From: an uncultured bacterium
GTDB lineage: Bacteria; Hydrothermota; UBA3072
Assembly: GCA_964476585.1 (NCBI GenBank)
Contig: CAYZBF010000002.1
Location: forward strand, 2,354 to 66,353
Direction: 5' to 3'
Length of the DNA stretch: 64,000 nucleotides
Position 1 is the first letter of the stretch. Each line of letters opens with the position of its first letter. The notes under the pieces are model-generated. The model made no database searches. It was given only the letters and a program-made list of their open reading frames with translations, and was not told the DNA's origin. A program made the position numbers and the translations under genes. Shown piece after piece: positions 1 through 64,000 of this stretch.

Positions 1-468
1 AATGGGAATGGGTATGCCAAGGGTATTGACTTCTTTATGAAGAAAGACCTTGGAAGGTTATCCGGTAGATTATCCTACTCTTACCTAATAGCAAGAAGAA
101 ACTGGAAGGACTTTCCTTATCTTGCACCTCCAGAGTTCGATATCACTCATAATCTGAATACAATCGTCAATCTAAATCTAACCAGTTACCTCTCAATAGG
201 GACCAGATTTACTTATTCTACTGGAAAACCTTATACTCCAGCAGGTGGCGATTTTCACTCAAAGAGGGTTCCAGATTATTACAAACTCGATTTCAGTCTT
301 TCCTACTTGCACTCATTCTATTCTGGAAATTTTACAGTTTTTTATCTCGCCGTTAATAATTTAACTAATAGAATAAATATTCTTGACTATCACAACGGTG
401 ATGAGAATGAGCCGTTAACCAGTTCATATAAGAGGCTTTATTACTTTGGTGTATCATTTGAAATTTAA
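1..468 (+). CDS. C-terminal fragment of an outer-membrane beta-barrel (TonB-dependent receptor-like) protein; the 5-prime end lies upstream of the window
   Basis: The reading frame is open from the window start. The C-terminus has alternating aromatic/hydrophobic beta-strand character and ends ...YYFGVSFEI, as is typical of OM beta-barrels/TBDRs. Confidence 0.45.
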   Translation, partial: NGNGYAKGIDFFMKKDLGRLSGRLSYSYLIARRNWKDFPYLAPPEFDITHNLNTIVNLNLTSYLSIGTRFTYSTGKPYTPAGGDFHSKRVPDYYKLDFSLSYLHSFYSGNFTVFYLAVNNLTNRINILDYHNGDENEPLTSSYKRLYYFGVSFEI

Positions 469-750
469 AAAAGAAACTCACCACAAAGGCACAGAAGCTT
501 CGCTTCAATTCAAAATGGAAAATGTAAATTGAAAAATGAAAAATATATACACCACTCTACCTGATAATATCTATACCTTAGTGTATTCGTATACTTTGCA
601 ACCTTTGCGTGAAATCGAGGAGTGGTGTGGTAATTTTGCACTTCTTGCCCCATTAGATATGAAATTATCTAACGGGGTGAACATTTTGCAATCTTCATTC
701 TTAAATGTGTATAACACTGTGTCCGTGGCTAATTAAAAATGGAGGTTTAA

Positions 751-1503
751 ATGAAGAAATTCTATTTAATTATAATCTTACTTCTCTTTCCAACCCTTAC
801 AAAGGCAGAGGAAGGAACATCCATTGATTCACTTATCATCTCTCTTAAAGAACAACAGCAGGTGGCTCTGAATGACGCAGATATAGAAAAGTTTAAGCAA
901 GTAGCGGTCAAACTCGAAAGATTATCCACATTTGGAGAAAGAGACTGGCTAATCAATTACTACCTTGCCTATAACTACTACAGGATGAGCACCATTACCC
1001 AGGATAAAGGAGATGCTACGAAATATATCGAAGAAGCTAAGAAGTTGATTCTTAAATCAATAGAGCAAAAGGATGATTTCGTAGAATCTCATGCTCTTTA
1101 TTCATCGATACTGGGACTTGAGATCGGACTTAAGCCCCATCTTGGGATGATAAATGGTGTCAAATCAGGTAAGGAGATAGCAAAAGCTTATAAACTGGAA
1201 GCGAAAAATCCAAGGGTTTATTTAATGGATGGTATAGGTGCTTTAAATACACCTCCTATGTTTGGAGGTGGAATAGATAAGGCAGTCGAAAAACTTACTA
1301 AAGCGAAAGAAATTTTTGAGATTGAAACATCCGATAGGGGAATTTATCCTGACTGGGGAAAGGATGAGGTCTATATCTGGCTAGGGATAACTTTTGAGAA
1401 GAAAGAGGAAGTATCTAAAGCACTGCAATTTTATAAGAAAACATTGGAGGTAAACCCGGATAACGGTTGGGCAAAAAAACTAATTCATAAAATCGAGAAA
1501 TAG
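751..1503 (+). CDS. secreted helical-repeat (TPR-like) protein, function unknown
   Basis: N-terminal signal peptide MKKFYLIIILLLFPTLTKA; alpha-helical repeats containing a YYLAYNYY motif; RBS GGAGG upstream of the ATG. Confidence 0.45.
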   Translation: MKKFYLIIILLLFPTLTKAEEGTSIDSLIISLKEQQQVALNDADIEKFKQVAVKLERLSTFGERDWLINYYLAYNYYRMSTITQDKGDATKYIEEAKKLILKSIEQKDDFVESHALYSSILGLEIGLKPHLGMINGVKSGKEIAKAYKLEAKNPRVYLMDGIGALNTPPMFGGGIDKAVEKLTKAKEIFEIETSDRGIYPDWGKDEVYIWLGITFEKKEEVSKALQFYKKTLEVNPDNGWAKKLIHKIEK

Positions 1504-1524
1504 GAAAAAGTAGGATGGTATCCT

Positions 1525-2280
1525 TTAATCCTTGATTCTCTTCAACACCCCTGTTCCGTTTGAGACCCAGTTGATAGAGAAACATTTCAAACGTTCTAAG
1601 CCCTGTAATCTTCTATTCAGCCCTATCTTCATGGATAGTGTATATATGTTATCAATTGTATAAACACCCCACCTTCCCAGATAATAAGGATTATTACTTT
1701 GAACTGGTATTGAAGTAAAAGCCTTTTCAAAACCTGCTTCCCGTGCCATCTCCCAATGCTCTTCTCTTGCTCTTCCAAAGGGGTAAGAGAAATATTTAAC
1801 CCTTTCCCCTATCTCGTCTGAAATCTTACCATAGGAGTTTTTCAGATCTTTTCTTACCAAATCCTTAGAAACCCTTGTGTAGTCTGGATGTAGATGAGAA
1901 TGTGAGCCAATGGTAACACCATATCTATGCATCTCTCTTATTCTATCCCATGAGAGGTGAACAAATGATTTTCCAAGTGTTACATCCCAATCGTTCTTCC
2001 TGCCCGCATATCCACTTACAACGAATATCAAAGGCGTAGCACCCTCATCCTGAAGAATAGGAAAGGCGTATCTATATAGGTTTTCAAATCCGTCATCGAA
2101 TGTAATAAGAACTCCTGTAGACCTTTTGAAGAATTCTTTCGGTGATAAAATTTTTAATCCTAAATTTTTAATGTACCTAATGTGTTCCCTGAAGGTAGGA
2201 GGCGAAACAACTGAACCATAGGGAGCAAGAGTTGGAGCTATATTATGATAGAGAAGGATTGATTTCATAGTAGAAGTCAA
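1525..2280 (-). CDS. polysaccharide deacetylase (NodB-homology, CE4) family protein
   Basis: TFDDGFENLY...FPIL and HSHLHPDY motifs match the NodB deacetylase signature. Confidence 0.7.
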   Translation of the reverse strand: MTSTMKSILLYHNIAPTLAPYGSVVSPPTFREHIRYIKNLGLKILSPKEFFKRSTGVLITFDDGFENLYRYAFPILQDEGATPLIFVVSGYAGRKNDWDVTLGKSFVHLSWDRIREMHRYGVTIGSHSHLHPDYTRVSKDLVRKDLKNSYGKISDEIGERVKYFSYPFGRAREEHWEMAREAGFEKAFTSIPVQSNNPYYLGRWGVYTIDNIYTLSMKIGLNRRLQGLERLKCFSINWVSNGTGVLKRIKD

Positions 2281-3334
2281 GAACTTCCTTACTTATCTTA
2301 TCCCAGGAATAACATTCAGCACTCTTAAGGCCTCCATTTATCAGGGAAGATTGAAGGGCTTCGTCCTTCATTACACGAATAATTGCTCTTGCAATTCCCT
2401 TAGAATCAGCGGGAGGAACAAGCAAACCATTTTTCTCATCTTCTATAACACATCTGTACCCGGGGATGTCCGAAGCAATGACCGGGACTCCTGAAGCCAT
2501 AGCTTCGATCAGGACGATGCCAAAACTCTCTCCTGTTATTGCAGGAGATATAAAAATAGTGGCTCTCCTGAAAATCTCGGGCAACTCCAGAGGTGCAACA
2601 AATCCTAGAAAGTGAATGGAATCTCCAAACTCTTTGGGAATATTCAATTTCGTTTCTTTATAACTTCCACCCACCACAGTAAGCGTTGCCTCGGGTATCA
2701 CTTTTTTAACTATAGGGAAGGCATGGATAAGAAACTGTAAACCCTTTCGCGGCTCAATCCTTCCAACAAATAAGATCTCTTTTGATGAGTCCTTAATAGA
2801 TTTTCCTGGTTTAAACCTTTCTGTATCCACTCCGTTTGGAATAATACGATAAACCCCAGGTAGATACCTTGCAATGGAATTACGGGCAGTTCGGGAGACT
2901 GCAATCTTTCCATTTATGCGCTTGAAATAGTTCTGCAAATACCCTTTAAATACTTTGAAAGGAACTGAAGACTCAAAGGTTGGATGGAATGTAAATATAT
3001 TTGTTTTTCTGGAAACTCTTAAGGCTAAAATTGGCAGGGTTGGAGCGAGTGTGCCATGGATATGGATGACGTCAAACTTATTCACAATCATAAAAAGTTT
3101 ACTTCCACTCACTCCATATGTAATTCTTGAACAGGATCGATTGGCAGGGATGACTATGGATCTTCCAACCCTTATGACTCTCTCCTCGTCAGGCCGAAGA
3201 TCACCTTCTATATTAGCCGTAAGAATCGAAACCGAGTGACCCTTCCTCTCAAACTGATTTGCAAGATTATATATATGTTCGCTTACACCGCCTACATGTG
3301 GATAATAAATATCGGAAACAAATAAAATCTTCAT
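2243..3334 (-). CDS. GT4-family glycosyltransferase (PimA-like)
   Basis: N-terminal MKILFVSDIYYPHVGGVSEH...; EX7E-type region ESFGIVLIEAMASGVPVIASD; EPRKG motif. Confidence 0.8.
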   Translation of the reverse strand: MKILFVSDIYYPHVGGVSEHIYNLANQFERKGHSVSILTANIEGDLRPDEERVIRVGRSIVIPANRSCSRITYGVSGSKLFMIVNKFDVIHIHGTLAPTLPILALRVSRKTNIFTFHPTFESSVPFKVFKGYLQNYFKRINGKIAVSRTARNSIARYLPGVYRIIPNGVDTERFKPGKSIKDSSKEILFVGRIEPRKGLQFLIHAFPIVKKVIPEATLTVVGGSYKETKLNIPKEFGDSIHFLGFVAPLELPEIFRRATIFISPAITGESFGIVLIEAMASGVPVIASDIPGYRCVIEDEKNGLLVPPADSKGIARAIIRVMKDEALQSSLINGGLKSAECYSWDKISKEVLDFYYEINPSLS

Positions 3335-3548
3335 TTTTCTGTTATGCTCCCGTTAAAAAATTTGATAAAATTGCCAAATCTTATTGTTCTCAAGGATTCA
3401 AGGGGTCGAGGGGTCAAAGACAAATTAGTCATAAGTCATTAGTCTTTAGTCATAAGTAGATAAATCATTTTTCATTTTACATTTTGCCTGTCTGCCGTGG
3501 CAACGGCGCAGGTAAACAATTTTCATTTCTTTGCGGCTCCGCTAGATA

Positions 3549-4391
3549 TTAATCTTTCCAGACCCTCTGAAAGACAAACCATTGATCGGGAAACATTGAT
3601 ATCGCTTTCTCAAGCATCTTAACCATCGCCGAGAGCAACTCATCTTCCGAATCATAATCATCCGGATATATAGGAGTGAAAAATCTTCCTTGATACCGAG
3701 GGGTATCGGGATCCAGGGCCATAAAACCTACAATCAGTGGTGCCCCTGTTCTCTTGGACAGGAGTGCCACTCCTCTCGGGATTGACACAGTTCTCCCGAA
3801 AAACTCATAATCTACTCCTGAGTCTTGAATGTCTCTATCTGCTATTAGAACCACGATTTTATTTTCTTTAAGTAATCTCACCAAGGTAAAGACAAGTCTT
3901 CTTTCCTCCAGGCGTAAAATCTTATTACCTAAATGTTCTCTGTAACGATTGTAAAAACGGAAGAACCTCATACCTGGTCCCTTTGATTCTGCAACAGAAT
4001 ATAGCGGAAAACCAAGGGAAGATAGATAAGGTCCTGCAAGTTCCATTCCACCGAGATGGGAAGCAATGAGTATTAATCCCCTACCTTTCTCCAGTTCCTT
4101 TCTAAGGAGATTAACTCTATAGGACTCAACCATAGAGTTCAAATATGACGGAGTCATATTTGGTATATTCAGAATATCACTATACACCAGTGCAAATTTG
4201 ATAAAGGTTGATTTTACCTCGCTCTCTTTTACTTCTCCCTTTATTGTCTTTATATTATCCCTTACCACTTCCCTTCTACACCTTGCAACTAAATACCATA
4301 ATAGACCAATAATCCTTACTATCCTGTCTCGAAAACCAATTGTGGTAAAACGAGCTATCTGGGTTATGATTAACATCAAAAACTGTTTCAT
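3549..4391 (-). CDS. LpxL/HtrB-family lipid A biosynthesis-type (lysophospholipid) acyltransferase
   Basis: N-terminal TM helix. Acyltransferase family with conserved C-terminal DQWFVFQRVW-type motif and GRG/LIASHLGG regions. Confidence 0.7.
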   Translation of the reverse strand: MKQFLMLIITQIARFTTIGFRDRIVRIIGLLWYLVARCRREVVRDNIKTIKGEVKESEVKSTFIKFALVYSDILNIPNMTPSYLNSMVESYRVNLLRKELEKGRGLILIASHLGGMELAGPYLSSLGFPLYSVAESKGPGMRFFRFYNRYREHLGNKILRLEERRLVFTLVRLLKENKIVVLIADRDIQDSGVDYEFFGRTVSIPRGVALLSKRTGAPLIVGFMALDPDTPRYQGRFFTPIYPDDYDSEDELLSAMVKMLEKAISMFPDQWFVFQRVWKD

Positions 4392-4393
4392 TT

Positions 4394-4828
4394 TTAGTGA
4401 TCCGTAGAGCCAAATCCGGAATTATTTCTGGTTGTTTCCTCTAAACCGTCTGTTTCCTCTAACCCTACCCTCACTATAGAGGTTATAACCAGTTGAGCTA
4501 TTCTATCGCCTTTCTTTATCTTAAAATCCCCACTGCTGAAGTTGAAGAGTATAACCTTTATCTCTCCACGATAATCAGAATCAATTGTTCCAGGAGAATT
4601 AAGAATCCCTATTCCTGAACGTGCGGCAAGTCCGCTCCTCGGGCGCACCTGACCTTCCATGCCAAAAGGGATCTCAACAGCAATTCCTGTTGGAACTACT
4701 TTGAAATCACCTGCCCCGATTACGCATTCTTCTCTTGCATAAAGGTCTAAACCCGAACTCCCCTCTGTCTGATAATTGGGTAACGGGAGTGTTCTATCCA
4801 GACGCTTAACTCTTATTTCTAAAGGCAT
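4394..4828 (-). CDS. dut: dUTP diphosphatase
   Basis: RSGLAARSGIGILNSPGTIDSDYRGEI dUTPase motifs; size 144 aa. Confidence 0.9.
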   Translation of the reverse strand: MPLEIRVKRLDRTLPLPNYQTEGSSGLDLYAREECVIGAGDFKVVPTGIAVEIPFGMEGQVRPRSGLAARSGIGILNSPGTIDSDYRGEIKVILFNFSSGDFKIKKGDRIAQLVITSIVRVGLEETDGLEETTRNNSGFGSTDH

Positions 4829-5999
4829 GAAGACCTTCTTTTAGAATATTCATTGCATCTCGAAGGTCATCCTCCTTCAAAACATACGCTATCCTTGCTT
4901 CATCCTTCCCCTTACCAGGAGTCCTGTAGAAACCAGCAGCAGGAGCAAGCATTACAGTCTTCCCATCCTTTTCAAAATCTGTTAACATCCAGCGAACAAA
5001 CTCCTCACTATCCAGAACAGGCAGTTTCACAACTGTATAGAAAGCTCCCTCAGGTTTTAAAGTAAAGGCTCCTTCTATCGCCTGAATCTCCTCATAGACA
5101 ACGTCACGGCGATGCTCGTATTCCTTCATCATATCCTTCAAAAATTCATGCCTTCGATTAAAACCTGCCGAAGCACCATATTGTTCTATTGTAGGTGGAC
5201 AGAGCCGTGCCATCCCAAATTTCAAGAGAGATTTGTACAATTCTTTATTCTTTGTCACAACAAACCCGATCCTTGCTCCACAGCAACTAAAGCGTTTCGA
5301 TATAGAATCAGCAATAGCAATCCTATCTTGCACAGATTCAAAACTGAGGAAAGAAGAGCACTCTTTTCCATCAAAGACAAACTCTCTGTAAACCTCGTCA
5401 GAAAACAACCAAAGATCATTCCTTAACGCAATATCAACTATCATCTCCATTTCATTACACCGCAACACAGTACCCGTTGGATTGTTAGGTGTACAGACAA
5501 GTATAGCTTTTGTTTTATCGGTAATAAGACTTTCAATCTTCTCCTTAGGCGGAAGGTGGAATCCATCTTCAACAGAAGTAGTGACAGGAACAATATTCAC
5601 TCCAACTATACATGCTATGCTATTATAATTGGCATAGAATGGCTCAGGGATTATTATCCCATCCCCAGGATTGAGGGTTGACAGCATCAGAAAAAGAACA
5701 GCCTCACTCCCCCCTGTGGTTATGAAGACATCTCCGGGTTCAATATTCAAGGAATAGTCCTCATTTAGGTAATGAGCTATAGCCTCTCGTAACATTGGAA
5801 TCCCCTGGGATGGACCATAAGAGAGAACCTTTTGCTCAAAATTTCGAATTGGATCGAATATTAAATCAGGAGTCTTCACATCTGGTTGTCCAATATTCAG
5901 GTGATAGACATGAATACCCCGCGTTTTTGCCTCATCTGCGTAAGGTATGAGTTTCCTGATAGGAGATTGGGGAATAGTTTTCCCTTTATTCGAAATCAT
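4806..5999 (-). CDS. class I/II PLP-dependent aminotransferase (aspartate aminotransferase-like)
   Basis: NPTG motif, DEVY motif and PLP-lysine motif SKRFSCCGARIGF are all present. Confidence 0.85.
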   Translation of the reverse strand: MISNKGKTIPQSPIRKLIPYADEAKTRGIHVYHLNIGQPDVKTPDLIFDPIRNFEQKVLSYGPSQGIPMLREAIAHYLNEDYSLNIEPGDVFITTGGSEAVLFLMLSTLNPGDGIIIPEPFYANYNSIACIVGVNIVPVTTSVEDGFHLPPKEKIESLITDKTKAILVCTPNNPTGTVLRCNEMEMIVDIALRNDLWLFSDEVYREFVFDGKECSSFLSFESVQDRIAIADSISKRFSCCGARIGFVVTKNKELYKSLLKFGMARLCPPTIEQYGASAGFNRRHEFLKDMMKEYEHRRDVVYEEIQAIEGAFTLKPEGAFYTVVKLPVLDSEEFVRWMLTDFEKDGKTVMLAPAAGFYRTPGKGKDEARIAYVLKEDDLRDAMNILKEGLHAFRNKS

Positions 6000-7156
6000 T
6001 AATCCTCCTTTTTTAAGCCAAGATACTGATCAAGGGCGTCTGAAAGTATATCAAGTCCTTCCTCAAGCATTTCAGAGTCAAGAAAGCGGTAATCAATAAG
6101 TACCTCCCCAGTATCCTCATAATCACTTGAATGAAAGTGAGTTGCAGGAGCAACAAATACTGTCTTTTTATCTCGGTTATAACCTGTTAATAACCATTCT
6201 ACAAACGTTTCAGTATTCGGAACTGGAAGCCTGAGAAAAACAGAACCCGTGGCTATGGACACTGAAGCAGAAATATCTTCTCTTTCTTCTACAAAGCTCT
6301 CTATAATCTTCTTTTTGAAATTCATTATATCCTTTCTTTCTTCACGTATTCCTTCACCATTTTTAATAAAATAATCGAGAAAGCTAAGCTGGTAAGGAGA
6401 AACCGGGAATAGATCCGCAGCAATCCTACCAATTCTTTCGGGCAAGGTTTTATGAAAGATAAGGACAGTAACATCATCCATTGAGAAGTCTTTCAGTGGT
6501 GATAAAATCTGTATCACTCGTTCACTCTCTAGGGCAATATTTCGAATTGTTATATACTCCTCTTCATTACTCACAAGGTTAGAGAGCGTTTCATCAACTG
6601 CAATATATAGATAATAGTTTCGACATACAAATAGGATCCTTTCCAATGTTTCTTCGGGGTAGATTATGCTACCTGAAAAACTTGGTGCAGAATAATAAAA
6701 TAACCTGCTTCTTGGTGTTATTTTATTCTCTATCTCTTTACGATATGGTAGATCATAATCATCCTGCATACTTGTTTCTATATAAAGTAGTTTTAAGCCC
6801 AGGGATTCAGAGCACTGTTTCAGAAAATAAGGAATAGGTGCAGGAGTTACTATTTCATCATTCAAATTCAGCACAGAAAAAAAAAGAGTATAATATGCTG
6901 AAAACTGATTTGGTAAAAGTAATATTTTATAAGAGGAATCTACTTCTAAATATTCCTTAAGTTCTTCCACCACAAAACTCAACTGTACTGGGTTGATTTC
7001 TTTCATTATATCTTGTGTAATAGGGCTAATAGTAAAAAGGTTAATTATCTGAACGTCTCTGTCCCTCCAGTACCCATACCTTTCCAAATAAAGATTGAAT
7101 AAAAATGGCTCATAAAGATTTGCTCTCCTCGAACAATATGCATCACCAGGAGACAT
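5999..7156 (-). CDS. divergent aminotransferase-fold paralog (degenerate motifs), function unknown
   Basis: C-terminal homology to the adjacent aminotransferase (TFVEWLLTGYNRDKKTVFVAPA versus EFVRWMLTDFEKDGKTVMLAPA). The SxxK lysine is retained, but NPTG and GxRxG are lost. Confidence 0.55.
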   Translation of the reverse strand: MSPGDAYCSRRANLYEPFLFNLYLERYGYWRDRDVQIINLFTISPITQDIMKEINPVQLSFVVEELKEYLEVDSSYKILLLPNQFSAYYTLFFSVLNLNDEIVTPAPIPYFLKQCSESLGLKLLYIETSMQDDYDLPYRKEIENKITPRSRLFYYSAPSFSGSIIYPEETLERILFVCRNYYLYIAVDETLSNLVSNEEEYITIRNIALESERVIQILSPLKDFSMDDVTVLIFHKTLPERIGRIAADLFPVSPYQLSFLDYFIKNGEGIREERKDIMNFKKKIIESFVEEREDISASVSIATGSVFLRLPVPNTETFVEWLLTGYNRDKKTVFVAPATHFHSSDYEDTGEVLIDYRFLDSEMLEEGLDILSDALDQYLGLKKED

Positions 7157-8378
7157 TTTTACTTTCCCCTAAAAGGGTAATATTGAAGACTTCTGGCTTG
7201 AAGAAGCGTTCCTGTATATCTTTTACCTCTTCAAATTTAACGCTATTGATCCTTTTTAAGAGTTCTGGAATAGAAACTCTTTTCCCAAGATACATTTCCT
7301 CCTTTACATTCCTACCCATCCTGCTAGCATTATCTTCCATAGAAATCACAATATTTCCCCTTATCCTTTCTTTGGCCACTTCGACCTCTTCTCTCGAGAA
7401 TCTGAGAGAATTAAACAAATCTATAATTGCATCCAAAGTCTTTGATAGTTTATCCTTGTCTGTTGATAAATAAATATAAAAGATACCGGTATCGCTGAAA
7501 AATTCAGGGAAAGCTGAGACATAATACACCAAACCCATCTCTTGACGCAATTTCTGGAATAATCTTGAACTCATCCCCATACCTAAAATGGAAAGCCCAA
7601 TAAGAAAAGGAAACCTTTCTTTATTATTATAGGGAAAACACTTTGAAGATAGGGTAACATATTCATGATTTAACTCAGGCTTTGAAACGATATTGACACG
7701 AGTCTGTTTTTCTGGAAGGAATTCTCTCTCAAATCCTTTACCTTTTCTGTCTCCAAGCTTTTCACTAATTTGAACACATAACTCTCTATGATCCACCTTA
7801 CCCACTGATGTAACGAATATCCTATCAGTAGTATAATTTTTTTGCCAGAAATTTCTAATATCACTAAAAGTAATACTTTGAACTGATGCAGGTGTTCCCA
7901 ATATCGGCGAAGATAGAGGATGGTCCTTTCCAAAAGTGGTGCCCATGGCATAAAAGAAAAGAAGACTTTCTGGAGAATCATAGAAACTTTTGATCTCTTC
8001 CTGTATCACCAAACGTTCCATTTCAATCGAATCTTCCCTGAACAAAGGATTCCTTATCAAATCCAAGAGAACATCTACTGCGAGTGGAAGTTCCTCAGGA
8101 AGGATATGAGCATAGAAAGAGGTCCATTCCCTAGATGTTGAAGCATTCACAATTCCACCTCTGGATTCTATCGCGGTTGATATATCTCTCTCGCTTCTTT
8201 CCTTTGTACCCTTAAATACCGCGTGCTCAATGAAATGACATATACCCTCCTCCTTCTTGCTCTCATCCCTTGATCCTATTTTCACATAAAAACCTATAAT
8301 TGTCGAGAGAGCTGCCGGTATAAATTCTGAAACCACCGTTACTCCTGAAGGAAGGATAGTCTTTTTATAATTAATCAT
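7143..8378 (-). CDS. M16-family zinc metallopeptidase (pitrilysin/insulinase-like)
   Basis: Inverted zinc-binding motif HFIEHAVFKGT (HxxEH). Confidence 0.8.
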   Translation of the reverse strand: MINYKKTILPSGVTVVSEFIPAALSTIIGFYVKIGSRDESKKEEGICHFIEHAVFKGTKERSERDISTAIESRGGIVNASTSREWTSFYAHILPEELPLAVDVLLDLIRNPLFREDSIEMERLVIQEEIKSFYDSPESLLFFYAMGTTFGKDHPLSSPILGTPASVQSITFSDIRNFWQKNYTTDRIFVTSVGKVDHRELCVQISEKLGDRKGKGFEREFLPEKQTRVNIVSKPELNHEYVTLSSKCFPYNNKERFPFLIGLSILGMGMSSRLFQKLRQEMGLVYYVSAFPEFFSDTGIFYIYLSTDKDKLSKTLDAIIDLFNSLRFSREEVEVAKERIRGNIVISMEDNASRMGRNVKEEMYLGKRVSIPELLKRINSVKFEEVKDIQERFFKPEVFNITLLGESKNVSW

Positions 8379-8766
8379 TGAGCCTAATCAATTTTGCCCT
8401 GGCTTCCGCATATACTATGTCTTCAGGATCCTTTAAGAGTGACTTTGCTGTTACGACCTTCCCCCTATCTTCGATCACTTCACCTTCTACTATATATTCA
8501 GCACCTATTTTCACAGGTTTTTTGAATCTGACAGTAATTTCTCCTGTTGCATACTTTCCTCCTAGGGATACCCCTGCGTACACAGCAAGCTCATCAAGAA
8601 CTGTAGCTATTAGTCCACCATGGACCACACCACTGTACCCCTGCATATAAGGCGGAAATTTTATTCTTGCGCGTGAACCCTCTTCATGAAGCTCAATATT
8701 AAGTTGTAAGCCATTTTTGTTTTTCTTTCCACATGCAAAACAATAATCATCTAATTGAAATTCCAT
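8371..8766 (-). CDS. PaaI-type hotdog-fold thioesterase with N-terminal Zn-ribbon
   Basis: CFACGKKN zinc-ribbon-like N-terminus; YSGVVHGGLIATVLDE thioesterase motif. Confidence 0.7.
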   Translation of the reverse strand: MEFQLDDYCFACGKKNKNGLQLNIELHEEGSRARIKFPPYMQGYSGVVHGGLIATVLDELAVYAGVSLGGKYATGEITVRFKKPVKIGAEYIVEGEVIEDRGKVVTAKSLLKDPEDIVYAEARAKLIRLND

Positions 8767-8842
8767 AGGAATATGATAAAGAATTCACTTAATATGTCAA
8801 TGGGGATAGCTGCTCAATAGCTCTAAGCAAAACGAAAAAATT

Positions 8843-8862
8843 AGACGCAGATAAACACAGAA
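8843..8862. repeat. left copy of ~20-nt inverted repeat (agacgcagataaacacag) bracketing the ECF sigma operon
   Basis: Its reverse complement ctgtgtttatctgcgtc matches ctgtgtctatctgcgtt at 10407-10423. Confidence 0.55.
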
Positions 8863-8989
8863 AATATTAGAGCACTAGAGCAAAAATAAAAGAGTTTGTC
8901 AGTTGGTAAGTTAGTCAGTTTTTTTATTGATATAAGTGGTTTAATTGATAATACTTCTTCTTTTTTTAACCTTATCTAAGCAATCTCGA

Positions 8990-9030
8990 ATCTTAACCGT
9001 CCAACACACCAATTCACCAATCGTCTAACT
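8990..9030 (+). promoter_or_regulatory. candidate ECF-type promoter (AAC-N16-CGTC) upstream of the ECF sigma gene
   Basis: ccAACacaccaattcaccaatCGTCtaa lies ~100 nt upstream of the 9125 start. It resembles autoregulated ECF promoters (GAAC-N16/17-CGTC). Confidence 0.3.
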
Positions 9031-9124
9031 AAGAAGATACAAGAAAGCTTGTCAAAATGTTATTTATCAATAATATTTATTGTGAATTTCTGAATATAAT
9101 AGAAAGGAAAGGATACTACAGAAA

Positions 9125-9646
9125 ATGGATGATGATATCTTAATTGAAAAGTGTAAGAAGGGTAATATGGAAGCATATGGAGAATTAGTAAAAAGATACA
9201 TGAAAAAGGCTTATAATGTAGCTCTTTATTTCACAAGAGATCCAAATGATGCATGGGATATATCTCAAGAAGGGTTTTTGAATGCATGGAAGGCAATAAG
9301 GCGATTCAATACAAAAAAGGCATTCTTCCCGTGGTTGTACACAATAATAAAGAACGAATCAATGAAGAAATTTAGAAGAGAAAAAAGAAAAAATAGAGGA
9401 AATCCTATTCCAATAACTGTTATTGAATCACCACATAAGAGATTGGAGAAAATTGAAAGTATAGAAAGGCTTAAAAGAGCTATCTCACGGCTTGATAGAA
9501 AAAAGCAGGAAATAATATATATGAGACATTTTGCAAAGATGAGTTATAATGAAATTGCAGAATCACTGAATATTGCAAAAGGCACTGTAATGTCCCGCCT
9601 ATATTATGCAAGAAAAGCGCTTCTAGAGGAATACAGGAATGGCTGA
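9125..9646 (+). CDS. ECF-subfamily RNA polymerase sigma-70 factor
   Basis: Region 2 (YGELVKRYMKKAYNVALYFTRDPNDAWDISQEGFLNAWK) and region 4 HTH (SYNEIAESLNIAKGTVMSRLYYARKAL). Confidence 0.85.
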   Translation: MDDDILIEKCKKGNMEAYGELVKRYMKKAYNVALYFTRDPNDAWDISQEGFLNAWKAIRRFNTKKAFFPWLYTIIKNESMKKFRREKRKNRGNPIPITVIESPHKRLEKIESIERLKRAISRLDRKKQEIIYMRHFAKMSYNEIAESLNIAKGTVMSRLYYARKALLEEYRNG

Positions 9647-10079
9647 TTTAGATACCCTTATAAATAAGTACCTTGATAAAGAATTATCCAAAAAGGAAAA
9701 AGAAGAACTTCAGAATCGTGTCGAAAAAGACAAAAAATTAAAGAAAGAATTAAAGGAATTGGACGAAATGAGGGAGGTGATTTCAATGCTAAAACCAAAG
9801 GATCCGGATAAAGAATGGGAGAGATACTGGAGCAATCTTTATAATCGCCTTGAAAGAGGTATTGGCTGGATAATAACATCAATCGGAGCAATACTCTTGC
9901 TAACATTCGCTGGATTTCAACTAGTGAAGGAACTCATAAAAGACCCGGAACTCGCCCTTTATGCAAAGATTGGTATAATAGCGTTGATGATAGGTTTTGT
10001 AATCCTTTTTGTCTCTGTAGTGCGGGAAAGAATCTTTATGGGAAAATCGGATAAATATTCAAAGGAGGTAAAACGATGA
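9639..10079 (+). CDS. putative membrane-anchored anti-sigma factor
   Basis: Overlaps the sigma gene stop (ATGGCTGA). It has a charged N-terminal coiled region followed by two TM helices, which is the usual arrangement for an ECF partner. Confidence 0.5.
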   Translation: MADLDTLINKYLDKELSKKEKEELQNRVEKDKKLKKELKELDEMREVISMLKPKDPDKEWERYWSNLYNRLERGIGWIITSIGAILLLTFAGFQLVKELIKDPELALYAKIGIIALMIGFVILFVSVVRERIFMGKSDKYSKEVKR

Positions 10080-10390
10080 TACTTTCAACATCTCATACTG
10101 TGCCAGGGAAAGAAATTAAGGAAACTCTTGGCATTGTAAAAGGTAATACGGTTAGAGCGAGACATATAGGTAGAGATATTATGGCTGGTTTAAGAAATAT
10201 AGTGGGTGGAGAGATAACTGAATATACAAAAATGCTTGCTGAATCAAGAGAGCAGTCAATCGATAGAATGATAGAAGAAGCAGAATCACTGGGTGCAGAT
10301 GCTATAGTAGGTATTCGTTTTGTAACCTCATCGGTTATGCAGCGTGCATCTGAATTACTCGCTTACGGAACAGCAATAAAGCTGAAATAG
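10076..10390 (+). CDS. YbjQ/UPF0145 (DUF74) family protein
   Basis: Full-length similarity to the YbjQ family (GEITEYTKMLAESREQSIDRMIEEAESLGADAIVGIRF). Overlaps the upstream gene (ATGA). Confidence 0.8.
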   Translation: MILSTSHTVPGKEIKETLGIVKGNTVRARHIGRDIMAGLRNIVGGEITEYTKMLAESREQSIDRMIEEAESLGADAIVGIRFVTSSVMQRASELLAYGTAIKLK

Positions 10391-10402
10391 TTAAATACAC
10401 TT

Positions 10403-10432
10403 ATCTGTGTCTATCTGCGTTCATCTGCGGCC
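10403..10432. repeat. right copy of inverted repeat, with three tandem ~10-nt ATCTGYG units
   Basis: ttATCTGTGtcTATCTGCGttCATCTGCGg lies immediately after the ybjQ stop. Confidence 0.55.
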
Positions 10433-10445
10433 AAATTTGTTAAAT

Positions 10446-11321
10446 CTATTCAAATAATGCCTGTACAAAATCCTCTGCGTTAAATGGTATCAAATCTTCT
10501 AACTCCTCACCTATACCCAAAAAACGGATTGGTATATCTAATTCTTCTACAATTGCAATTACCATTCCTCCTTTTGCAGTACCATCAAGTTTAGCAAGAG
10601 CAACACCAGTAATCCCAATAGCATCATTAAAATTCTTAGCCTGTTGCAGAGTATTCCCACCTATATTAGCATCAATCACAAGGATTGTTTCATGTGGTAG
10701 ATCCTCTCTCTTTTTTGAAAGAACCCTCTTTATTTTCTTCATTTCCTCCATAAGATTCCTCTTGGTATGGAGTCTTCCCGCTGTATCAATTAAAAGATAA
10801 TCCATACCCCTCGCCATAGCTGCATCAACGGCATCAAATGCAACAGAAGCTGGATCTGCTCCATAATGAGATTCCACAACTTCTACCCCAATCCTTTTCC
10901 CCCATTCTTTCAGTTGTTCTCCTGCTCCTGTTCGATATGTATCCGCACATGCGAAAATAACCTTATTCCCCCCCTCCTTAAGCATATATCCTCTTTTCCC
11001 TATGGTTGTGGTCTTCCCAACGCCATTAACCCCAACATATAGTTCAACAATAGAGGGCTTTCCATCCAGACTTTTATTCGGTTGTTTATTAAGGATATCA
11101 ATCAGTTCTTTTTGAATTCGAGGATAGTACTCTTGAGGCCCTACACTCTCAAGAACATCAATCAACCTTTTCACCGTAAAAAGCCCCAAATCCGCCTGAA
11201 CCAGGAGATCTTCTATATCAAATAAAAGATCCGGATCACGCCTTCCGATTAGATTTCTTATCTTCTTGCTAAAACTACTCCTTGTCTTCTTTAGAGCCTC
11301 GCGAAGCCCCATACTCCGCAA
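10446..11321 (-). CDS. ftsY: signal recognition particle receptor FtsY (NG domain only)
   Basis: GVNGVGKTTTIGK P-loop, DTAGR motif and no M domain. The likely true start is at MGLREALKKTRSS (approx 11312). Confidence 0.85.
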   Translation of the reverse strand: MRSMGLREALKKTRSSFSKKIRNLIGRRDPDLLFDIEDLLVQADLGLFTVKRLIDVLESVGPQEYYPRIQKELIDILNKQPNKSLDGKPSIVELYVGVNGVGKTTTIGKRGYMLKEGGNKVIFACADTYRTGAGEQLKEWGKRIGVEVVESHYGADPASVAFDAVDAAMARGMDYLLIDTAGRLHTKRNLMEEMKKIKRVLSKKREDLPHETILVIDANIGGNTLQQAKNFNDAIGITGVALAKLDGTAKGGMVIAIVEELDIPIRFLGIGEELEDLIPFNAEDFVQALFE

Positions 11322-12228
11322 CCTCCCTTTCTAATCTCCTTATCCTTTCAGAGAGTGCAGTTACAGCTTCTGTTATAAAACCTACTGTGAAGAGTACTAA
11401 GCCTGAGACCACTAATAGGATGACGAGATAGAGGATGGGTCGGTAACCGTGATGATAAACAAACCGCTGAATAATCCCATATACCCCTATAAGGAAACCA
11501 AGTAGGATAAGTACCATCCCTGAAGTCCCAAAGAAAAGTAAAGGTTTTTTCAAAAGAGAAATTTGCAACTTTACTGACAATAGATCCATAACTCCTATCA
11601 CTATCCTGCCTTTACCTTTATATTTGGACTCACCATGTAACCGGGAACGCAATTTAACTTTTACCTCAGAGACGGTAAATCCTTTACTCACTGCAAGGGA
11701 TACGATATAACGGTGCCAGTCTTTCCGGAGGTTTATCTCTTCTAATACTTTACTTCTTAGCGCCTTAATAGCATTCTGGTCATGAATAGGTAGATGAAAT
11801 AGATGACGAGATAACCAATTATAAACCGCCGATACAAACCTTTTCTGGTACTGCCCCTCTTTCCAGCCGGTTACTATATCAAAACCTTTTTCCATTTCAT
11901 CCAAGAGTAATGGAATGTCATGTGCATCAAACTGAAGGTCTGAATCCATAAGGACTAATATTGGAGAATCAGCATTGTGAAAACCTGTAAGTATTGCTTC
12001 GGTTTTACCAAGATTTAATCGATGTCGAACAACCTTTAAATATTTGTATTCCCTGGATAATTTCAGAGCTTCATCATAGGTTCCATCTATGCTTCCATCA
12101 TCCACCAGGACAACCTCATAATCTCTCTCATCCCCATCGACCATATCCTGTATCTCTTTCATAAGTGGGTCGATATTAGCCCCCTCGTTATAGGCGGGGA
12201 TAATTATTGTGATTCTTTGCTTACCCAT
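11275..12228 (-). CDS. GT2-family polyprenyl-phosphate glycosyltransferase (DPM1/GtrB/ArnC-like)
   Basis: IIIPAYNEGANI, VLVDDGSIDGT and MDSDLQ motifs; two C-terminal TM helices. Confidence 0.8.
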   Translation of the reverse strand: MGKQRITIIIPAYNEGANIDPLMKEIQDMVDGDERDYEVVLVDDGSIDGTYDEALKLSREYKYLKVVRHRLNLGKTEAILTGFHNADSPILVLMDSDLQFDAHDIPLLLDEMEKGFDIVTGWKEGQYQKRFVSAVYNWLSRHLFHLPIHDQNAIKALRSKVLEEINLRKDWHRYIVSLAVSKGFTVSEVKVKLRSRLHGESKYKGKGRIVIGVMDLLSVKLQISLLKKPLLFFGTSGMVLILLGFLIGVYGIIQRFVYHHGYRPILYLVILLVVSGLVLFTVGFITEAVTALSERIRRLEREVAEYGASRGSKEDKE

Positions 12229-12318
12229 TCTTTGGTCTTCTCCATTCCTTCTTTCAGTGAAAATCCCATTTCATATCTAATGGAATTATTAATACTTCTA
12301 CAGCGGTCACGCGATATC

Positions 12319-13509
12319 TCACTTAGGTATTAGTTTTAGAAATCTCCTCTTTCCAAGCTTTATGATAGTTTCATCGTCAAAGGAAACATTCAAAGTGGAA
12401 TCACTAATTCTCTCGCCATCAATCCTTAGAGCTCCCTGCTCTATTAATCTCCTTGCCTCGCCTCTGGAACTGACCAGTCCAGCCTTATCAAGTAATTCGA
12501 CTATCCAGATATCTTCTTCCTTTTTAACATAAAATTCATCGATATCCTGGGGCACTTCTTCTCTAGAAAATACCCTAATAAATTCTGTCCTCTCTCTCTT
12601 TGCATCCTCTTTTGAATTATATAGCCTAACAATTCCTTCTGCGAGATCGAGCTTCAGATCCATTGGATTCTCTCCTCTTTTCAATCTCTTCTTCAATTCA
12701 CCAAGGGATTCTTCATCGTAATCCAGACAGAGTGCATAATATCGCAGTATTAATTTATCAGGAATTGACATTACCTTACCAAACTGCTGTTTTGCTGATT
12801 CTTCAATACCTATATAATTATTATAGGATTTGCTCATCTTCCTCACACCATCTAATCCTTCAAGCAGAGGCATCAGTATGACTACCTGAGGTTCCTGCCC
12901 AAAACTCCTCTGAAGATCTCTGCCCATAAGATGGTTCCATCTCTGATCCGTACCGCCCAATTCAATATCTGCCTTGACAGCAACTGAATCATACGCCTGA
13001 AACATCGGGTATAGGAATTCATGTAAAGCAATAGGACTTTCGGCTTTAAATCTTTGATTAAAATCGTCTCTTTCAAGAAGTCTTGCAATAGTAATCTGTG
13101 AGGCAAGTTTCACAATCAGAGAAGAATTGAGTTCTGAGAGCCATTCTGAATTATATCTAAATTCCGTCCTTTTCTTGTCTAAGATCCTGAATATCTGTCT
13201 CTTGTATCCCTTCATATTCTTTTTTATTTGTTTTTCACTAAGTGTCACCCTGGTCTTTGATCTACCAGAAGGATCTCCAATCATTGCTGTAAAATCACCT
13301 ACAATGAGGACAGCGATATGACCAAGATCCTGAAATTGTCTGAGTTTTCGTAGGACTACAGCAAAACCGAGATGGATTTCAGGCGCAGTTGGGTCAATAC
13401 CGAGTTTCACTCTAAGGGGACGAGATTTCCTTAATTTTTTCTCTAATTCCTCCAGAGGTATGACTGTATCTGCGCCCTTTAATAATCTGTCAAAGTCTGA
13501 GCTTATCAT
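12319..13509 (-). CDS. tyrS: tyrosyl-tRNA synthetase
   Basis: HIGH-like PTAPEIHLG and KMSKS motifs; C-terminal S4 domain (SSRGEARRLIEQGALRIDGERI). Confidence 0.85.
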   Translation of the reverse strand: MISSDFDRLLKGADTVIPLEELEKKLRKSRPLRVKLGIDPTAPEIHLGFAVVLRKLRQFQDLGHIAVLIVGDFTAMIGDPSGRSKTRVTLSEKQIKKNMKGYKRQIFRILDKKRTEFRYNSEWLSELNSSLIVKLASQITIARLLERDDFNQRFKAESPIALHEFLYPMFQAYDSVAVKADIELGGTDQRWNHLMGRDLQRSFGQEPQVVILMPLLEGLDGVRKMSKSYNNYIGIEESAKQQFGKVMSIPDKLILRYYALCLDYDEESLGELKKRLKRGENPMDLKLDLAEGIVRLYNSKEDAKRERTEFIRVFSREEVPQDIDEFYVKKEEDIWIVELLDKAGLVSSRGEARRLIEQGALRIDGERISDSTLNVSFDDETIIKLGKRRFLKLIPK

Positions 13510-14417
13510 TTCCCTCCAGACGGTATTTGAAGAAGAGGAGTGAGTTTTTGGTCGAATGGAGCAATTATAACCGTATTATTAGGGGAGTTAACAAGTCTTT
13601 GTAGGGTCTGGATATAGTACCACTGTAGATAACTGTTTGAAAGAGATTTTGATATAATGCGGTTGGCCTCTGCTATTCCCTCTGCTTCAAGCTTTTTCCG
13701 CTCCACTTCTCTGCTCTCTTTCTCGATGACAAACTCCATCCTTTCTGCTTCCTGTTTGGATGCCATCTTTTCGTCTATTTTTCCTTCAACCTTGGCTGGC
13801 AACTTAACATCACGCATTAAAACCTTCTCTATCACAATACTCCTTCCAGTAAGGTTCTCTTTCAAACTCTCTTCAATCGAAAGAGCAATATTTTCTCTGT
13901 TCTCTGTATATATGTCAGCTACTTCATAACCAGCGATAATATTCCTGATAACGGTTTTTATAGCAGGTCGGACAATCTTATCCACAAAATTAGGACCAAT
14001 ATCTCGGTAAACTACTGCGGCACCTTCAGACTTAAGACGATACAATACTGTCACATCCAGTTTAACCATAAGTCCCTCTGAAGTAAGCGCCGAAATAGTA
14101 TCGTCTCCACGAACAACTCCTTCCCCGGCTTTACCGCTCATTGTATAACTCTCTGTTCGAATACTCATCTTTTCGATTGAAGCAAATGGATTAATCAGGT
14201 GGATTCCGCTCTTCAAGGTTCTTTCCTGGACCTTACCAAAGAGAACAACCACTCCGACCTGTCCAGGTCCCACAAGACGAACCATGGAAGCAATCAGAAA
14301 GATAAAGGATAGAGATAAAATACCAACGGGCGCTAGCCTTGTTCGTCTCTTAATTTCCGGGGAAAGTATCATAGTTATTCCAATCACAAGGGTTACAACA
14401 AACAAAAATATTAACAT
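13506..14417 (-). CDS. SPFH/Band-7 (prohibitin/HflC-like) membrane protein
   Basis: N-terminal TM helix, SPFH core and C-terminal coiled coil. A 4-nt overlap with tyrS suggests an operon. Confidence 0.8.
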   Translation of the reverse strand: MLIFLFVVTLVIGITMILSPEIKRRTRLAPVGILSLSFIFLIASMVRLVGPGQVGVVVLFGKVQERTLKSGIHLINPFASIEKMSIRTESYTMSGKAGEGVVRGDDTISALTSEGLMVKLDVTVLYRLKSEGAAVVYRDIGPNFVDKIVRPAIKTVIRNIIAGYEVADIYTENRENIALSIEESLKENLTGRSIVIEKVLMRDVKLPAKVEGKIDEKMASKQEAERMEFVIEKESREVERKKLEAEGIAEANRIISKSLSNSYLQWYYIQTLQRLVNSPNNTVIIAPFDQKLTPLLQIPSGGK

Positions 14418-14436
14418 TTATCCTCCTAAATTGAAG

Positions 14437-14510
14437 TAGCGGCGCAGGGACTCGAACCCCGGACACGTGGATTATGATTCCACTGCTCTAACCAACTGAG
14501 CTACGCCGCC
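14437..14510 (-). tRNA. tRNA-Met (anticodon CAT), elongator-like
   Basis: The reverse complement GGCGGCGTAGCTCAGTTGGTTAGAGCAGTGGAATCATAATCCAC...GGGGTTCGAGTCCCTGCGCCGCTA folds as a cloverleaf. The anticodon loop is AUCAUAA. CCA is not encoded. Confidence 0.85.
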
Positions 14511-14563
14511 ATTTTTAGAAATATATTAAATACCAATGGATTGTCAACCTTTTTGTCTTAACT

Positions 14564-14914
14564 GTGATTACCATAAAGCTACCATATTCTACAGTTGACA
14601 TCTGGTCAGAAGTAAACTATAATAGTTCCATGTTATGGTGTATTACCTTATTACTACTCAGTTTTGAAGGAAAAGAGGGGACTCAACAGGGATATGATAA
14701 TTTTGAGGATGAACAATGGGAAGCACACCAGGAATCCCTCTATGTTGACACCCTTATCCCTGATTCAACTAAAATTATTGATACAGCTCAAAACCAAAAG
14801 GATGTCAAAAAGACTATAACCACGGGGTTTTTCAAATCAGGAATCCAATTAACTGTTATCATAATTCTCCTGGTTGTTGCTTTATTTTACCTCAAAAAAA
14901 GATTCAGAATCTAA
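14564..14914 (+). CDS. hypothetical small protein with C-terminal TM helix
   Basis: ORF only; hydrophobic C-terminal segment; no recognisable motif. Confidence 0.25.
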   Translation: MITIKLPYSTVDIWSEVNYNSSMLWCITLLLLSFEGKEGTQQGYDNFEDEQWEAHQESLYVDTLIPDSTKIIDTAQNQKDVKKTITTGFFKSGIQLTVIIILLVVALFYLKKRFRI

Positions 14915-14976
14915 AGGAACTTTAGACCCTGACACCCAGAAAAGATCGACATATATTCACTTAAGAGAGGAGATAC

Positions 14977-15351
14977 TCATTCTATCCATATCCTAATCTT
15001 TTCATCGTCTTCATTTATATCTACAATAGTAGAAGGGATATCATATAATTCTTCCTCTATTGATTTTAATATCTCCTCTATATCAATGTCATATTCCTCT
15101 AACTTTTCCCTTGTTTCAGGGGAAAACTTTGTTACAAAGTGTCCGCCTATCTTCATCAATTTTGTTGCAATAACTATCGGGATTTTCACATTCACCTTTT
15201 TTTCACCCTCACTCTCAACTTGTATCCTGAAGAATCTCCCCTTCCCTCCTCCCCTTTTCTTCTCAATCCTCTCCAAGAGCCTGTATGCCTCATCCGCATT
15301 AATCTTTCCTTCCTCAAGCATCTTCAGTATACGCTCTTTTTCACTGCTCAC
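14977..15351 (-). CDS. SHOCT-like N-terminal helix plus small beta-rich domain protein (paralog of 15593-16279)
   Basis: N-terminus MSSEKERILKMLEEGKINADEAYRLLERI is ~60% identical to the N-terminus of the 228-aa gene. Confidence 0.5.
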   Translation of the reverse strand: MSSEKERILKMLEEGKINADEAYRLLERIEKKRGGGKGRFFRIQVESEGEKKVNVKIPIVIATKLMKIGGHFVTKFSPETREKLEEYDIDIEEILKSIEEELYDIPSTIVDINEDDEKIRIWIE

Positions 15352-15596
15352 ATTTCCTCCAATTCATCCAATGCTTCCTTAAAATCAACTTCCTTATTCT
15401 CAAGTTTTTTCAATATCTTTTTAACGGTTTTATTCTCTTTCCTTTGCCTCTTTCTCATGTAATCCCAGATTTTATACAATCCGAGCACCAGAAGTAGAAA
15501 AGGCCAGTCTCTACCCCAGTTGAAACCACCACCATATAAGTTAAGCAACCAGATTCCTGCACCTAGTACAAGACAGATTAATCCAAAGACCATCAT
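15348..15596 (-). CDS. small 2-TM membrane protein with C-terminal SHOCT-like motif
   Basis: Two hydrophobic helices, then KEVDFKEALDELEEM. Overlaps both flanking genes by 4 nt. Confidence 0.5.
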   Translation of the reverse strand: MMVFGLICLVLGAGIWLLNLYGGGFNWGRDWPFLLLVLGLYKIWDYMRKRQRKENKTVKKILKKLENKEVDFKEALDELEEM

Positions 15597-16279
15597 TCCT
15601 CCTTTTCTTTTTTCTTTTTTAATTCAATGGAAGATAGTTTTGCATCGATAGTTATGCATCCTTTATCCTTTCCTACAATACCTTGAACACCATCATTAGA
15701 TTCACTCAATCCAAGCTCTTGTGAAATTGACCCCAAAGAATTTATCACATTAAAACGCTGGTTAACCGGTGACAAAAAAGAAAGAGAGAGGCTTCCCATC
15801 CTTACATTTGCATCAATGTCAAGAGACCTCTTTACATAAAGTTCAGTATTACTCATCTTGCTTTCAAGCTTTAGGGGAACCCCTATAGTCCCATTGAGGT
15901 CTCCAGCTTTAAGATTAATTTGGAGTGAGGAATTTTCTGGAACTTCCATAGTCATTGAACCAAAGATCTCCACTTTGGTGCTCTCTGTTTCTTCCTTGAT
16001 AGAAAATCGCCCCTCACCATGGACCCTGAACATCTTATCAGGAGATTCCTTTAGTGTAAGACTTGAGGCATTAAGATTAAGTAAAACTTCATCTGCCTCG
16101 AATTCCTCTGATATTTTACCAATGGTTGCACCTCCGACCGAAATGGCCTGCACGATTCTTTCTACAAATCCAGTTCCTGCCTTATCTTTGGATAAGGCTT
16201 CAAGCAATTTAAGAGCCTCGTCGGCAGAAATTTTACCGTTTTCGAGCATCCTGAGGATCCGCATTCTCTCATCACTCAT
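15593..16279 (-). CDS. SHOCT-like N-terminal domain plus DUF4097/LiaG-like beta-rich (putative adhesin-fold) protein
   Basis: N-terminus MSDERMRILRMLENGKISADEALKLLEAL, followed by repetitive beta-strand segments typical of DUF4097. Confidence 0.55.
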   Translation of the reverse strand: MSDERMRILRMLENGKISADEALKLLEALSKDKAGTGFVERIVQAISVGGATIGKISEEFEADEVLLNLNASSLTLKESPDKMFRVHGEGRFSIKEETESTKVEIFGSMTMEVPENSSLQINLKAGDLNGTIGVPLKLESKMSNTELYVKRSLDIDANVRMGSLSLSFLSPVNQRFNVINSLGSISQELGLSESNDGVQGIVGKDKGCITIDAKLSSIELKKKKEKEE

Positions 16280-16643
16280 CTTCGTAACCCCCTTTCTCTT
16301 CTAACCTTCTTAAAGCCTCCTTAACATCTATATGACCCATCTCTAATTCGGCGATAACGTCGCCTCTTTCACTTTCAGAAGGGGGGAATCCAAGAGCTAA
16401 CCTTACCTCCTCCAGACGGGCTCTGACAGTGGGATAGGAAAGATCAAATATCTCCCCTACTTTTTTAAGATTCCCCCTGACCCTGATAAACAACCGGATA
16501 AACTCCCAATGCTCTTTTGATACAGGAATACCTCCCCCCTCAAAAGAACCACTCACCACAGCATCACATTCACTGCATTTAAATCCTGTTATTTTTATCA
16601 CTCCTCCACAAAAAGGACAACGATCTGGTAGTTTCTTTTCCAT
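16272..16643 (-). CDS. Zn-ribbon plus HTH (DUF2089-like) protein with C-terminal SHOCT-like motif; putative regulator of the cluster
   Basis: CPFCGG...CSEC zinc ribbon; HTH-like VGEIFDLSYPTVRARLEEVRLAL; C-terminal GHIDVKEALRRLEE. Confidence 0.55.
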   Translation of the reverse strand: MEKKLPDRCPFCGGVIKITGFKCSECDAVVSGSFEGGGIPVSKEHWEFIRLFIRVRGNLKKVGEIFDLSYPTVRARLEEVRLALGFPPSESERGDVIAELEMGHIDVKEALRRLEEKGGYEDE

Positions 16644-16880
16644 ATTTACATTTATAACAAAAATATTAAATTTGTCAATCTTAAAATAAAAAAATTTATT
16701 TTTTTATTAAAATTAATAAATTTTATTTAGTATTAACTAAATATTATTAAATTCTAAAGAAAGATTTTTACAACATCAATACTCTATTCCACTGATTGAT
16801 ATTTGACTGCTTGTCTAACTTTTGGGGGGGCATCCTTCTCAACATCTTGACAAAACAATTCCCCTCGCCTACACTTAAGT

Positions 16881-18203
16881 ATGTCAGCAATAATACTTCT
16901 TTTAACCGCAACGCTCTCTGCCTTGCTACCTGATGCAGTTACACTCCATGAGAAAATGATAAGAGAAAAAGAGATTTCTCTTCCTTATGGTGTATTACCT
17001 TTATACAGAGGAAAAGATGGGATTACTGTTTCTCTATATTCTATAGCAGACACTGTAAAATACACTCAACTTAGCTCTATTATGCAATACCAAAAAAATG
17101 GATGGGGGTTTAGTTTTGCCCCACTCCTTCGTAAAGGCTCCGCGCATATCTACCCGACTCGAGAGAAATTCGGAGTCTATCCGGATGTCAGTCGAGGTTC
17201 GGTCTTCTATAAGAACAATAATTTGAACTTCTCCATTGGGAAAGATATCTTCTCCATAGGAGGGTCATTTGAACACAATCCCATCCTATCCCCAAATATC
17301 CCCTTGAATTATGCACGATTCATCTATAGCAATAATAGATTTTCTTTTATGCATCTCATAGCTAGGCTCGGTGACTACACAGGCATAGAAAAGATATGGG
17401 CAGGTGGCTCCACATCTGATACAACTACATTCCAGAGATATCTTGGTATACACCGCCTGGAATTTAAACCAACAAGATGGTTAGGAATTTCCTTTAGTGA
17501 AATTATTTTAATTGGTGGAGAGTCTACAGGATTTCCCTTTGAGCTGTTTTCACCACTCACGATATATTATGTGGAACAATTTAATCAGAAAAGGAACGTA
17601 AATATATTCTGGAATATAGATGCAAAGGCAATCTGGAATGATTTCCTCCTATATTTTGATCTCTTTATAGATGACTTCCAGTATGAAGCAGATCCATGGA
17701 AAGAACCAAACCATATAGGGATCTATCTCGGGATCCAGAGAGTTGACCTTATTAGAGAAGGTTCTATTCTCTTGCTTTCTTACAACCTTATGAGTAGATG
17801 GTCTTACTGTAATCTAATTGTATGGCAGAGATATACCGATAGAGAATTTCCCTTAGGTGCACCCCTTGGAAATGATTATGATCGACTTTACCTGCTAGCG
17901 CTCTACCCTTTATCCCCCTTCAAAACCGGGCTCGAATTCTCCTTTACGCGTAAAGGAGAAAATTCAATAGATGCACCATGGCCGGTAAATTCAACTTATG
18001 GTCCAGCCCCTAATAATCAATTTAATGGTACGAATTTCCTATCAGGAATAGTCGAAAAACGATTCAGTCTTTCTCCAATCTTTAGATATAAGGACATTCT
18101 TAATCTCAAAGCAGGATTCTACTATATTCAAAATTACCAGCACCAAGAAGGCACCACTAAAACCGAACCACTATTAGAGCTTAAAATTAAATACCATATA
18201 TAG
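16881..18203 (+). CDS. hypothetical secreted, aromatic-rich, probable outer-membrane protein
   Basis: N-terminal signal peptide. Frequent Y/F/W and alternating beta-like segments. No defining motif recognised. Confidence 0.4.
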   Translation: MSAIILLLTATLSALLPDAVTLHEKMIREKEISLPYGVLPLYRGKDGITVSLYSIADTVKYTQLSSIMQYQKNGWGFSFAPLLRKGSAHIYPTREKFGVYPDVSRGSVFYKNNNLNFSIGKDIFSIGGSFEHNPILSPNIPLNYARFIYSNNRFSFMHLIARLGDYTGIEKIWAGGSTSDTTTFQRYLGIHRLEFKPTRWLGISFSEIILIGGESTGFPFELFSPLTIYYVEQFNQKRNVNIFWNIDAKAIWNDFLLYFDLFIDDFQYEADPWKEPNHIGIYLGIQRVDLIREGSILLLSYNLMSRWSYCNLIVWQRYTDREFPLGAPLGNDYDRLYLLALYPLSPFKTGLEFSFTRKGENSIDAPWPVNSTYGPAPNNQFNGTNFLSGIVEKRFSLSPIFRYKDILNLKAGFYYIQNYQHQEGTTKTEPLLELKIKYHI

Positions 18204-18204
18204 G

Positions 18205-18295
18205 GATTGGGTCTTAGGTTTTAGGTCTTGGGTTTAAATTCTTATATTGGGAAGGGGGAAACTAATACCCAATGCCTAACACCTAAAACCTAATC
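18205..18295. repeat. 91-nt imperfect palindrome (29-nt arms, 24/29 complementary) that fills the convergent intergenic gap exactly; candidate bidirectional terminator or REP/MITE-like element
   Basis: gattgggtcttaggttttaggtcttgggt pairs with acccaatgcctaacacctaaaacctaatc. There is an inner inverted repeat tattggg/cccaata. Confidence 0.6.
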
Positions 18296-19265
18296 ACCAG
18301 ATTAACAATTTTTCGCAAACATACTTATCCAGAGGTTCGGCTGTTATCACCTTGTAGTCTGGCAACTGAACCTTAGCCGGACCATTTCCTGCATACCTTG
18401 CAAGAATCCTTGAAGCAAGAGAAAAATCATCTTCTTCGGTGATCTCAATCTGTCTTTCAAAATCTTCAGCGCAGGGAAATAGTATACCAGTAGGACCCTT
18501 TTTATCCACCAGTTCAAAAAGATTGGAACCAAACTGCCTTAGTATCTCCCCCTCTTCTTGATTACGGCTTACGATAAAAAGAGACTTATTCAGATGGAAG
18601 TGGCGCCCAATTCTGACAAAATTTATGTGTGCCTCATCAATATCACATTCCTTAATTGCTGTATAGAGACGTTTAGAAAAAACCTCATTAGTCAAAATAC
18701 AGCCTCCTTCAGGTGAACCATATTTGATTATCCCGAATTTCTCTGCTAATTCCATTTGCACTTTCCTACTCCTGCCAGAAATTCCATAGAGTTTTTCCCG
18801 GTTTATTATACCCACTCTTTCCATATGAGTAGGCTTTAGTAATTTTGCTGAAAGGGGTCTGAGAGTAAGGTCGCCGAGTTTTGTCAATTTATTAACGCTC
18901 TGAAGACTCTTTTTTGTCTGAGATTTTGGCCTCTGCCCCAGAACCTCCCCTGTAACCAAAAATAATCCCCCTATCTCTCTCATATACCTGTATGCCTCCT
19001 TTATCATTAAAGCATGGCAATCGATACAGGGGTTCATTCCCCTTCCATATCCATATTCTGGATGTAGTAAAATCTCGAAATGTTTATGAGAGATATCAAT
19101 AGTTATCAGATTTAAGCCGTTTGCCAGAGCATTTTTGGAAGCTTTTTCATTATCAAAGAAATAGCTTACAAATGTAACAGGTATAACTTCTAAACCTTGT
19201 TCCTGAACTATTTTGACAGCGAGTAATGAATCCAGTCCCCCCGAGAAAAGAGCTACTGCCTTCAT
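18294..19265 (-). CDS. PP-loop ATP pyrophosphatase, ThiI/LarE-like adenylyltransferase domain without THUMP
   Basis: SGGLDS PP-loop at residue 8; CIDCH cysteine pair; ThiI-like LFLVTGEVLGQRPKSQT motif; ~180-aa C-terminal extension that I could not assign. Confidence 0.5.
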   Translation of the reverse strand: MKAVALFSGGLDSLLAVKIVQEQGLEVIPVTFVSYFFDNEKASKNALANGLNLITIDISHKHFEILLHPEYGYGRGMNPCIDCHALMIKEAYRYMREIGGLFLVTGEVLGQRPKSQTKKSLQSVNKLTKLGDLTLRPLSAKLLKPTHMERVGIINREKLYGISGRSRKVQMELAEKFGIIKYGSPEGGCILTNEVFSKRLYTAIKECDIDEAHINFVRIGRHFHLNKSLFIVSRNQEEGEILRQFGSNLFELVDKKGPTGILFPCAEDFERQIEITEEDDFSLASRILARYAGNGPAKVQLPDYKVITAEPLDKYVCEKLLIW

Positions 19266-19897
19266 TCGGGCAGGACATCAATTACAATTCGACGGTTTTT
19301 GTCTCTCCCCTCCGCATCTCTATTGGGTGCGATGGGATGGTATTCTCCGTAGGCAACAGCCGCGAGACGTTCGGGATCTATGCCTACTTCGGAAATCAGA
19401 TATTTAACCACATTAACAGCTCTCTTGGCAGAAAGATCCCAGTTCGTGGGATATTCTTTCTTTAAACTGCCGGAGATTTTGGTATTATCAGTATGTCCCT
19501 CTATCAGAACCTTTCTATCTTCGATCTCCTTGAGTATACTAGCAATTTTAAATAACATTTCCCTTCCTTCTCTACTCAGGTCCACGCTACCAGGAGGAAA
19601 CAATTTTTTTCCTGGAAGTGTAATAGAGATTTCTTCTCTCACCTGTTCTACCTCTATTCCCTCAATCATATCCATTATATCCTCTGCGATATAATGCTCT
19701 GTCGGTAGTTTTATACTAATAGAATCCTCCCTGGGTTCTCCCTTCCGCATCTCATCCACCACTGATATAAGCGTTCTGTTTTCCTCTTTATATTCAAGAA
19801 GTTCTGATTTTAGAGGATAATAATCCTTAATATAGAAATAGCCAAAGCCTATGGATAATAAAAATATTATTGCAATATAAGCAACATCCTTCCTCAT
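19262..19897 (-). CDS. OmpA/MotB-family peptidoglycan-binding protein with N-terminal TM anchor
   Basis: OmpA_C motifs (IEGHTDN, LSAKRA...V..YL). Overlaps the downstream gene. Confidence 0.8.
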   Translation of the reverse strand: MRKDVAYIAIIFLLSIGFGYFYIKDYYPLKSELLEYKEENRTLISVVDEMRKGEPREDSISIKLPTEHYIAEDIMDMIEGIEVEQVREEISITLPGKKLFPPGSVDLSREGREMLFKIASILKEIEDRKVLIEGHTDNTKISGSLKKEYPTNWDLSAKRAVNVVKYLISEVGIDPERLAAVAYGEYHPIAPNRDAEGRDKNRRIVIDVLPE

Positions 19898-19905
19898 TTT
19901 TCCTC

Positions 19906-21954
19906 CTAAAAGTCAAACTCGTCTATCATCTCAAGAGACTTGTTTTCCGGTTCAAGTCCTCCTCCATGAAAAGAACATTTCCTTTTGGGGGCACCCCCCT
20001 CAATGAATATCTCCTTTCTCACATTTGGGCACTTAGGAGTAGATAGTTCTCCACTTTCAGTGCACACATATCTATAAACAACACCCCCTGGTTCACGAAA
20101 CTCGTAATCTCGATAATCTTTTGTTGAGTCAACCATCGCCTTCATAAATTCCGTCCAAATCGGCAAAGCAACTCCTGCCCCTGAAGCATGACTCCCTATT
20201 CTCTTTGGGTAATCATATCCGACCCAGACACCGGCAGTAAGGAAAGGAGTAAAACCAATGAACCACCCATCTGTAAAGTTATCGGTAGTACCAGTTTTCC
20301 CTGCAGCAGGAAATTTGAAACCCTGGCGTCTTGCGCCATAGGCTGTCCCTTCGTTAAACACACTCTGCATCATATTAACCATTATATAGGCTATCTGCGG
20401 AGAGAGAACTCTCTCCTTTACTATTCTATTCTCATACACAACATGCCCATATCTATCTTCCACCTTTAAAATAAATATTGGCTTTATCTTTACACCCAGA
20501 TTTGCCAGTGTAGAATAAGCCCTTACCATTTCAAGTAGTGTTACACTAGAAGTTCCGAGTGAAATAGAAAGAACTGGCTCAAGATGACTCGCTATGCCCA
20601 TCAGATGAGCATAATCTACAACTGTGAATGGACCAACCTCCTGGCCAAGTCTTACTGATGCGCTATTACGGGACTTACATAATGCTGTTCTCAATGTAAT
20701 CTTTCCCATAAAGGTGCTATCATAGTTTCCAGGTGCATAGGGTTCTCCCTGAATTTCTTTAATTATTGGAAGGTCAAAGACAAAATCGGAGGGTGAAAAC
20801 CCATTATCAATGGCTGCAGTGTAGAGGAAAGGCTTAAAAGAGGAACCTGCCTGCCTTTTTGCTTGAGTCGCTCTGCTATATTGACTTTGCCGAAAATCTC
20901 TCCCTCCAACCAAACCCAATACATAACCAGTTGAAGGTTCCATCACAACCATTGCCCCCTGTATATAGGGGATATTCCCTGAATGAATCAAAGAATCTGG
21001 TATAGAATCCTTAGGGGTGAGATGCCAGTACTTCTCAACTCGAGAAAGGCCCCATTCCATAAGACTGTCGCATAGCATCTGCACTCCTTTATCCATTGAA
21101 ACATATACCTTATATCCTCCCCAGGTCCTGTATGAACTACCAAATATGGAATTCATTTGCCTTTTCACTTCATTGATATAATAAGGTCCGATTGCATTCT
21201 GATTACTATGATCTACCACAAAAAGAGACTCTGCAAGGGCTGAATCCAACTGCCCCGTACTAATATAACTCTCGGCTTTCAACTCTCTCAGGACTAAGTT
21301 TCTTCTTTCTATAAATTTTTCGTAGCTATTATAGGGAGAGTAGCGTCCAGGCGACCGTATAAGGCCTATTAATGCGGCTGATTCAGAGAGAGAAAGAGAA
21401 TCCGGTGTCTTATCAAAATAATATTCAGATGCAGCACCAATACCATAATTGCCATATCCAACGTATACCTCATTTAGATACATCTCCAGTATCTTATCCT
21501 TAGTGTAATGACGCTCTATAAATAAAGCAAGGTATATCTCCTTCACTTTTCGAATAATAGTCTTCTTCAAATGAAGGAAAATGCTCCTCGAAAGTTGCTG
21601 AGTAATGGTACTTGCACCCTGAGCATAACTGCGCCTTATTAAATCCACCCATGCCACTTTTAAGATTCTCCTTAGGTTTATTCCCCTATGGCTATAAAAT
21701 TCCTTATCCTCCACTGCAATAGCCGCATTTACTGCATAATCAGGGATAGAATCCAGTTTGACAGGTATACGTCGCTGCTGATATACTTCATCAATCAACT
21801 CCCCATTTATATCATATATCCGTGTAGTAAGTAGTGGTTCGTAATATTCTACACTCTCCACGTCGGGTAGGTCATTGATAATCCAAACATTTATTCCAAT
21901 TAAAGAACCAAGAATAACAAAGATTATAGATAAAATGATTGAATTTCGGATCAT
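19906..21954 (-). CDS. mrcA: class A penicillin-binding protein (transglycosylase/transpeptidase, PBP1A family)
   Basis: GT51 motifs (EDKEFYSHRGINLRRI), transpeptidase SSFKP and KTGT motifs, N-terminal TM helix. Confidence 0.9.
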   Translation of the reverse strand: MIRNSIILSIIFVILGSLIGINVWIINDLPDVESVEYYEPLLTTRIYDINGELIDEVYQQRRIPVKLDSIPDYAVNAAIAVEDKEFYSHRGINLRRILKVAWVDLIRRSYAQGASTITQQLSRSIFLHLKKTIIRKVKEIYLALFIERHYTKDKILEMYLNEVYVGYGNYGIGAASEYYFDKTPDSLSLSESAALIGLIRSPGRYSPYNSYEKFIERRNLVLRELKAESYISTGQLDSALAESLFVVDHSNQNAIGPYYINEVKRQMNSIFGSSYRTWGGYKVYVSMDKGVQMLCDSLMEWGLSRVEKYWHLTPKDSIPDSLIHSGNIPYIQGAMVVMEPSTGYVLGLVGGRDFRQSQYSRATQAKRQAGSSFKPFLYTAAIDNGFSPSDFVFDLPIIKEIQGEPYAPGNYDSTFMGKITLRTALCKSRNSASVRLGQEVGPFTVVDYAHLMGIASHLEPVLSISLGTSSVTLLEMVRAYSTLANLGVKIKPIFILKVEDRYGHVVYENRIVKERVLSPQIAYIMVNMMQSVFNEGTAYGARRQGFKFPAAGKTGTTDNFTDGWFIGFTPFLTAGVWVGYDYPKRIGSHASGAGVALPIWTEFMKAMVDSTKDYRDYEFREPGGVVYRYVCTESGELSTPKCPNVRKEIFIEGGAPKRKCSFHGGGLEPENKSLEMIDEFDF

Positions 21955-22253
21955 ATATAGAAATATCGGAAAAGTTCAACGAGAGATGGCGTATTTTCTA
22001 TCTCCCAGAACTCTTTCATTTTTTCTTCAACCCTCTTATCAAGAATCCATTCAAAAAATATGCCATCATTGGTCAGGAATTCTTTATCTATAAAACGGAC
22101 ATCCACTGATTCCAGTAGGCTGTAAGGTAACTGTCTGAATCCTTTTTCATTATTTCTTTTTTTATCTTTAAAAGTCCTCATTCCATCCAAAGAACCATAT
22201 CGGATATCAATAATTTCTATCTTTCTATCAGAAATTACCCTTCTTATATCCAT
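21951..22253 (-). CDS. hypothetical protein translationally coupled to the PBP1A gene
   Basis: ATGA overlap with the mrcA start; no recognisable domain. Confidence 0.35.
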   Translation of the reverse strand: MDIRRVISDRKIEIIDIRYGSLDGMRTFKDKKRNNEKGFRQLPYSLLESVDVRFIDKEFLTNDGIFFEWILDKRVEEKMKEFWEIENTPSLVELFRYFYI

Positions 22254-22307
22254 AATTAACTAATATTAATATTGCTGGCATTAAAGTCAAGGACTTGGGT
22301 TAGAGAG

Positions 22308-22904
22308 CTACTTCTCTCTTCTGTCTTTGGTCTTATCCTTAAATTTCAAGTCTTTTGGACCCAAGTCAAAAGGGAATTCCTCTTCTTCGATCTTTCTACC
22401 TAAAACGATAGTACCGATCCTATTAGTCTTAACCTGTGTCTTCAAAAATGATTCCTGTTCTTTTGCGCGTGTGACAGTTGGCTCCAGTAATATAACAATC
22501 CCACCTTCTTTTAACACTCTTTTCACTTCCTTATAAATCACTAATAACTCTGAACCAAATTGCTGTAACCCGAAGGTAGAATAATGAAATAACACACCAT
22601 CTATTGATTCATCAGGAAAAGGAAGTTTATTCGCATCTGCCTTCATAGGATAAATCCTTTCTGCCTGCTCATTCTCGATCTCTCCTTGTTTTATAGCCTC
22701 CCTTATCTTTTCCTTAAATTCTACCATCCTCTGATATCGGTCTATTACAAAAATAGAGCTTTTCATTGATGCTAAGGTTATAGAAGGCTCAATATTATCC
22801 CATGAACCTACATCAATAACAACACTACCTGGGCCAAATAAATGACAAATAGATAACTCGCCGAACATATCACTGCAGAATAGAATTTTAGTTTTTATTG
22901 TCAA
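22308..22904 (-). CDS. class I SAM-dependent methyltransferase-like protein
   Basis: VIDVGS (motif I-like) and LPFPDESIDGV (motif post-II) are typical of Methyltransf_11. Confidence 0.55.
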   Translation of the reverse strand: MTIKTKILFCSDMFGELSICHLFGPGSVVIDVGSWDNIEPSITLASMKSSIFVIDRYQRMVEFKEKIREAIKQGEIENEQAERIYPMKADANKLPFPDESIDGVLFHYSTFGLQQFGSELLVIYKEVKRVLKEGGIVILLEPTVTRAKEQESFLKTQVKTNRIGTIVLGRKIEEEEFPFDLGPKDLKFKDKTKDRREK

Positions 22905-23112
22905 GGGTTAACATGTTTTATAAGCATAATAAGTTCCTCAACACAAGTAAAAAAATGAGTTAAGTACAAATAATAGCCCCAGAAAGAGAGTTTACAAGGG
23001 AATGAGTGTACAGGTGTATGAGTAGATGAAGATTAGAACAGGATTTTAAAAGTGTAAATTTCCCCTTGACATTTCAATTATTTTCTCTTATTGTCAACTA
23101 AAAGGAGGAAAA

Positions 23113-24291
23113 ATGACTCTGGATTATGTTTGGAAGGATGTCTTCCGGGGAGGCCGTTTAGGTTTTTCCCCAAAAAAGATTTGGGTTGCAGTAAAAGGAC
23201 TTCTCTATGGAATAACAGGTTATGCAGTTCTTACGTACCTCTCATTAATGGTATCAGGATGGCAGATACAGAAAATATGGCAGGAATTCAGGTATATCCC
23301 GTTTCCATTCTTCCAAGGAAACCTTATATGGTATGGGTGGATAATTTGGGCAGTGGCAGGTCTTTGGGCATTATACCACTATTTCGTGACTATGACTGCT
23401 ATCTCTAAAATAACATATGAGCAATTAAAAGGAGATGAATTCTACGAATCTAAAGAAGCCTGGAGATTTGCTCGCAAGAACTGGAAAGGGACCTTCCTTT
23501 CTCCCATATATATGGCTTTGTTTATTGCTGCCCTCATACTAACAGGTTTGATTATTGGTCTGGCGGGAAGAATACCACATGTAGGACAAATACTTATAGG
23601 ATTATCTGCAATTCCAGTTTTTGCCGGTGCATTATTCGTAACATACCTAACAATCGTCCTCGGGATCATCCTCATCAGTGCTCCTGCCATTGTAGCTACC
23701 ACAGAGAGTGATACCTTTGACACTCTATTTGAGGGATTTTCACTGCTTAATGATCAAACCTGGAGATATATACTCTGGGAAGTTATTCTCCTGATTACAG
23801 TTTTCATAGGCGTGTTCATCTTCGCCTGGCTTTTCAAGTATGCATTTTCCTTAACACACCATATACTTGGAGTCTGGGCTGGCCCAAGGGGGTGGTGGAA
23901 TGTAATGTGGCATAATGGTCACTGGTATCTGTATATTCCTTGGCTGCCAATCTGGATTGCAAAATGGTTCCCCACTTTCTTCGCACCGATGCATTTCATA
24001 TCTGCAGGAGCTGAAAGCCTTTCCGCTTATCCAGGGGCTACTACGACGTTCGGTGGCTTCCTTATGGGACTTTCCTTTTATATGGTAACATTCGTAATCC
24101 TCGGGTATGGTATATCCACTCATGCAGCAGGACATACTATAATATACACAATTCTCGTCAAAATAAAAGACGAAAAGGACTTATTGAAAAAAGAAGAAAA
24201 ATTATTTGGAGGTGAACTCGAGGAGGAAGAAGAAGAGGTAGAAAAGAAAGAAAAAGGGGAAGAAAAGGAAGAGAAAGAGAAGAAAAAATAG
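23113..24291 (+). CDS. polytopic (about 8 TM) Trp-rich membrane protein with E/K-rich low-complexity C-terminal tail
   Basis: Multiple hydrophobic helices; tail GELEEEEEEVEKKEKGEEKEEKEKKK; RBS AGGAGG upstream. Confidence 0.5.
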   Translation: MTLDYVWKDVFRGGRLGFSPKKIWVAVKGLLYGITGYAVLTYLSLMVSGWQIQKIWQEFRYIPFPFFQGNLIWYGWIIWAVAGLWALYHYFVTMTAISKITYEQLKGDEFYESKEAWRFARKNWKGTFLSPIYMALFIAALILTGLIIGLAGRIPHVGQILIGLSAIPVFAGALFVTYLTIVLGIILISAPAIVATTESDTFDTLFEGFSLLNDQTWRYILWEVILLITVFIGVFIFAWLFKYAFSLTHHILGVWAGPRGWWNVMWHNGHWYLYIPWLPIWIAKWFPTFFAPMHFISAGAESLSAYPGATTTFGGFLMGLSFYMVTFVILGYGISTHAAGHTIIYTILVKIKDEKDLLKKEEKLFGGELEEEEEEVEKKEKGEEKEEKEKKK

Positions 24292-24329
24292 AAGAATAAA
24301 TAAAAATCAATCATATATAATTTACTGTA

Positions 24330-24360
24330 AAAACGCCCTTTCCAAGAAAGGGCGTTTTTA
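24330..24360 (+). terminator. rho-independent terminator
   Basis: aaaaACGCCCTTTccaagAAAGGGCGTttttta: a 9-bp GC-containing stem followed by a T-run. Confidence 0.75.
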
Positions 24361-24606
24361 CAATAATATACATAGTGTCAATAAAACCTTGACTATTGAA
24401 AAAACTTTTGTAGATTATTACAAATATTAAAAGGGGATAGTTTATTAATTGCCACAAAGGTTTTACTCCAGCGTAAGATAAAGAATGTGATTGAAAGATA
24501 AAATGAATAATTCGGATGATAGATACAGTGTTGCACTTTACATTCTGAAACTTTCGTTCTTCAACACTCTTGACAATATCTCTGTGGCGAAAGAAGGGAG
24601 GTTTTA

Positions 24607-26640
24607 ATGAAGAAGATTGTATTCTTTTTCTTAATAGTAATTCTTCTTACAGAGAGCTGCCAGAGAGCAAAAAAATTCACTTACGAAGGGAGAAAAGGCG
24701 GAACTTTGATTATTTCCCTCTTAAATGAGCCCACTTCCCTTAATCCCCTTTATCCAGCATTTTCAGGTCTTTCACCAGTTATAAAAGAGTTGTTTAGTCC
24801 TCTACATGACTACAGTCCTAATGGCAAAATAAGAACTTGTTTAGCTCAATCATGGGTATATTCAGAGGATCTAAAATCTATCACATATACAATTCGCAAA
24901 GACGCTAAGTGGCATGACGGAATGCCAATAACCTCGGCGGATATTGTCTTTACCGTAAAAAAAATAATGGATCCCAAAAGCAATTCACCACTTTCTCAAA
25001 GATTACGATATATAAAAGATGTAAAAGTAATTGGAGAGAGGGAGGTTCGGTTTGTATTTGATAGAGTATATGCAGATGAATTACTCCATACCAACATATT
25101 AATTATCCCAAAGCACAAAATTGAGAAGGGTATAGAGAATCTACAGATGAGTGACTTTAGTTTCAATCCAATAGGAAATGGTCCATACAAACTTAAAGCA
25201 TGGAAGCAGGGAGAGTGGATCGAGTTAATTGCAAGTAATGACTATTCCCGAGGGCGGCCTCCTCTTGACAGAATAGTTTTCTACTTCCCATCATCAATGG
25301 AAAAATTATTATACGAAATCAACTTGGGAAATATTGACATAGCGTATGATCTACCCCCTGCGCAGTATAATGGTATAAAAGGGTATAAAACCATAGTGTC
25401 TCCAGCTAGAGCTTATACTTATATCGGGTGGAATCTTGAACGTTTTAAAGACAAAAATCTGAGAAAAGCTTTCAGTATGGCCACCGACCGCAGGGGTATT
25501 ATATCCTCAATACTCTTAGGTTATGGTCTCCTATTAAATGGCCCAATAACTCCTGAACACTGGGCATTTAATCCTAACATAAAAGGTATCGATTATAATA
25601 AGCAAAAAGCAAAGGAATTAATAGAGGAACTTGGATATTCAAAGAGAAGCTGGCAACAATATTATCCAGGCTTAAGCATTGAAATACTGGTAGAAAGTGG
25701 GAACCCCATTCGAAGAAAAGTAGCAGATTATGTTATGTCTGATTTAAAATCAATAGGGGTTAATACAACCATCATAGAACTTAGAGGATCACAACTGATA
25801 GATCGCTTATTCAAACACAACTTTGACGCATACATCCTTGGATGGAGTGTTGAGAAAGACTTTAATCCTCTTCCAATCTGGGGTTCTAAAGGAGTGCATA
25901 ATTTTGTAGGTTATAAAAATAAGAAAGCCGACGCTTTAATGCAGGAAGCACTCTTTTCCCTTGACAGAGAAAAGGCTAAAAAAGCTTGGAATGAATTTCA
26001 GGAAATCATCGCAGGAGATCTTCCTTACACTTTCCTTTACGCACCTCAGAAGATAACACTGGTCAAGAAAACTGTAGGAGGCATAAAATCTGATGATAAA
26101 AGACCTGTAATTTCATTCCTGGACGAATTATGGCTTAAGGAACCTAAAGCCACTCCCGTTGAACTAGCGGCACTTGGAAAACACTATGAAAAAACTCAAG
26201 AGAGTAGAGTACGAAGCAGTATAGAGACAACTCCCCCACAACCGCAGACATCGACGGAAGAAATATTAGAAGCAGCAACATCCACTACTGTCTTGGAAGA
26301 AGAGAAACCCTCCGAAGCGGTAACCGAGGAAGAACCTAAGCCTGTCGAAGAAAAAAAGGGTCCTATAATACCACCTATCCTAAGTTATTACCCTCATGAA
26401 AGGGATTATCCTGATAATGCAAAAAAATTGGATATACGTGGGCAGATCTTTATAAAAGTCCACATTACGAAAGAAGGCACTGTTGAAAAAGCGGAAATTG
26501 CAAAAGGACTATTCCCCTCTTGTGACTCCGTAGCTTTGCTGGATGCTTATAAATGTAGATTTGATCCTGCAAAACAGGATGGAGAACCTGTAGAATTCAT
26601 ACTGACCCTTCCCTTCCGTTTCCCGCCTGGAGGGTGGTAG
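24607..26640 (+). CDS. family-5 solute-binding protein (OppA/DppA-like) fused to a Pro/Glu-rich linker and a TonB C-terminal domain
   Basis: Signal peptide with lipobox-like LTESC. SBP_bac_5-type core up to approx residue 520. Linker TTPPQPQTSTEE...EPKPVEEKKGP. C-terminal YPDNAKKLDIRGQIFIKVHITKEGTVEKAEIAKG...LLDAYKCRFDPAKQDGEPV matches the TonB_C signature. Confidence 0.7.
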   Translation: MKKIVFFFLIVILLTESCQRAKKFTYEGRKGGTLIISLLNEPTSLNPLYPAFSGLSPVIKELFSPLHDYSPNGKIRTCLAQSWVYSEDLKSITYTIRKDAKWHDGMPITSADIVFTVKKIMDPKSNSPLSQRLRYIKDVKVIGEREVRFVFDRVYADELLHTNILIIPKHKIEKGIENLQMSDFSFNPIGNGPYKLKAWKQGEWIELIASNDYSRGRPPLDRIVFYFPSSMEKLLYEINLGNIDIAYDLPPAQYNGIKGYKTIVSPARAYTYIGWNLERFKDKNLRKAFSMATDRRGIISSILLGYGLLLNGPITPEHWAFNPNIKGIDYNKQKAKELIEELGYSKRSWQQYYPGLSIEILVESGNPIRRKVADYVMSDLKSIGVNTTIIELRGSQLIDRLFKHNFDAYILGWSVEKDFNPLPIWGSKGVHNFVGYKNKKADALMQEALFSLDREKAKKAWNEFQEIIAGDLPYTFLYAPQKITLVKKTVGGIKSDDKRPVISFLDELWLKEPKATPVELAALGKHYEKTQESRVRSSIETTPPQPQTSTEEILEAATSTTVLEEEKPSEAVTEEEPKPVEEKKGPIIPPILSYYPHERDYPDNAKKLDIRGQIFIKVHITKEGTVEKAEIAKGLFPSCDSVALLDAYKCRFDPAKQDGEPVEFILTLPFRFPPGGW

Positions 26641-26646
26641 ACTTCA

Positions 26647-27210
26647 ATGAATGTAAGGTTTATTGAAAAACGAACTATGATGGATGCGGAAGAGATGCGC
26701 TGGTCTTTACGACGTATTTCACATCAGGTTATTGAAAATAACCCTCGACTTAAAAAAATCTGCATAATTGGGATCCGGAAAAGAGGTGACATATTAGCCA
26801 AAAGAATCGCAATAACATTAGGCGAGCTAACTTCATGGGATATCAAAGTAGGGGTACTTGATATCACTCTTTACCGGGACGACCTCACAACTTACGGACC
26901 CAAACCACTGATTGGGCCCACACACTTCCCCTGCCACATTGATGACTTGCATGTCTTACTTGTTGATGATGTAATACACACAGGGAGAACAATCAGGGCT
27001 GCCCTTGATGAAATTGTGGATTATGGTCGTCCTTCTACAGTAAAACTCGCAGTTATGGTAAACAGGAGCGGCAGAGAATTACCCATAATGCCTGATTACT
27101 CTGGAACGTCAGTAAATCTCGCATCGGGAGAGGAAGTTAAAGTTAATCTTTTGGAAACAGACGGAGAGGACTCAGTCAAGATAGTAGAGGTAAGCATTGA
27201 TAATGAATAG
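26647..27210 (+). CDS. pyrR: pyrimidine operon regulator / uracil phosphoribosyltransferase PyrR
   Basis: PRTase motif LLVDDVIHTGRTIRAALD; size and N-terminal region typical of PyrR. Confidence 0.85.
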   Translation: MNVRFIEKRTMMDAEEMRWSLRRISHQVIENNPRLKKICIIGIRKRGDILAKRIAITLGELTSWDIKVGVLDITLYRDDLTTYGPKPLIGPTHFPCHIDDLHVLLVDDVIHTGRTIRAALDEIVDYGRPSTVKLAVMVNRSGRELPIMPDYSGTSVNLASGEEVKVNLLETDGEDSVKIVEVSIDNE

Positions 27211-28138
27211 GAAAGACCTTTTAGGAATAGAAGATTTAAGTAGAGAAGAAATTGAGGAGATCCTAAGTGTAGCAGAATCCATGGAGGAGATTTTAGAGCG
27301 ACCAATAAAAATTGCCCCTACCCTTCGCGGAATTACTGTAGCAAATCTGTTCTTTGAACCTAGCACCCGAACTCTGAATTCTTTCGCGCTTGCAGAAAAA
27401 AGGCTTTCGGCGGATTATATCAATCTATCAGCGTCTTCTTCAAGCATTCTTAAGGGAGAAACTTTGCTTGACACGGCAAAGAATATACAGGCAATGGAGG
27501 TAGATATAATAGTTATAAGACATTCTATACCTGGGGCTCCTCACTTTCTTGCAGAAAGATTAGATGCTTCAGTGATAAATGCAGGAGATGGTGCACATGA
27601 ACATCCAACGCAGGCCTTACTTGATCTTAATACAATAAGAAAAAAAATGTCAACATTTGACAATTTAAAAGTTGCTATCATAGGTGACATCGAACACTCC
27701 CGAGTTGCCCGCTCACTCATTCTTGGGCTAAACAAAATGGGAGCTAAAGCTCATATATGCGGCCCACCCACTTTAATACCAAAATGGATGGACACATTTG
27801 ATGTCACGATTAACTACAATTTGGAAGAAGTTTTGCCTGACAAGGATATCATATATATATTAAGACTACAGATGGAAAGGCAACATGAAAGTTTTATTCC
27901 ATCAATTAGAGAATACATAAAATACTACAGTCTAACCTACGAAAGGTTGAAGAAATATGCATCTCCAGAAGTTTTAATAATGCATGCAGGTCCTATAAAT
28001 AGAGGAATTGAGATTGAATCTCGGGTGGCAGACTCAGAATATTCACTTATTTTAGATCAAGTAATTTCTGGTGTGGCAGTCAGAATGAGTATTCTCTACC
28101 TCTTAAGCAGGCAAAAGACCAATGAAGATAGCAATTAA
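27197..28138 (+). CDS. pyrB: aspartate carbamoyltransferase catalytic subunit
   Basis: FFEPSTRTLNSF (STRT) and HPTQALLD motifs. Confidence 0.9.
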   Translation: MIMNRKDLLGIEDLSREEIEEILSVAESMEEILERPIKIAPTLRGITVANLFFEPSTRTLNSFALAEKRLSADYINLSASSSSILKGETLLDTAKNIQAMEVDIIVIRHSIPGAPHFLAERLDASVINAGDGAHEHPTQALLDLNTIRKKMSTFDNLKVAIIGDIEHSRVARSLILGLNKMGAKAHICGPPTLIPKWMDTFDVTINYNLEEVLPDKDIIYILRLQMERQHESFIPSIREYIKYYSLTYERLKKYASPEVLIMHAGPINRGIEIESRVADSEYSLILDQVISGVAVRMSILYLLSRQKTNEDSN

Positions 28139-29414
28139 AGAAGCTCATCTTTTTGACCCCAAAAACAATATAGACGAGATTGGCAACATCTACATTGAGA
28201 ATGGCAGAGTAGTAGATGATTCTTCCAGCAAATCTTCAGATATTGAGATTGATGCCAGCAGCCTTCATCTCATACCAGGTCTTGTAGATATCCATTCTCA
28301 CTTTAGGGAACCAGGCAACGAGGATGCTGAGACAATAGAAAGCGGGTCCAGAGCTGCCGTCAAGGGAGGATTCACCTCAGTTTGTGTGATGCCAAACACA
28401 GAGCCCCCTATTGATAATGAGGGTGTGGCAAGATTCATAAAAGAAAAATCCATAAAGAGTAATAAATGTCGCATTTTTCCAATCGGAACTATCACCAAAG
28501 GTAGAGAAGGTAAAGAACTAGCTGAAATGGGACATCTCCATGAGGCAGGCTGTGTAGCTTTCAGTGATGATGGAAACTGTGTCATGGACCCTAACGTGCT
28601 CAGAAGAGCCCTAGAATATTCACTTCTTTTAGATGTCCCAATTATAGAGCACCCCGAAGATATGTCATTATCTAAGGATGGCCAGATAAATGAGGGTGTA
28701 ATATCAACCAGACTCGGATTTAAGGGAATACCCGATATATCCGAGGCCTCCATCGTAGCAAGAGACATACTTCTTGCTAAGTTTACAGGTGGAAAACTTC
28801 ACTTAGCCCATGTGTCGTCGAAGGAGTCAATAGACATTTTAGAATATGGTAAGAATAAGGGGATAAAAGTTACAGCCGAAGTAACACCACATCATCTCCT
28901 TCTAACCGAAGAAGCAGTTTTGAGTTTTGACACCAATACTAAGATGAAACCACCACTTAGAACCAAATCGGATAGAGAAGCCCTTCAGAAAGCATTAAAA
29001 AATGGAATTATAGATGTGGTGGCCACAGACCATGCACCTCATCCTGATTATGCGAAAGAGCTTGAATACTCCCTCGCTCCTTTTGGTGTAATTGGTCTGG
29101 AAACTGCCTTTAGCGTTCTATACACCAAATTAGTTCTCCCGGGCAATCTAAGTTTGAAACAATTAATTCTCAGTATGACTGATAAGCCTGCCAAGATACT
29201 CCGTCTCCCAGTGGGAGAAATAAAGAAGGGAGGGATTGCGGATTTCACCCTAATTGATCTTAATGCCAAGTGGGAGGTAAATCCTGATAATTTTGAATCT
29301 AAATCATCAAATTCTCCTTTCATTGGGTGGAAATTAAAGGGAGTTGTAGATTCAACCATAGTAAATGGTACCGTAACTTTTAGAGGGGGTGAATTCGTAC
29401 AGGAGGGAGAGTGA
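28122..29414 (+). CDS. pyrC: dihydroorotase (amidohydrolase superfamily)
   Basis: VDIHSHFREPG and ATDHAPH metal-binding motifs. Confidence 0.85.
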   Translation: MKIAIKEAHLFDPKNNIDEIGNIYIENGRVVDDSSSKSSDIEIDASSLHLIPGLVDIHSHFREPGNEDAETIESGSRAAVKGGFTSVCVMPNTEPPIDNEGVARFIKEKSIKSNKCRIFPIGTITKGREGKELAEMGHLHEAGCVAFSDDGNCVMDPNVLRRALEYSLLLDVPIIEHPEDMSLSKDGQINEGVISTRLGFKGIPDISEASIVARDILLAKFTGGKLHLAHVSSKESIDILEYGKNKGIKVTAEVTPHHLLLTEEAVLSFDTNTKMKPPLRTKSDREALQKALKNGIIDVVATDHAPHPDYAKELEYSLAPFGVIGLETAFSVLYTKLVLPGNLSLKQLILSMTDKPAKILRLPVGEIKKGGIADFTLIDLNAKWEVNPDNFESKSSNSPFIGWKLKGVVDSTIVNGTVTFRGGEFVQEGE

Positions 29415-31927
29415 CTAATTCATTTGATATATACGATCTTGAGGCAGCTTCCTTACTGGGAAGTAAATTCCTACTATCTTTAGAAGAAGGGGTTGGGAAA
29501 AGAGAAATCTATGAAAAATCCAAACAGACACTTTCTCGTTACTTTGAGTTGAGAGCTTTGGATACAAAAACTCTAGAATTTTTCAGCAGGCATAAAAGCA
29601 AATTTATCGTAGAACTGAATAATAAGGAAAGAGCATACCTGCGAGATATGTTCACACGACTATCAGAGGATAAGGTAAATAGAGAGGATATCCAATTCCT
29701 CAAAACCCTATCAGAAAATGTCATCGACAAGGAAATTCATTATTTCCCCTTACTTTTATCTCTAATACTGAAAACTTACCCCCGGGAATTAACTAAGGGA
29801 ACAAAAGACTCATTTAAGGTAGGTAAAAGGCTATCTAAGTTACTACAGGACATACTGAAGGGTAAAGAACTGGATAACCTCACCAAGGTGTTTCTGAAAG
29901 AACCTATTCCAATCGGCCTTCCACATATTAACACCTCACTAGAAGACTTACACAAATTTCTTACCCCCTATGGTTTTACTCCAGCTCTGTTCTCTAATAT
30001 CCATAGTATACTAATAAAAAACTTTACACAAAGAGAAAGTAGTGATATAGTTTCCCTGCTTAAAAATACAGATATATCGAGTATAGACGATCTGCGCAAC
30101 TTTCCTTTCCATGATTTCTTTAGGCCTGAGGATGAGACACTCGCAAGAATTTCAAGAATAGTTTCTGATAAAGCTTCTAAAGTGAAGCAGATATTAGTCC
30201 AAAAGGATATAGAACTTGACAGAAAGGATTTAAAGGTCCGTGAAGAAACTCACCAGCTCCTGCGGAGAAACGTAGAAAATTTACAATCTCTTATAGATGT
30301 AGCGAAGCGTGACCTTCAGGCAATGTTGAGTAAAACTCAGGAACAATTTACAGCATTGGAGAAAGCCCTGAAACTACATATAAGACATGTTCAAGCTCAT
30401 GAGAACGCTTCCATATCTTTAAAAAAAGCTATTGATGAGAATAAAGCACTACTCAATATAAGTATAGAGGATATAAAGTCATTATTTCCACCTCCTCCTC
30501 TCTGGGATATAGAATGTTTAGTTAAGGAATTCTGGCACGAATTACCTTATATCGAAATCATTGACCCTTCCTGCGAAAAACGAATAATTAAGCTTCTCAA
30601 GAGGGAAGAAAAGATAGCATCTGATAAAAAAGTATTTTTACAACTTTCGAATAGGGAGAAAAGCGGATTCATTCCTGATACAGAAAGAGTAATCTCAAAC
30701 TATTGTAATGTATTTAAAGAAATACTTGAGCCTTTACTCATCCGTGAGGTAATAAATCGTATGATTGAAATCTGGCCGCCCAATGTAGATTTCGAAAATC
30801 CTAAATCAAGAATTATTGCAACCAAAAAGATACACCTTGCAGGACTCAATCTACTACCAAGTGGACATTTTTATAGATTCGGGAGTAGAGGTAAAATAGA
30901 ACCCATTGTTGATAAAAAGCTTCTCAAAAAAAGAGAGCTTATATCAACCGCTCTAAGAAAGCGATTCTCAACCCTTGTTTCGGTGTTAGTCTATGACATT
31001 CGTGGATCAAGCTTTATGGCGCATCGCTTACGGAATGCTAAGAAGGAAAGAGCAATACGCAACAAGTTCCAATCCACCATGCTTGATGCTGCAATGAGAG
31101 GATCATCCTTTATATTAAAGGATACTGGCGATGGAGGAATCTTGTGGTTTGGAGGTAACTCTAAAAAGCACTACAGGAATATGTATAAGTGTCGTGAATG
31201 TAAATCGGGAGGTATCCTTCGTTCCTCCACTGCCTTTGAGGACGAATTCACATTATCCCCCCATCCAAAGAGTGCAGAGATGGCCATTAGAACCGCATTA
31301 AATCTAGTTCAAACTGCAGAGGAATTTGTAAGAGAAAATTATATGAACTACAGGGATTGGTTTGAAGAAATAACAGAGAAAGAAATTTTTCACGATGGAA
31401 TAACTTATGCCTTACTACCCCCAAAGTTCAAATCATTATTCAGACTTGGTATAGGGATAGCAAGCGGACAACCCATCAAGGATATTATATTCTCACCGAA
31501 CGCCTTTGGAGATCCGGATCTTACAGGCATCATCATTGACGAATCTGCTCTGTTTTCATCCGGAAAGAGCCCTGAACGTTCAGTAATATTAATAGACCAC
31601 TGCACACTAATAAATCTGCTTCTCAACTCAGATCAATATTTTTTAACTGAACTTCTAACCAGGGAAGATTCTGACGAGGCAGTTATCAACAAGCTCCTTA
31701 CTATTCTTAAAAGAGAAGAAACTGAACAGGAATTCATATTCGAGGATTTCACTATATCACCAGTGGGGCTCTATTATATCGATCACAAGGATAAAAATAA
31801 GAGGATAGAGTTCAAACTCTGGAAGAATTTAAAATTAGAATTCAATGATAGAGGAGAGTTATCTTGTAAGAGAGGCCGGGTGAAGATACTATATGAGGTC
31901 TCGGGTAAGGAAAAGAATGAAAAATAG
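29411..31927 (+). CDS. large protein with an N-terminal helical region (no homology recognised) and a C-terminal class-III nucleotidyl-cyclase-like (CHD-like) domain
   Basis: GTG start overlapping the pyrC stop (GTGA). VSVLVYDIRGSSF resembles the FxDIxGFT motif, and ILKDTGDGGILWFGG resembles K-x-GD metal-Asp motif 2. Confidence 0.45.
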   Translation: MTNSFDIYDLEAASLLGSKFLLSLEEGVGKREIYEKSKQTLSRYFELRALDTKTLEFFSRHKSKFIVELNNKERAYLRDMFTRLSEDKVNREDIQFLKTLSENVIDKEIHYFPLLLSLILKTYPRELTKGTKDSFKVGKRLSKLLQDILKGKELDNLTKVFLKEPIPIGLPHINTSLEDLHKFLTPYGFTPALFSNIHSILIKNFTQRESSDIVSLLKNTDISSIDDLRNFPFHDFFRPEDETLARISRIVSDKASKVKQILVQKDIELDRKDLKVREETHQLLRRNVENLQSLIDVAKRDLQAMLSKTQEQFTALEKALKLHIRHVQAHENASISLKKAIDENKALLNISIEDIKSLFPPPPLWDIECLVKEFWHELPYIEIIDPSCEKRIIKLLKREEKIASDKKVFLQLSNREKSGFIPDTERVISNYCNVFKEILEPLLIREVINRMIEIWPPNVDFENPKSRIIATKKIHLAGLNLLPSGHFYRFGSRGKIEPIVDKKLLKKRELISTALRKRFSTLVSVLVYDIRGSSFMAHRLRNAKKERAIRNKFQSTMLDAAMRGSSFILKDTGDGGILWFGGNSKKHYRNMYKCRECKSGGILRSSTAFEDEFTLSPHPKSAEMAIRTALNLVQTAEEFVRENYMNYRDWFEEITEKEIFHDGITYALLPPKFKSLFRLGIGIASGQPIKDIIFSPNAFGDPDLTGIIIDESALFSSGKSPERSVILIDHCTLINLLLNSDQYFLTELLTREDSDEAVINKLLTILKREETEQEFIFEDFTISPVGLYYIDHKDKNKRIEFKLWKNLKLEFNDRGELSCKRGRVKILYEVSGKEKNEK

Positions 31928-33464
31928 AATGTACGAATTCGAGGAAACAATAAAAGCAATTAACTCTAAAGAATTAAATATTGGCGAAGTTCTTAGCTTA
32001 ATAATGAAAATCATATCACGCTCGATTAATGCTAAAGCCTGGTCTCTTTTACTGCTGGATGAAAGAAGTAAAGAACTTGTCTTTGAAGAAGTTATTGGAG
32101 AAAAAAGTGAAGAATTAACCGGGAAAAGGATGCCTATGGATAAAGGGATAGTGGGCTGGGCAATAGAAAACGAGAAATCAGTAATTGTCTCGGACCCATA
32201 TAATGATGAGAGATTCTTTAAGGATATTGATAAAGACACAGGCTTTAAGACAGAATGTATTCTGGCAGTTCCTCTAATCAGTAAGGGACGTATTCTTGGA
32301 ATTATTGAGGCAATAAATAAAACAGATGGAACGAGTTTCAATGAGAATGATTTACAATTAGTAAATAATTATGCTGAACATGCAGCTATTGCTCTCGAAA
32401 ATGCAAATCTTGTACAGAGTTTACAAAGCAAAGTGAGATATCTAACACTCATTTCTGATATTAATAAAAATATAACCTCGATACTGGATCTTGAAATGCT
32501 TCTTAAGAAGAGTGCACAATTAATCCAGAAGACATTTGATTACTATTATACCGCTATAGGACTCTTTGAAGATGACAGGATTACACTCAAGGGATTCTCT
32601 TCCTCTGAAAACATTAAACCTGTCCGCACTATTATAAAAAAAGGTGAAGGACTTGTAGGGAAGGTTATAAAGAATAAGGAAAGAATTATAGTACCAGATA
32701 CTGAGAAAGATTCTAATTACTTTGAAGGGATTAAAGGGATAAAAAGCGAAATGGTAATCCCGATTAAAAGAGAGAGCGGTTTCTTAGGAATTATTGATAT
32801 TGGTTCACCGGAGAAATATGTATTCTCAATAGAGGAAGCAAACATCATAAGTGAAGTATCATACCAATTAGCAACTGCTGTGGAGAACGCAAAACTTTAC
32901 CAGGAAATCAGGCTTGCATCAATCACAGATGATATCACAGGTTTATATAATTCAAGGTATTGCAATGAAAAACTCCCTGATATTGTTAACAGATGGCACA
33001 CTGCTGAAAAAGTAGGTTCTTTAATATTCATGGATATTGATCATTTTAAAAATGTTAACGATTCTTACAATCATCTGATTGGAAGCAAATTATTGCATTT
33101 AGTGGGAAGAAGGATAAAGGATATCTTAGATGAAGCTAAAATAGGAATCAGATATGGTGGTGATGAATATATAATTGTTATGGAGGGTCTGGGATTAGAA
33201 GAAGCAATTGCTTTTACTAAAGAAATAAAAAATTTAATTTCGTCAAAGCCATATATAATTAGGGATAATTCTAATAAAATTGAATGTTGGGTTAAAGCCA
33301 GCTTTGGGATAGCGAGTTTCCCAGACGTAACAACTAATTCTCAGGAATTACTCCGTCTTGCCGACCTTGCGATGTACTATGTAAAATCCAATGGAAGGGA
33401 TAATATAGCCTATATGGACAGAAAAGCTGATATTAAGCTACTTAATGAGCAAACAAATTCTTGA
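31893..33464 (+). CDS. GAF-GAF-GGDEF domain protein (GGDEY variant), putative diguanylate cyclase
   Basis: Two GAF-like regions. GGDEF domain with DIDHFKNVND and RYGGDEYIIV. The likely true start is at 31917 or 31929 (MKNRMYEF / MYEF). Confidence 0.8.
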   Translation: MRSRVRKRMKNRMYEFEETIKAINSKELNIGEVLSLIMKIISRSINAKAWSLLLLDERSKELVFEEVIGEKSEELTGKRMPMDKGIVGWAIENEKSVIVSDPYNDERFFKDIDKDTGFKTECILAVPLISKGRILGIIEAINKTDGTSFNENDLQLVNNYAEHAAIALENANLVQSLQSKVRYLTLISDINKNITSILDLEMLLKKSAQLIQKTFDYYYTAIGLFEDDRITLKGFSSSENIKPVRTIIKKGEGLVGKVIKNKERIIVPDTEKDSNYFEGIKGIKSEMVIPIKRESGFLGIIDIGSPEKYVFSIEEANIISEVSYQLATAVENAKLYQEIRLASITDDITGLYNSRYCNEKLPDIVNRWHTAEKVGSLIFMDIDHFKNVNDSYNHLIGSKLLHLVGRRIKDILDEAKIGIRYGGDEYIIVMEGLGLEEAIAFTKEIKNLISSKPYIIRDNSNKIECWVKASFGIASFPDVTTNSQELLRLADLAMYYVKSNGRDNIAYMDRKADIKLLNEQTNS

Positions 33465-35013
33465 AATCTATCCTGACTTAAAATATCCTGTAACACTGGC
33501 AAAGATAGACAATCAATATGCCTCACTGGAAGAAAAAGTCCCCCTCGGTGGAAAGATTGAAATTCTGGATGTCAACAATACAGAGGGTAGAAGAACCTAT
33601 GAAAGAACCCTTGTGTTTCTCCTTGATTATATAGCAAAGAGAAAAGGAGTAACTATTAAGATAGAACATTCTTATGGAGACGCTTTATATTGCAGGTTTT
33701 TGAAGGGTTCATTAAATCTAAATACTACAAAAAAAGAAATAATCGATTTGATCAAGGCAAATAAAAAAATAGAACGCTTAATGTTACCAAAATTAGAGGC
33801 TACACATTTCTTAGAGGAAAGGGAAGACGACCTGAACATTTTAAAACACCTCTCTCGAACTTATATTCCAGTATATAAACTTGACGATTTCGCAGCATAT
33901 TATGCAGGTCCATTATTGCCCAAGACCGGATTCTTATCAATATTTGACCTGATAAAGATTGCGGATGGATTCCTGGTCATCCTTCCAACACAAGAGGATC
34001 CCTCCACTTTAGGCAAAATTGAAGGAGGGGAGCAACTATTTAAAACATATAAAGAAGCAAGGAGGGAAGCGGAGATCCTAAAAGTATGGGATGTAGCACG
34101 TTTGAATGAATATGTCGTCTCTGGTGCAATATCGGAAATAGTAAAGACAGCCGAAGCAATCCACACCGAGAAAATAACGGAGATATGTAAGGAAATATTG
34201 AGTGGTAGAGAAAGAACGAAGATGATACTTATATCGGGTCCTTCATCTTCTGGAAAAACTACATTTTCAAAAAGGTTAGGAGTACATCTCCGCATACACG
34301 GCATTACTCCTCTTTATATATCTCTTGATAATTATTTTCTAGAGAGAAAGAAAACACCATTATACATAGATGGCACTCCCTTTTTTGACACCTTTGAAGC
34401 ACTAGATGTAAAGCTGTTTGGAGAACATATTTCACAGATTCTTTCAGGAAAGGAAGTAAAAGAATTAACCTTCAATTTTAAAAAGGGAAGGAAGGAATGG
34501 TTTGGCAAGACATACAAACTAACGCCTAAAACAATCCCTGTGATTGAAGGAATACATGCTTTTAATCCGGGACTTTTAAAAGATATGGAAATAAGTACTT
34601 TTCTTATCTATGTCAGTGCCCTTACTCAATTAAATATTAATAGGGTGAACCGCATACCTACTCGTGATGTTCGACTTCTCCGTAGAATTTTCAGAGATAC
34701 ACGTTTCAGGGGCCATTCAGCCGATCAGACCCTAAAGCAATGGGCTTCTGTAAAAGAAGGGGAAGAGAAATTTATTTTTCCATATCAGGAAAGAGCAGAT
34801 ATTATGTTTAACTCCTCTCTAGTATATGAACTTGCAGTTTTAAAAAGCTTCCTTGAAACGCCCCTCCGTTGCGTCGACACCACTTCCCCTTATTACTGCG
34901 AAGCACTGCGATTATTGAATTTCCTGGATCATTTTCTCGGTATAAGAGAGGATGAAATTCCCCCAACTTCAATCCTGCGCGAATTTATCGGTGGAAGTAC
35001 CTTTTACTATTGA
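33445..35013 (+). CDS. uridine kinase/phosphoribulokinase-family P-loop nucleoside kinase with a ~230-aa N-terminal extension
   Basis: ISGPSSSGKTTFSKRL Walker A; Udk-like core over residues ~250-480. Overlaps the upstream gene by 20 nt. Confidence 0.65.
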   Translation: MSKQILEIYPDLKYPVTLAKIDNQYASLEEKVPLGGKIEILDVNNTEGRRTYERTLVFLLDYIAKRKGVTIKIEHSYGDALYCRFLKGSLNLNTTKKEIIDLIKANKKIERLMLPKLEATHFLEEREDDLNILKHLSRTYIPVYKLDDFAAYYAGPLLPKTGFLSIFDLIKIADGFLVILPTQEDPSTLGKIEGGEQLFKTYKEARREAEILKVWDVARLNEYVVSGAISEIVKTAEAIHTEKITEICKEILSGRERTKMILISGPSSSGKTTFSKRLGVHLRIHGITPLYISLDNYFLERKKTPLYIDGTPFFDTFEALDVKLFGEHISQILSGKEVKELTFNFKKGRKEWFGKTYKLTPKTIPVIEGIHAFNPGLLKDMEISTFLIYVSALTQLNINRVNRIPTRDVRLLRRIFRDTRFRGHSADQTLKQWASVKEGEEKFIFPYQERADIMFNSSLVYELAVLKSFLETPLRCVDTTSPYYCEALRLLNFLDHFLGIREDEIPPTSILREFIGGSTFYY

Positions 35014-35131
35014 TTTTAGATAATTTGAGAGTTCAATTCAAGCATCACAGAGTCTAAAATAAACCATAATTTTCACTTTTTACTATTGCTTTGCTTTAAT
35101 TAAAGTCTGAATATCAGTTACTTAGATATCA

Positions 35132-36085
35132 TTGAGTCTTGACTTATCCTCTTATATTCATATAATCTATTGCATGATGAGGATTTTAAGAATTTCACTT
35201 AGCTTTTTCATACCATTTTTCTTATTCTCACAAGAGCTGGGTTGGAAGAAGGGAGACATTGCTATTGTTCAGTGGGAAAAAACGCCTTTCCAGGACGGAA
35301 TAAGAGACAGCATAATAGATGTGCTACCTGTAGAGATTGACGAATATCAATTAAAAGGAAAGGTGGAAAAAATATATGGGATCTTTGGCAATATATCTAA
35401 AAAGAATTACCGTCTGGTTGTAATGATTGGAGCCCAGATTGTCACACCAATCCTGCAATATCTACCTGAAACTCCGATAATCATCATAGGTGCATCAATA
35501 GATCTTGATAGGATCCATAAAAAATTCCATAACATTACAGGTATATATTCCTTTACCTCACCAACGGTCCAGCTTTACAATATATTGCAACTGGTAAAGG
35601 ACGTTAAGAAGATAGGGGTAATATACAATCCCCTACACTCAAGTGTAGAAGTAGGAATGCTTGAGAGGGCAATCACTGATACTACCATTAGTCTTATTAA
35701 GAATGGGGTTTCCAATTCAAATGAGATAGCAACAGCATTACATTTTATTAAGGATATTGATCTCTTATGGATACCGACTGATCCTATATATAGAGATAGG
35801 AAAGCAATCAAGAATATGATGGACTATTCCTTAAAAAACAATATCCCGGTATTTTCACCATCAATTGAGTTTGTTCGGAAGGGAGCACTTGCTTCCCAGT
35901 TACCTTCAGACGTTTCACTTGAAATCTTATCCATCATTTCATCTTTAGAAAAAGGCAAAAACATACAAGAAGTACATCCACGATTTCCTTCAGAGAGTCT
36001 TATTCTAAACAAAAAGACGGCTGAGCTTTTAGGTATAGAGATACCTGAGAGACTCCTATTAACTGCTGAAGAAGTGTATGAGTAA
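35132..36085 (+). CDS. orphan periplasmic binding protein of the ABC_sub_bind (PF04392-like) family
   Basis: Signal peptide, then KKIGVIYNP...IDLLWIPTDP...NIPVFSPSIEFVRKGALAS, as is typical of this sensor-associated SBP family. No permease or ATPase gene is adjacent. Confidence 0.6.
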   Translation: MSLDLSSYIHIIYCMMRILRISLSFFIPFFLFSQELGWKKGDIAIVQWEKTPFQDGIRDSIIDVLPVEIDEYQLKGKVEKIYGIFGNISKKNYRLVVMIGAQIVTPILQYLPETPIIIIGASIDLDRIHKKFHNITGIYSFTSPTVQLYNILQLVKDVKKIGVIYNPLHSSVEVGMLERAITDTTISLIKNGVSNSNEIATALHFIKDIDLLWIPTDPIYRDRKAIKNMMDYSLKNNIPVFSPSIEFVRKGALASQLPSDVSLEILSIISSLEKGKNIQEVHPRFPSESLILNKKTAELLGIEIPERLLLTAEEVYE

Positions 36086-36241
36086 ATGAATTGATGGTTT
36101 GTAAGTAAATGAGTATAAGGGTCAAAGGTTAGAAAGTTGTAATTTTTAAGTTGGATTTGGGTTATTGGGTTTCAGGTCTTGAGAGTTTTGAGGATGGGAA
36201 ATGAAGAGAGGAAATCGAATTTCCTTAAAAGGAGGCTCTAA

Positions 36242-37897
36242 ATGATAAAATCAAACACTTTGAAAGGCAGAATATCCATCCTGATGGTAAGCAGCTTAAT
36301 AGGCATAACTGTCCTAATTGGAGTTATATCATTTTTCTCCACACGTTCCAACTTCAGAACGCTCTTGGAAGAAAGAGCAGCTGCTATAATTCAGGCAATA
36401 GGCCCTACACTGGAACTTGGTCTATACGCAGAAAATCTTGCACTCTTAGAACCTCCAATTAAAGGCCTTTTTGGTCAAGAAGATATTATATATAGCTCTG
36501 CATATAACCTTTCGGGAATTAATCTAATTCAAAAGAGTGAAATCGATTTTGATCTTGAATTAAGTAAAGAACTTTTAGAAAGAGTTAAACAGGGAGAATT
36601 TATTAGCCAATTAAGGAAAGTAAAGGGGCAATCATTCCTTGATTGCCTAGGTCCCATCTATCCTCTGGAGATTACAGGCAAAAAACAACCAATTGGAATA
36701 TTAAGAATTGGAATATCTCTAAAGGCCATATCCTCCGCTATGCAAAGATTGACCTTAATTCTGGGCATCTCACTTATTGCTGCATTAGTATTAGCAAGTT
36801 TAGCAACAACCCGATCCCTTATCATACTCTTCAGGCCTCTTTATGATTTAAAGGAAAGATTGAAACAAATATCTGAAGGTACCGTAGACCTCAAGGTCCG
36901 ATTATCTGAAAATACATTGACTACTGAGACCGATGAACTTGCATCCTCGTTTAATAGATTTGTTCAAACCCTACAAAAAAACAAAGAATTTACCCAAGAT
37001 GTCTCAGAACGAATGTCAGCTCAAGCAGAAGAACTATCAGCCTCAGCAGAGCAAATGAGTGCCTCATATGAAGAGATTTCCTCCACTATGCAACAGGTAG
37101 CTCTATCTTCTGACAAACAAGCAGCAGAATCACAAACTGCCTCCGAGATGGCACGGAAAGCGCTCCATGTCGTTCATCAATCATTTGATAGTGCACAGGA
37201 GACACTAAAATCCTCAGATACTATCTCTCTATTATCACAGAAAGGAGGGGAATCAGCAAAAGAAGTGCGATTAGCCATGGATAACGTAACCAACATTATA
37301 TATGAATTAGAGGATGTCACTCAACAAATCCAGAAACGCTCGGAAGAGATATCTGGCATTACAGAAACAGTGGGCGAGATTAGTAAGAGAACCAACGTGC
37401 TATCTCTTAATGCCACAATTGAAGCTTCAAAGGCAGGAGAAACTGGAAAGGGCTTTGCTGTGGTTGCAGAAGAAATCAGAAAACTGGCAACCCAATCTTC
37501 CGAATCAGCTAGAAAGATCTCTGAGATATTGGGTGAGGTCACCGGCGTGATAGATTCGTTAATTATGAAAACAGAGGAAACAATTGAAGAAGTGAAAAAA
37601 GGGAAGGAGATCTCATTAAAGTCAGCAGATTTCTTAAAGAATATTGCAGGCGAGATAAGCCATGTAACAAAGAGAATCAAGGAAATAACAATAATCAACA
37701 AACAAGGAGAAGAAGAGGTCAACACTATAACCGAAGCTATTGAAAATATTGCAGCTATCGCAGAAGAGAATGCTGCTTCATCAGAAGAAATTTCAGCGGC
37801 AATCCAGCAATTGTCAGCTTCTATTCAAGAATTATCAGCAACCTCCCAAGAGACTGCTCAGATAGCTGAAAAACTTTATAAATTGACAAGCAACTAA
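36242..37897 (+). CDS. methyl-accepting chemotaxis protein (2 TM, periplasmic sensor, HAMP, MCP signalling domain)
   Basis: Highly conserved MCP signalling core ATIEASKAGETGKGFAVVAEEIRKLA. Confidence 0.85.
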   Translation: MIKSNTLKGRISILMVSSLIGITVLIGVISFFSTRSNFRTLLEERAAAIIQAIGPTLELGLYAENLALLEPPIKGLFGQEDIIYSSAYNLSGINLIQKSEIDFDLELSKELLERVKQGEFISQLRKVKGQSFLDCLGPIYPLEITGKKQPIGILRIGISLKAISSAMQRLTLILGISLIAALVLASLATTRSLIILFRPLYDLKERLKQISEGTVDLKVRLSENTLTTETDELASSFNRFVQTLQKNKEFTQDVSERMSAQAEELSASAEQMSASYEEISSTMQQVALSSDKQAAESQTASEMARKALHVVHQSFDSAQETLKSSDTISLLSQKGGESAKEVRLAMDNVTNIIYELEDVTQQIQKRSEEISGITETVGEISKRTNVLSLNATIEASKAGETGKGFAVVAEEIRKLATQSSESARKISEILGEVTGVIDSLIMKTEETIEEVKKGKEISLKSADFLKNIAGEISHVTKRIKEITIINKQGEEEVNTITEAIENIAAIAEENAASSEEISAAIQQLSASIQELSATSQETAQIAEKLYKLTSN

Positions 37898-39090
37898 TGA
37901 ATAACTTAATTGGTCTAGTATATGTTTTACTTTCAAGCCTCACTCTCTACCTAATATCCTTACCATTACTAAAACGGCTAAAAGGGGGAAGGCGAGAAAT
38001 AATAAAATATTCACTATTCCCACTCTTTGTCATTTTGTTCAGTTACCTATTCAGTAATTTAGGATTATTCAACCCTGCCTATAGAGGAGTCCTTGCCTTT
38101 TTCTCTTCATATTTATTCATCTTTCTTTTTCTGCTCTCGATAATGATCAACATTCGGGGAGGAAAAATTACCTGGTTAAATATCCTTGTTATTGGATCTC
38201 TCATCCTCATCATTGCTCTCCTGCATAAACTCGGGGTAATTACACCAGTATTTCTTTTCCTTAAAAAGCCAATAGTAAGTATTGGAAGCACTCAAATAAG
38301 TTTAATAGATATATTTCTCGCAACTATAATATTCTACTTATCGATTAGATACTCCCAGAATGTAAGAGAGTTGCTGGAGAAAAGATTAAGGAGATTTCCG
38401 GCTATGGACTTAGGAAGAATCCATATCTTTTCTATGATAGTTAGATATGGAATTATTGTTGTTGGAATATTCATAGCATTATCCATTGTCGGTATAGACC
38501 TTACCACCCTTAAGGTTTTAATAGGTGCGCTCGGAGTTGGTATAGGATTTGGATTACAGCACATGGTAAACAACCTGCTAAGCGGTTTTATCATCCTCTC
38601 CGATAAATCCATAGTGGTGAATGATTTGATAGAGGTGGATGGGTTACTCGGATGGGTTGAGGCTGTAGGGCTCCGAGCAACTATAATAAGAACCTTCAAC
38701 AATGTAGAAGTAATAGTTCCAAATGCAGAGCTTGTTTATAATAAAGTAACCAATTACACCCATTCAGATAATCTAATTAGAATTGATATTCCTGTTGGTG
38801 TTTCCTACACTTCTGACCCAAACAGAGTAAAAGAAGTGCTGATTGAAGCACTTTCTCCATTAAAAGAAAGAGTGGAAAAATCTTCCATTGACGTTTATTT
38901 CAATGATTTTGGAGAGAGTTCACTTGACTTCATCGCGTTTATATGGACTGACCAACCTCTTAAGAAAAAGAAGATTGAGAGTGATGCCCGATTTGCTATA
39001 TGGAAGGCATTAAAGGAAAACAACGTTGAAATCCCATTTCCTCAACAGGATATTCATATCAGAGATAGTAAATCAGAAATTAATTCATAA
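37897..39090 (+). CDS. MscS-family mechanosensitive channel
   Basis: Multiple N-terminal TM helices; conserved MscS beta-domain region GLRATIIRTFNNVEVIVPNAEL. 1-nt TAATG overlap with the MCP gene. Confidence 0.85.
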   Translation: MNNLIGLVYVLLSSLTLYLISLPLLKRLKGGRREIIKYSLFPLFVILFSYLFSNLGLFNPAYRGVLAFFSSYLFIFLFLLSIMINIRGGKITWLNILVIGSLILIIALLHKLGVITPVFLFLKKPIVSIGSTQISLIDIFLATIIFYLSIRYSQNVRELLEKRLRRFPAMDLGRIHIFSMIVRYGIIVVGIFIALSIVGIDLTTLKVLIGALGVGIGFGLQHMVNNLLSGFIILSDKSIVVNDLIEVDGLLGWVEAVGLRATIIRTFNNVEVIVPNAELVYNKVTNYTHSDNLIRIDIPVGVSYTSDPNRVKEVLIEALSPLKERVEKSSIDVYFNDFGESSLDFIAFIWTDQPLKKKKIESDARFAIWKALKENNVEIPFPQQDIHIRDSKSEINS

Positions 39091-39135
39091 ATGGTTTTTC
39101 TCCATAAAGCCTTAGGGAAATTTGAAATTGTAATC

Positions 39136-39717
39136 TCATCCTTTTTCTTCTAATATCTTCTCCCATACCCTTCGTGCCGATTTTCTTAGTTCTTTAACGC
39201 TTCCATTATTTTCAACTATGAAATCTGCGTATTTCCTCGCTTTTCTTAGATTCATCTGGGAGTTTAATCTCCCTTTAATGATTTCATCAGAGATTCCAAG
39301 TCTTTTCAGCCTGGCTCGTAGGACTTTCGGTTTTGAATCCACCAAGATGATATAATCAAACCAATCCTCTATCCCCCATTCAAAAATCAGGGCCGCATCA
39401 ATAACGACTATATTATGTGCACTTTTATCAATGGCTTCTTTTAGCATTCCGAGTAAAATAGGATGAACTATCTTGTTTAGTTCCTCTAACTTTTCACTGT
39501 CTTTAAATACAATCTCTCCCAACCTCTTTCTATCTACCTCTCCACCACTTATTATTTCTTCTCCGAAGGTTTCTTTGAGTTTTTTTACTACGTATTGATT
39601 TTGAAGTACTTCCCATCCAATACAGTCAGCAGCTATTACAAATCCATCCCACTCCTCAAAGAATCCGGCAACAAGACTCTTCCCTGCACCGGTATTTCCA
39701 GTAATACCTATAACCAT
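39136..39717 (-). CDS. coaE: dephospho-CoA kinase
   Basis: MVIGITGNTGAGKS P-loop; CoaE-size (193 aa). Confidence 0.85.
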   Translation of the reverse strand: MVIGITGNTGAGKSLVAGFFEEWDGFVIAADCIGWEVLQNQYVVKKLKETFGEEIISGGEVDRKRLGEIVFKDSEKLEELNKIVHPILLGMLKEAIDKSAHNIVVIDAALIFEWGIEDWFDYIILVDSKPKVLRARLKRLGISDEIIKGRLNSQMNLRKARKYADFIVENNGSVKELRKSARRVWEKILEEKG

Positions 39718-39876
39718 AGTTTATTATATGTATCAAACTCAATTATCGCAAGATTTTTCTATTGACTCACGACACACAACTGATGACTTCCGACTATTTC
39801 ATCCTTAATTTACTCACTAACCCGTTCATCCACTTGACTTTTATACCTTTAATATCTAACTTTAAATGGTGACAAG

Positions 39877-42800
39877 ATGCGAAAATTTATAATGTTCATC
39901 CTTTTTATAGGTTCTTTACTCCTTTCTGGAGAATCTCTTATTATAAATATTTTCTCTCCGGATTACAGAATTAAAACGATTGGAGAATATGAATATATAT
40001 TCACCAGGGATGGAGATCATATACTAAAATTAGGGGCTCCAGAATTACCGGTCTGCAGAGAAAAAATATTGCTTCCTTCGAATGCAAAAAATATTGAACT
40101 TAATATAAAGAGTATAGAACAGGAAATTCTTTCTGATTCTTATTACCTACCTCCTGTTCAGAAACCTGCAATTCTCTCAAATATCAATTTCAAAGTTCCT
40201 GAAAGAGTAGATGAAGATCCGATTGTTTATAACTCGAGTGGACCATTCCCTGAAAAAATTGTAGAGTTAAAAGGGGTTGGTAATCTCAGGGGAATGCAAA
40301 GCTGTGATATCATATACCATCCCTTTCAGTGGATACCAAACAAAAGAAAACTCATCTATAATAAATCAATTGAGTTGGAAATAAACTACTCATTAGAGGG
40401 CTCTCTATCTCAAAGAAAACCTTCCAGAATTGAATCACGGATAAAGAGAACAATCTTTTTAAATAGTCAGGGAAGTAAAGAATATTTAGAAGATGATACA
40501 GTGGGTATCGATTATATAATCATAACAGATTCATCATTTGTGGATGAATTCAAGGCTCTACTTAGATGGAAAAGAGAGAAGGGTCTTCGCTCTCGCATAG
40601 TCACCACCGACAGTATCTATAATAATTACCTTGGCCTTGATCACCAGGAAAGGATAAGAAATTTCATAAAGGATATGTACCAGAACCATAATCTCTTATG
40701 GGTTCTGCTTGGAGGAGACACAGATATCGTACCCTCCAGGATTGCCTATGCTATGAATTCAGAAGCAGGATTTGCTTTGGACGAGGATGACTTACATGCA
40801 GACCTGTACTACTCTGACCTTGATGGGAATTGGAATGAAAATGGACATGTACCATGGGGAGAGATATCTGATTCTGTCGACCTCTATCCAGACGTATTTG
40901 TTGGACGAGCGCCGGTTGATACTGAAGAAGAGGTGAATACTTTCGCAGTCAAAGTAATACGTTACGAAAAAAATCCACCCACAGATTATCTAAATAAAGC
41001 ACTATTTCTTGGAGAAATACTATGGGATGATCCATATACAGACGCTGGAGTTGGAAAGGACAAAATTGACAGTTTATATATTCCCAATTGGATAAACCTC
41101 ACCAAACTCTACGAATCGCTTAATAACGAGCGTTCTGAGGAAGTGGCAAATTCAATTAATGATGGACAAAACCTTATCAATCATGATGGACACGCATGGT
41201 ATAACTGTATGGGAATGGGCGAGGATTATTTCTACCGTTCTGACATGGACGCCCTTGGAAATGGGGACAGTCTTTCCATCCTCTATTCCATCGGGTGCTG
41301 GGCAGGAGCCTTTGACTATGACGCAATATCTGAACACTTCATTAACAATCCAAATGGTGGAGGTGTAGCTTTCATCGGTAACTCCCGATATGGATGGGGG
41401 TCTCCTGGGTATCCTGGATTCGGATATTCAGACCGTTTCGATGCCTCTTTCTTTTCAAATCTATTCGATAAAAAATACACAAATATAGGTCTTGCTCTTG
41501 CCATGACAAAGGCCGATTACATTCCAAGGAGTCGTGAAGAGAACGTATACCGAGTGCATCAATACCAACTCAATCTCCTGGGTGATCCAGAAATGCCCGT
41601 ATGGTTGAACAAACCTTCAAAAATGTTTATAGTAGCACCTGAGGCAATACAGGATAGCATTCCATTCCAAGTAAGGGTTACCGACACCTTGAATGTCCCT
41701 TTAGGAGATGTCCGAATCTGCATTACAAATTTTGATGGAGATTCCAATGGAGTTTCTATCTTAAAACGTTCCTACACAGATGAACTCGGGGACGTCTTAT
41801 TTTCCATTAATTGTCAATATCCCTGTTCCTTACTCATTACTGCAACACTGGATGGATATATACCTGCCCAGAGAACTATAACCCTCACTGCAGATGGATC
41901 TTATCTTTCTTGCATCCAGAAAGATATAAATGAAATATCAGGTAACAATGACGGAATCATAAACCCTGGAGAAGAGATTGATATTGCGTTAGATATGAAA
42001 AATACTGGCAATGAAATCATTGATAGTTTAGACTTACTACTAAATTCAAAAAATTCATCCATTAAGATTACTGACAGTTTGTTCACCTATCCACATTCTC
42101 TTAAACCCGATAGTACTTTCCAGTGCACTTTTTCTTTCAATGTAGATTCCAACCTCACTGCTCAATCTCCTGTCAATTTCGAATTAATTGGAACCTCAGG
42201 GTCTCATTCCTGGATGAATATTTTCTCAGAGATGATAGGCATTCCCAATTTACATATCGTGCTCAGGGGAATATCACTTTATGGAGATGACAGCATACCA
42301 AATGGTAGCGATTATTTAGTATATCATTACAGATTAAAAAATGACGGATATGAAAATGGATTTGGTATACGGGTTATATTCTCCTCACATAATCCATATA
42401 TTACCCTCATAGACTCATTCTCCTATATTGATACTCTTCTCTCTGGAAATGAAATAGCGGAATCGCTTTCTGTATATATCTCCCCTGATATAGTTGAACC
42501 TTATTTAGCCTTCATTCATTCAGATATAACCACACAGGATAATTTTACTTTCAATGATTCCTTTTTGCTAAAAATAGGAGAAACAGGATTTTTTGATAAT
42601 CTTGAATCAGGGACATCGAAGTGGGAACACTATGGAACAAATGATTGTTGGCATTTGAGTGATTACAGAAGTCATTCTGGGGATTCTGCTTTTTACTGTG
42701 GGATTGAATCTAGCCATCAATATATTAATTCAATGGAAGCAGTCCTTAGAACTAAAGCCCTAACAATCTTTCCTCCCTGCACTCTCTCCTTCTATCACTA

Positions 42801-43350
42801 CTATGAATACCCAAACTATGGTAACGATGGTCTCTTTGTGATAATAGAACATGATTTTACTATGGACACGCTTGATTATATTGGGAGTGGTGGAGCACTG
42901 GACTCAACTTACAACATTGGTAATTCCTGGCTTGTTGATAAATACGATTTATCCTATATCAACACATGTGATCCGATTCGACTCTATTTCGTATTTACAT
43001 CCGATAATGATGACCATGCTGAAGGAATGTACATTGATGATATTCGAGTAACGGGTAGTTCTCCTCCCTCAAGTGGTATTCCTACAGAAGAAAGGTGCGC
43101 ATTACAACTCTCCTCCAGTATAATCTATTGCCCTGGATGGGCCTTTATCACCCTGGATGAACCCACTAACATCTCCTTAAAACTATATGACAGAACTGGA
43201 AGATTAATAAAGAAATTAATTGATAATGAATTATACCAGAGAGGAACTCATCCTGTAAAAATACTGAGGAATCTACCTTCAGGAATATATTTCCTTAATC
43301 TTTCAGGGAATAACTTACGAGAAACTCGGAAAATAGTAATATTTCGTTAG
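39877..43350 (+). CDS. secreted C25-family (gingipain-like) cysteine peptidase with T9SS-type C-terminal sorting domain
   Basis: Signal peptide. IDYIIITDSSFVDEFKALLRWKREKGLRSRIVTTDSI matches the C25 N-terminal region, NHDGHAWYN the His region and SIGCWAGAFD the Cys region. The C-terminal ~80 aa (LYDRTGRLIKKL...SGIYFLNL...RKIVIFR) matches the Por/T9SS CTD pattern. Confidence 0.65.
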   Translation: MRKFIMFILFIGSLLLSGESLIINIFSPDYRIKTIGEYEYIFTRDGDHILKLGAPELPVCREKILLPSNAKNIELNIKSIEQEILSDSYYLPPVQKPAILSNINFKVPERVDEDPIVYNSSGPFPEKIVELKGVGNLRGMQSCDIIYHPFQWIPNKRKLIYNKSIELEINYSLEGSLSQRKPSRIESRIKRTIFLNSQGSKEYLEDDTVGIDYIIITDSSFVDEFKALLRWKREKGLRSRIVTTDSIYNNYLGLDHQERIRNFIKDMYQNHNLLWVLLGGDTDIVPSRIAYAMNSEAGFALDEDDLHADLYYSDLDGNWNENGHVPWGEISDSVDLYPDVFVGRAPVDTEEEVNTFAVKVIRYEKNPPTDYLNKALFLGEILWDDPYTDAGVGKDKIDSLYIPNWINLTKLYESLNNERSEEVANSINDGQNLINHDGHAWYNCMGMGEDYFYRSDMDALGNGDSLSILYSIGCWAGAFDYDAISEHFINNPNGGGVAFIGNSRYGWGSPGYPGFGYSDRFDASFFSNLFDKKYTNIGLALAMTKADYIPRSREENVYRVHQYQLNLLGDPEMPVWLNKPSKMFIVAPEAIQDSIPFQVRVTDTLNVPLGDVRICITNFDGDSNGVSILKRSYTDELGDVLFSINCQYPCSLLITATLDGYIPAQRTITLTADGSYLSCIQKDINEISGNNDGIINPGEEIDIALDMKNTGNEIIDSLDLLLNSKNSSIKITDSLFTYPHSLKPDSTFQCTFSFNVDSNLTAQSPVNFELIGTSGSHSWMNIFSEMIGIPNLHIVLRGISLYGDDSIPNGSDYLVYHYRLKNDGYENGFGIRVIFSSHNPYITLIDSFSYIDTLLSGNEIAESLSVYISPDIVEPYLAFIHSDITTQDNFTFNDSFLLKIGETGFFDNLESGTSKWEHYGTNDCWHLSDYRSHSGDSAFYCGIESSHQYINSMEAVLRTKALTIFPPCTLSFYHYYEYPNYGNDGLFVIIEHDFTMDTLDYIGSGGALDSTYNIGNSWLVDKYDLSYINTCDPIRLYFVFTSDNDDHAEGMYIDDIRVTGSSPPSSGIPTEERCALQLSSSIIYCPGWAFITLDEPTNISLKLYDRTGRLIKKLIDNELYQRGTHPVKILRNLPSGIYFLNLSGNNLRETRKIVIFR

Positions 43351-43406
43351 TTTACCAAGAAAAATTCTACGGGAAGAGACGAACAAAGTGAGCCGAGAAA
43401 GCCCAT

Positions 43407-44387
43407 TCACTGCTCAAGTATAAAATCCAGTGCTTTCCCAATCTCCTTCTCAGGATCGCCAGGGAAGGCATGTCCCACATTTGGAAAGACCTTAAGGTGA
43501 ACCTTAATCCCATAATCCTCCAATAATTCCTTTGCTCGTTGGTTCCCTTTGAGTCTTTCTTCTCTTTCCTTACCACCAATCATTATATAAAATCTCAATT
43601 TCTCACCTTTTAGTTTATCAAAGTGTTCTTTTAATCCTTCCTCATCAAAACCTCCAGCAATTGGGATTGCTCCCTTAAATAGTGCTGGATTCCTGATTGC
43701 AATGGAAAAGGTCCGGCTTCCACCCTGTGAATAACCGGCAAGGATAACATTTGAGATGTCAACAGAATATTTTCTAATTATATTCAGAGTCTCTCTTATT
43801 ATCTTTTTTTCCACCTTCAAGACATCCCCCCATCCAAAACTACTTAAGCCAAAAACCTCTGTTCCGTAAGGAACTATATAAATAAATCCGTTTTCAGTGA
43901 AGAACTCGGCAAGGTCACCGATAAAACTACGAGGCGAAGCCCCGTAGCCATGAAGCATTGTGAGAACCGGATAGCTTTTAGTTGAATCGTAATCCGGGGG
44001 AATAAAAATATATGATGGCCACTCTTTACTCCTTGCCCCTTTTAGAAGAGACTCCGCCTTTATTTCAAGTTCCTTAAACTTTTCTGTTTCTCTTATATTA
44101 TCAAAGTCACGATCTCCTGAAAAACTATATGTCCCGAGTTCAATGGTTTTTTCAATCCAAGTTATTGCAGAATCTTTCATATCCAAAAGAGAATAACAAC
44201 ATGCAATATTATATGCTACTGGAGCATCGGTGGTGTCAAGGGCTAACGCCTTTTTAAAGTCTATTATAGCCTCTCCGTAATTACCCTCAGTATAGGCAGT
44301 CATACCATTTCTAACATATTCGCGCCTGAGTTCCATAACATCGGGCTCTCCTGCCATAGAGAAAAGTAAAAAAGCAAGTACAATCAT
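43407..44387 (-). CDS. secreted TPR-repeat plus alpha/beta-hydrolase (carboxylesterase/dienelactone-hydrolase-like) protein
   Basis: Signal peptide, TPR-like N-terminal region, GYSQGG nucleophile elbow. Confidence 0.6.
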   Translation of the reverse strand: MIVLAFLLFSMAGEPDVMELRREYVRNGMTAYTEGNYGEAIIDFKKALALDTTDAPVAYNIACCYSLLDMKDSAITWIEKTIELGTYSFSGDRDFDNIRETEKFKELEIKAESLLKGARSKEWPSYIFIPPDYDSTKSYPVLTMLHGYGASPRSFIGDLAEFFTENGFIYIVPYGTEVFGLSSFGWGDVLKVEKKIIRETLNIIRKYSVDISNVILAGYSQGGSRTFSIAIRNPALFKGAIPIAGGFDEEGLKEHFDKLKGEKLRFYIMIGGKEREERLKGNQRAKELLEDYGIKVHLKVFPNVGHAFPGDPEKEIGKALDFILEQ

Positions 44388-44458
44388 TTATTCCCTCCTT
44401 TTATACTCTCTAAGATGAAATTTATTCTGCTCACCAACTCACTAACTGTCCAACTATT

Positions 44459-45433
44459 TTATGCAAATCGTATTTTAAGGACATCTCCGTCCTTTACAAT
44501 ATAATCCTTACCAACAAGATGAACGAGACCTTTATCCTTTGCTTCCTTCTCACCCCCAACATCTATAAGTTTATCCACTGATACTACTTCGGCTTTAATA
44601 AAACCTTTCTCCATATCAGAGTGTATCTTCCCTGCTGCCGCTAATGCACTTTCTCCCTCTTCTAATCTCCATCCCCTGACTTCCTTTTCCCCTATAGTGA
44701 AGAAAGTAATCAATCCAATTTCAGAATAGAGAGCCTTGACCACTCGATCTATGGCACTTTCTTCCATTCCATATAAATCCATATACTCCTTTCTCTCATC
44801 CGCATCCAACTCCTGTAGGTCAGCTTCCAGCTTGCCTTTGAAAACCAGGGATGGGATTCCAATATCATCTATAGAAAAGACGAAGTCTTTTTCTTCCTGT
44901 TTTTCTGATATATTAATAACAGCAAACATTGGTGCGAAAGTAAATAGACTATAACTCTTAAGAACCTTTTCTTCCATAAGTGGAGAATCTATAAGCCGAA
45001 TTCCCTCCTTAAGGAAATTTAACCCCTTCTCCAAGAGTTTCTCTTCCCTCTCATGTTCCTTTTTATGTTCTTTTTTTATTGCCTTCAATCGTTTCTCGAT
45101 CACATCCTGATCAGATATAATCATATCTGCTTCAATATTAGCACAGACTCGGACAGGCTCTTCTCCAAAGAATGCACCGATTACAAGTAAATATGCGTCA
45201 GAAGTCCTAATCAATTCATTCTTTGGATCAAACATCCCGGCGTCCAATATATCCAACCTCGATGATATCTTTTTCTTCTCGGGGTAAAGTGAATGCAGTC
45301 TATCCAGTCGAGGATCCGAAACCTCAACCACACCGACACCAACAGCTTCTCTATGCCCTTCCTCTATTCCCGTAAGGCTCTTAAATATAACACTCTTTCC
45401 ACTACCGCGATTACCTATTATTCCAACCTTCAT
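44459..45433 (-). CDS. YchF/OLA1-like NTPase paralog with degenerate P-loop and C-terminal TGS domain
   Basis: VSDPRLDRL, KIHSDMEKGFIKAEV and GKDYIVKDGDVLKIRF match YchF. The P-loop is GNRGSGKS instead of GxPNVGKST. Confidence 0.7.
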   Translation of the reverse strand: MKVGIIGNRGSGKSVIFKSLTGIEEGHREAVGVGVVEVSDPRLDRLHSLYPEKKKISSRLDILDAGMFDPKNELIRTSDAYLLVIGAFFGEEPVRVCANIEADMIISDQDVIEKRLKAIKKEHKKEHEREEKLLEKGLNFLKEGIRLIDSPLMEEKVLKSYSLFTFAPMFAVINISEKQEEKDFVFSIDDIGIPSLVFKGKLEADLQELDADERKEYMDLYGMEESAIDRVVKALYSEIGLITFFTIGEKEVRGWRLEEGESALAAAGKIHSDMEKGFIKAEVVSVDKLIDVGGEKEAKDKGLVHLVGKDYIVKDGDVLKIRFA

Positions 45434-46211
45434 ACTTATCCTCTCTCCTATCCTGGAAAAGATCGTTAAATTCCGTTACCTTCTTATCCCGAGCTTCTTC
45501 CGGGTCAATGCTAATCGAAAAAAGGCCTTCCTCTTTCCTGCCTACCTTCAAGACTACCTCGCCCTTTGGATTAATAACTTCACTTCCCCCGGTGAACTCA
45601 TTCCTCATACCCTCTCTCTCTTCAACACCTGTCCTATTGGCAAGGACAATAAACACTTTATTCTCGATTGCCCTTGTTCTTGCGGCCTCTTGATAATAGG
45701 GGAGTATGAGATTTGTTGAATGAAGTATGAGGAGCGCCCCTTTTAGTGCAAGGGTTCTCATAGCCTCCGGGAAAATCCAGTCAAAACAAACAAGAAGCCC
45801 TACTCTTAAGCCATCAACCTCAAATATTGGAAAACCCTTATCGCCCTCTTTGAACACCTCTTTCTCCTTATAAAAAAGGTGAACCTTTCTGTATACACCT
45901 ATGACACCTTCTCCAGAGAGAAGGACACTGGAATTATAAATATTTTTCCATTCCCTCTCAAGGAAACCCACAGCCATTGTTGTGTTAAACTCCCCGGCTA
46001 TATCAATGAGATTTTTTATAAGTACTCCTCCAATCTCCTCACTATAGGGATATGCCTCTTCATAGCTTTTAAAGGTGTATCCGGTTAAAGCAAGTTCTGG
46101 AAGAACCACAATATGGGGTGGCTTTGACATTCTAATAATTTCCTTAATCCGCGCTAAATTTGAATCCGGATCTGCAAAGACTGGAGAAAACTGCAAAAAC
46201 CCCACATCCAT
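45411..46211 (-). CDS. carbon-nitrogen hydrolase (nitrilase superfamily) amidase
   Basis: Glu (LPEL), Lys (RKVHLF) and Cys (LLVCFDWIFPE) catalytic-triad regions. Confidence 0.8.
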   Translation of the reverse strand: MDVGFLQFSPVFADPDSNLARIKEIIRMSKPPHIVVLPELALTGYTFKSYEEAYPYSEEIGGVLIKNLIDIAGEFNTTMAVGFLEREWKNIYNSSVLLSGEGVIGVYRKVHLFYKEKEVFKEGDKGFPIFEVDGLRVGLLVCFDWIFPEAMRTLALKGALLILHSTNLILPYYQEAARTRAIENKVFIVLANRTGVEEREGMRNEFTGGSEVINPKGEVVLKVGRKEEGLFSISIDPEEARDKKVTEFNDLFQDRREDKYEGWNNR

Positions 46212-47326
46212 CAGATAACCTCCTTTGCAGTTTTGAAGAATTCTCGTAATTCCTCTCCTTTTATTATATAAGGGGGTAAGAGGCGAACTGTATTCTCTTG
46301 AATAATATTTACAAGATAACCCTTATCCCTCATTATATGAGCAAATTCCTCACCATTTTCAACATCAAAAGCTAAGAATAAACCTCTTCCCCTTATTCTT
46401 AAATCACTCCTAAATTCAGAGATTACTTCCTTTTCGATATCCCTGATATGTTTCATAAGGTAATTCTGGAGTTTTTGAAGCACTACCCGGGCTAATTGTA
46501 ATGCCTTGAGATTCCCACCCATTGTAGTCCCATGGTCACCAATACATACCATAGAAGCTATCTTTTCTTTCATACAAACCGCACCAAGAGGAAGACCTCC
46601 ACCAAGTCCTTTTGCAAGGGTTACTATGTCAGGATGAAAATCTTCATGGAAAGAAACAAGGAATTCCCCCGTTCTCCCCAACCCAGATTGAATTTCATCC
46701 GCTATAACAACCGCCCTCTGTAATTGAAGTTTTTTCAAAACTTCGAAGCATTCCTTATTCATCACCCTAACCCCTCCTGCACCCTGAATCGGTTCAAATA
46801 TAACGATAGATGCATCTTCTCCTTTTTGCCAGAGATCTTCTGGATCATTCCAGCGAACAAACTCAACTGGAGCATCTATTCGCGGAAAATCCTGATGTAT
46901 AAATAAATGAGAAAGGGAAAATGCCCCTAAACTTCTTCCGTGAAATGAGCCTTCAAAAGCAATTATCTTTCCTGAATTTGCCTTCCATGCAAATTTTAAA
47001 GCAGCTTCATTGGATTCAGTACCCGAATTAGTAAAAAAAACCTTCCCTGTCCCACATAACTCATTTAGAATCGTGGCAATATCATTCTTAAGAGAATGCA
47101 CATATAGATTTGAAAGATGCGGAGTTATATCGGTCTCCCCAAGAATAGCATCACAGTCTGGATTGTGATAGCCTAAAATATTAACCCCAATCCCACCTAT
47201 GAGGTCAAGATATTTCTTATTGGAACTGCTAAATAGATAAACCCCTTCACCTCTCTCAATCTGAATCGGAATGTTTCGATAGATATTAAGATAACCCATT
47301 CCCCTGACAGAATTGGGGATTTTCAC
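46211..47326 (-). CDS. class III PLP-dependent aminotransferase (acetylornithine/omega-aminotransferase-like)
   Basis: IADEIQSGLGRTGE and TLAKGLGGGLP motifs. Confidence 0.8.
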   Translation of the reverse strand: MKIPNSVRGMGYLNIYRNIPIQIERGEGVYLFSSSNKKYLDLIGGIGVNILGYHNPDCDAILGETDITPHLSNLYVHSLKNDIATILNELCGTGKVFFTNSGTESNEAALKFAWKANSGKIIAFEGSFHGRSLGAFSLSHLFIHQDFPRIDAPVEFVRWNDPEDLWQKGEDASIVIFEPIQGAGGVRVMNKECFEVLKKLQLQRAVVIADEIQSGLGRTGEFLVSFHEDFHPDIVTLAKGLGGGLPLGAVCMKEKIASMVCIGDHGTTMGGNLKALQLARVVLQKLQNYLMKHIRDIEKEVISEFRSDLRIRGRGLFLAFDVENGEEFAHIMRDKGYLVNIIQENTVRLLPPYIIKGEELREFFKTAKEVI

Positions 47327-47586
47327 CTTCTAGGATTCGCCCTAACTTTTTCTATTGCTTCTATCACGATAGAGGTAATCTTTGAACGGAATCCAGAATT
47401 AACCATCTTGGTTTCTATGACCGCATGGCCGAGGTTACTTGTACCATACAATGGTTCAGCTTTATTTAGAGAAAGTGCAACAACTTCCTTCTTAAATGGC
47501 TCAATGTCTCTATACTGGGGATAATTCTTTATCAAACCATCCAGGGTACCCTCTATCATCCTTTCCATATAATTCTGCATAGTCAT
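47323..47586 (-). CDS. ComFB-family small protein
   Basis: VALSLNKAEPLYGT...VIEAIEKVRANPRR matches the ComFB pattern (ALNKLPPRY...NPRH). Overlaps the aminotransferase start. Confidence 0.5.
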   Translation of the reverse strand: MTMQNYMERMIEGTLDGLIKNYPQYRDIEPFKKEVVALSLNKAEPLYGTSNLGHAVIETKMVNSGFRSKITSIVIEAIEKVRANPRR

Positions 47587-47657
47587 AGAGAATTATATAT
47601 AATATAAAATATTTTTCAAGAGCTTTTTCAATCCCTAACAAATCCCGTGAATAACGG

Positions 47658-47690
47658 TTGACAATTCTCTATGCCTTGTTAATATTATAA
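47658..47690 (+). promoter_or_regulatory. candidate sigma-70 promoter for tRNA-Val/thrS
   Basis: TTGACA, then a 17-nt spacer, then AATATT, positioned so that +1 lies near the tRNA 5-prime end (47696). Confidence 0.35.
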
Positions 47691-47695
47691 CAGTT

Positions 47696-47768
47696 GGGCG
47701 ATTAGCTCAGGGGATAGAGCGTTTGCTTGACATGCAAAAGGTCAGTGGTTCAAATCCACTATCGCCCA
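47696..47768 (+). tRNA. tRNA-Val (anticodon GAC)
   Basis: GGGCGATTAGCTCAGGGGATAGAGCGTTTGCTTGACATGCAAAAGGTCAGTGGTTCAAATCCACTATCGCCCA folds as a perfect cloverleaf. The anticodon loop is UUGACAU. Confidence 0.9.
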
Positions 47769-47808
47769 TTAGTATGTAAAATAAATGGAATTATAATAAA
47801 TTTGATAA

Positions 47809-49731
47809 ATGAAAATAAAAATAAAACTTTTTATAAATGAGAAATCTTATATTGTAGAGGCAGAAGAAGTAATTACTCTAAAAGAAATACTTAAGAATCA
47901 AGATTTGTCACTTCTTGAAAAATACGCAGGAGCTTGGAGTAATAATAATTTTATAGATTTTCATACCCCTATAAAAGAAGGAGCTGAATATTGTCTCCTC
48001 TCTTTTGGTGACCCCCGAATATTCCCAGCCATGTGGCATACTACATCTCATATAATGGCACAATCAATAAAACGCCTCTACAATGTGAATCTTGCAATAG
48101 GACCCGCAATTGAAGAAGGATTTTATTATGATATGGAGAAGGATGTGCCATTCACTGACGAGGACATAGATGCGATTTCAAAAGAGATGAAGAAGGTAAT
48201 AGAAAGCGACTTTCCTATTGAGCACTCTATAATTTCAAAGGAAGAGGCGCGAGAACTTTTCAAAGACAACAAGTTCAAGTTAGAATTGATTCACGAGATT
48301 GAGGGGAATTCTGTTTCAATTTATAAGCAACACGAATTCGTTGACCTCTGCAGGGGTCCTCATTTACTTTCTACCGGAAAGATAAAAAACTTCAGATTGT
48401 TATCCGTTTCTGGTTCATATTGGCGTGGAGATGAAACCAGGGAATCGCTTCAGCGCATATATGGTATATCATATCCAAATAAAAAGGCTCTTGATGATTT
48501 CCTTTACCGATATGAGGAAGCAAAGAAAAGGGATCATAGAAAACTTGGTAAGAAGTTAAAACTTTTCAACATTTACGAGGAGTCAGGTCCAGGACTTGTA
48601 CTCTGGCACCCAAAAGGAGCAATAATAAGGGAAATAATAGAAGAGTATTGGAAGAAAGAACATATTAAGCGTGGTTATCAGATAGTTAGAACACCACATA
48701 TCGCAAGGGCTGAACTCTGGAAAAAAACTGGACATTTTGACTATTACTTTGAGAATATGTTCACCTTTGAAATCGATAACGCGGAATATGTAGTTAAGCC
48801 AATGAATTGTCCCTATCATATCCTCATTTATAACAGTGAAATCAGGAGTTACCGTGACCTTCCAATCCGCTTTGCAGAGCTTGGAGCTGTATATCGAAAT
48901 GAACGATCTGGTGTCTTACATGGGATGCTACGAGTCCGTGGCTTTACTATAGACGACGGTCATATATTCTGCAGGGAGGATCAGGTGAAATCCGAGATAG
49001 GGAATGCAGTGGACTTCGCATTTGACATAATAAAAACCTTTGGTTATGAGGACTTCGTAGTGCAACTCTCGGTTAGAGACCCCAAGCATAAAGAGGACTA
49101 TGCAGGAAGCGATGAAGAATGGGAAAGGGCAGAATCCGCGTTAACATCTGCTCTAGATGAGCGAGAAATAGAATATGTAAGTATGGCGGGAGAAGCTGTC
49201 TTCTACGGGCCAAAGATCGATATATCGATGAAGGATGTCTTGGGCAGGAAATGGCAGGGTCCGACCATTCAGTTCGACTTCAACCTCCCTGGAAGACTTG
49301 GAATGACTTATATTGGTGAAGACGGAAAAGAGCAAACTGTATATATGATTCACCGTGCTCTCCTCGGATCGCTTGAACGGTTCGTTGGAGGTCTTATCGA
49401 ACATTACAACGGAAATTTCCCCACCTGGCTTGCACCAACTCAGATCAAAATACTAACTGTAACCGATAAAGGTAACGAATTTGCTCTAAAAATACATGAA
49501 AAATTAATTGAAGAGAATTTACGGGTTGAGCTTGATCTTAGAAACGAACAATTATCAAAGAAAATCAGAGATGCAGAAACAGAGAAAATCCCCTATATGT
49601 TTATCATAGGAAGTAGAGAAGTAAAATTAGGAACTGTCTCAGTTAGGCATCACAGGGGGGGAAATATTGGTAGTTTTGGATTAGATGAAATTATCTCTCA
49701 AATAAAAGAGGAAATAAAACAAAGGAGGTAA
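47809..49731 (+). CDS. thrS: threonyl-tRNA synthetase
   Basis: N-terminal TGS domain, class II core motifs, C-terminal anticodon-binding domain; 640 aa. Confidence 0.9.
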   Translation: MKIKIKLFINEKSYIVEAEEVITLKEILKNQDLSLLEKYAGAWSNNNFIDFHTPIKEGAEYCLLSFGDPRIFPAMWHTTSHIMAQSIKRLYNVNLAIGPAIEEGFYYDMEKDVPFTDEDIDAISKEMKKVIESDFPIEHSIISKEEARELFKDNKFKLELIHEIEGNSVSIYKQHEFVDLCRGPHLLSTGKIKNFRLLSVSGSYWRGDETRESLQRIYGISYPNKKALDDFLYRYEEAKKRDHRKLGKKLKLFNIYEESGPGLVLWHPKGAIIREIIEEYWKKEHIKRGYQIVRTPHIARAELWKKTGHFDYYFENMFTFEIDNAEYVVKPMNCPYHILIYNSEIRSYRDLPIRFAELGAVYRNERSGVLHGMLRVRGFTIDDGHIFCREDQVKSEIGNAVDFAFDIIKTFGYEDFVVQLSVRDPKHKEDYAGSDEEWERAESALTSALDEREIEYVSMAGEAVFYGPKIDISMKDVLGRKWQGPTIQFDFNLPGRLGMTYIGEDGKEQTVYMIHRALLGSLERFVGGLIEHYNGNFPTWLAPTQIKILTVTDKGNEFALKIHEKLIEENLRVELDLRNEQLSKKIRDAETEKIPYMFIIGSREVKLGTVSVRHHRGGNIGSFGLDEIISQIKEEIKQRR

Positions 49732-49734
49732 CTT

Positions 49735-50265
49735 ATACCAAAAAAAGTAGAACGTAGAGTAAATGAACAAATAAAAGCTGAGAAAGTACTACTGATCGAC
49801 AACACAGGTGATAATAAGGGGATAACTACGAAAGAAAAAGCACTAACGGAAGCAAGAGAAAAGGGCTTGGATCTAGTTATGATGACAGCAGATGCGGATC
49901 TGCCTGTCTGTAAGTTGATGGATTATGGAAAATATTTGTATCGTGAGAAAAAGAAGAATAAGAAAGAACGAAAGAAGCAAAAACAAACACTAAAAGAAAT
50001 GAAATTCTATCCAAAGATAGATGATCATGATTATAAAACAAAACTCAGGCATATAAGAAGGTTCTTGAAAGAAAACAATCCTGTCCGTATTCAAATATGG
50101 ATGCGTGGTAGGGAAAAGTTGCATCCAGAATTAGCTGAAGAATTAGTCCAACGAATCATTGGGGATACTCTGGATATAGCAAAGATACAAGGAGAACCAG
50201 AACCTTCAACACACCGATATCAGTTTCAACTAATGCCTGTAGGAGGTATTGATGCCCAAACTTAA
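49735..50265 (+). CDS. infC: translation initiation factor IF-3, probable non-AUG (ATA) start
   Basis: The IF3-like sequence (PKKVERRVNEQIKAEKVLLIDNTGDNKG...) starts directly after the thrS stop in the same frame. AGGAGG lies 6 nt upstream of ATA at 49735. The first ATG is internal (49867). Confidence 0.8.
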   Translation: MPKKVERRVNEQIKAEKVLLIDNTGDNKGITTKEKALTEAREKGLDLVMMTADADLPVCKLMDYGKYLYREKKKNKKERKKQKQTLKEMKFYPKIDDHDYKTKLRHIRRFLKENNPVRIQIWMRGREKLHPELAEELVQRIIGDTLDIAKIQGEPEPSTHRYQFQLMPVGGIDAQT

Positions 50266-50443
50266 AACTAAAGGAGCGATTAAAAAGCGTTTTAGGCGTA
50301 CGAAAACTGGAAAGATAAAGTTTAAAAGAGCAAGGGATAATCATCTTCAGATAAAACACTCTAATAAGAACAAGAACCGAAGAAAGAAAGACAAAATGGT
50401 ATCAAAATCAGACAGAAAAAGGGTAAAAAGACTCATGCACTAA
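50249..50443 (+). CDS. rpmI: 50S ribosomal protein L35
   Basis: MPKLKTKGAIKKRFRRTKTGKIKFKRA is typical of L35. Confidence 0.85.
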   Translation: MMPKLKTKGAIKKRFRRTKTGKIKFKRARDNHLQIKHSNKNKNRRKKDKMVSKSDRKRVKRLMH

Positions 50444-50452
50444 GGAGGAGAT

Positions 50453-50815
50453 GTGGCAAGACATAAGAATGCAGTCCAGCAGAGAAAAAGACATAAAAAG
50501 ATATTAAAGAGAGCCAAGGGGTTTTTTGGAAAGAGGAAAAACTGTTACCGTATAGCAAAAGAAGCTGTAATGAAGGCACTTGCTTATGCATACCGTGATA
50601 GACGAAGAAGAAAGAGGGACTTCAGACGACTCTGGATTACAAGGATTTCCGCAGCTTCAAAGCAAAACGGACTTTCTTATAGCAAGTTTATGTATGGCCT
50701 AAAGAAGGCCAAGATTACACTAAATAGAAAGATACTCGCTGATATCGCTGTAAGGGAGCCAACAACATTCTCCCAAATTATAGTGATAGCCAAAGAGAGT
50801 TTGAATGAAACTTGA
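50453..50815 (+). CDS. rplT: 50S ribosomal protein L20
   Basis: [26 protein letters not shown]...[20 protein letters not shown]. Confidence 0.9.
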
Positions 50816-51812
50816 TTTACTAAAAGAGAATGTAGAGAAAGAGATTAAAGAGGCTACTACTGCCGAAGAATTAGAAAAAATCCGCATAAAATACCTGGGG
50901 CGAAAGGGTGAATTAACTAAAATTCTACATTCTATTGGAGATTTACCCAAGGGTGAAAGGCCTGCAATCGGCAAAGCAGCTAATCGGTTAAATGCTAAAC
51001 TCAGCGGTCTAATCTTTGGCAAGAAAAGAAGCTTTGAAGAATCCAAGACTTTACAATGGAAGGACCTGAGTCTTCCCGGGAGAAAACCCTATATCGGAAC
51101 TCTTCACCCACTTTCTATCCTCTACCAGGAAACCATCGATATATTCATCGAAATGGGTTTCTCGATAGTGCTGGGACCGCAGATTGAAACAGAGTATTAT
51201 AACTTTACTGCTTTAAATACCCCTGCTGATCATCCTGCAAGAGACCTTCAAGATACCTTCTACCTTAAGGATGGAAGATTACTCAGGACTCAGACCTCTC
51301 CTGTTCAGATAAGAACACTTGAAAAACATACACCTCCAATTCGAGTCATATCACCAGGAAGATGTTACCGTGTGGACACCTTTGACCCTTTACACTCACC
51401 CGCTTTCATGCAAATAGAAGGTCTATGGGTTGACAGAAATGTTTCTATGGCTGATCTCTTTGGAACACTTAAGATATTCGCCAGAAAGATCTTTGGAGAA
51501 GACAGAAAAATAGAGTTCCTCCCATCCTATTTCCCATTCACAGAACCATCCGCTGACTTATGGATCCAATGCTCGTTATGTGGGGGAAAAGGATGTTCTG
51601 TATGTAAGAACAAAGGTAGAATAGAGACACTTGGTTGTGGCATGGTCCACCCAAATATCCTCAAGAATATGGGTTATCCCGAATTTACTGGATTTGCATT
51701 TGGAATAGGGTTAGAAAGGATAGCTATGATAAAATATAATATAAACGACATGAGATTGTTCTATCAGAACGATCTTCAATTTTTAAGTCAGTTCAATGAA
51801 AGTAAATTATAA
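50805..51812 (+). CDS. pheS: phenylalanyl-tRNA synthetase alpha subunit
   Basis: Class II aaRS motifs; position in the infC-rpmI-rplT-pheST cluster. Confidence 0.9.
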
Positions 51813-53796
51813 TTGGCTATCCGAATGGGTAGACATTGATTTAGAACCGCATGATCTTGCAGATATACTTGATCATCTTGGAATAGAGGTCGAAGAGCTT
51901 GATCTAACTGGAAGTGATGCAATCTTCACACTTGAAATTACCCCGAATAGACCAGACTTACTCAGTATCCAGGGTTTATCAAGAGAGATTGCAGCAAAGA
52001 CGGATAAAAGATTAAAAAAAGTAATCGATTACCCACTCACAGTAGAAAAGAAGCAAAACAAAGAATTTGAGCTAACCGTTAAGATTGAATCCAAAGAAGA
52101 CTGCGCAAGATACGTAGCTTCTATAATTGACGAAATTGAAATTTGCCCCTCCCCACCAATAATCTCGGGGAGACTTGAAAAGTGTGGCATTCGTTCTCGA
52201 AACAACGTGATAGATATAACCAATTATGTTCAGATAGAAATTGGGCACCCACTGCATGCCTTTGACTATGACAGAATAGGTAATGAGATTATAGTCCGCC
52301 GCGCAAAAAATGGTGAAACTATAATAACCTTAGAGGGGGAGGAAAAGGCATTAACTAACTCAGATCTCGTTATAGCAGATAATAGAAAACCCATTGCAAT
52401 TGCCGGAATAATGGGTGGTGAAGCATCCGGAATTTGTGAATCAACACGAACTATAGTCCTCGAATCAGCATTCTTCAACCCAACACTAATCAGAAAGACC
52501 TCAAAGAGATTAAAATTATCTACTGAATCTTCATATCGCTTTGAAAGAAAAGCTGATATAGGTATACTCAAAAATGATTCGGCATATGCAATATATCTTT
52601 TAAAGAAATATGCGAACGGGAGATTGGTAAGTCCAATCATTGACACCAATCCAGATCCTGAACTCCACAGAGAAGTTTTGTTCTCTTATGAAAAAGCGAA
52701 CAAGTTATTAGGAAAGAATGTAAAAAAAGAAGAAGTTGACCAGATATTTAGTAAATTAGCCTTACAGAAAAGAGGAAATGATAATCATCCAAAAATACTA
52801 ATCCCTTCTTTTAGACGGGATATTGAGATTGAAGAAGATTTAACAGAAGAGATTGGAAGATTCATCGGTTATGATAATATTCAAACAAAATTTGGCTACA
52901 AGAATGAAAGCCCTATCTTTTTAGAAGGAAAGGAATTATTAGCAATTAAAAAAATTATGCCGTCTCTTGGTTTCTCTGAAGCAATAAATATACCCTTCAT
53001 TGAACCCTCATGGGCGGAAATCCAGGGTAAAAATCCAGTAGAACTCAAGAATCCGTTATGGAGTGATAAAAGTATTTTACGAACAACGCTCCTGCCCGGT
53101 TTACTCCTTAGCTTAAAAAGGAATTTAAACAGAGGAAAAGAAAGGGTGGATATCTTTGAAATAGGAAGGGTATTTACGTTGGATAGTGAAGAAGAAGAGA
53201 TGATCGCTGCGGTAGTGGCAGGCGAAATACCAGCAAGCTGGTATAAAGAACGGCACCCTGTTGATTTCTATGATTTAAAGGGTGTTGTGGAAACTCTCCT
53301 TGAAAAACTTAATATCCAGCAATATAAATTTTCGGAATGTAAAGATAACTTATATAAAAAGGAAAGAACCCTATCACTAGTAATTAATAACGAACCAATA
53401 GGTTGTTTTGGCCTCCTTTCGCAGGACATATGTAAGGTAGATACTTTCGGGTTTGAATTCAACCTCTATAAATTGTTATCGGGTTTAGAAGAAAAGATAA
53501 GATACAGTGGAATTTATAGGTATCCACCAATAAAAAGGGACCTTTCTATTGTAATAGACGAAAGAAAACCTTATGTAAATCTTGAAAACATCATAAAAGA
53601 AGCAATCAATAATGACGTCCAGATAGAACTGATAGATGTATATAGAGATGCCACTATAGGTAAAGATAAGAAATCCATCACAGTTAGATTAGAATTGTAT
53701 CACCCAGAGAAGACTCTGACTGATGAAGAAGTGGAAAATGATATTAAAAATGTAATAAAAAAACTCTCAGAGTTAGGAGCTCACCTTAGAAAATGA
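51796..53796 (+). CDS. pheT: phenylalanyl-tRNA synthetase beta subunit (short form lacking the N-terminal OB-fold tRNA-binding domain)
   Basis: B3/B4, B5 and FDX-ACB-like regions; 666 aa versus about 800 aa for typical bacterial PheT. Confidence 0.85.
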   Translation: MKVNYNWLSEWVDIDLEPHDLADILDHLGIEVEELDLTGSDAIFTLEITPNRPDLLSIQGLSREIAAKTDKRLKKVIDYPLTVEKKQNKEFELTVKIESKEDCARYVASIIDEIEICPSPPIISGRLEKCGIRSRNNVIDITNYVQIEIGHPLHAFDYDRIGNEIIVRRAKNGETIITLEGEEKALTNSDLVIADNRKPIAIAGIMGGEASGICESTRTIVLESAFFNPTLIRKTSKRLKLSTESSYRFERKADIGILKNDSAYAIYLLKKYANGRLVSPIIDTNPDPELHREVLFSYEKANKLLGKNVKKEEVDQIFSKLALQKRGNDNHPKILIPSFRRDIEIEEDLTEEIGRFIGYDNIQTKFGYKNESPIFLEGKELLAIKKIMPSLGFSEAINIPFIEPSWAEIQGKNPVELKNPLWSDKSILRTTLLPGLLLSLKRNLNRGKERVDIFEIGRVFTLDSEEEEMIAAVVAGEIPASWYKERHPVDFYDLKGVVETLLEKLNIQQYKFSECKDNLYKKERTLSLVINNEPIGCFGLLSQDICKVDTFGFEFNLYKLLSGLEEKIRYSGIYRYPPIKRDLSIVIDERKPYVNLENIIKEAINNDVQIELIDVYRDATIGKDKKSITVRLELYHPEKTLTDEEVENDIKNVIKKLSELGAHLRK

Positions 53797-53972
53797 AAGA
53801 AATGGAAATTGATTATATACGGAAGATTATAAAAAAAAGCATCCAGAGGATAAAGGAACAGCAGAGTGAAAACAATAGGCTCCGTTTGGAGCTAGAAAAA
53901 GAAAAGAGGAAAACAAAAAAAGCAATAGAAGAAATAAACAAATTGGAAAACGAAATAAAAGAGAGGATTTGA
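53793..53972 (+). CDS. small (59 aa) coiled-coil protein translationally coupled between pheT and zapA (ZapB-like?)
   Basis: ATGA overlap with the pheT stop; TGAGTG junction with the zapA GTG start. K/E-rich heptad sequence. It falls below the ORF-track size cut-off. Confidence 0.35.
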   Translation: MKEMEIDYIRKIIKKSIQRIKEQQSENNRLRLELEKEKRKTKKAIEEINKLENEIKERI

Positions 53973-54209
53973 GTGGGAAAAGAAGTGGAAGTAAAAATCT
54001 TAGGTAATAAATATTCCTTTCTTACAGATAGGGACACTAATGAGGCAATAAGAATTGCTATGCTTGTGGACGAAGAGGCAATGAGAATAAAAGAGGACGA
54101 GCCGTACTCTTCGGATAGCACTATTGCAATACTTACTGCCTTAAACATAGCAGATAAACTCTTCACTATTGTTTCTGATTTAGAAGAACTAGAACGCTAT
54201 GTAGAATAA
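53973..54209 (+). CDS. zapA: cell division protein ZapA-like
   Basis: VKILGNKYSF...ALNIADKL pattern and 78 aa size. Its position after pheT matches B. subtilis yshA/zapA. Confidence 0.6.
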   Translation: MGKEVEVKILGNKYSFLTDRDTNEAIRIAMLVDEEAMRIKEDEPYSSDSTIAILTALNIADKLFTIVSDLEELERYVE

Positions 54210-54263
54210 GGATCTTTAGGATTTTTCCCACTGCCTCTCATAACTTAGAAAGAGAGGGAAAAC

Positions 54264-55826
54264 ATGAGCGCGATAGTAACAATACTGATTTCTGTTATAG
54301 TAGCAATAATCTTCTTCGTAATTGGCTACTTCACTCAAAAGATAACAAGGAATAGAAAAATATTAACAGCTGAGCGAAAGGCCGAGAAGATATTACAAAG
54401 TTCTCGGGGAAAAAGTAAGGAGATAGAGCAGCAAACCAGAGAAAAAATAGAGCAACTAAAAAAAGTACAGAAAAGGCAACTAATCGAGGAAACAAAGGCT
54501 CAGAAAAGGCATCTCGAACTATGGGAAAAGGAACTTGAAAAAAAGGATGAAGAGCAAAAGAAAACCAAGGATTTCCTTTCCCAGCGAGAGAAAAACTTAA
54601 TGGTTCGCGAGAAAGAAGTCCAGCAGCAAAAGGAAGAGGTGGGTATCAAAAGAAGACGACTAACTCAACTAATTGAGGAAAATAATAAAAAATTGGAAGA
54701 TATATCTCGCCTGACCAGAGATGAAGCAAGAAAAATGATTCTCGAGAAAGCAAAGGAAGAAGCCGAGAATAAGGCAATCCAGATTGAAAACGAGATAATT
54801 AGCGAATCCAATAGAAAAGCAAACCGTAAAGCAAAAGAGATAATAACCGGGGCCATTCAGAGGTGCGCTTCGGATCTTGTATCTGATGCTACTGTCTCAG
54901 CGGTCTCGCTACCTTCTGAAAGTATGAAGGGCCGTATAATAGGGCGAGAAGGTAGAAATATTAGAGCATTTGAAAATGTGACAGGGATTGATGTGATTAT
55001 TGACGATACTCCGGAGACTATAACGCTATCTGCATTTGATCCGATAAAAAGGGAGATTGCCAGAATCTCTATGGAAAAGTTGATCAAGGACGGCCGAATT
55101 CATCCTGCCCGTATTGAAGAAATAGTGGAAAAAACAGAAAAAGAATTTGAAGAAAGAATTGTTGAGATAGGCGAAAATACAATGTTTGAACTTGGAATAT
55201 CCAAGATGCACGATGACCTTATCAAAATGGTTGCAAGACTAAACTTCAGGATGAGTTACGGGCAAAACGTACTTCAGCACTCAAAGGAAGTAGCATATCT
55301 TATGGGTTTAATGGCAGGAGAACTCCAGTTAGATATTGACATTGCCAAGAGAGCCGGGATCCTTCATGATATAGGTAAGGGTATAAGCCAGGAATATTCA
55401 GGCAGTCATGCAGAGATCGGTGCTACAGCTGCCAGAAAATATGGAGAAGATCCCATAATTGTCAACGCAATAGCTGCACACCATGAAGAGGTTGAACCCG
55501 CATCCCCCTACGCTGTCCTCCTTCAAGCCGCCGATGCAATATCAGGAGCAAGACCCGGTGCACGGCGGGAAACCCTGGCGGCCTATATAAGGAGGGTTGA
55601 AGACCTAGAAAACATTGCCGCTTCCTTTGAAGGGGTAAAAAAGGCATACTCCATGCAAGCCGGTCGCGAAGTCAGAATTATTGTAGAACCTGAGATTATA
55701 TCAGATAACGGAACAAGAAAACTATCCGCCAAGATTGCCCAAAGTATCGAGAAAAATCTAAAATATCCAGGAGAGATAAAGGTAACCGTAATACGGGAAA
55801 CACGATCAGTAGCCAACGCTAAATGA
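54264..55826 (+). CDS. rny: ribonuclease Y
   Basis: N-terminal TM helix, K/E coiled coil, KH domain (GRIIGREGRNIRAFE), HD domain (LHDIGK). Confidence 0.9.
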   Translation: MSAIVTILISVIVAIIFFVIGYFTQKITRNRKILTAERKAEKILQSSRGKSKEIEQQTREKIEQLKKVQKRQLIEETKAQKRHLELWEKELEKKDEEQKKTKDFLSQREKNLMVREKEVQQQKEEVGIKRRRLTQLIEENNKKLEDISRLTRDEARKMILEKAKEEAENKAIQIENEIISESNRKANRKAKEIITGAIQRCASDLVSDATVSAVSLPSESMKGRIIGREGRNIRAFENVTGIDVIIDDTPETITLSAFDPIKREIARISMEKLIKDGRIHPARIEEIVEKTEKEFEERIVEIGENTMFELGISKMHDDLIKMVARLNFRMSYGQNVLQHSKEVAYLMGLMAGELQLDIDIAKRAGILHDIGKGISQEYSGSHAEIGATAARKYGEDPIIVNAIAAHHEEVEPASPYAVLLQAADAISGARPGARRETLAAYIRRVEDLENIAASFEGVKKAYSMQAGREVRIIVEPEIISDNGTRKLSAKIAQSIEKNLKYPGEIKVTVIRETRSVANAK

Positions 55827-55879
55827 GTATTGAACAGACGGATTAGGAAATTTCACGAACTTAGAGAAAGAAGATTACG

Positions 55880-56671
55880 TTGAAAGTTCTATTTATCGGA
55901 GATGTTATAGGTAAACCTGGTATGAGACTGCTTTCTAAGTTGATTCCCAAATTCAAAAAAGATACTGAGTACGATCTAATCTGCATCAATGGAGAAAATT
56001 CAGCTGGGGGATTCGGTATAACAAAGAACGGCGCATTAAAATTAAAAAAGTACGGCTGCGATGTGATTACTACTGGTAATCACATAATAGACAGAGAAGA
56101 TGAGCTCGCGGAGGTATTTTGCCTACCGAATGTGATCCGACCATTAAATTACGAATCATCATTCCCCGGTAAGGGCTGGACAGTTTTTGAGAAAAATGGT
56201 ACAAAATGTGTAATTGTTAACCTTCAGGGAACGGTCTTTATGCCCGAGAAGCCAAAAGCAATTTCTCCATTCATCGTAATAAAGAAACACCTTAATAAAA
56301 TTCGTGAAATTGCACCCATAATCATTGTAGATTTGCATGCGGAAGCCACGGCTGAGAAAATTGCTATGAGACATTTTTTAAATGGAAAGGTTTCAGCTCT
56401 CATAGGCACCCACACTCATGTCCAAACGGCGGACGAGATCATCACAGAAAAAGGAACTGCCTATATTACTGACATAGGTATGACAGGACCCTTCGATTCC
56501 GTAATAGGAATGCAAAAGGACCCGATTATAAGAAAATTCCTTGGAAATAAGGATGAACAATTCAAGCTTGCAAAGGGGGATGTAAGAATGAATGCGGTTG
56601 CAATTGAAATTGACAATGAAAATGGTAAGGCCTACTCAATAAGGAGAATTCAAATTGCAGAAGATACTTAA
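55880..56671 (+). CDS. ymdB: YmdB-family metallophosphoesterase (2',3'-cyclic-nucleotide phosphodiesterase)
   Basis: MKVLFIGDVIGKPG N-terminus and GNHIID motifs. Synteny after rny matches B. subtilis. Confidence 0.8.
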   Translation: MKVLFIGDVIGKPGMRLLSKLIPKFKKDTEYDLICINGENSAGGFGITKNGALKLKKYGCDVITTGNHIIDREDELAEVFCLPNVIRPLNYESSFPGKGWTVFEKNGTKCVIVNLQGTVFMPEKPKAISPFIVIKKHLNKIREIAPIIIVDLHAEATAEKIAMRHFLNGKVSALIGTHTHVQTADEIITEKGTAYITDIGMTGPFDSVIGMQKDPIIRKFLGNKDEQFKLAKGDVRMNAVAIEIDNENGKAYSIRRIQIAEDT

Positions 56672-57473
56672 TGGAAAAGTTGTTGCAAATAAAATAATCA
56701 ATAAGATAAAAGGACTCACTCCTAAACGCAGCCTAGGAATAATAAAGGTGGGCTCTAATCCAAGAAGTTCTTCTTACCTTAGGGGAGTCAGAAAGACAGC
56801 CGAAAAAGCAGAAGTGACATTGAAATTAACTGAGTTACAGGAAGATGCCTCAGAGGAAGAAGTCATAGAATCAGTGAGAAAAATGAGCGAATCCAGAGAG
56901 GTAAACGGAATCCTTTTAATGGAACCGTTCCCGAAAGAAATTTCCGTAGAGAAATTAATAGAAATCGTTGGTCCTGGGTTGGATGTAGAGGGAATCCATC
57001 CTTACAATATAGGAAAGTTGCTGTTAAGTGAATCTGAAATAATGCCCTCTACCCCAGGAGCAGTGCTTGAATTGATGGACTTCTATGGAATAAAGCCAAA
57101 GGGGATGCACACAGTAATTCTTGGCAGAAGTCAGGTGGTTGGCAAACCCCTTGCCAATCTACTTCTTAGAAAGGGACGATTGGGCAATGCTACTGTAACT
57201 GTATGTCACTCAAAGACAAAAAATCTCAAGAGTTTGACAAAAACCGCAGATATACTTATAGTAGCAATAGGGAAGGCAGAGTTTGTGGATGTCAAATTTG
57301 TCCGTGAGGGAGCAATCGTAATTGATGTAGGCATAAATATGAAAAACAACCGCCTAGTAGGTGATGTTGACTTTGAATCTGTCAAAGAGAAAGCCCTTGC
57401 AATAACACCTGTGCCTGGTGGGATTGGTAGTATCACTACTGCAGTTCTTCTCTCCAATTTATACAAACTATGA
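56655..57473 (+). CDS. folD: bifunctional methylene-THF dehydrogenase/methenyl-THF cyclohydrolase
   Basis: VILGRSQVVGKPLANLLL Rossmann region; PVPGGIGSITTA C-terminal motif. Confidence 0.85.
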   Translation: MQKILNGKVVANKIINKIKGLTPKRSLGIIKVGSNPRSSSYLRGVRKTAEKAEVTLKLTELQEDASEEEVIESVRKMSESREVNGILLMEPFPKEISVEKLIEIVGPGLDVEGIHPYNIGKLLLSESEIMPSTPGAVLELMDFYGIKPKGMHTVILGRSQVVGKPLANLLLRKGRLGNATVTVCHSKTKNLKSLTKTADILIVAIGKAEFVDVKFVREGAIVIDVGINMKNNRLVGDVDFESVKEKALAITPVPGGIGSITTAVLLSNLYKL

Positions 57474-58771
57474 TAATCTATTCAGTATCAGAGATAACAC
57501 AAAAGCTAAAGAAACAGATCAGTTCCATTGGATGGGTTTGGGTGAAGGGAGAGGTAAGTAATCTCACATATCACTCTTCAGGGCATATATATTTTTCCTT
57601 AAAAGACGAAGAATCAGTCCTCAAAGCGGTAATCTTCCAATGGGCAGCAGAGTATCTTGAATATAAACTGATTGAAGGTCGTGTATTTCAAATATACGGT
57701 AAGATTGACATATGGCAAAGAGGTAGTCAATACCAGATTATAGCAGAACAAGTAATACCAGGTGAAATCGGAACATTTTATCTTCGGTTTCAAGAGATAA
57801 AAGAGAGATTAGAAAAAGAAGGACTTTTTGATAAAAAATACAAAAGGGAACTTCCAAAATTCCCTGAAAAGATAGGAATTATAACTTCTACAGAGGGAGC
57901 CGCAATTCATGATGTCTTAAAAATAATTAAGAAGCGCTCCCCCTATACCACCGTAATAGTTAGACCTACCCTTGTGCAGGGTGATGGAGCAGCTTTCGAT
58001 ATAGTATCTGCGACAAGAGAACTCAATGAATATAAAGATGTGGATTTGATAATTCTGACAAGAGGCGGCGGCTCCATTGAGGATCTCTGGGTATTTAATG
58101 AAGTAGAAGTCGCCTATGCGATTTTTGACTCAACGATACCAATAATCTCCGCGGTAGGTCATGAGAATGACTTTTCTATATCAGATTTTGTTGCAGACAA
58201 AAGAGCTGCAACTCCAACAGAAGCTGCAGAAATTGCAGTTCCATCAAGGGACCAGTTAATGGATAACATCAACCATATTTCCTTGGGTCTCAAGAGACTG
58301 ATCTCAAATAAGATGAATATGTATATCACAAAGTTAGAATCCCTTTCGAAAAGCTATGCTATCAGGAGGCCTCTTTCATTAGTTGAAATGAAACAGCAAA
58401 ACCTTGATTATCTTCAGGATTTACTTATTCAATATGGAAAGACAACCGTGCAATCTTTAAACGATAAATTGAAAAGCCTCACTCCGAGACTGCCAGAACT
58501 ATCAACTTTAATGATAGAGATTTATAACTTAGAGGGCGGACTTAAAAATTCAATCAGTCAATTGATAAAGGATAAAAAACAGGAAATTAGAAGCCTGGGA
58601 AGCATTCTACAGGCTACATCTTCGGAAAGAATCCTCGGAAGGGGTTACTCAATTGTTAAAAAAGGTGAAAAAATAATAAGAGATTCAAGTATACTTAAAA
58701 GAGGAGACTCACTCCACATTCAATTCTATACGGGAACTAGTTCTGCAAAAGTAGAGGAAACAAAGCCGTGA
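57470..58771 (+). CDS. xseA: exodeoxyribonuclease VII large subunit
   Basis: N-terminal OB-fold YSVSEITQKLKKQIS...VWVKGEVSN; folD-xseA synteny. No xseB of at least 60 aa follows. Confidence 0.85.
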   Translation: MIIYSVSEITQKLKKQISSIGWVWVKGEVSNLTYHSSGHIYFSLKDEESVLKAVIFQWAAEYLEYKLIEGRVFQIYGKIDIWQRGSQYQIIAEQVIPGEIGTFYLRFQEIKERLEKEGLFDKKYKRELPKFPEKIGIITSTEGAAIHDVLKIIKKRSPYTTVIVRPTLVQGDGAAFDIVSATRELNEYKDVDLIILTRGGGSIEDLWVFNEVEVAYAIFDSTIPIISAVGHENDFSISDFVADKRAATPTEAAEIAVPSRDQLMDNINHISLGLKRLISNKMNMYITKLESLSKSYAIRRPLSLVEMKQQNLDYLQDLLIQYGKTTVQSLNDKLKSLTPRLPELSTLMIEIYNLEGGLKNSISQLIKDKKQEIRSLGSILQATSSERILGRGYSIVKKGEKIIRDSSILKRGDSLHIQFYTGTSSAKVEETKP

Positions 58772-58896
58772 TACTCTGTTGTCACAGAGGAATTGGTTAA
58801 ATAGTTAAGTAGTCAAATAGTTAAATAAAACAACTGACAGTTATTTAAAACAATTCAACTATTCAACAATTTAACTACTAAACTTTATGCATTCTC

Positions 58897-59325
58897 TCAT
58901 TCACATCTTTTAATTAAATTAAGTGTCGTATCTTTATCCATTTCACGTATTAGTTTCCCCTCAAGAGGGAATATAAATATCTCAGCAGTTACCGAAACTG
59001 TTCCCTTGAATAGATGGCCACCGATTAGATTGTAATCTACTCCACCAAGGGCAACATGAGGATGGAATATTAAACTTTTGTCTTTAACGGAAATGTTTCC
59101 GCTTAAATTTACCAGCTCATATGAATTATCAAGTTTTTTCTTCTTATATTCCTTTTTAAGAATGTCAAAATACCCAAGTGTTACTTTGAAAATCGCACCT
59201 ATACCATTTACAAAAGCCGCCTTAATCCCATTTTCATTACAGAAATCGATAACTGATTCTACTACCTCTTCTCCTCTATCGAGTATAAGGATATGAACAT
59301 CGTCTTTCTTAAAAGTAATCACCAA
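58897..59325 (-). CDS. PPC/DUF296-domain protein
   Basis: LVNLSGNIS...HPHVALGG...GGHL pattern of PF03479. Confidence 0.55.
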   Translation of the reverse strand: MVITFKKDDVHILILDRGEEVVESVIDFCNENGIKAAFVNGIGAIFKVTLGYFDILKKEYKKKKLDNSYELVNLSGNISVKDKSLIFHPHVALGGVDYNLIGGHLFKGTVSVTAEIFIFPLEGKLIREMDKDTTLNLIKRCE

Positions 59326-59593
59326 ACCTCCTTTTTGATAACCCTATCTGAACCATCCCAGTTGTCAAGGGGCAAACACAGTGAATGTGTAAATGAGTAG
59401 ATGAGTGGAATGGTATATGGGTGGATGAGATAAACGACCGGGGACGGAAGACGGAGGCATAGTTAATTTGTTAATTGGTAAATTGTTGATTAGTTATGCC
59501 CTCAAATCTTCCCTAATTAACTATTTGACTATTTTACTAATTAACTTTGCGTTAGAAAAAAATAAGATTATTTACAAGATTTACAGTTTGGGG

Positions 59594-59622
59594 TTGACAT
59601 AAAAAAAGTTCTTTGTAAATTA
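59594..59622 (+). promoter_or_regulatory. candidate sigma-70 promoter of grpE-dnaK-dnaJ
   Basis: TTGACA, then a 16-17-nt spacer, then TAAATT/AAATTA. SD GGAGG and the second ATG (59640) are probably the true grpE start. Confidence 0.3.
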
Positions 59623-59627
59623 AAATA

Positions 59628-60230
59628 ATGGAGGAAGGGATGAACAAAAATAATAAAATAAATGAAAACAAGGCCAAAACTCCTGAAGAAGATGTAGAAA
59701 AAGAGAAGCCCATCACAGAGAGAGAAAAACTTGAAGATCCCTTAGGGAAACTTAAAGAAGAACGCGATGAGTTAATGGATAAATACCTTCGTGCTTTGGC
59801 AAGTTATGAAAACTTAAGAAAAAGGACTCAGCAGGAAAAAGAGAATATATATAAATTTGGCATAGAGGGGGTCATTCGTGAAATTCTTCCAGTTGTAGAT
59901 GACTTTGGCAGAGCATTCAACTCGCTAAAAAAAGAAAATGATGAGAATAAACAGGACGGGTTCATAAAAGGTACCCGTATCATCTATTCAAAACTGCTGA
60001 ATATTCTAAAAAACTACTACGTTGAACCTTTTGATTCCAAGGGAGAAAAATTTGATCCTTCAAGACACGAAGCGGTTCATGTAGTAGAGAGTGATGAGGA
60101 GGAAGGGATAATAATAGAAGAGGTAGAAAAAGGATATTTGATAAAAGATAAAGTTCTTCGCCCAGCAAGGGTCATCGTTACAAAGGAAAAAGAAGAAATT
60201 AAAGAATATAAAGAGAAAAAGAAGAAATAA
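59628..60230 (+). CDS. grpE: nucleotide exchange factor GrpE
   Basis: GrpE C-terminal beta-domain motifs (FDPSRHEAV, VLRPARVIV). Likely start at 59640. Confidence 0.85.
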   Translation: MEEGMNKNNKINENKAKTPEEDVEKEKPITEREKLEDPLGKLKEERDELMDKYLRALASYENLRKRTQQEKENIYKFGIEGVIREILPVVDDFGRAFNSLKKENDENKQDGFIKGTRIIYSKLLNILKNYYVEPFDSKGEKFDPSRHEAVHVVESDEEEGIIIEEVEKGYLIKDKVLRPARVIVTKEKEEIKEYKEKKKK

Positions 60231-60272
60231 ATCAAGAAAATTAATGACAATTACAATAGGAGGTAGGGAAGA

Positions 60273-62219
60273 ATGAAAGAACCAGTAATAGGGATTGACC
60301 TTGGAACAACTAATTCGGTTGTCGCTACAGTAGAACAATCCGAACCTGACGTAATTACAAATACCGAAGGAGAGAGAACCACTCCATCCGTAGTTGCATT
60401 TAAGGGTAAAGAAAAATTAGTAGGGCTGCAGGCAAAAAGGCAACAATTGACCAATCCACAGAAAACAGTCTATTCCGTAAAACGTTTTATGGGAAGAAGA
60501 TTCAATGAAGTAGCAAATGAAATAGAAGAGGTTCCATTCGAGGTTATTGCAGGGCCTCACAAGGATGCGAGACTAAAAATTGGCGATCAAGTGTATTCTC
60601 CCCCTGAAATTTCTGCCTTGATTTTACAGTATCTTAAAAAAGCTGCGGAAGCTCATTTAGGAAAGAAGGTAAAGAAGGCTGTAATCACAGTTCCTGCTTA
60701 TTTCAATGATTCCCAGCGAAAAGCAACAAAGGATGCGGGTGAGATTGCTGGACTTGAAGTCTTAAGAATAATTAACGAACCAACAGCTGCATCACTAGCA
60801 TATGGTCTTGGTAAAGACAAAAATGAAAAAGTAGCAGTATTTGACCTTGGTGGAGGAACCTTTGATATATCTATTCTCGAAATTAGTGAAGGTGTATTTG
60901 AGGTCCTATCCACAAATGGTAACACACATCTGGGTGGTGACGATTTTGACCACCTGATAATGAAGTGGTTAATTGGTGAATTCAAAAAGGAAACAGGCAT
61001 TGACCTCTCTGGGGACAGAAACGCTGTTCAGAGGGTAAGGGATGCAGCCGAAAAGGCAAAATGTGAACTTTCTTCAATGAAAGAGACGACTATCAATCTT
61101 CCATATATAACAGCTGATGAATCCGGGGCAAAGCATCTGGAAAAGAATTTCACCAGAGCTAAACTTGAATCCCTGACAAAAGAATTACTGGACAAGATTG
61201 ATGAACCAGTAAAACGGGCATTCGAAGATGCTAAATTAACTCCAATTGATATTGATGAGGTAATCCTTGTTGGTGGTATGACAAGAATGCCAGCGGTGCA
61301 GGAGAAAGTTAAGGGCCTATTCAAGAAGGAACCACACAAGGGCATTAATCCAGATGAAGTGGTGGCAATCGGAGCAGCTATCCAGGGAGCAGTCTTAGTA
61401 GGTGATGTTAAAGATGTTCTGTTACTTGATGTAACACCCCTTTCCCTCGGAATCGAAACCCTTGGTGGCAGGATGACTACAATTATAGATAGAAATACTA
61501 CAATACCCACCCAGAAGGGTAAGATATTTACAACTGCAGATGATAATCAACCAGCCGTTTCCATCCACGTACTCCAGGGCGAAAGACCAATGGCTCTTGA
61601 TAACAGGACCCTTGGAAATTTTGAGTTAGCAGGAATTCCACCTTCTCCTCGAGGCGTTCCACAGATAGAAGTAAGATTTGATATAGATGCTGATGGTATA
61701 CTCCATGTCTCTGCTAAGGATCTTGGTACAAATAAAGAACAATCAATAAGGATTGAATCCTCCAGCGGACTCACAGAACAGGAGATAGAGAAAATGAAAA
61801 AAGACGCCGAAATTCATATAGAGGAGGATAAAAAGAAAGAAGAACTCATCGACACAAAAAACCAGGCAGATACACTTATATATTCGACGGAAAAAGTATT
61901 AGAAGAGCAAGGAGATAGTGTCTCTAAGGATGAAAAGGAAAATATTGAGAAAGCAATAAATGAACTTAAAGAAGCAATGAAAGGTGACGACATAATGACA
62001 ATCAGGCACAAAATTGAGATTTTACAAAAGGCCTCTCACGCGGTAACAGAAAAATTGTACAAAAAAGCAGCAGAGCAGGCACAAACTCAAGCTACAGAAA
62101 AAGAAAGCTCAACAGAAAAAGAAAAAAAGGAAACCGCAAAAGAAGAGGAGGAAGAGGTAGAGGCAGATTACGAAGTAATTGACGAAGAAGAAAAGGAGAA
62201 GGAAGACGAAGAAAGTTAG
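60273..62219 (+). CDS. dnaK: molecular chaperone DnaK (Hsp70)
   Basis: [18 protein letters not shown] and other Hsp70 signatures; acidic C-terminal tail. Confidence 0.95.
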
Positions 62220-62228
62220 TTCTAACAA

Positions 62229-63347
62229 ATGATGGCAACAGACAGGGATTACTATGAAATTCTGGGAGTCTCCCGAGAGGCAACCCAAGAAGAAATTAAA
62301 AAATCATATAGACGATTAGCCAGGAAACATCATCCTGACGTTAGCAAGGAAAACAAAAAGGAAGCAGAGAAAAAATTCAAAGAAGTATCCGAAGCATATG
62401 AAGTCTTAATGGACCCCGAAAAAAGGGCACGATATGATCGATTCGGAAAAGAGGGAGTTCAATTTGAAGGTGAACATTTTACATGGGGAGATTTTACTCA
62501 TCAAGCAGATATTGAAGATATATTCAGAGACTTCTTTGGAGATTTTGGAGAAAGTGATTTCCTCAGCAGAATATTTGGAGGAGTAAGTAGAAGAGAAGCA
62601 CGAACTTATAGCCACAGAGGGGAGAATCTCCGTGTAAGACTTAATCTCACTCTCAAGGAAGCAGCAGAAGGAGTCACTAAAAAGATAAAAGTCCGCTTAT
62701 TGGAAAAGTGTGATCATTGCCAAGGGAAAGGCGGGAAAACTACTACCTGCCCCAGTTGTAATGGAAGAGGTGAGGTTAAGAGTGTCAGATCAAGCCTCTT
62801 TGGTCAATTTGTTTCTGTTTCAACCTGTCCCACATGTAGAGGAACAGGAAAAATTGTAAAAGAAGCCTGTCCCTTCTGCCATGGTGAAGGGCGAATTAGA
62901 ACAGAGAAACAAATGTCGGTCCAGATTCCTGCAGGAGTAGATACAGGTAATTATATAACTATACGAGGAGAAGGAAATGTAGGGAGAAGGGGTGGAGTAA
63001 AAGGAGACATTATCGTTGAGATAAGGATCAAGGAAGACAGTCGTTTCAGACGAGAAGGAAACAACCTCATAATCAGGGCTCCGATAAGTTATAAAACTGC
63101 GATAGAAGGCGGAAAGATAAAAATCCCAAGCTTGGACGGCAGATTAAAACTTACAATACCCCCTGGAACGAAATCAGGAAGGATTTTTTTACTTAAGGGA
63201 AAAGGAATGGGTAGTCTATACGGCGGAAGGAGGGGAGATATATTAGTGGAAACATATATATGGACACCCGATAAGGTGTCAAAAAGGGCAAGGCAGTTAC
63301 TGAAAGAACTTGATGATGAATTTGGATCTCCACCAGAGATAAAATAA
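62229..63347 (+). CDS. dnaJ: molecular chaperone DnaJ
   Basis: J-domain HPD motif; four CxxCxGxG zinc-finger repeats. Confidence 0.9.
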
Positions 63348-63375
63348 ATCTAATAATTCTTCACTCCTAATCATT

Positions 63376-64000
63376 TTACTCGATCATCCGGATAAACTCT
63401 TCTTCGTTAATTGTTTTTATCATTAATTTCTTAGCCTTATCAAATTTAGAACCTGGATTCTTACCTACTACAACAAAATTTGTTTTTTTGCTTACGGAAC
63501 CTGTTACCCTCCCCCCCAAACTCTCGATCATCTCTTTTATCTCTTCCCTGGTAAATCTGTCTAAAACGCCTGTTAACACAAAGCGCTTTCTTTTAAATGG
63601 AAGAGGCTTCTTTTGCCCCTGTTTCTGCTCCATTCTGACACCTGCTTTTCCTAATTTTTTAATAACATCGAGATTCCTTTTACTTCTGAAGAAAGCCATA
63701 ATAGAAGATACCGTCTTTTCTCCTACGCCCTCTATAAAAAGTAATTCCTCTCTGCTTGCAATCCTCAATGTATCAATGGATCTAAAATTGTACGATAATA
63801 ATTTTGCATTATAGGTACCTACAAGGGGTATTCCAAGAGCGTAAATCAAACGATCTAACGAACGTTCCTTACTTTTCTCTATTGCAGAAAGTAAATTCAG
63901 AGCTGATTTTTCACCCATTCTAGGAAGACGAGCGACTTCGGTTTTCTTCAATAAATATAGATCTGCATAATCGGATAGAAGTTTTTTTGAAACCAATTGG
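63376..64000 (-). CDS. ligA: NAD-dependent DNA ligase, C-terminal part (HhH plus BRCT); continues beyond the window end
   Basis: HhH motifs (GIPLVGTYNAKLL, IEGVGEKTVSSI) and BRCT (FVLTGVLDRFTREEIKEMIESLGGRVTGSVSKKTNFVVVG). The frame is open to the window edge. Confidence 0.8.
   Translation of the reverse strand, partial: QLVSKKLLSDYADLYLLKKTEVARLPRMGEKSALNLLSAIEKSKERSLDRLIYALGIPLVGTYNAKLLSYNFRSIDTLRIASREELLFIEGVGEKTVSSIMAFFRSKRNLDVIKKLGKAGVRMEQKQGQKKPLPFKRKRFVLTGVLDRFTREEIKEMIESLGGRVTGSVSKKTNFVVVGKNPGSKFDKAKKLMIKTINEEEFIRMIE

Follow-up and report, generated by a model that had tools for sequence, protein, structure and literature searches.

A highly divergent class III cyclase-like protein encoded between pyrC and a cNMP-type GAF diguanylate cyclase gene in an uncultured bacterium

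The window analysed here, a 64,000-nucleotide stretch of contig CAYZBF010000002.1 from an uncultured WOR-3/Stahlbacteria bacterium (GTDB lineage Hydrothermota, UBA3072), contains a string of overlapping genes on the forward strand. A pyrR-like phosphoribosyltransferase gene (26647-27210), pyrB (27197-28138) and pyrC (28122-29414) overlap one another and are followed by the gene of a cytoplasmic multidomain protein of 838 residues, hereafter X838 (29411..31927), which begins with a GTG codon at a start position shared by its relatives when the homologues are compared. The 3' end of this gene overlaps a GAF-GAF-GGDEF diguanylate cyclase gene (31893..33464; Pfam assignment, active site RYGGDEY), and the last member of the string (33445..35013) encodes a 522-residue protein in which a ThrRS-like N-terminal region is fused to a uridine-kinase-family P-loop kinase. 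The successive overlaps from pyrC onwards are 4, 35 and 20 nt. The original prediction had placed X838 between pyrC and a uridine-kinase-like gene; pyrC is indeed its upstream neighbour, but on the other side the diguanylate cyclase gene, which had been missed, intervenes. Promoter and terminator scans remained at background except for one strong hairpin at 24322-24366, and Rfam gave only two tRNAs above threshold in the window and no PyrR attenuator RNA, either within the operon or ahead of it, so that PyrR-dependent attenuation cannot be claimed.

Using an exhaustive HMMER search of 1.84 billion representatives, we found the X838 family to be rare (49 clusters) and limited to WOR-3/Stahlbacteria/TA06, Cloacimonadota and Edwardsbacteria, with no bridge to the canonical cyclases; a word-index homologue search with a 34-sequence alignment returned the same nine proteins and nothing further. 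The X838 gene closes a pyrR-pyrB-pyrC operon, lies directly 5' of a GAF-GAF-GGDEF gene, or does both. The order pyrR-pyrB-pyrC-X838 is found in 30 of the 38 loci, even where the identity to X838 is just 27-40%, and pyr genes are absent from the vicinity of the Cloacimonadota and Edwardsbacteria homologues. A diguanylate cyclase gene follows directly downstream in 24/38 loci, distributed over Stahlbacteria/WOR-3, Cloacimonadota and Edwardsbacteria, and the partner proteins from several candidate phyla conserve the INK...F...D and RYGGDEY motifs. Thirteen of the 38 loci, all of WOR-3 type, have no adjacent diguanylate cyclase, and in Stahlbacteria-type loci the kinase gene comes after either X838 or the diguanylate cyclase. 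A regular-expression search detected no canonical FxDIxGFT...KxxGD cyclase in the retrieved family loci.

No transmembrane segment was found in X838, and some 500 residues precede its cyclase-like part with no domain that can be recognised, as had been said of the N-terminal half. Residues 1-240 (30130 being the last nucleotide of this segment, which starts at 29411) have no match in Pfam, NCBIfam or PDB sequence searches; they are helical in a low-confidence model (full-length AlphaFold model from nine close homologues, pLDDT 44), occur in every full-length relative, though in divergent form, and are presumably a sensor or regulatory module. According to DSSP of the same low-confidence model, two long helices (aa 241-296 and 299-348; 30131..30454) form a coiled-coil-like hairpin, and with the full-length profile against PDB sequences aa 273-353 gave just weak coiled-coil matches to vimentin and tektin (E~0.07-0.1). 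The linker that follows (aa 349-519; 30455..30967) carries a conserved WPP at aa 455-457, is modelled with confidence as helices and a hairpin over aa 440-519, and enters the cyclase domain through a helix at aa 502-519.

The core of the class III cyclase homology domain spans aa 520-745 (30968..31645), with the order beta1-alpha1-alpha2-beta2-beta3-alpha3-beta4-beta5-beta6-alpha4-beta7-alpha5, and is followed by a C-terminal extension (aa 746-838; 31646..31924) of one helix and beta strands that add to the cyclase sheet and complete it, in which K825 and LYEV are conserved. Two insertions distinguish the core from canonical cyclase domains: the first (aa 584-620; 31160..31270), delimited by the template gap in hhalign and by DSSP, is a helix plus beta-hairpin whose R604 is kept in 36 of 47 relatives, and the second (aa 643-676; 31337..31438) bears a YRDWF...LPP motif and is of low confidence at aa 655-666. 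Cyclases were reached by the trimmed core profile only (phmmer and the full-length profile against the PDB returned coiled-coil noise), and this profile matched CyaB at E=1.3e-5 with both Asp residues and the Lys aligned. A comparison of X838 with cyclases by hhalign gave E=4.6e-6, a rough figure as the cyclase set was seeded with a CyaB fragment and consists mostly of short fragments. The whole protein gave nothing usable against Pfam, NCBIfam or PADLOC, Pfam returned only coiled-coil noise for 34 full-length relatives, and the Guanylate_cyc model PF00211 misses the window protein and matches one of 33 family cores (E=0.07). This silence, together with the poor first full-length model, is what could speak for a chance resemblance of two motifs within an unrelated fold, a reading already refuted by the profile matches to cyclases and to which we attach practically no probability. 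Neither a GG(D/E)EF hairpin nor a GGDEF-type palm fold was found in X838. We are thus nearly certain that the C-terminal ~320 residues adopt a highly divergent class III nucleotidyl cyclase fold of the CyaB/CyaC type, and the fold proposed in the original prediction is correct for residues ~520-745 and the C-terminal strands.

The reading frame and the two motifs on which that proposal was built are real. The motifs lie at aa 523-535 and 568-582, with their Asp residues 45 residues apart, and they do carry the metal-binding pair, D529 and D574. Motif 1 (VSVLVYDIRGSSF; 30977..31015) forms beta1 and aligns with LTVFFSDIRGFTEL of CyaB in the search of the core profile against the PDB. Motif 2 (ILKDTGDGGILWFGG; 31112..31156) forms the beta2-beta3 hairpin and aligns with IDKFVGDCVMVFFG of CyaB and VVKSQGDGFMVAF of Ma1120, K570 falling on the Lys of both; D529 and D574 fall on the Asp residues of FSDIRGFT and VGD in CyaB. 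A second HMMER stretch, fGdlDltGslvreanlf, aligned with RMDYTIIGREVNLASRL and covers the NAFGDPDLTG segment and helix alpha4 (aa 697-719; 31499..31567), where D703 occupies the second, adenine-specifying position. D703 stands three residues ahead of the alpha4 Gly, its equivalent being Thr in CyaB and D157 in Ma1120, and the spacing of D, +7 and +11 matches D157/A164/R168 of Ma1120 (PMC4215837). All residue equivalences derive from sequence and profile alignments, with 47 relatives in the residue table. D529 is present in 45/46 relatives and R531 in 46/46; K570 and D574 are each kept in 46/47 and D703 in 47/47; Y528 and R531 are invariant wherever a relative has sequence at the site, as are N697, D703 and G706. 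The relatives share 27-85% identity over the modelled region, yet the metal and base residues are kept in 45-47 of the 47.

Guanylyl cyclases have Glu plus Cys/Ser/Thr, among others, at the substrate-specifying positions. A check of these positions, which had been suggested for X838, gave by alignment the Lys/Asp pair of adenylyl cyclases: K570 and D703 occupy the two sites. As this pair, typical of adenylyl cyclases, is what sets a preference for ATP among the class III enzymes (PMC4215837), ATP to cAMP would be the most likely reaction. The original prediction had instead offered, as a tempting but unproven hypothesis, a cCMP/cUMP-type product such as Pycsar-type enzymes make. The adenylyl-cyclase pair differs from the published PycC specificity residues (PMC11224242, PMC4215837): by motif offsets from the two Asp residues only, F100/R142/Q144 of EaPycC correspond to V527/K570/T572 and F60/K104/F109 of AnPycC to V527/T572/I577, a comparison of moderate weight. 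None of the PADLOC PycC models matches X838 (two noise matches only, to unrelated models, with E of 0.04 and 0.2), no PycTM or PycTIR effector (a cNMP-binding domain with a TM or TIR domain) is adjacent here or in the 38 related loci, and the region is housekeeping chromosome with no defence-island context. X838 is not a Pycsar pyrimidine cyclase, and the suggestion of a Pycsar-type cCMP or cUMP product is not supported. A housekeeping version of the idea, in which X838 turns UTP or CTP into cUMP or cCMP as a signal linked to pyrimidine metabolism, draws on the operon context, which is real and conserved but is no proof of a pyrimidine substrate; as purine cyclases are the better matches, K570/D703 is an adenine pair, the GAF of the partner is nearest to cAMP- and cGMP-binding GAFs, and pyr genes are missing around the Cloacimonadota and Edwardsbacteria homologues, we regard it as improbable.

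The catalytic residues are less conventional, since the Asn/Arg transition-state pair of alpha4 is absent from the family. The Asn position, 710, is R18/N14/D8/S4 across the relatives (the window protein has Asp), the Arg position, 714, is hydrophobic (L24/I10/F6), and position 719 carries a basic residue, Arg or Lys, in 43/47. Active cyclases can do without the Asn, which is Ala in Ma1120 (PMC4215837) and His in Rv1900c; for the loss of the Arg, which stabilises the transition state in the class III cyclases known to be active, we found no precedent. Without the canonical pair, catalysis would be weak or dependent on other conserved residues, and R531, N697 and R/K719 are the candidate substitutes. 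Alternatively, X838 may be a pseudo-cyclase or nucleotide sensor, whose cyclase domain would bind metal together with ATP or a different NTP, carry out no cyclisation and serve as a regulatory module that acts through protein contact on the diguanylate cyclase or on the Pyr enzymes. It would then be similar to PDB 6yii, a class III cyclase-like domain that binds ATP in a regulator from P. aeruginosa. Pseudoenzymes usually lose metal- and base-recognition residues, whereas here both sets persist in 45-47/47 relatives despite low identity, and a diffusible cyclic nucleotide best accounts for a partner with a cNMP-type GAF; we consider the pseudo-cyclase unlikely, though it deserves more weight than the other alternatives. 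Still less probable than a housekeeping pyrimidine cyclase is another two-metal nucleotidyl-transfer chemistry on the same fold, giving for instance an oligonucleotide, linear or cyclic, or some other nucleotide derivative by means of N697, R531, R/K719 and R604 in place of Asn/Arg, as mononucleotide cyclases are clearly what X838 matches overall and no positive pointer to another product was seen. From its sequence, X838 is probably an active enzyme, and cAMP is a plausible product, if one we would put just short of an even call.

The most informative neighbour of X838 is the adjacent diguanylate cyclase with its cNMP-type GAF. Its GAF-A (aa 15-172; 31935-32408) has its best match in the GAF of Lcd1 (5W10, E=7e-27), a cAMP-activated diguanylate cyclase (PMC8846402, PMC11800159), followed by the GAFs of CyaB2, PDE2A, PDE10A and PDE5/6; all but one of the 18 matches at E<1e-10 are cNMP-GAF proteins, which places GAF-A in the cNMP-GAF group.

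We propose that soluble X838, like all class III enzymes, would work as a head-to-tail homodimer, that D529 and D574 would hold two metal ions, and that ATP would most likely be converted to 3',5'-cAMP and PPi. The helical and coiled-coil N-terminus of ~500 residues would presumably gate the cyclase in response to a cue, and the product would most likely be read by the Lcd1-like GAF-A of the downstream diguanylate cyclase, a ligand suggested by similarity, so that the two-gene module would turn a cue into c-di-GMP. In WOR-3 lineages, where the module or X838 alone would be co-transcribed with pyrR-pyrB-pyrC, its expression would be tied to pyrimidine biosynthesis. Taken as a whole, the view that X838 is a non-canonical cyclase, probably using ATP, whose product feeds a relay from cNMP to c-di-GMP seems to us evenly balanced; the relay to the neighbouring diguanylate cyclase, taken by itself, is a tentative proposal, and it cannot be the sole role of X838, given the 13/38 loci without an adjacent diguanylate cyclase. 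A bolder version, which we think rather unlikely, is that X838 defines a class III cyclase lineage of its own, which works without the Asn/Arg pair, and that it is a housekeeping link from pyrimidine biosynthesis to c-di-GMP, either by sensing the status of the pathway through its N-terminal module or by making a non-cAMP signal (such as cUMP or cCMP outside phage defence) that is read by the GAF diguanylate cyclase.

Activity of X838 would mean that class III cyclases can dispense with an Arg that is supposed to be essential, and their catalytic consensus would have to be revised; an inactive domain would make X838 a well-conserved pseudo-cyclase sensor, which is less notable. Its fixed place beside an Lcd1-like GAF diguanylate cyclase would amount to a hard-wired cNMP-to-c-di-GMP relay. 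The position at the end of the operon offers a concrete case in which to study the coupling of nucleotide biosynthesis and second-messenger signalling, and a family called hypothetical in the source databases, from poorly known candidate phyla, acquires a fold and a testable function.

Compared with CyaB of P. aeruginosa (3r5g), CyaC of Spirulina (1wc1), Cya2 of Synechocystis (2w01) and Ma1120 of M. avium, X838 shows 17-21% identity. It differs from the canonical class III cyclases by a hydrophobic residue in place of the Arg and a variable Asn position, by the two insertions of ~35 residues and the ~500 residues without known domain ahead of the cyclase domain, and by Y528, N697 and a GDGG hairpin that are specific to its family. 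X838 is three to four times longer than the PycC enzymes (7r65, 8jsf, 8jsz), has other specificity residues and lacks an effector neighbour. Another parallel is DUF2652 (Ramakrishnan et al. 2016, PMC4886424), likewise a divergent bacterial class III cyclase-like family recognised by computation alone, which retains both metal-binding Asp residues but not a typical transition-state set; DUF2652, however, keeps the Arg and loses the Asn, whereas X838 loses the Arg and matches no Pfam model. For the partner, the comparison is with Lcd1 of Leptospira interrogans: both are GAF-GGDEF proteins, GAF-A aligns over the entire Lcd1 GAF, and the proposed logic, putative here, is the same, with cAMP switching on c-di-GMP synthesis. 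By contrast with Lcd1, the partner of X838 has two GAF domains (to which the Cloacimonadota and Edwardsbacteria partners add a REC-like domain) and a GGDEY active site, and its gene is fixed beside that of a dedicated divergent cyclase.

The 838-aa protein (X838) is encoded on the + strand at 29411..31927 by an ORF that starts with GTG, preceded by AGGAGGGAG, and whose first 4 nt overlap the pyrC stop codon; the opposite strand carries stop codons throughout, and the ORF is a real gene. It contains the motifs VSVLVYDIRGSSF (aa 523-535, + strand) and ILKDTGDGGILWFGG (aa 568-582, + strand), in which D529 and D574 are separated by 45 residues, in agreement with the original prediction of two Asp motifs about 45 aa apart and no evident signal peptide; no membrane or signal segment was found (19-residue hydrophobicity windows peak at 1.07).

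The full-length AlphaFold model, based on 9 sequences, was of low confidence (pLDDT 44), with an all-helical N-terminal half including two helices of ~50 residues at aa 241-348. A second model of aa 440-838, using an alignment of 47 sequences, reached a pLDDT of 86.5 and a pTM of 0.87. Its top 50 Foldseek matches in the PDB are all class III adenylyl/guanylyl cyclase domains, each with probability 1.00. The highest score of any GGDEF domain is 9.9, with Cas10 at ~9 and mCpol at 8.1; assignment to GGDEF, one of the folds proposed for comparison, was rejected. A 33-sequence profile of aa 512-748 finds CyaB from sequence alone (E=1.3e-5), followed with weaker E-values by Ma1120, Cya2 and CyaC, and hhalign of the family against CyaB-like fragments gave E=4.6e-6. 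These three lines of matches therefore confirm the predicted cyclase-homology fold, which we regard as practically certain for the C-terminal region, and they refute a chance resemblance to cyclase motifs, whose probability is negligible. The canonical domain is broken by two insertions, each ~35 aa long (aa 584-620 and aa 643-676).

In HMMER alignments, D529 and D574 coincide with the pair of metal-binding Asp, K570 matches the first substrate-specifying Lys and G706 the Gly opening helix alpha4, which is GxxVNxASR in canonical enzymes; D703, three residues ahead of this Gly, therefore occupies the second substrate-specifying position, an Asp in most adenylyl cyclases and a Thr in CyaB. Among 47 aligned relatives, the metal residues D529 (45/46) and D574 (46/47) and the base-recognition residues K570 (46/47) and D703 (47/47) are conserved, so that the proposed check of substrate-specifying residues yields a Lys/Asp pair. 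Position 710, the canonical Asn, is R18, N14, D8 and S4 (Asp in the window protein), and position 714, the canonical Arg, is L24, I10 and F6. The spacing D, +7, +11 of Ma1120 D157/A164/R168 (PMC4215837) is reproduced from D703. Active enzymes can do without the Asn, which is Ala in Ma1120 (PMC4215837) and His in Rv1900c; no precedent was found for a class III cyclase without the Arg. The missing Arg would suit a pseudo-cyclase or NTP sensor, but all four metal and base residues are strictly retained, and we consider this reading unlikely; nucleotidyl-transfer chemistry of another kind is very unlikely. The near-invariant, family-specific Y528, R531, N583, N697, S716, S724 and D729, with Arg or Lys at position 719 in 43/47 relatives, could compensate for the lost Asn and Arg, and X838 is probably an active enzyme.

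X838 has no usable match in Pfam, NCBIfam or PADLOC; the Pfam scan fails for 34/34 full-length relatives, and one of 33 isolated cores touches PF00211 (E=0.07). A word-index search returned 9 close homologues (55-100% identity) with uninformative names, the sole named one being 'hypothetical protein'. Exhaustive HMMER profile searching of 1.84 billion cluster representatives found only 49 clusters, all of them family proteins of ~730-940 aa or pieces thereof, and none bridging to ordinary cyclases. By genome scan the hosts are MAGs of Ca. Stahlbacteria, WOR-3, TA06, Cloacimonadota and Edwardsbacteria, the closest being a Stahlbacteria MAG (78% identity). We rate the family as a rare, unannotated, phylum-restricted cyclase lineage.

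In the window, X838 belongs to the string SBP_bac_5/TonB_C fusion, pyrR-like phosphoribosyltransferase, pyrB, pyrC, X838, GAF-GAF-GGDEF and 522-aa uridine-kinase-family protein, with successive junctions of +6, -14, -17, -4, -35 and -20 nt. The other genes are housekeeping (aminoacyl-tRNA synthetases, PBP, DnaK, RNase Y, CoaE), and a defence island was rejected. The order pyrR-pyrB-pyrC-X838 is kept in 30/38 related loci, including WOR-3 lineages with only 27-40% X838 identity, where only a convergent rho gene lies beyond X838. A GAF-GGDEF gene lies directly 3' of X838 in 24/38, among them Cloacimonadota and Edwardsbacteria, which have no pyr genes nearby and a diguanylate cyclase with an extra REC-like domain. 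Each of the 38 loci shows the pyr linkage, the GAF-GGDEF linkage or both. Rfam found no PyrR-binding attenuator RNA in 24200-27300, before and within pyrR-pyrB-pyrC, despite the PyrR-like gene.

The first gene of the string (24607-26640, +) encodes an unusual fusion in which a family-5 solute-binding protein carries a TonB_C domain at its C-terminus. Its end is separated from pyrR by 6 nt, and its synteny is preserved in relatives from Stahlbacteria, WOR-3 and TA06. Between the operon and a 392-aa ORF (23113-24291, +), which has no Pfam match and keeps 75-82% identity and synteny in Stahlbacteria-type relatives, a perfect 20-bp GC-containing hairpin (24322-24366, both strands) is probably a bidirectional terminator; its Rfam match to the Bacteroides sRNA BTnc231 is sub-threshold (28.5 bits, gathering score 80.4). 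The operon is followed, after a few genes, by one for a gingipain-like C25 peptidase of 1157 aa with a propeptide domain (39877-43350, +). One WOR-3 MAG (L017) has a second, partial X838 paralogue (7-1200, +; aa ~423-748, 37% identity), which the contig end truncates and which precedes the same SBP-pyrR-pyrB-pyrC cluster; in this MAG ~1.3 kb lie between pyrC and the full-length copy. In a Cloacimonadota locus (L021), the X838-diguanylate cyclase pair is flanked upstream by a TldD/PmbA-type peptidase (8142-9488, +) and downstream by a Ser/Thr protein kinase with a PEGA domain (14165-15721, +), so that another signalling enzyme lies nearby.

The first GAF domain (GAF-A) of the downstream diguanylate cyclase (31893-33464, +) matches the Lcd1 GAF domain (PDB 5W10, so named in PMC11800159; E=7e-27) along the full extent of the latter, Lcd1 being listed as a cAMP-activated diguanylate cyclase (PMC8846402); its next-best matches, the CyaB2, PDE2A, PDE10A and PDE5/6 GAFs, are all cNMP binders. 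The INK...F...D signature and the RYGGDEY active site are kept in partners across several candidate phyla, and RYGGDEY replaces GGDEF/GGEEF in all X838-linked diguanylate cyclases (window gene and L001-L038 orthologues). From its annotated ATG (31893) the gene overlaps X838 by 35 nt; going by orthologues, the true start may be ATG 31917 (Met9), with an 11-nt overlap. The 522-aa protein (33445-35013, +) has a Udk/PRK-type P-loop kinase domain (aa ~257-464, GPSSSGKTT) scoring 84 bits against the uridine kinase model, under its cutoff, and in its N-terminal part aa 91-194 are similar to the editing/SAD region of the threonyl-tRNA synthetase encoded in the window (47809-49731; pairwise E=9e-7); its gene adjoins X838 even in loci lacking the diguanylate cyclase (L003, L006).

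We propose that the cyclase domain would homodimerise and convert ATP to cAMP under the control of the N-terminal helical and coiled-coil module. ATP as substrate is supported by the Lys/Asp pair, and cAMP is a tentative product assignment. A pyrimidine cyclase would suit the pyr gene context, yet it is quite unlikely given this pair, the better matches to purine cyclases, the cAMP/cGMP-type partner GAF and the published PycC specificity residues (PMC11224242), which are not reproduced; with neither a PADLOC PycC match nor an effector gene, Pycsar membership was rejected, and the cCMP/cUMP-type product initially found tempting was not borne out. The cyclic nucleotide would bind GAF-A and raise c-di-GMP, a relay that is conceivable though somewhat doubtful. 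A shared transcript with pyrRBC, which in Stahlbacteria-type loci would include the Udk-like kinase, would tie X838 expression to pyrimidine metabolism.

Assigning the fold is a firm and useful result; putative catalysis in the absence of the Arg, a link to pyrimidine metabolism and a hard-wired cNMP-to-c-di-GMP relay would each be surprising if true. The lineage stands out by its atypical catalytic residues, the two insertions in the domain, an uncharacterised N-terminus of ~500 aa and its fixed partner genes. X838 is predicted to work like a class III cyclase: it resembles these enzymes in fold, metal Asp and substrate pair, but differs from them in the Asn/Arg pair and in matching no Pfam model.
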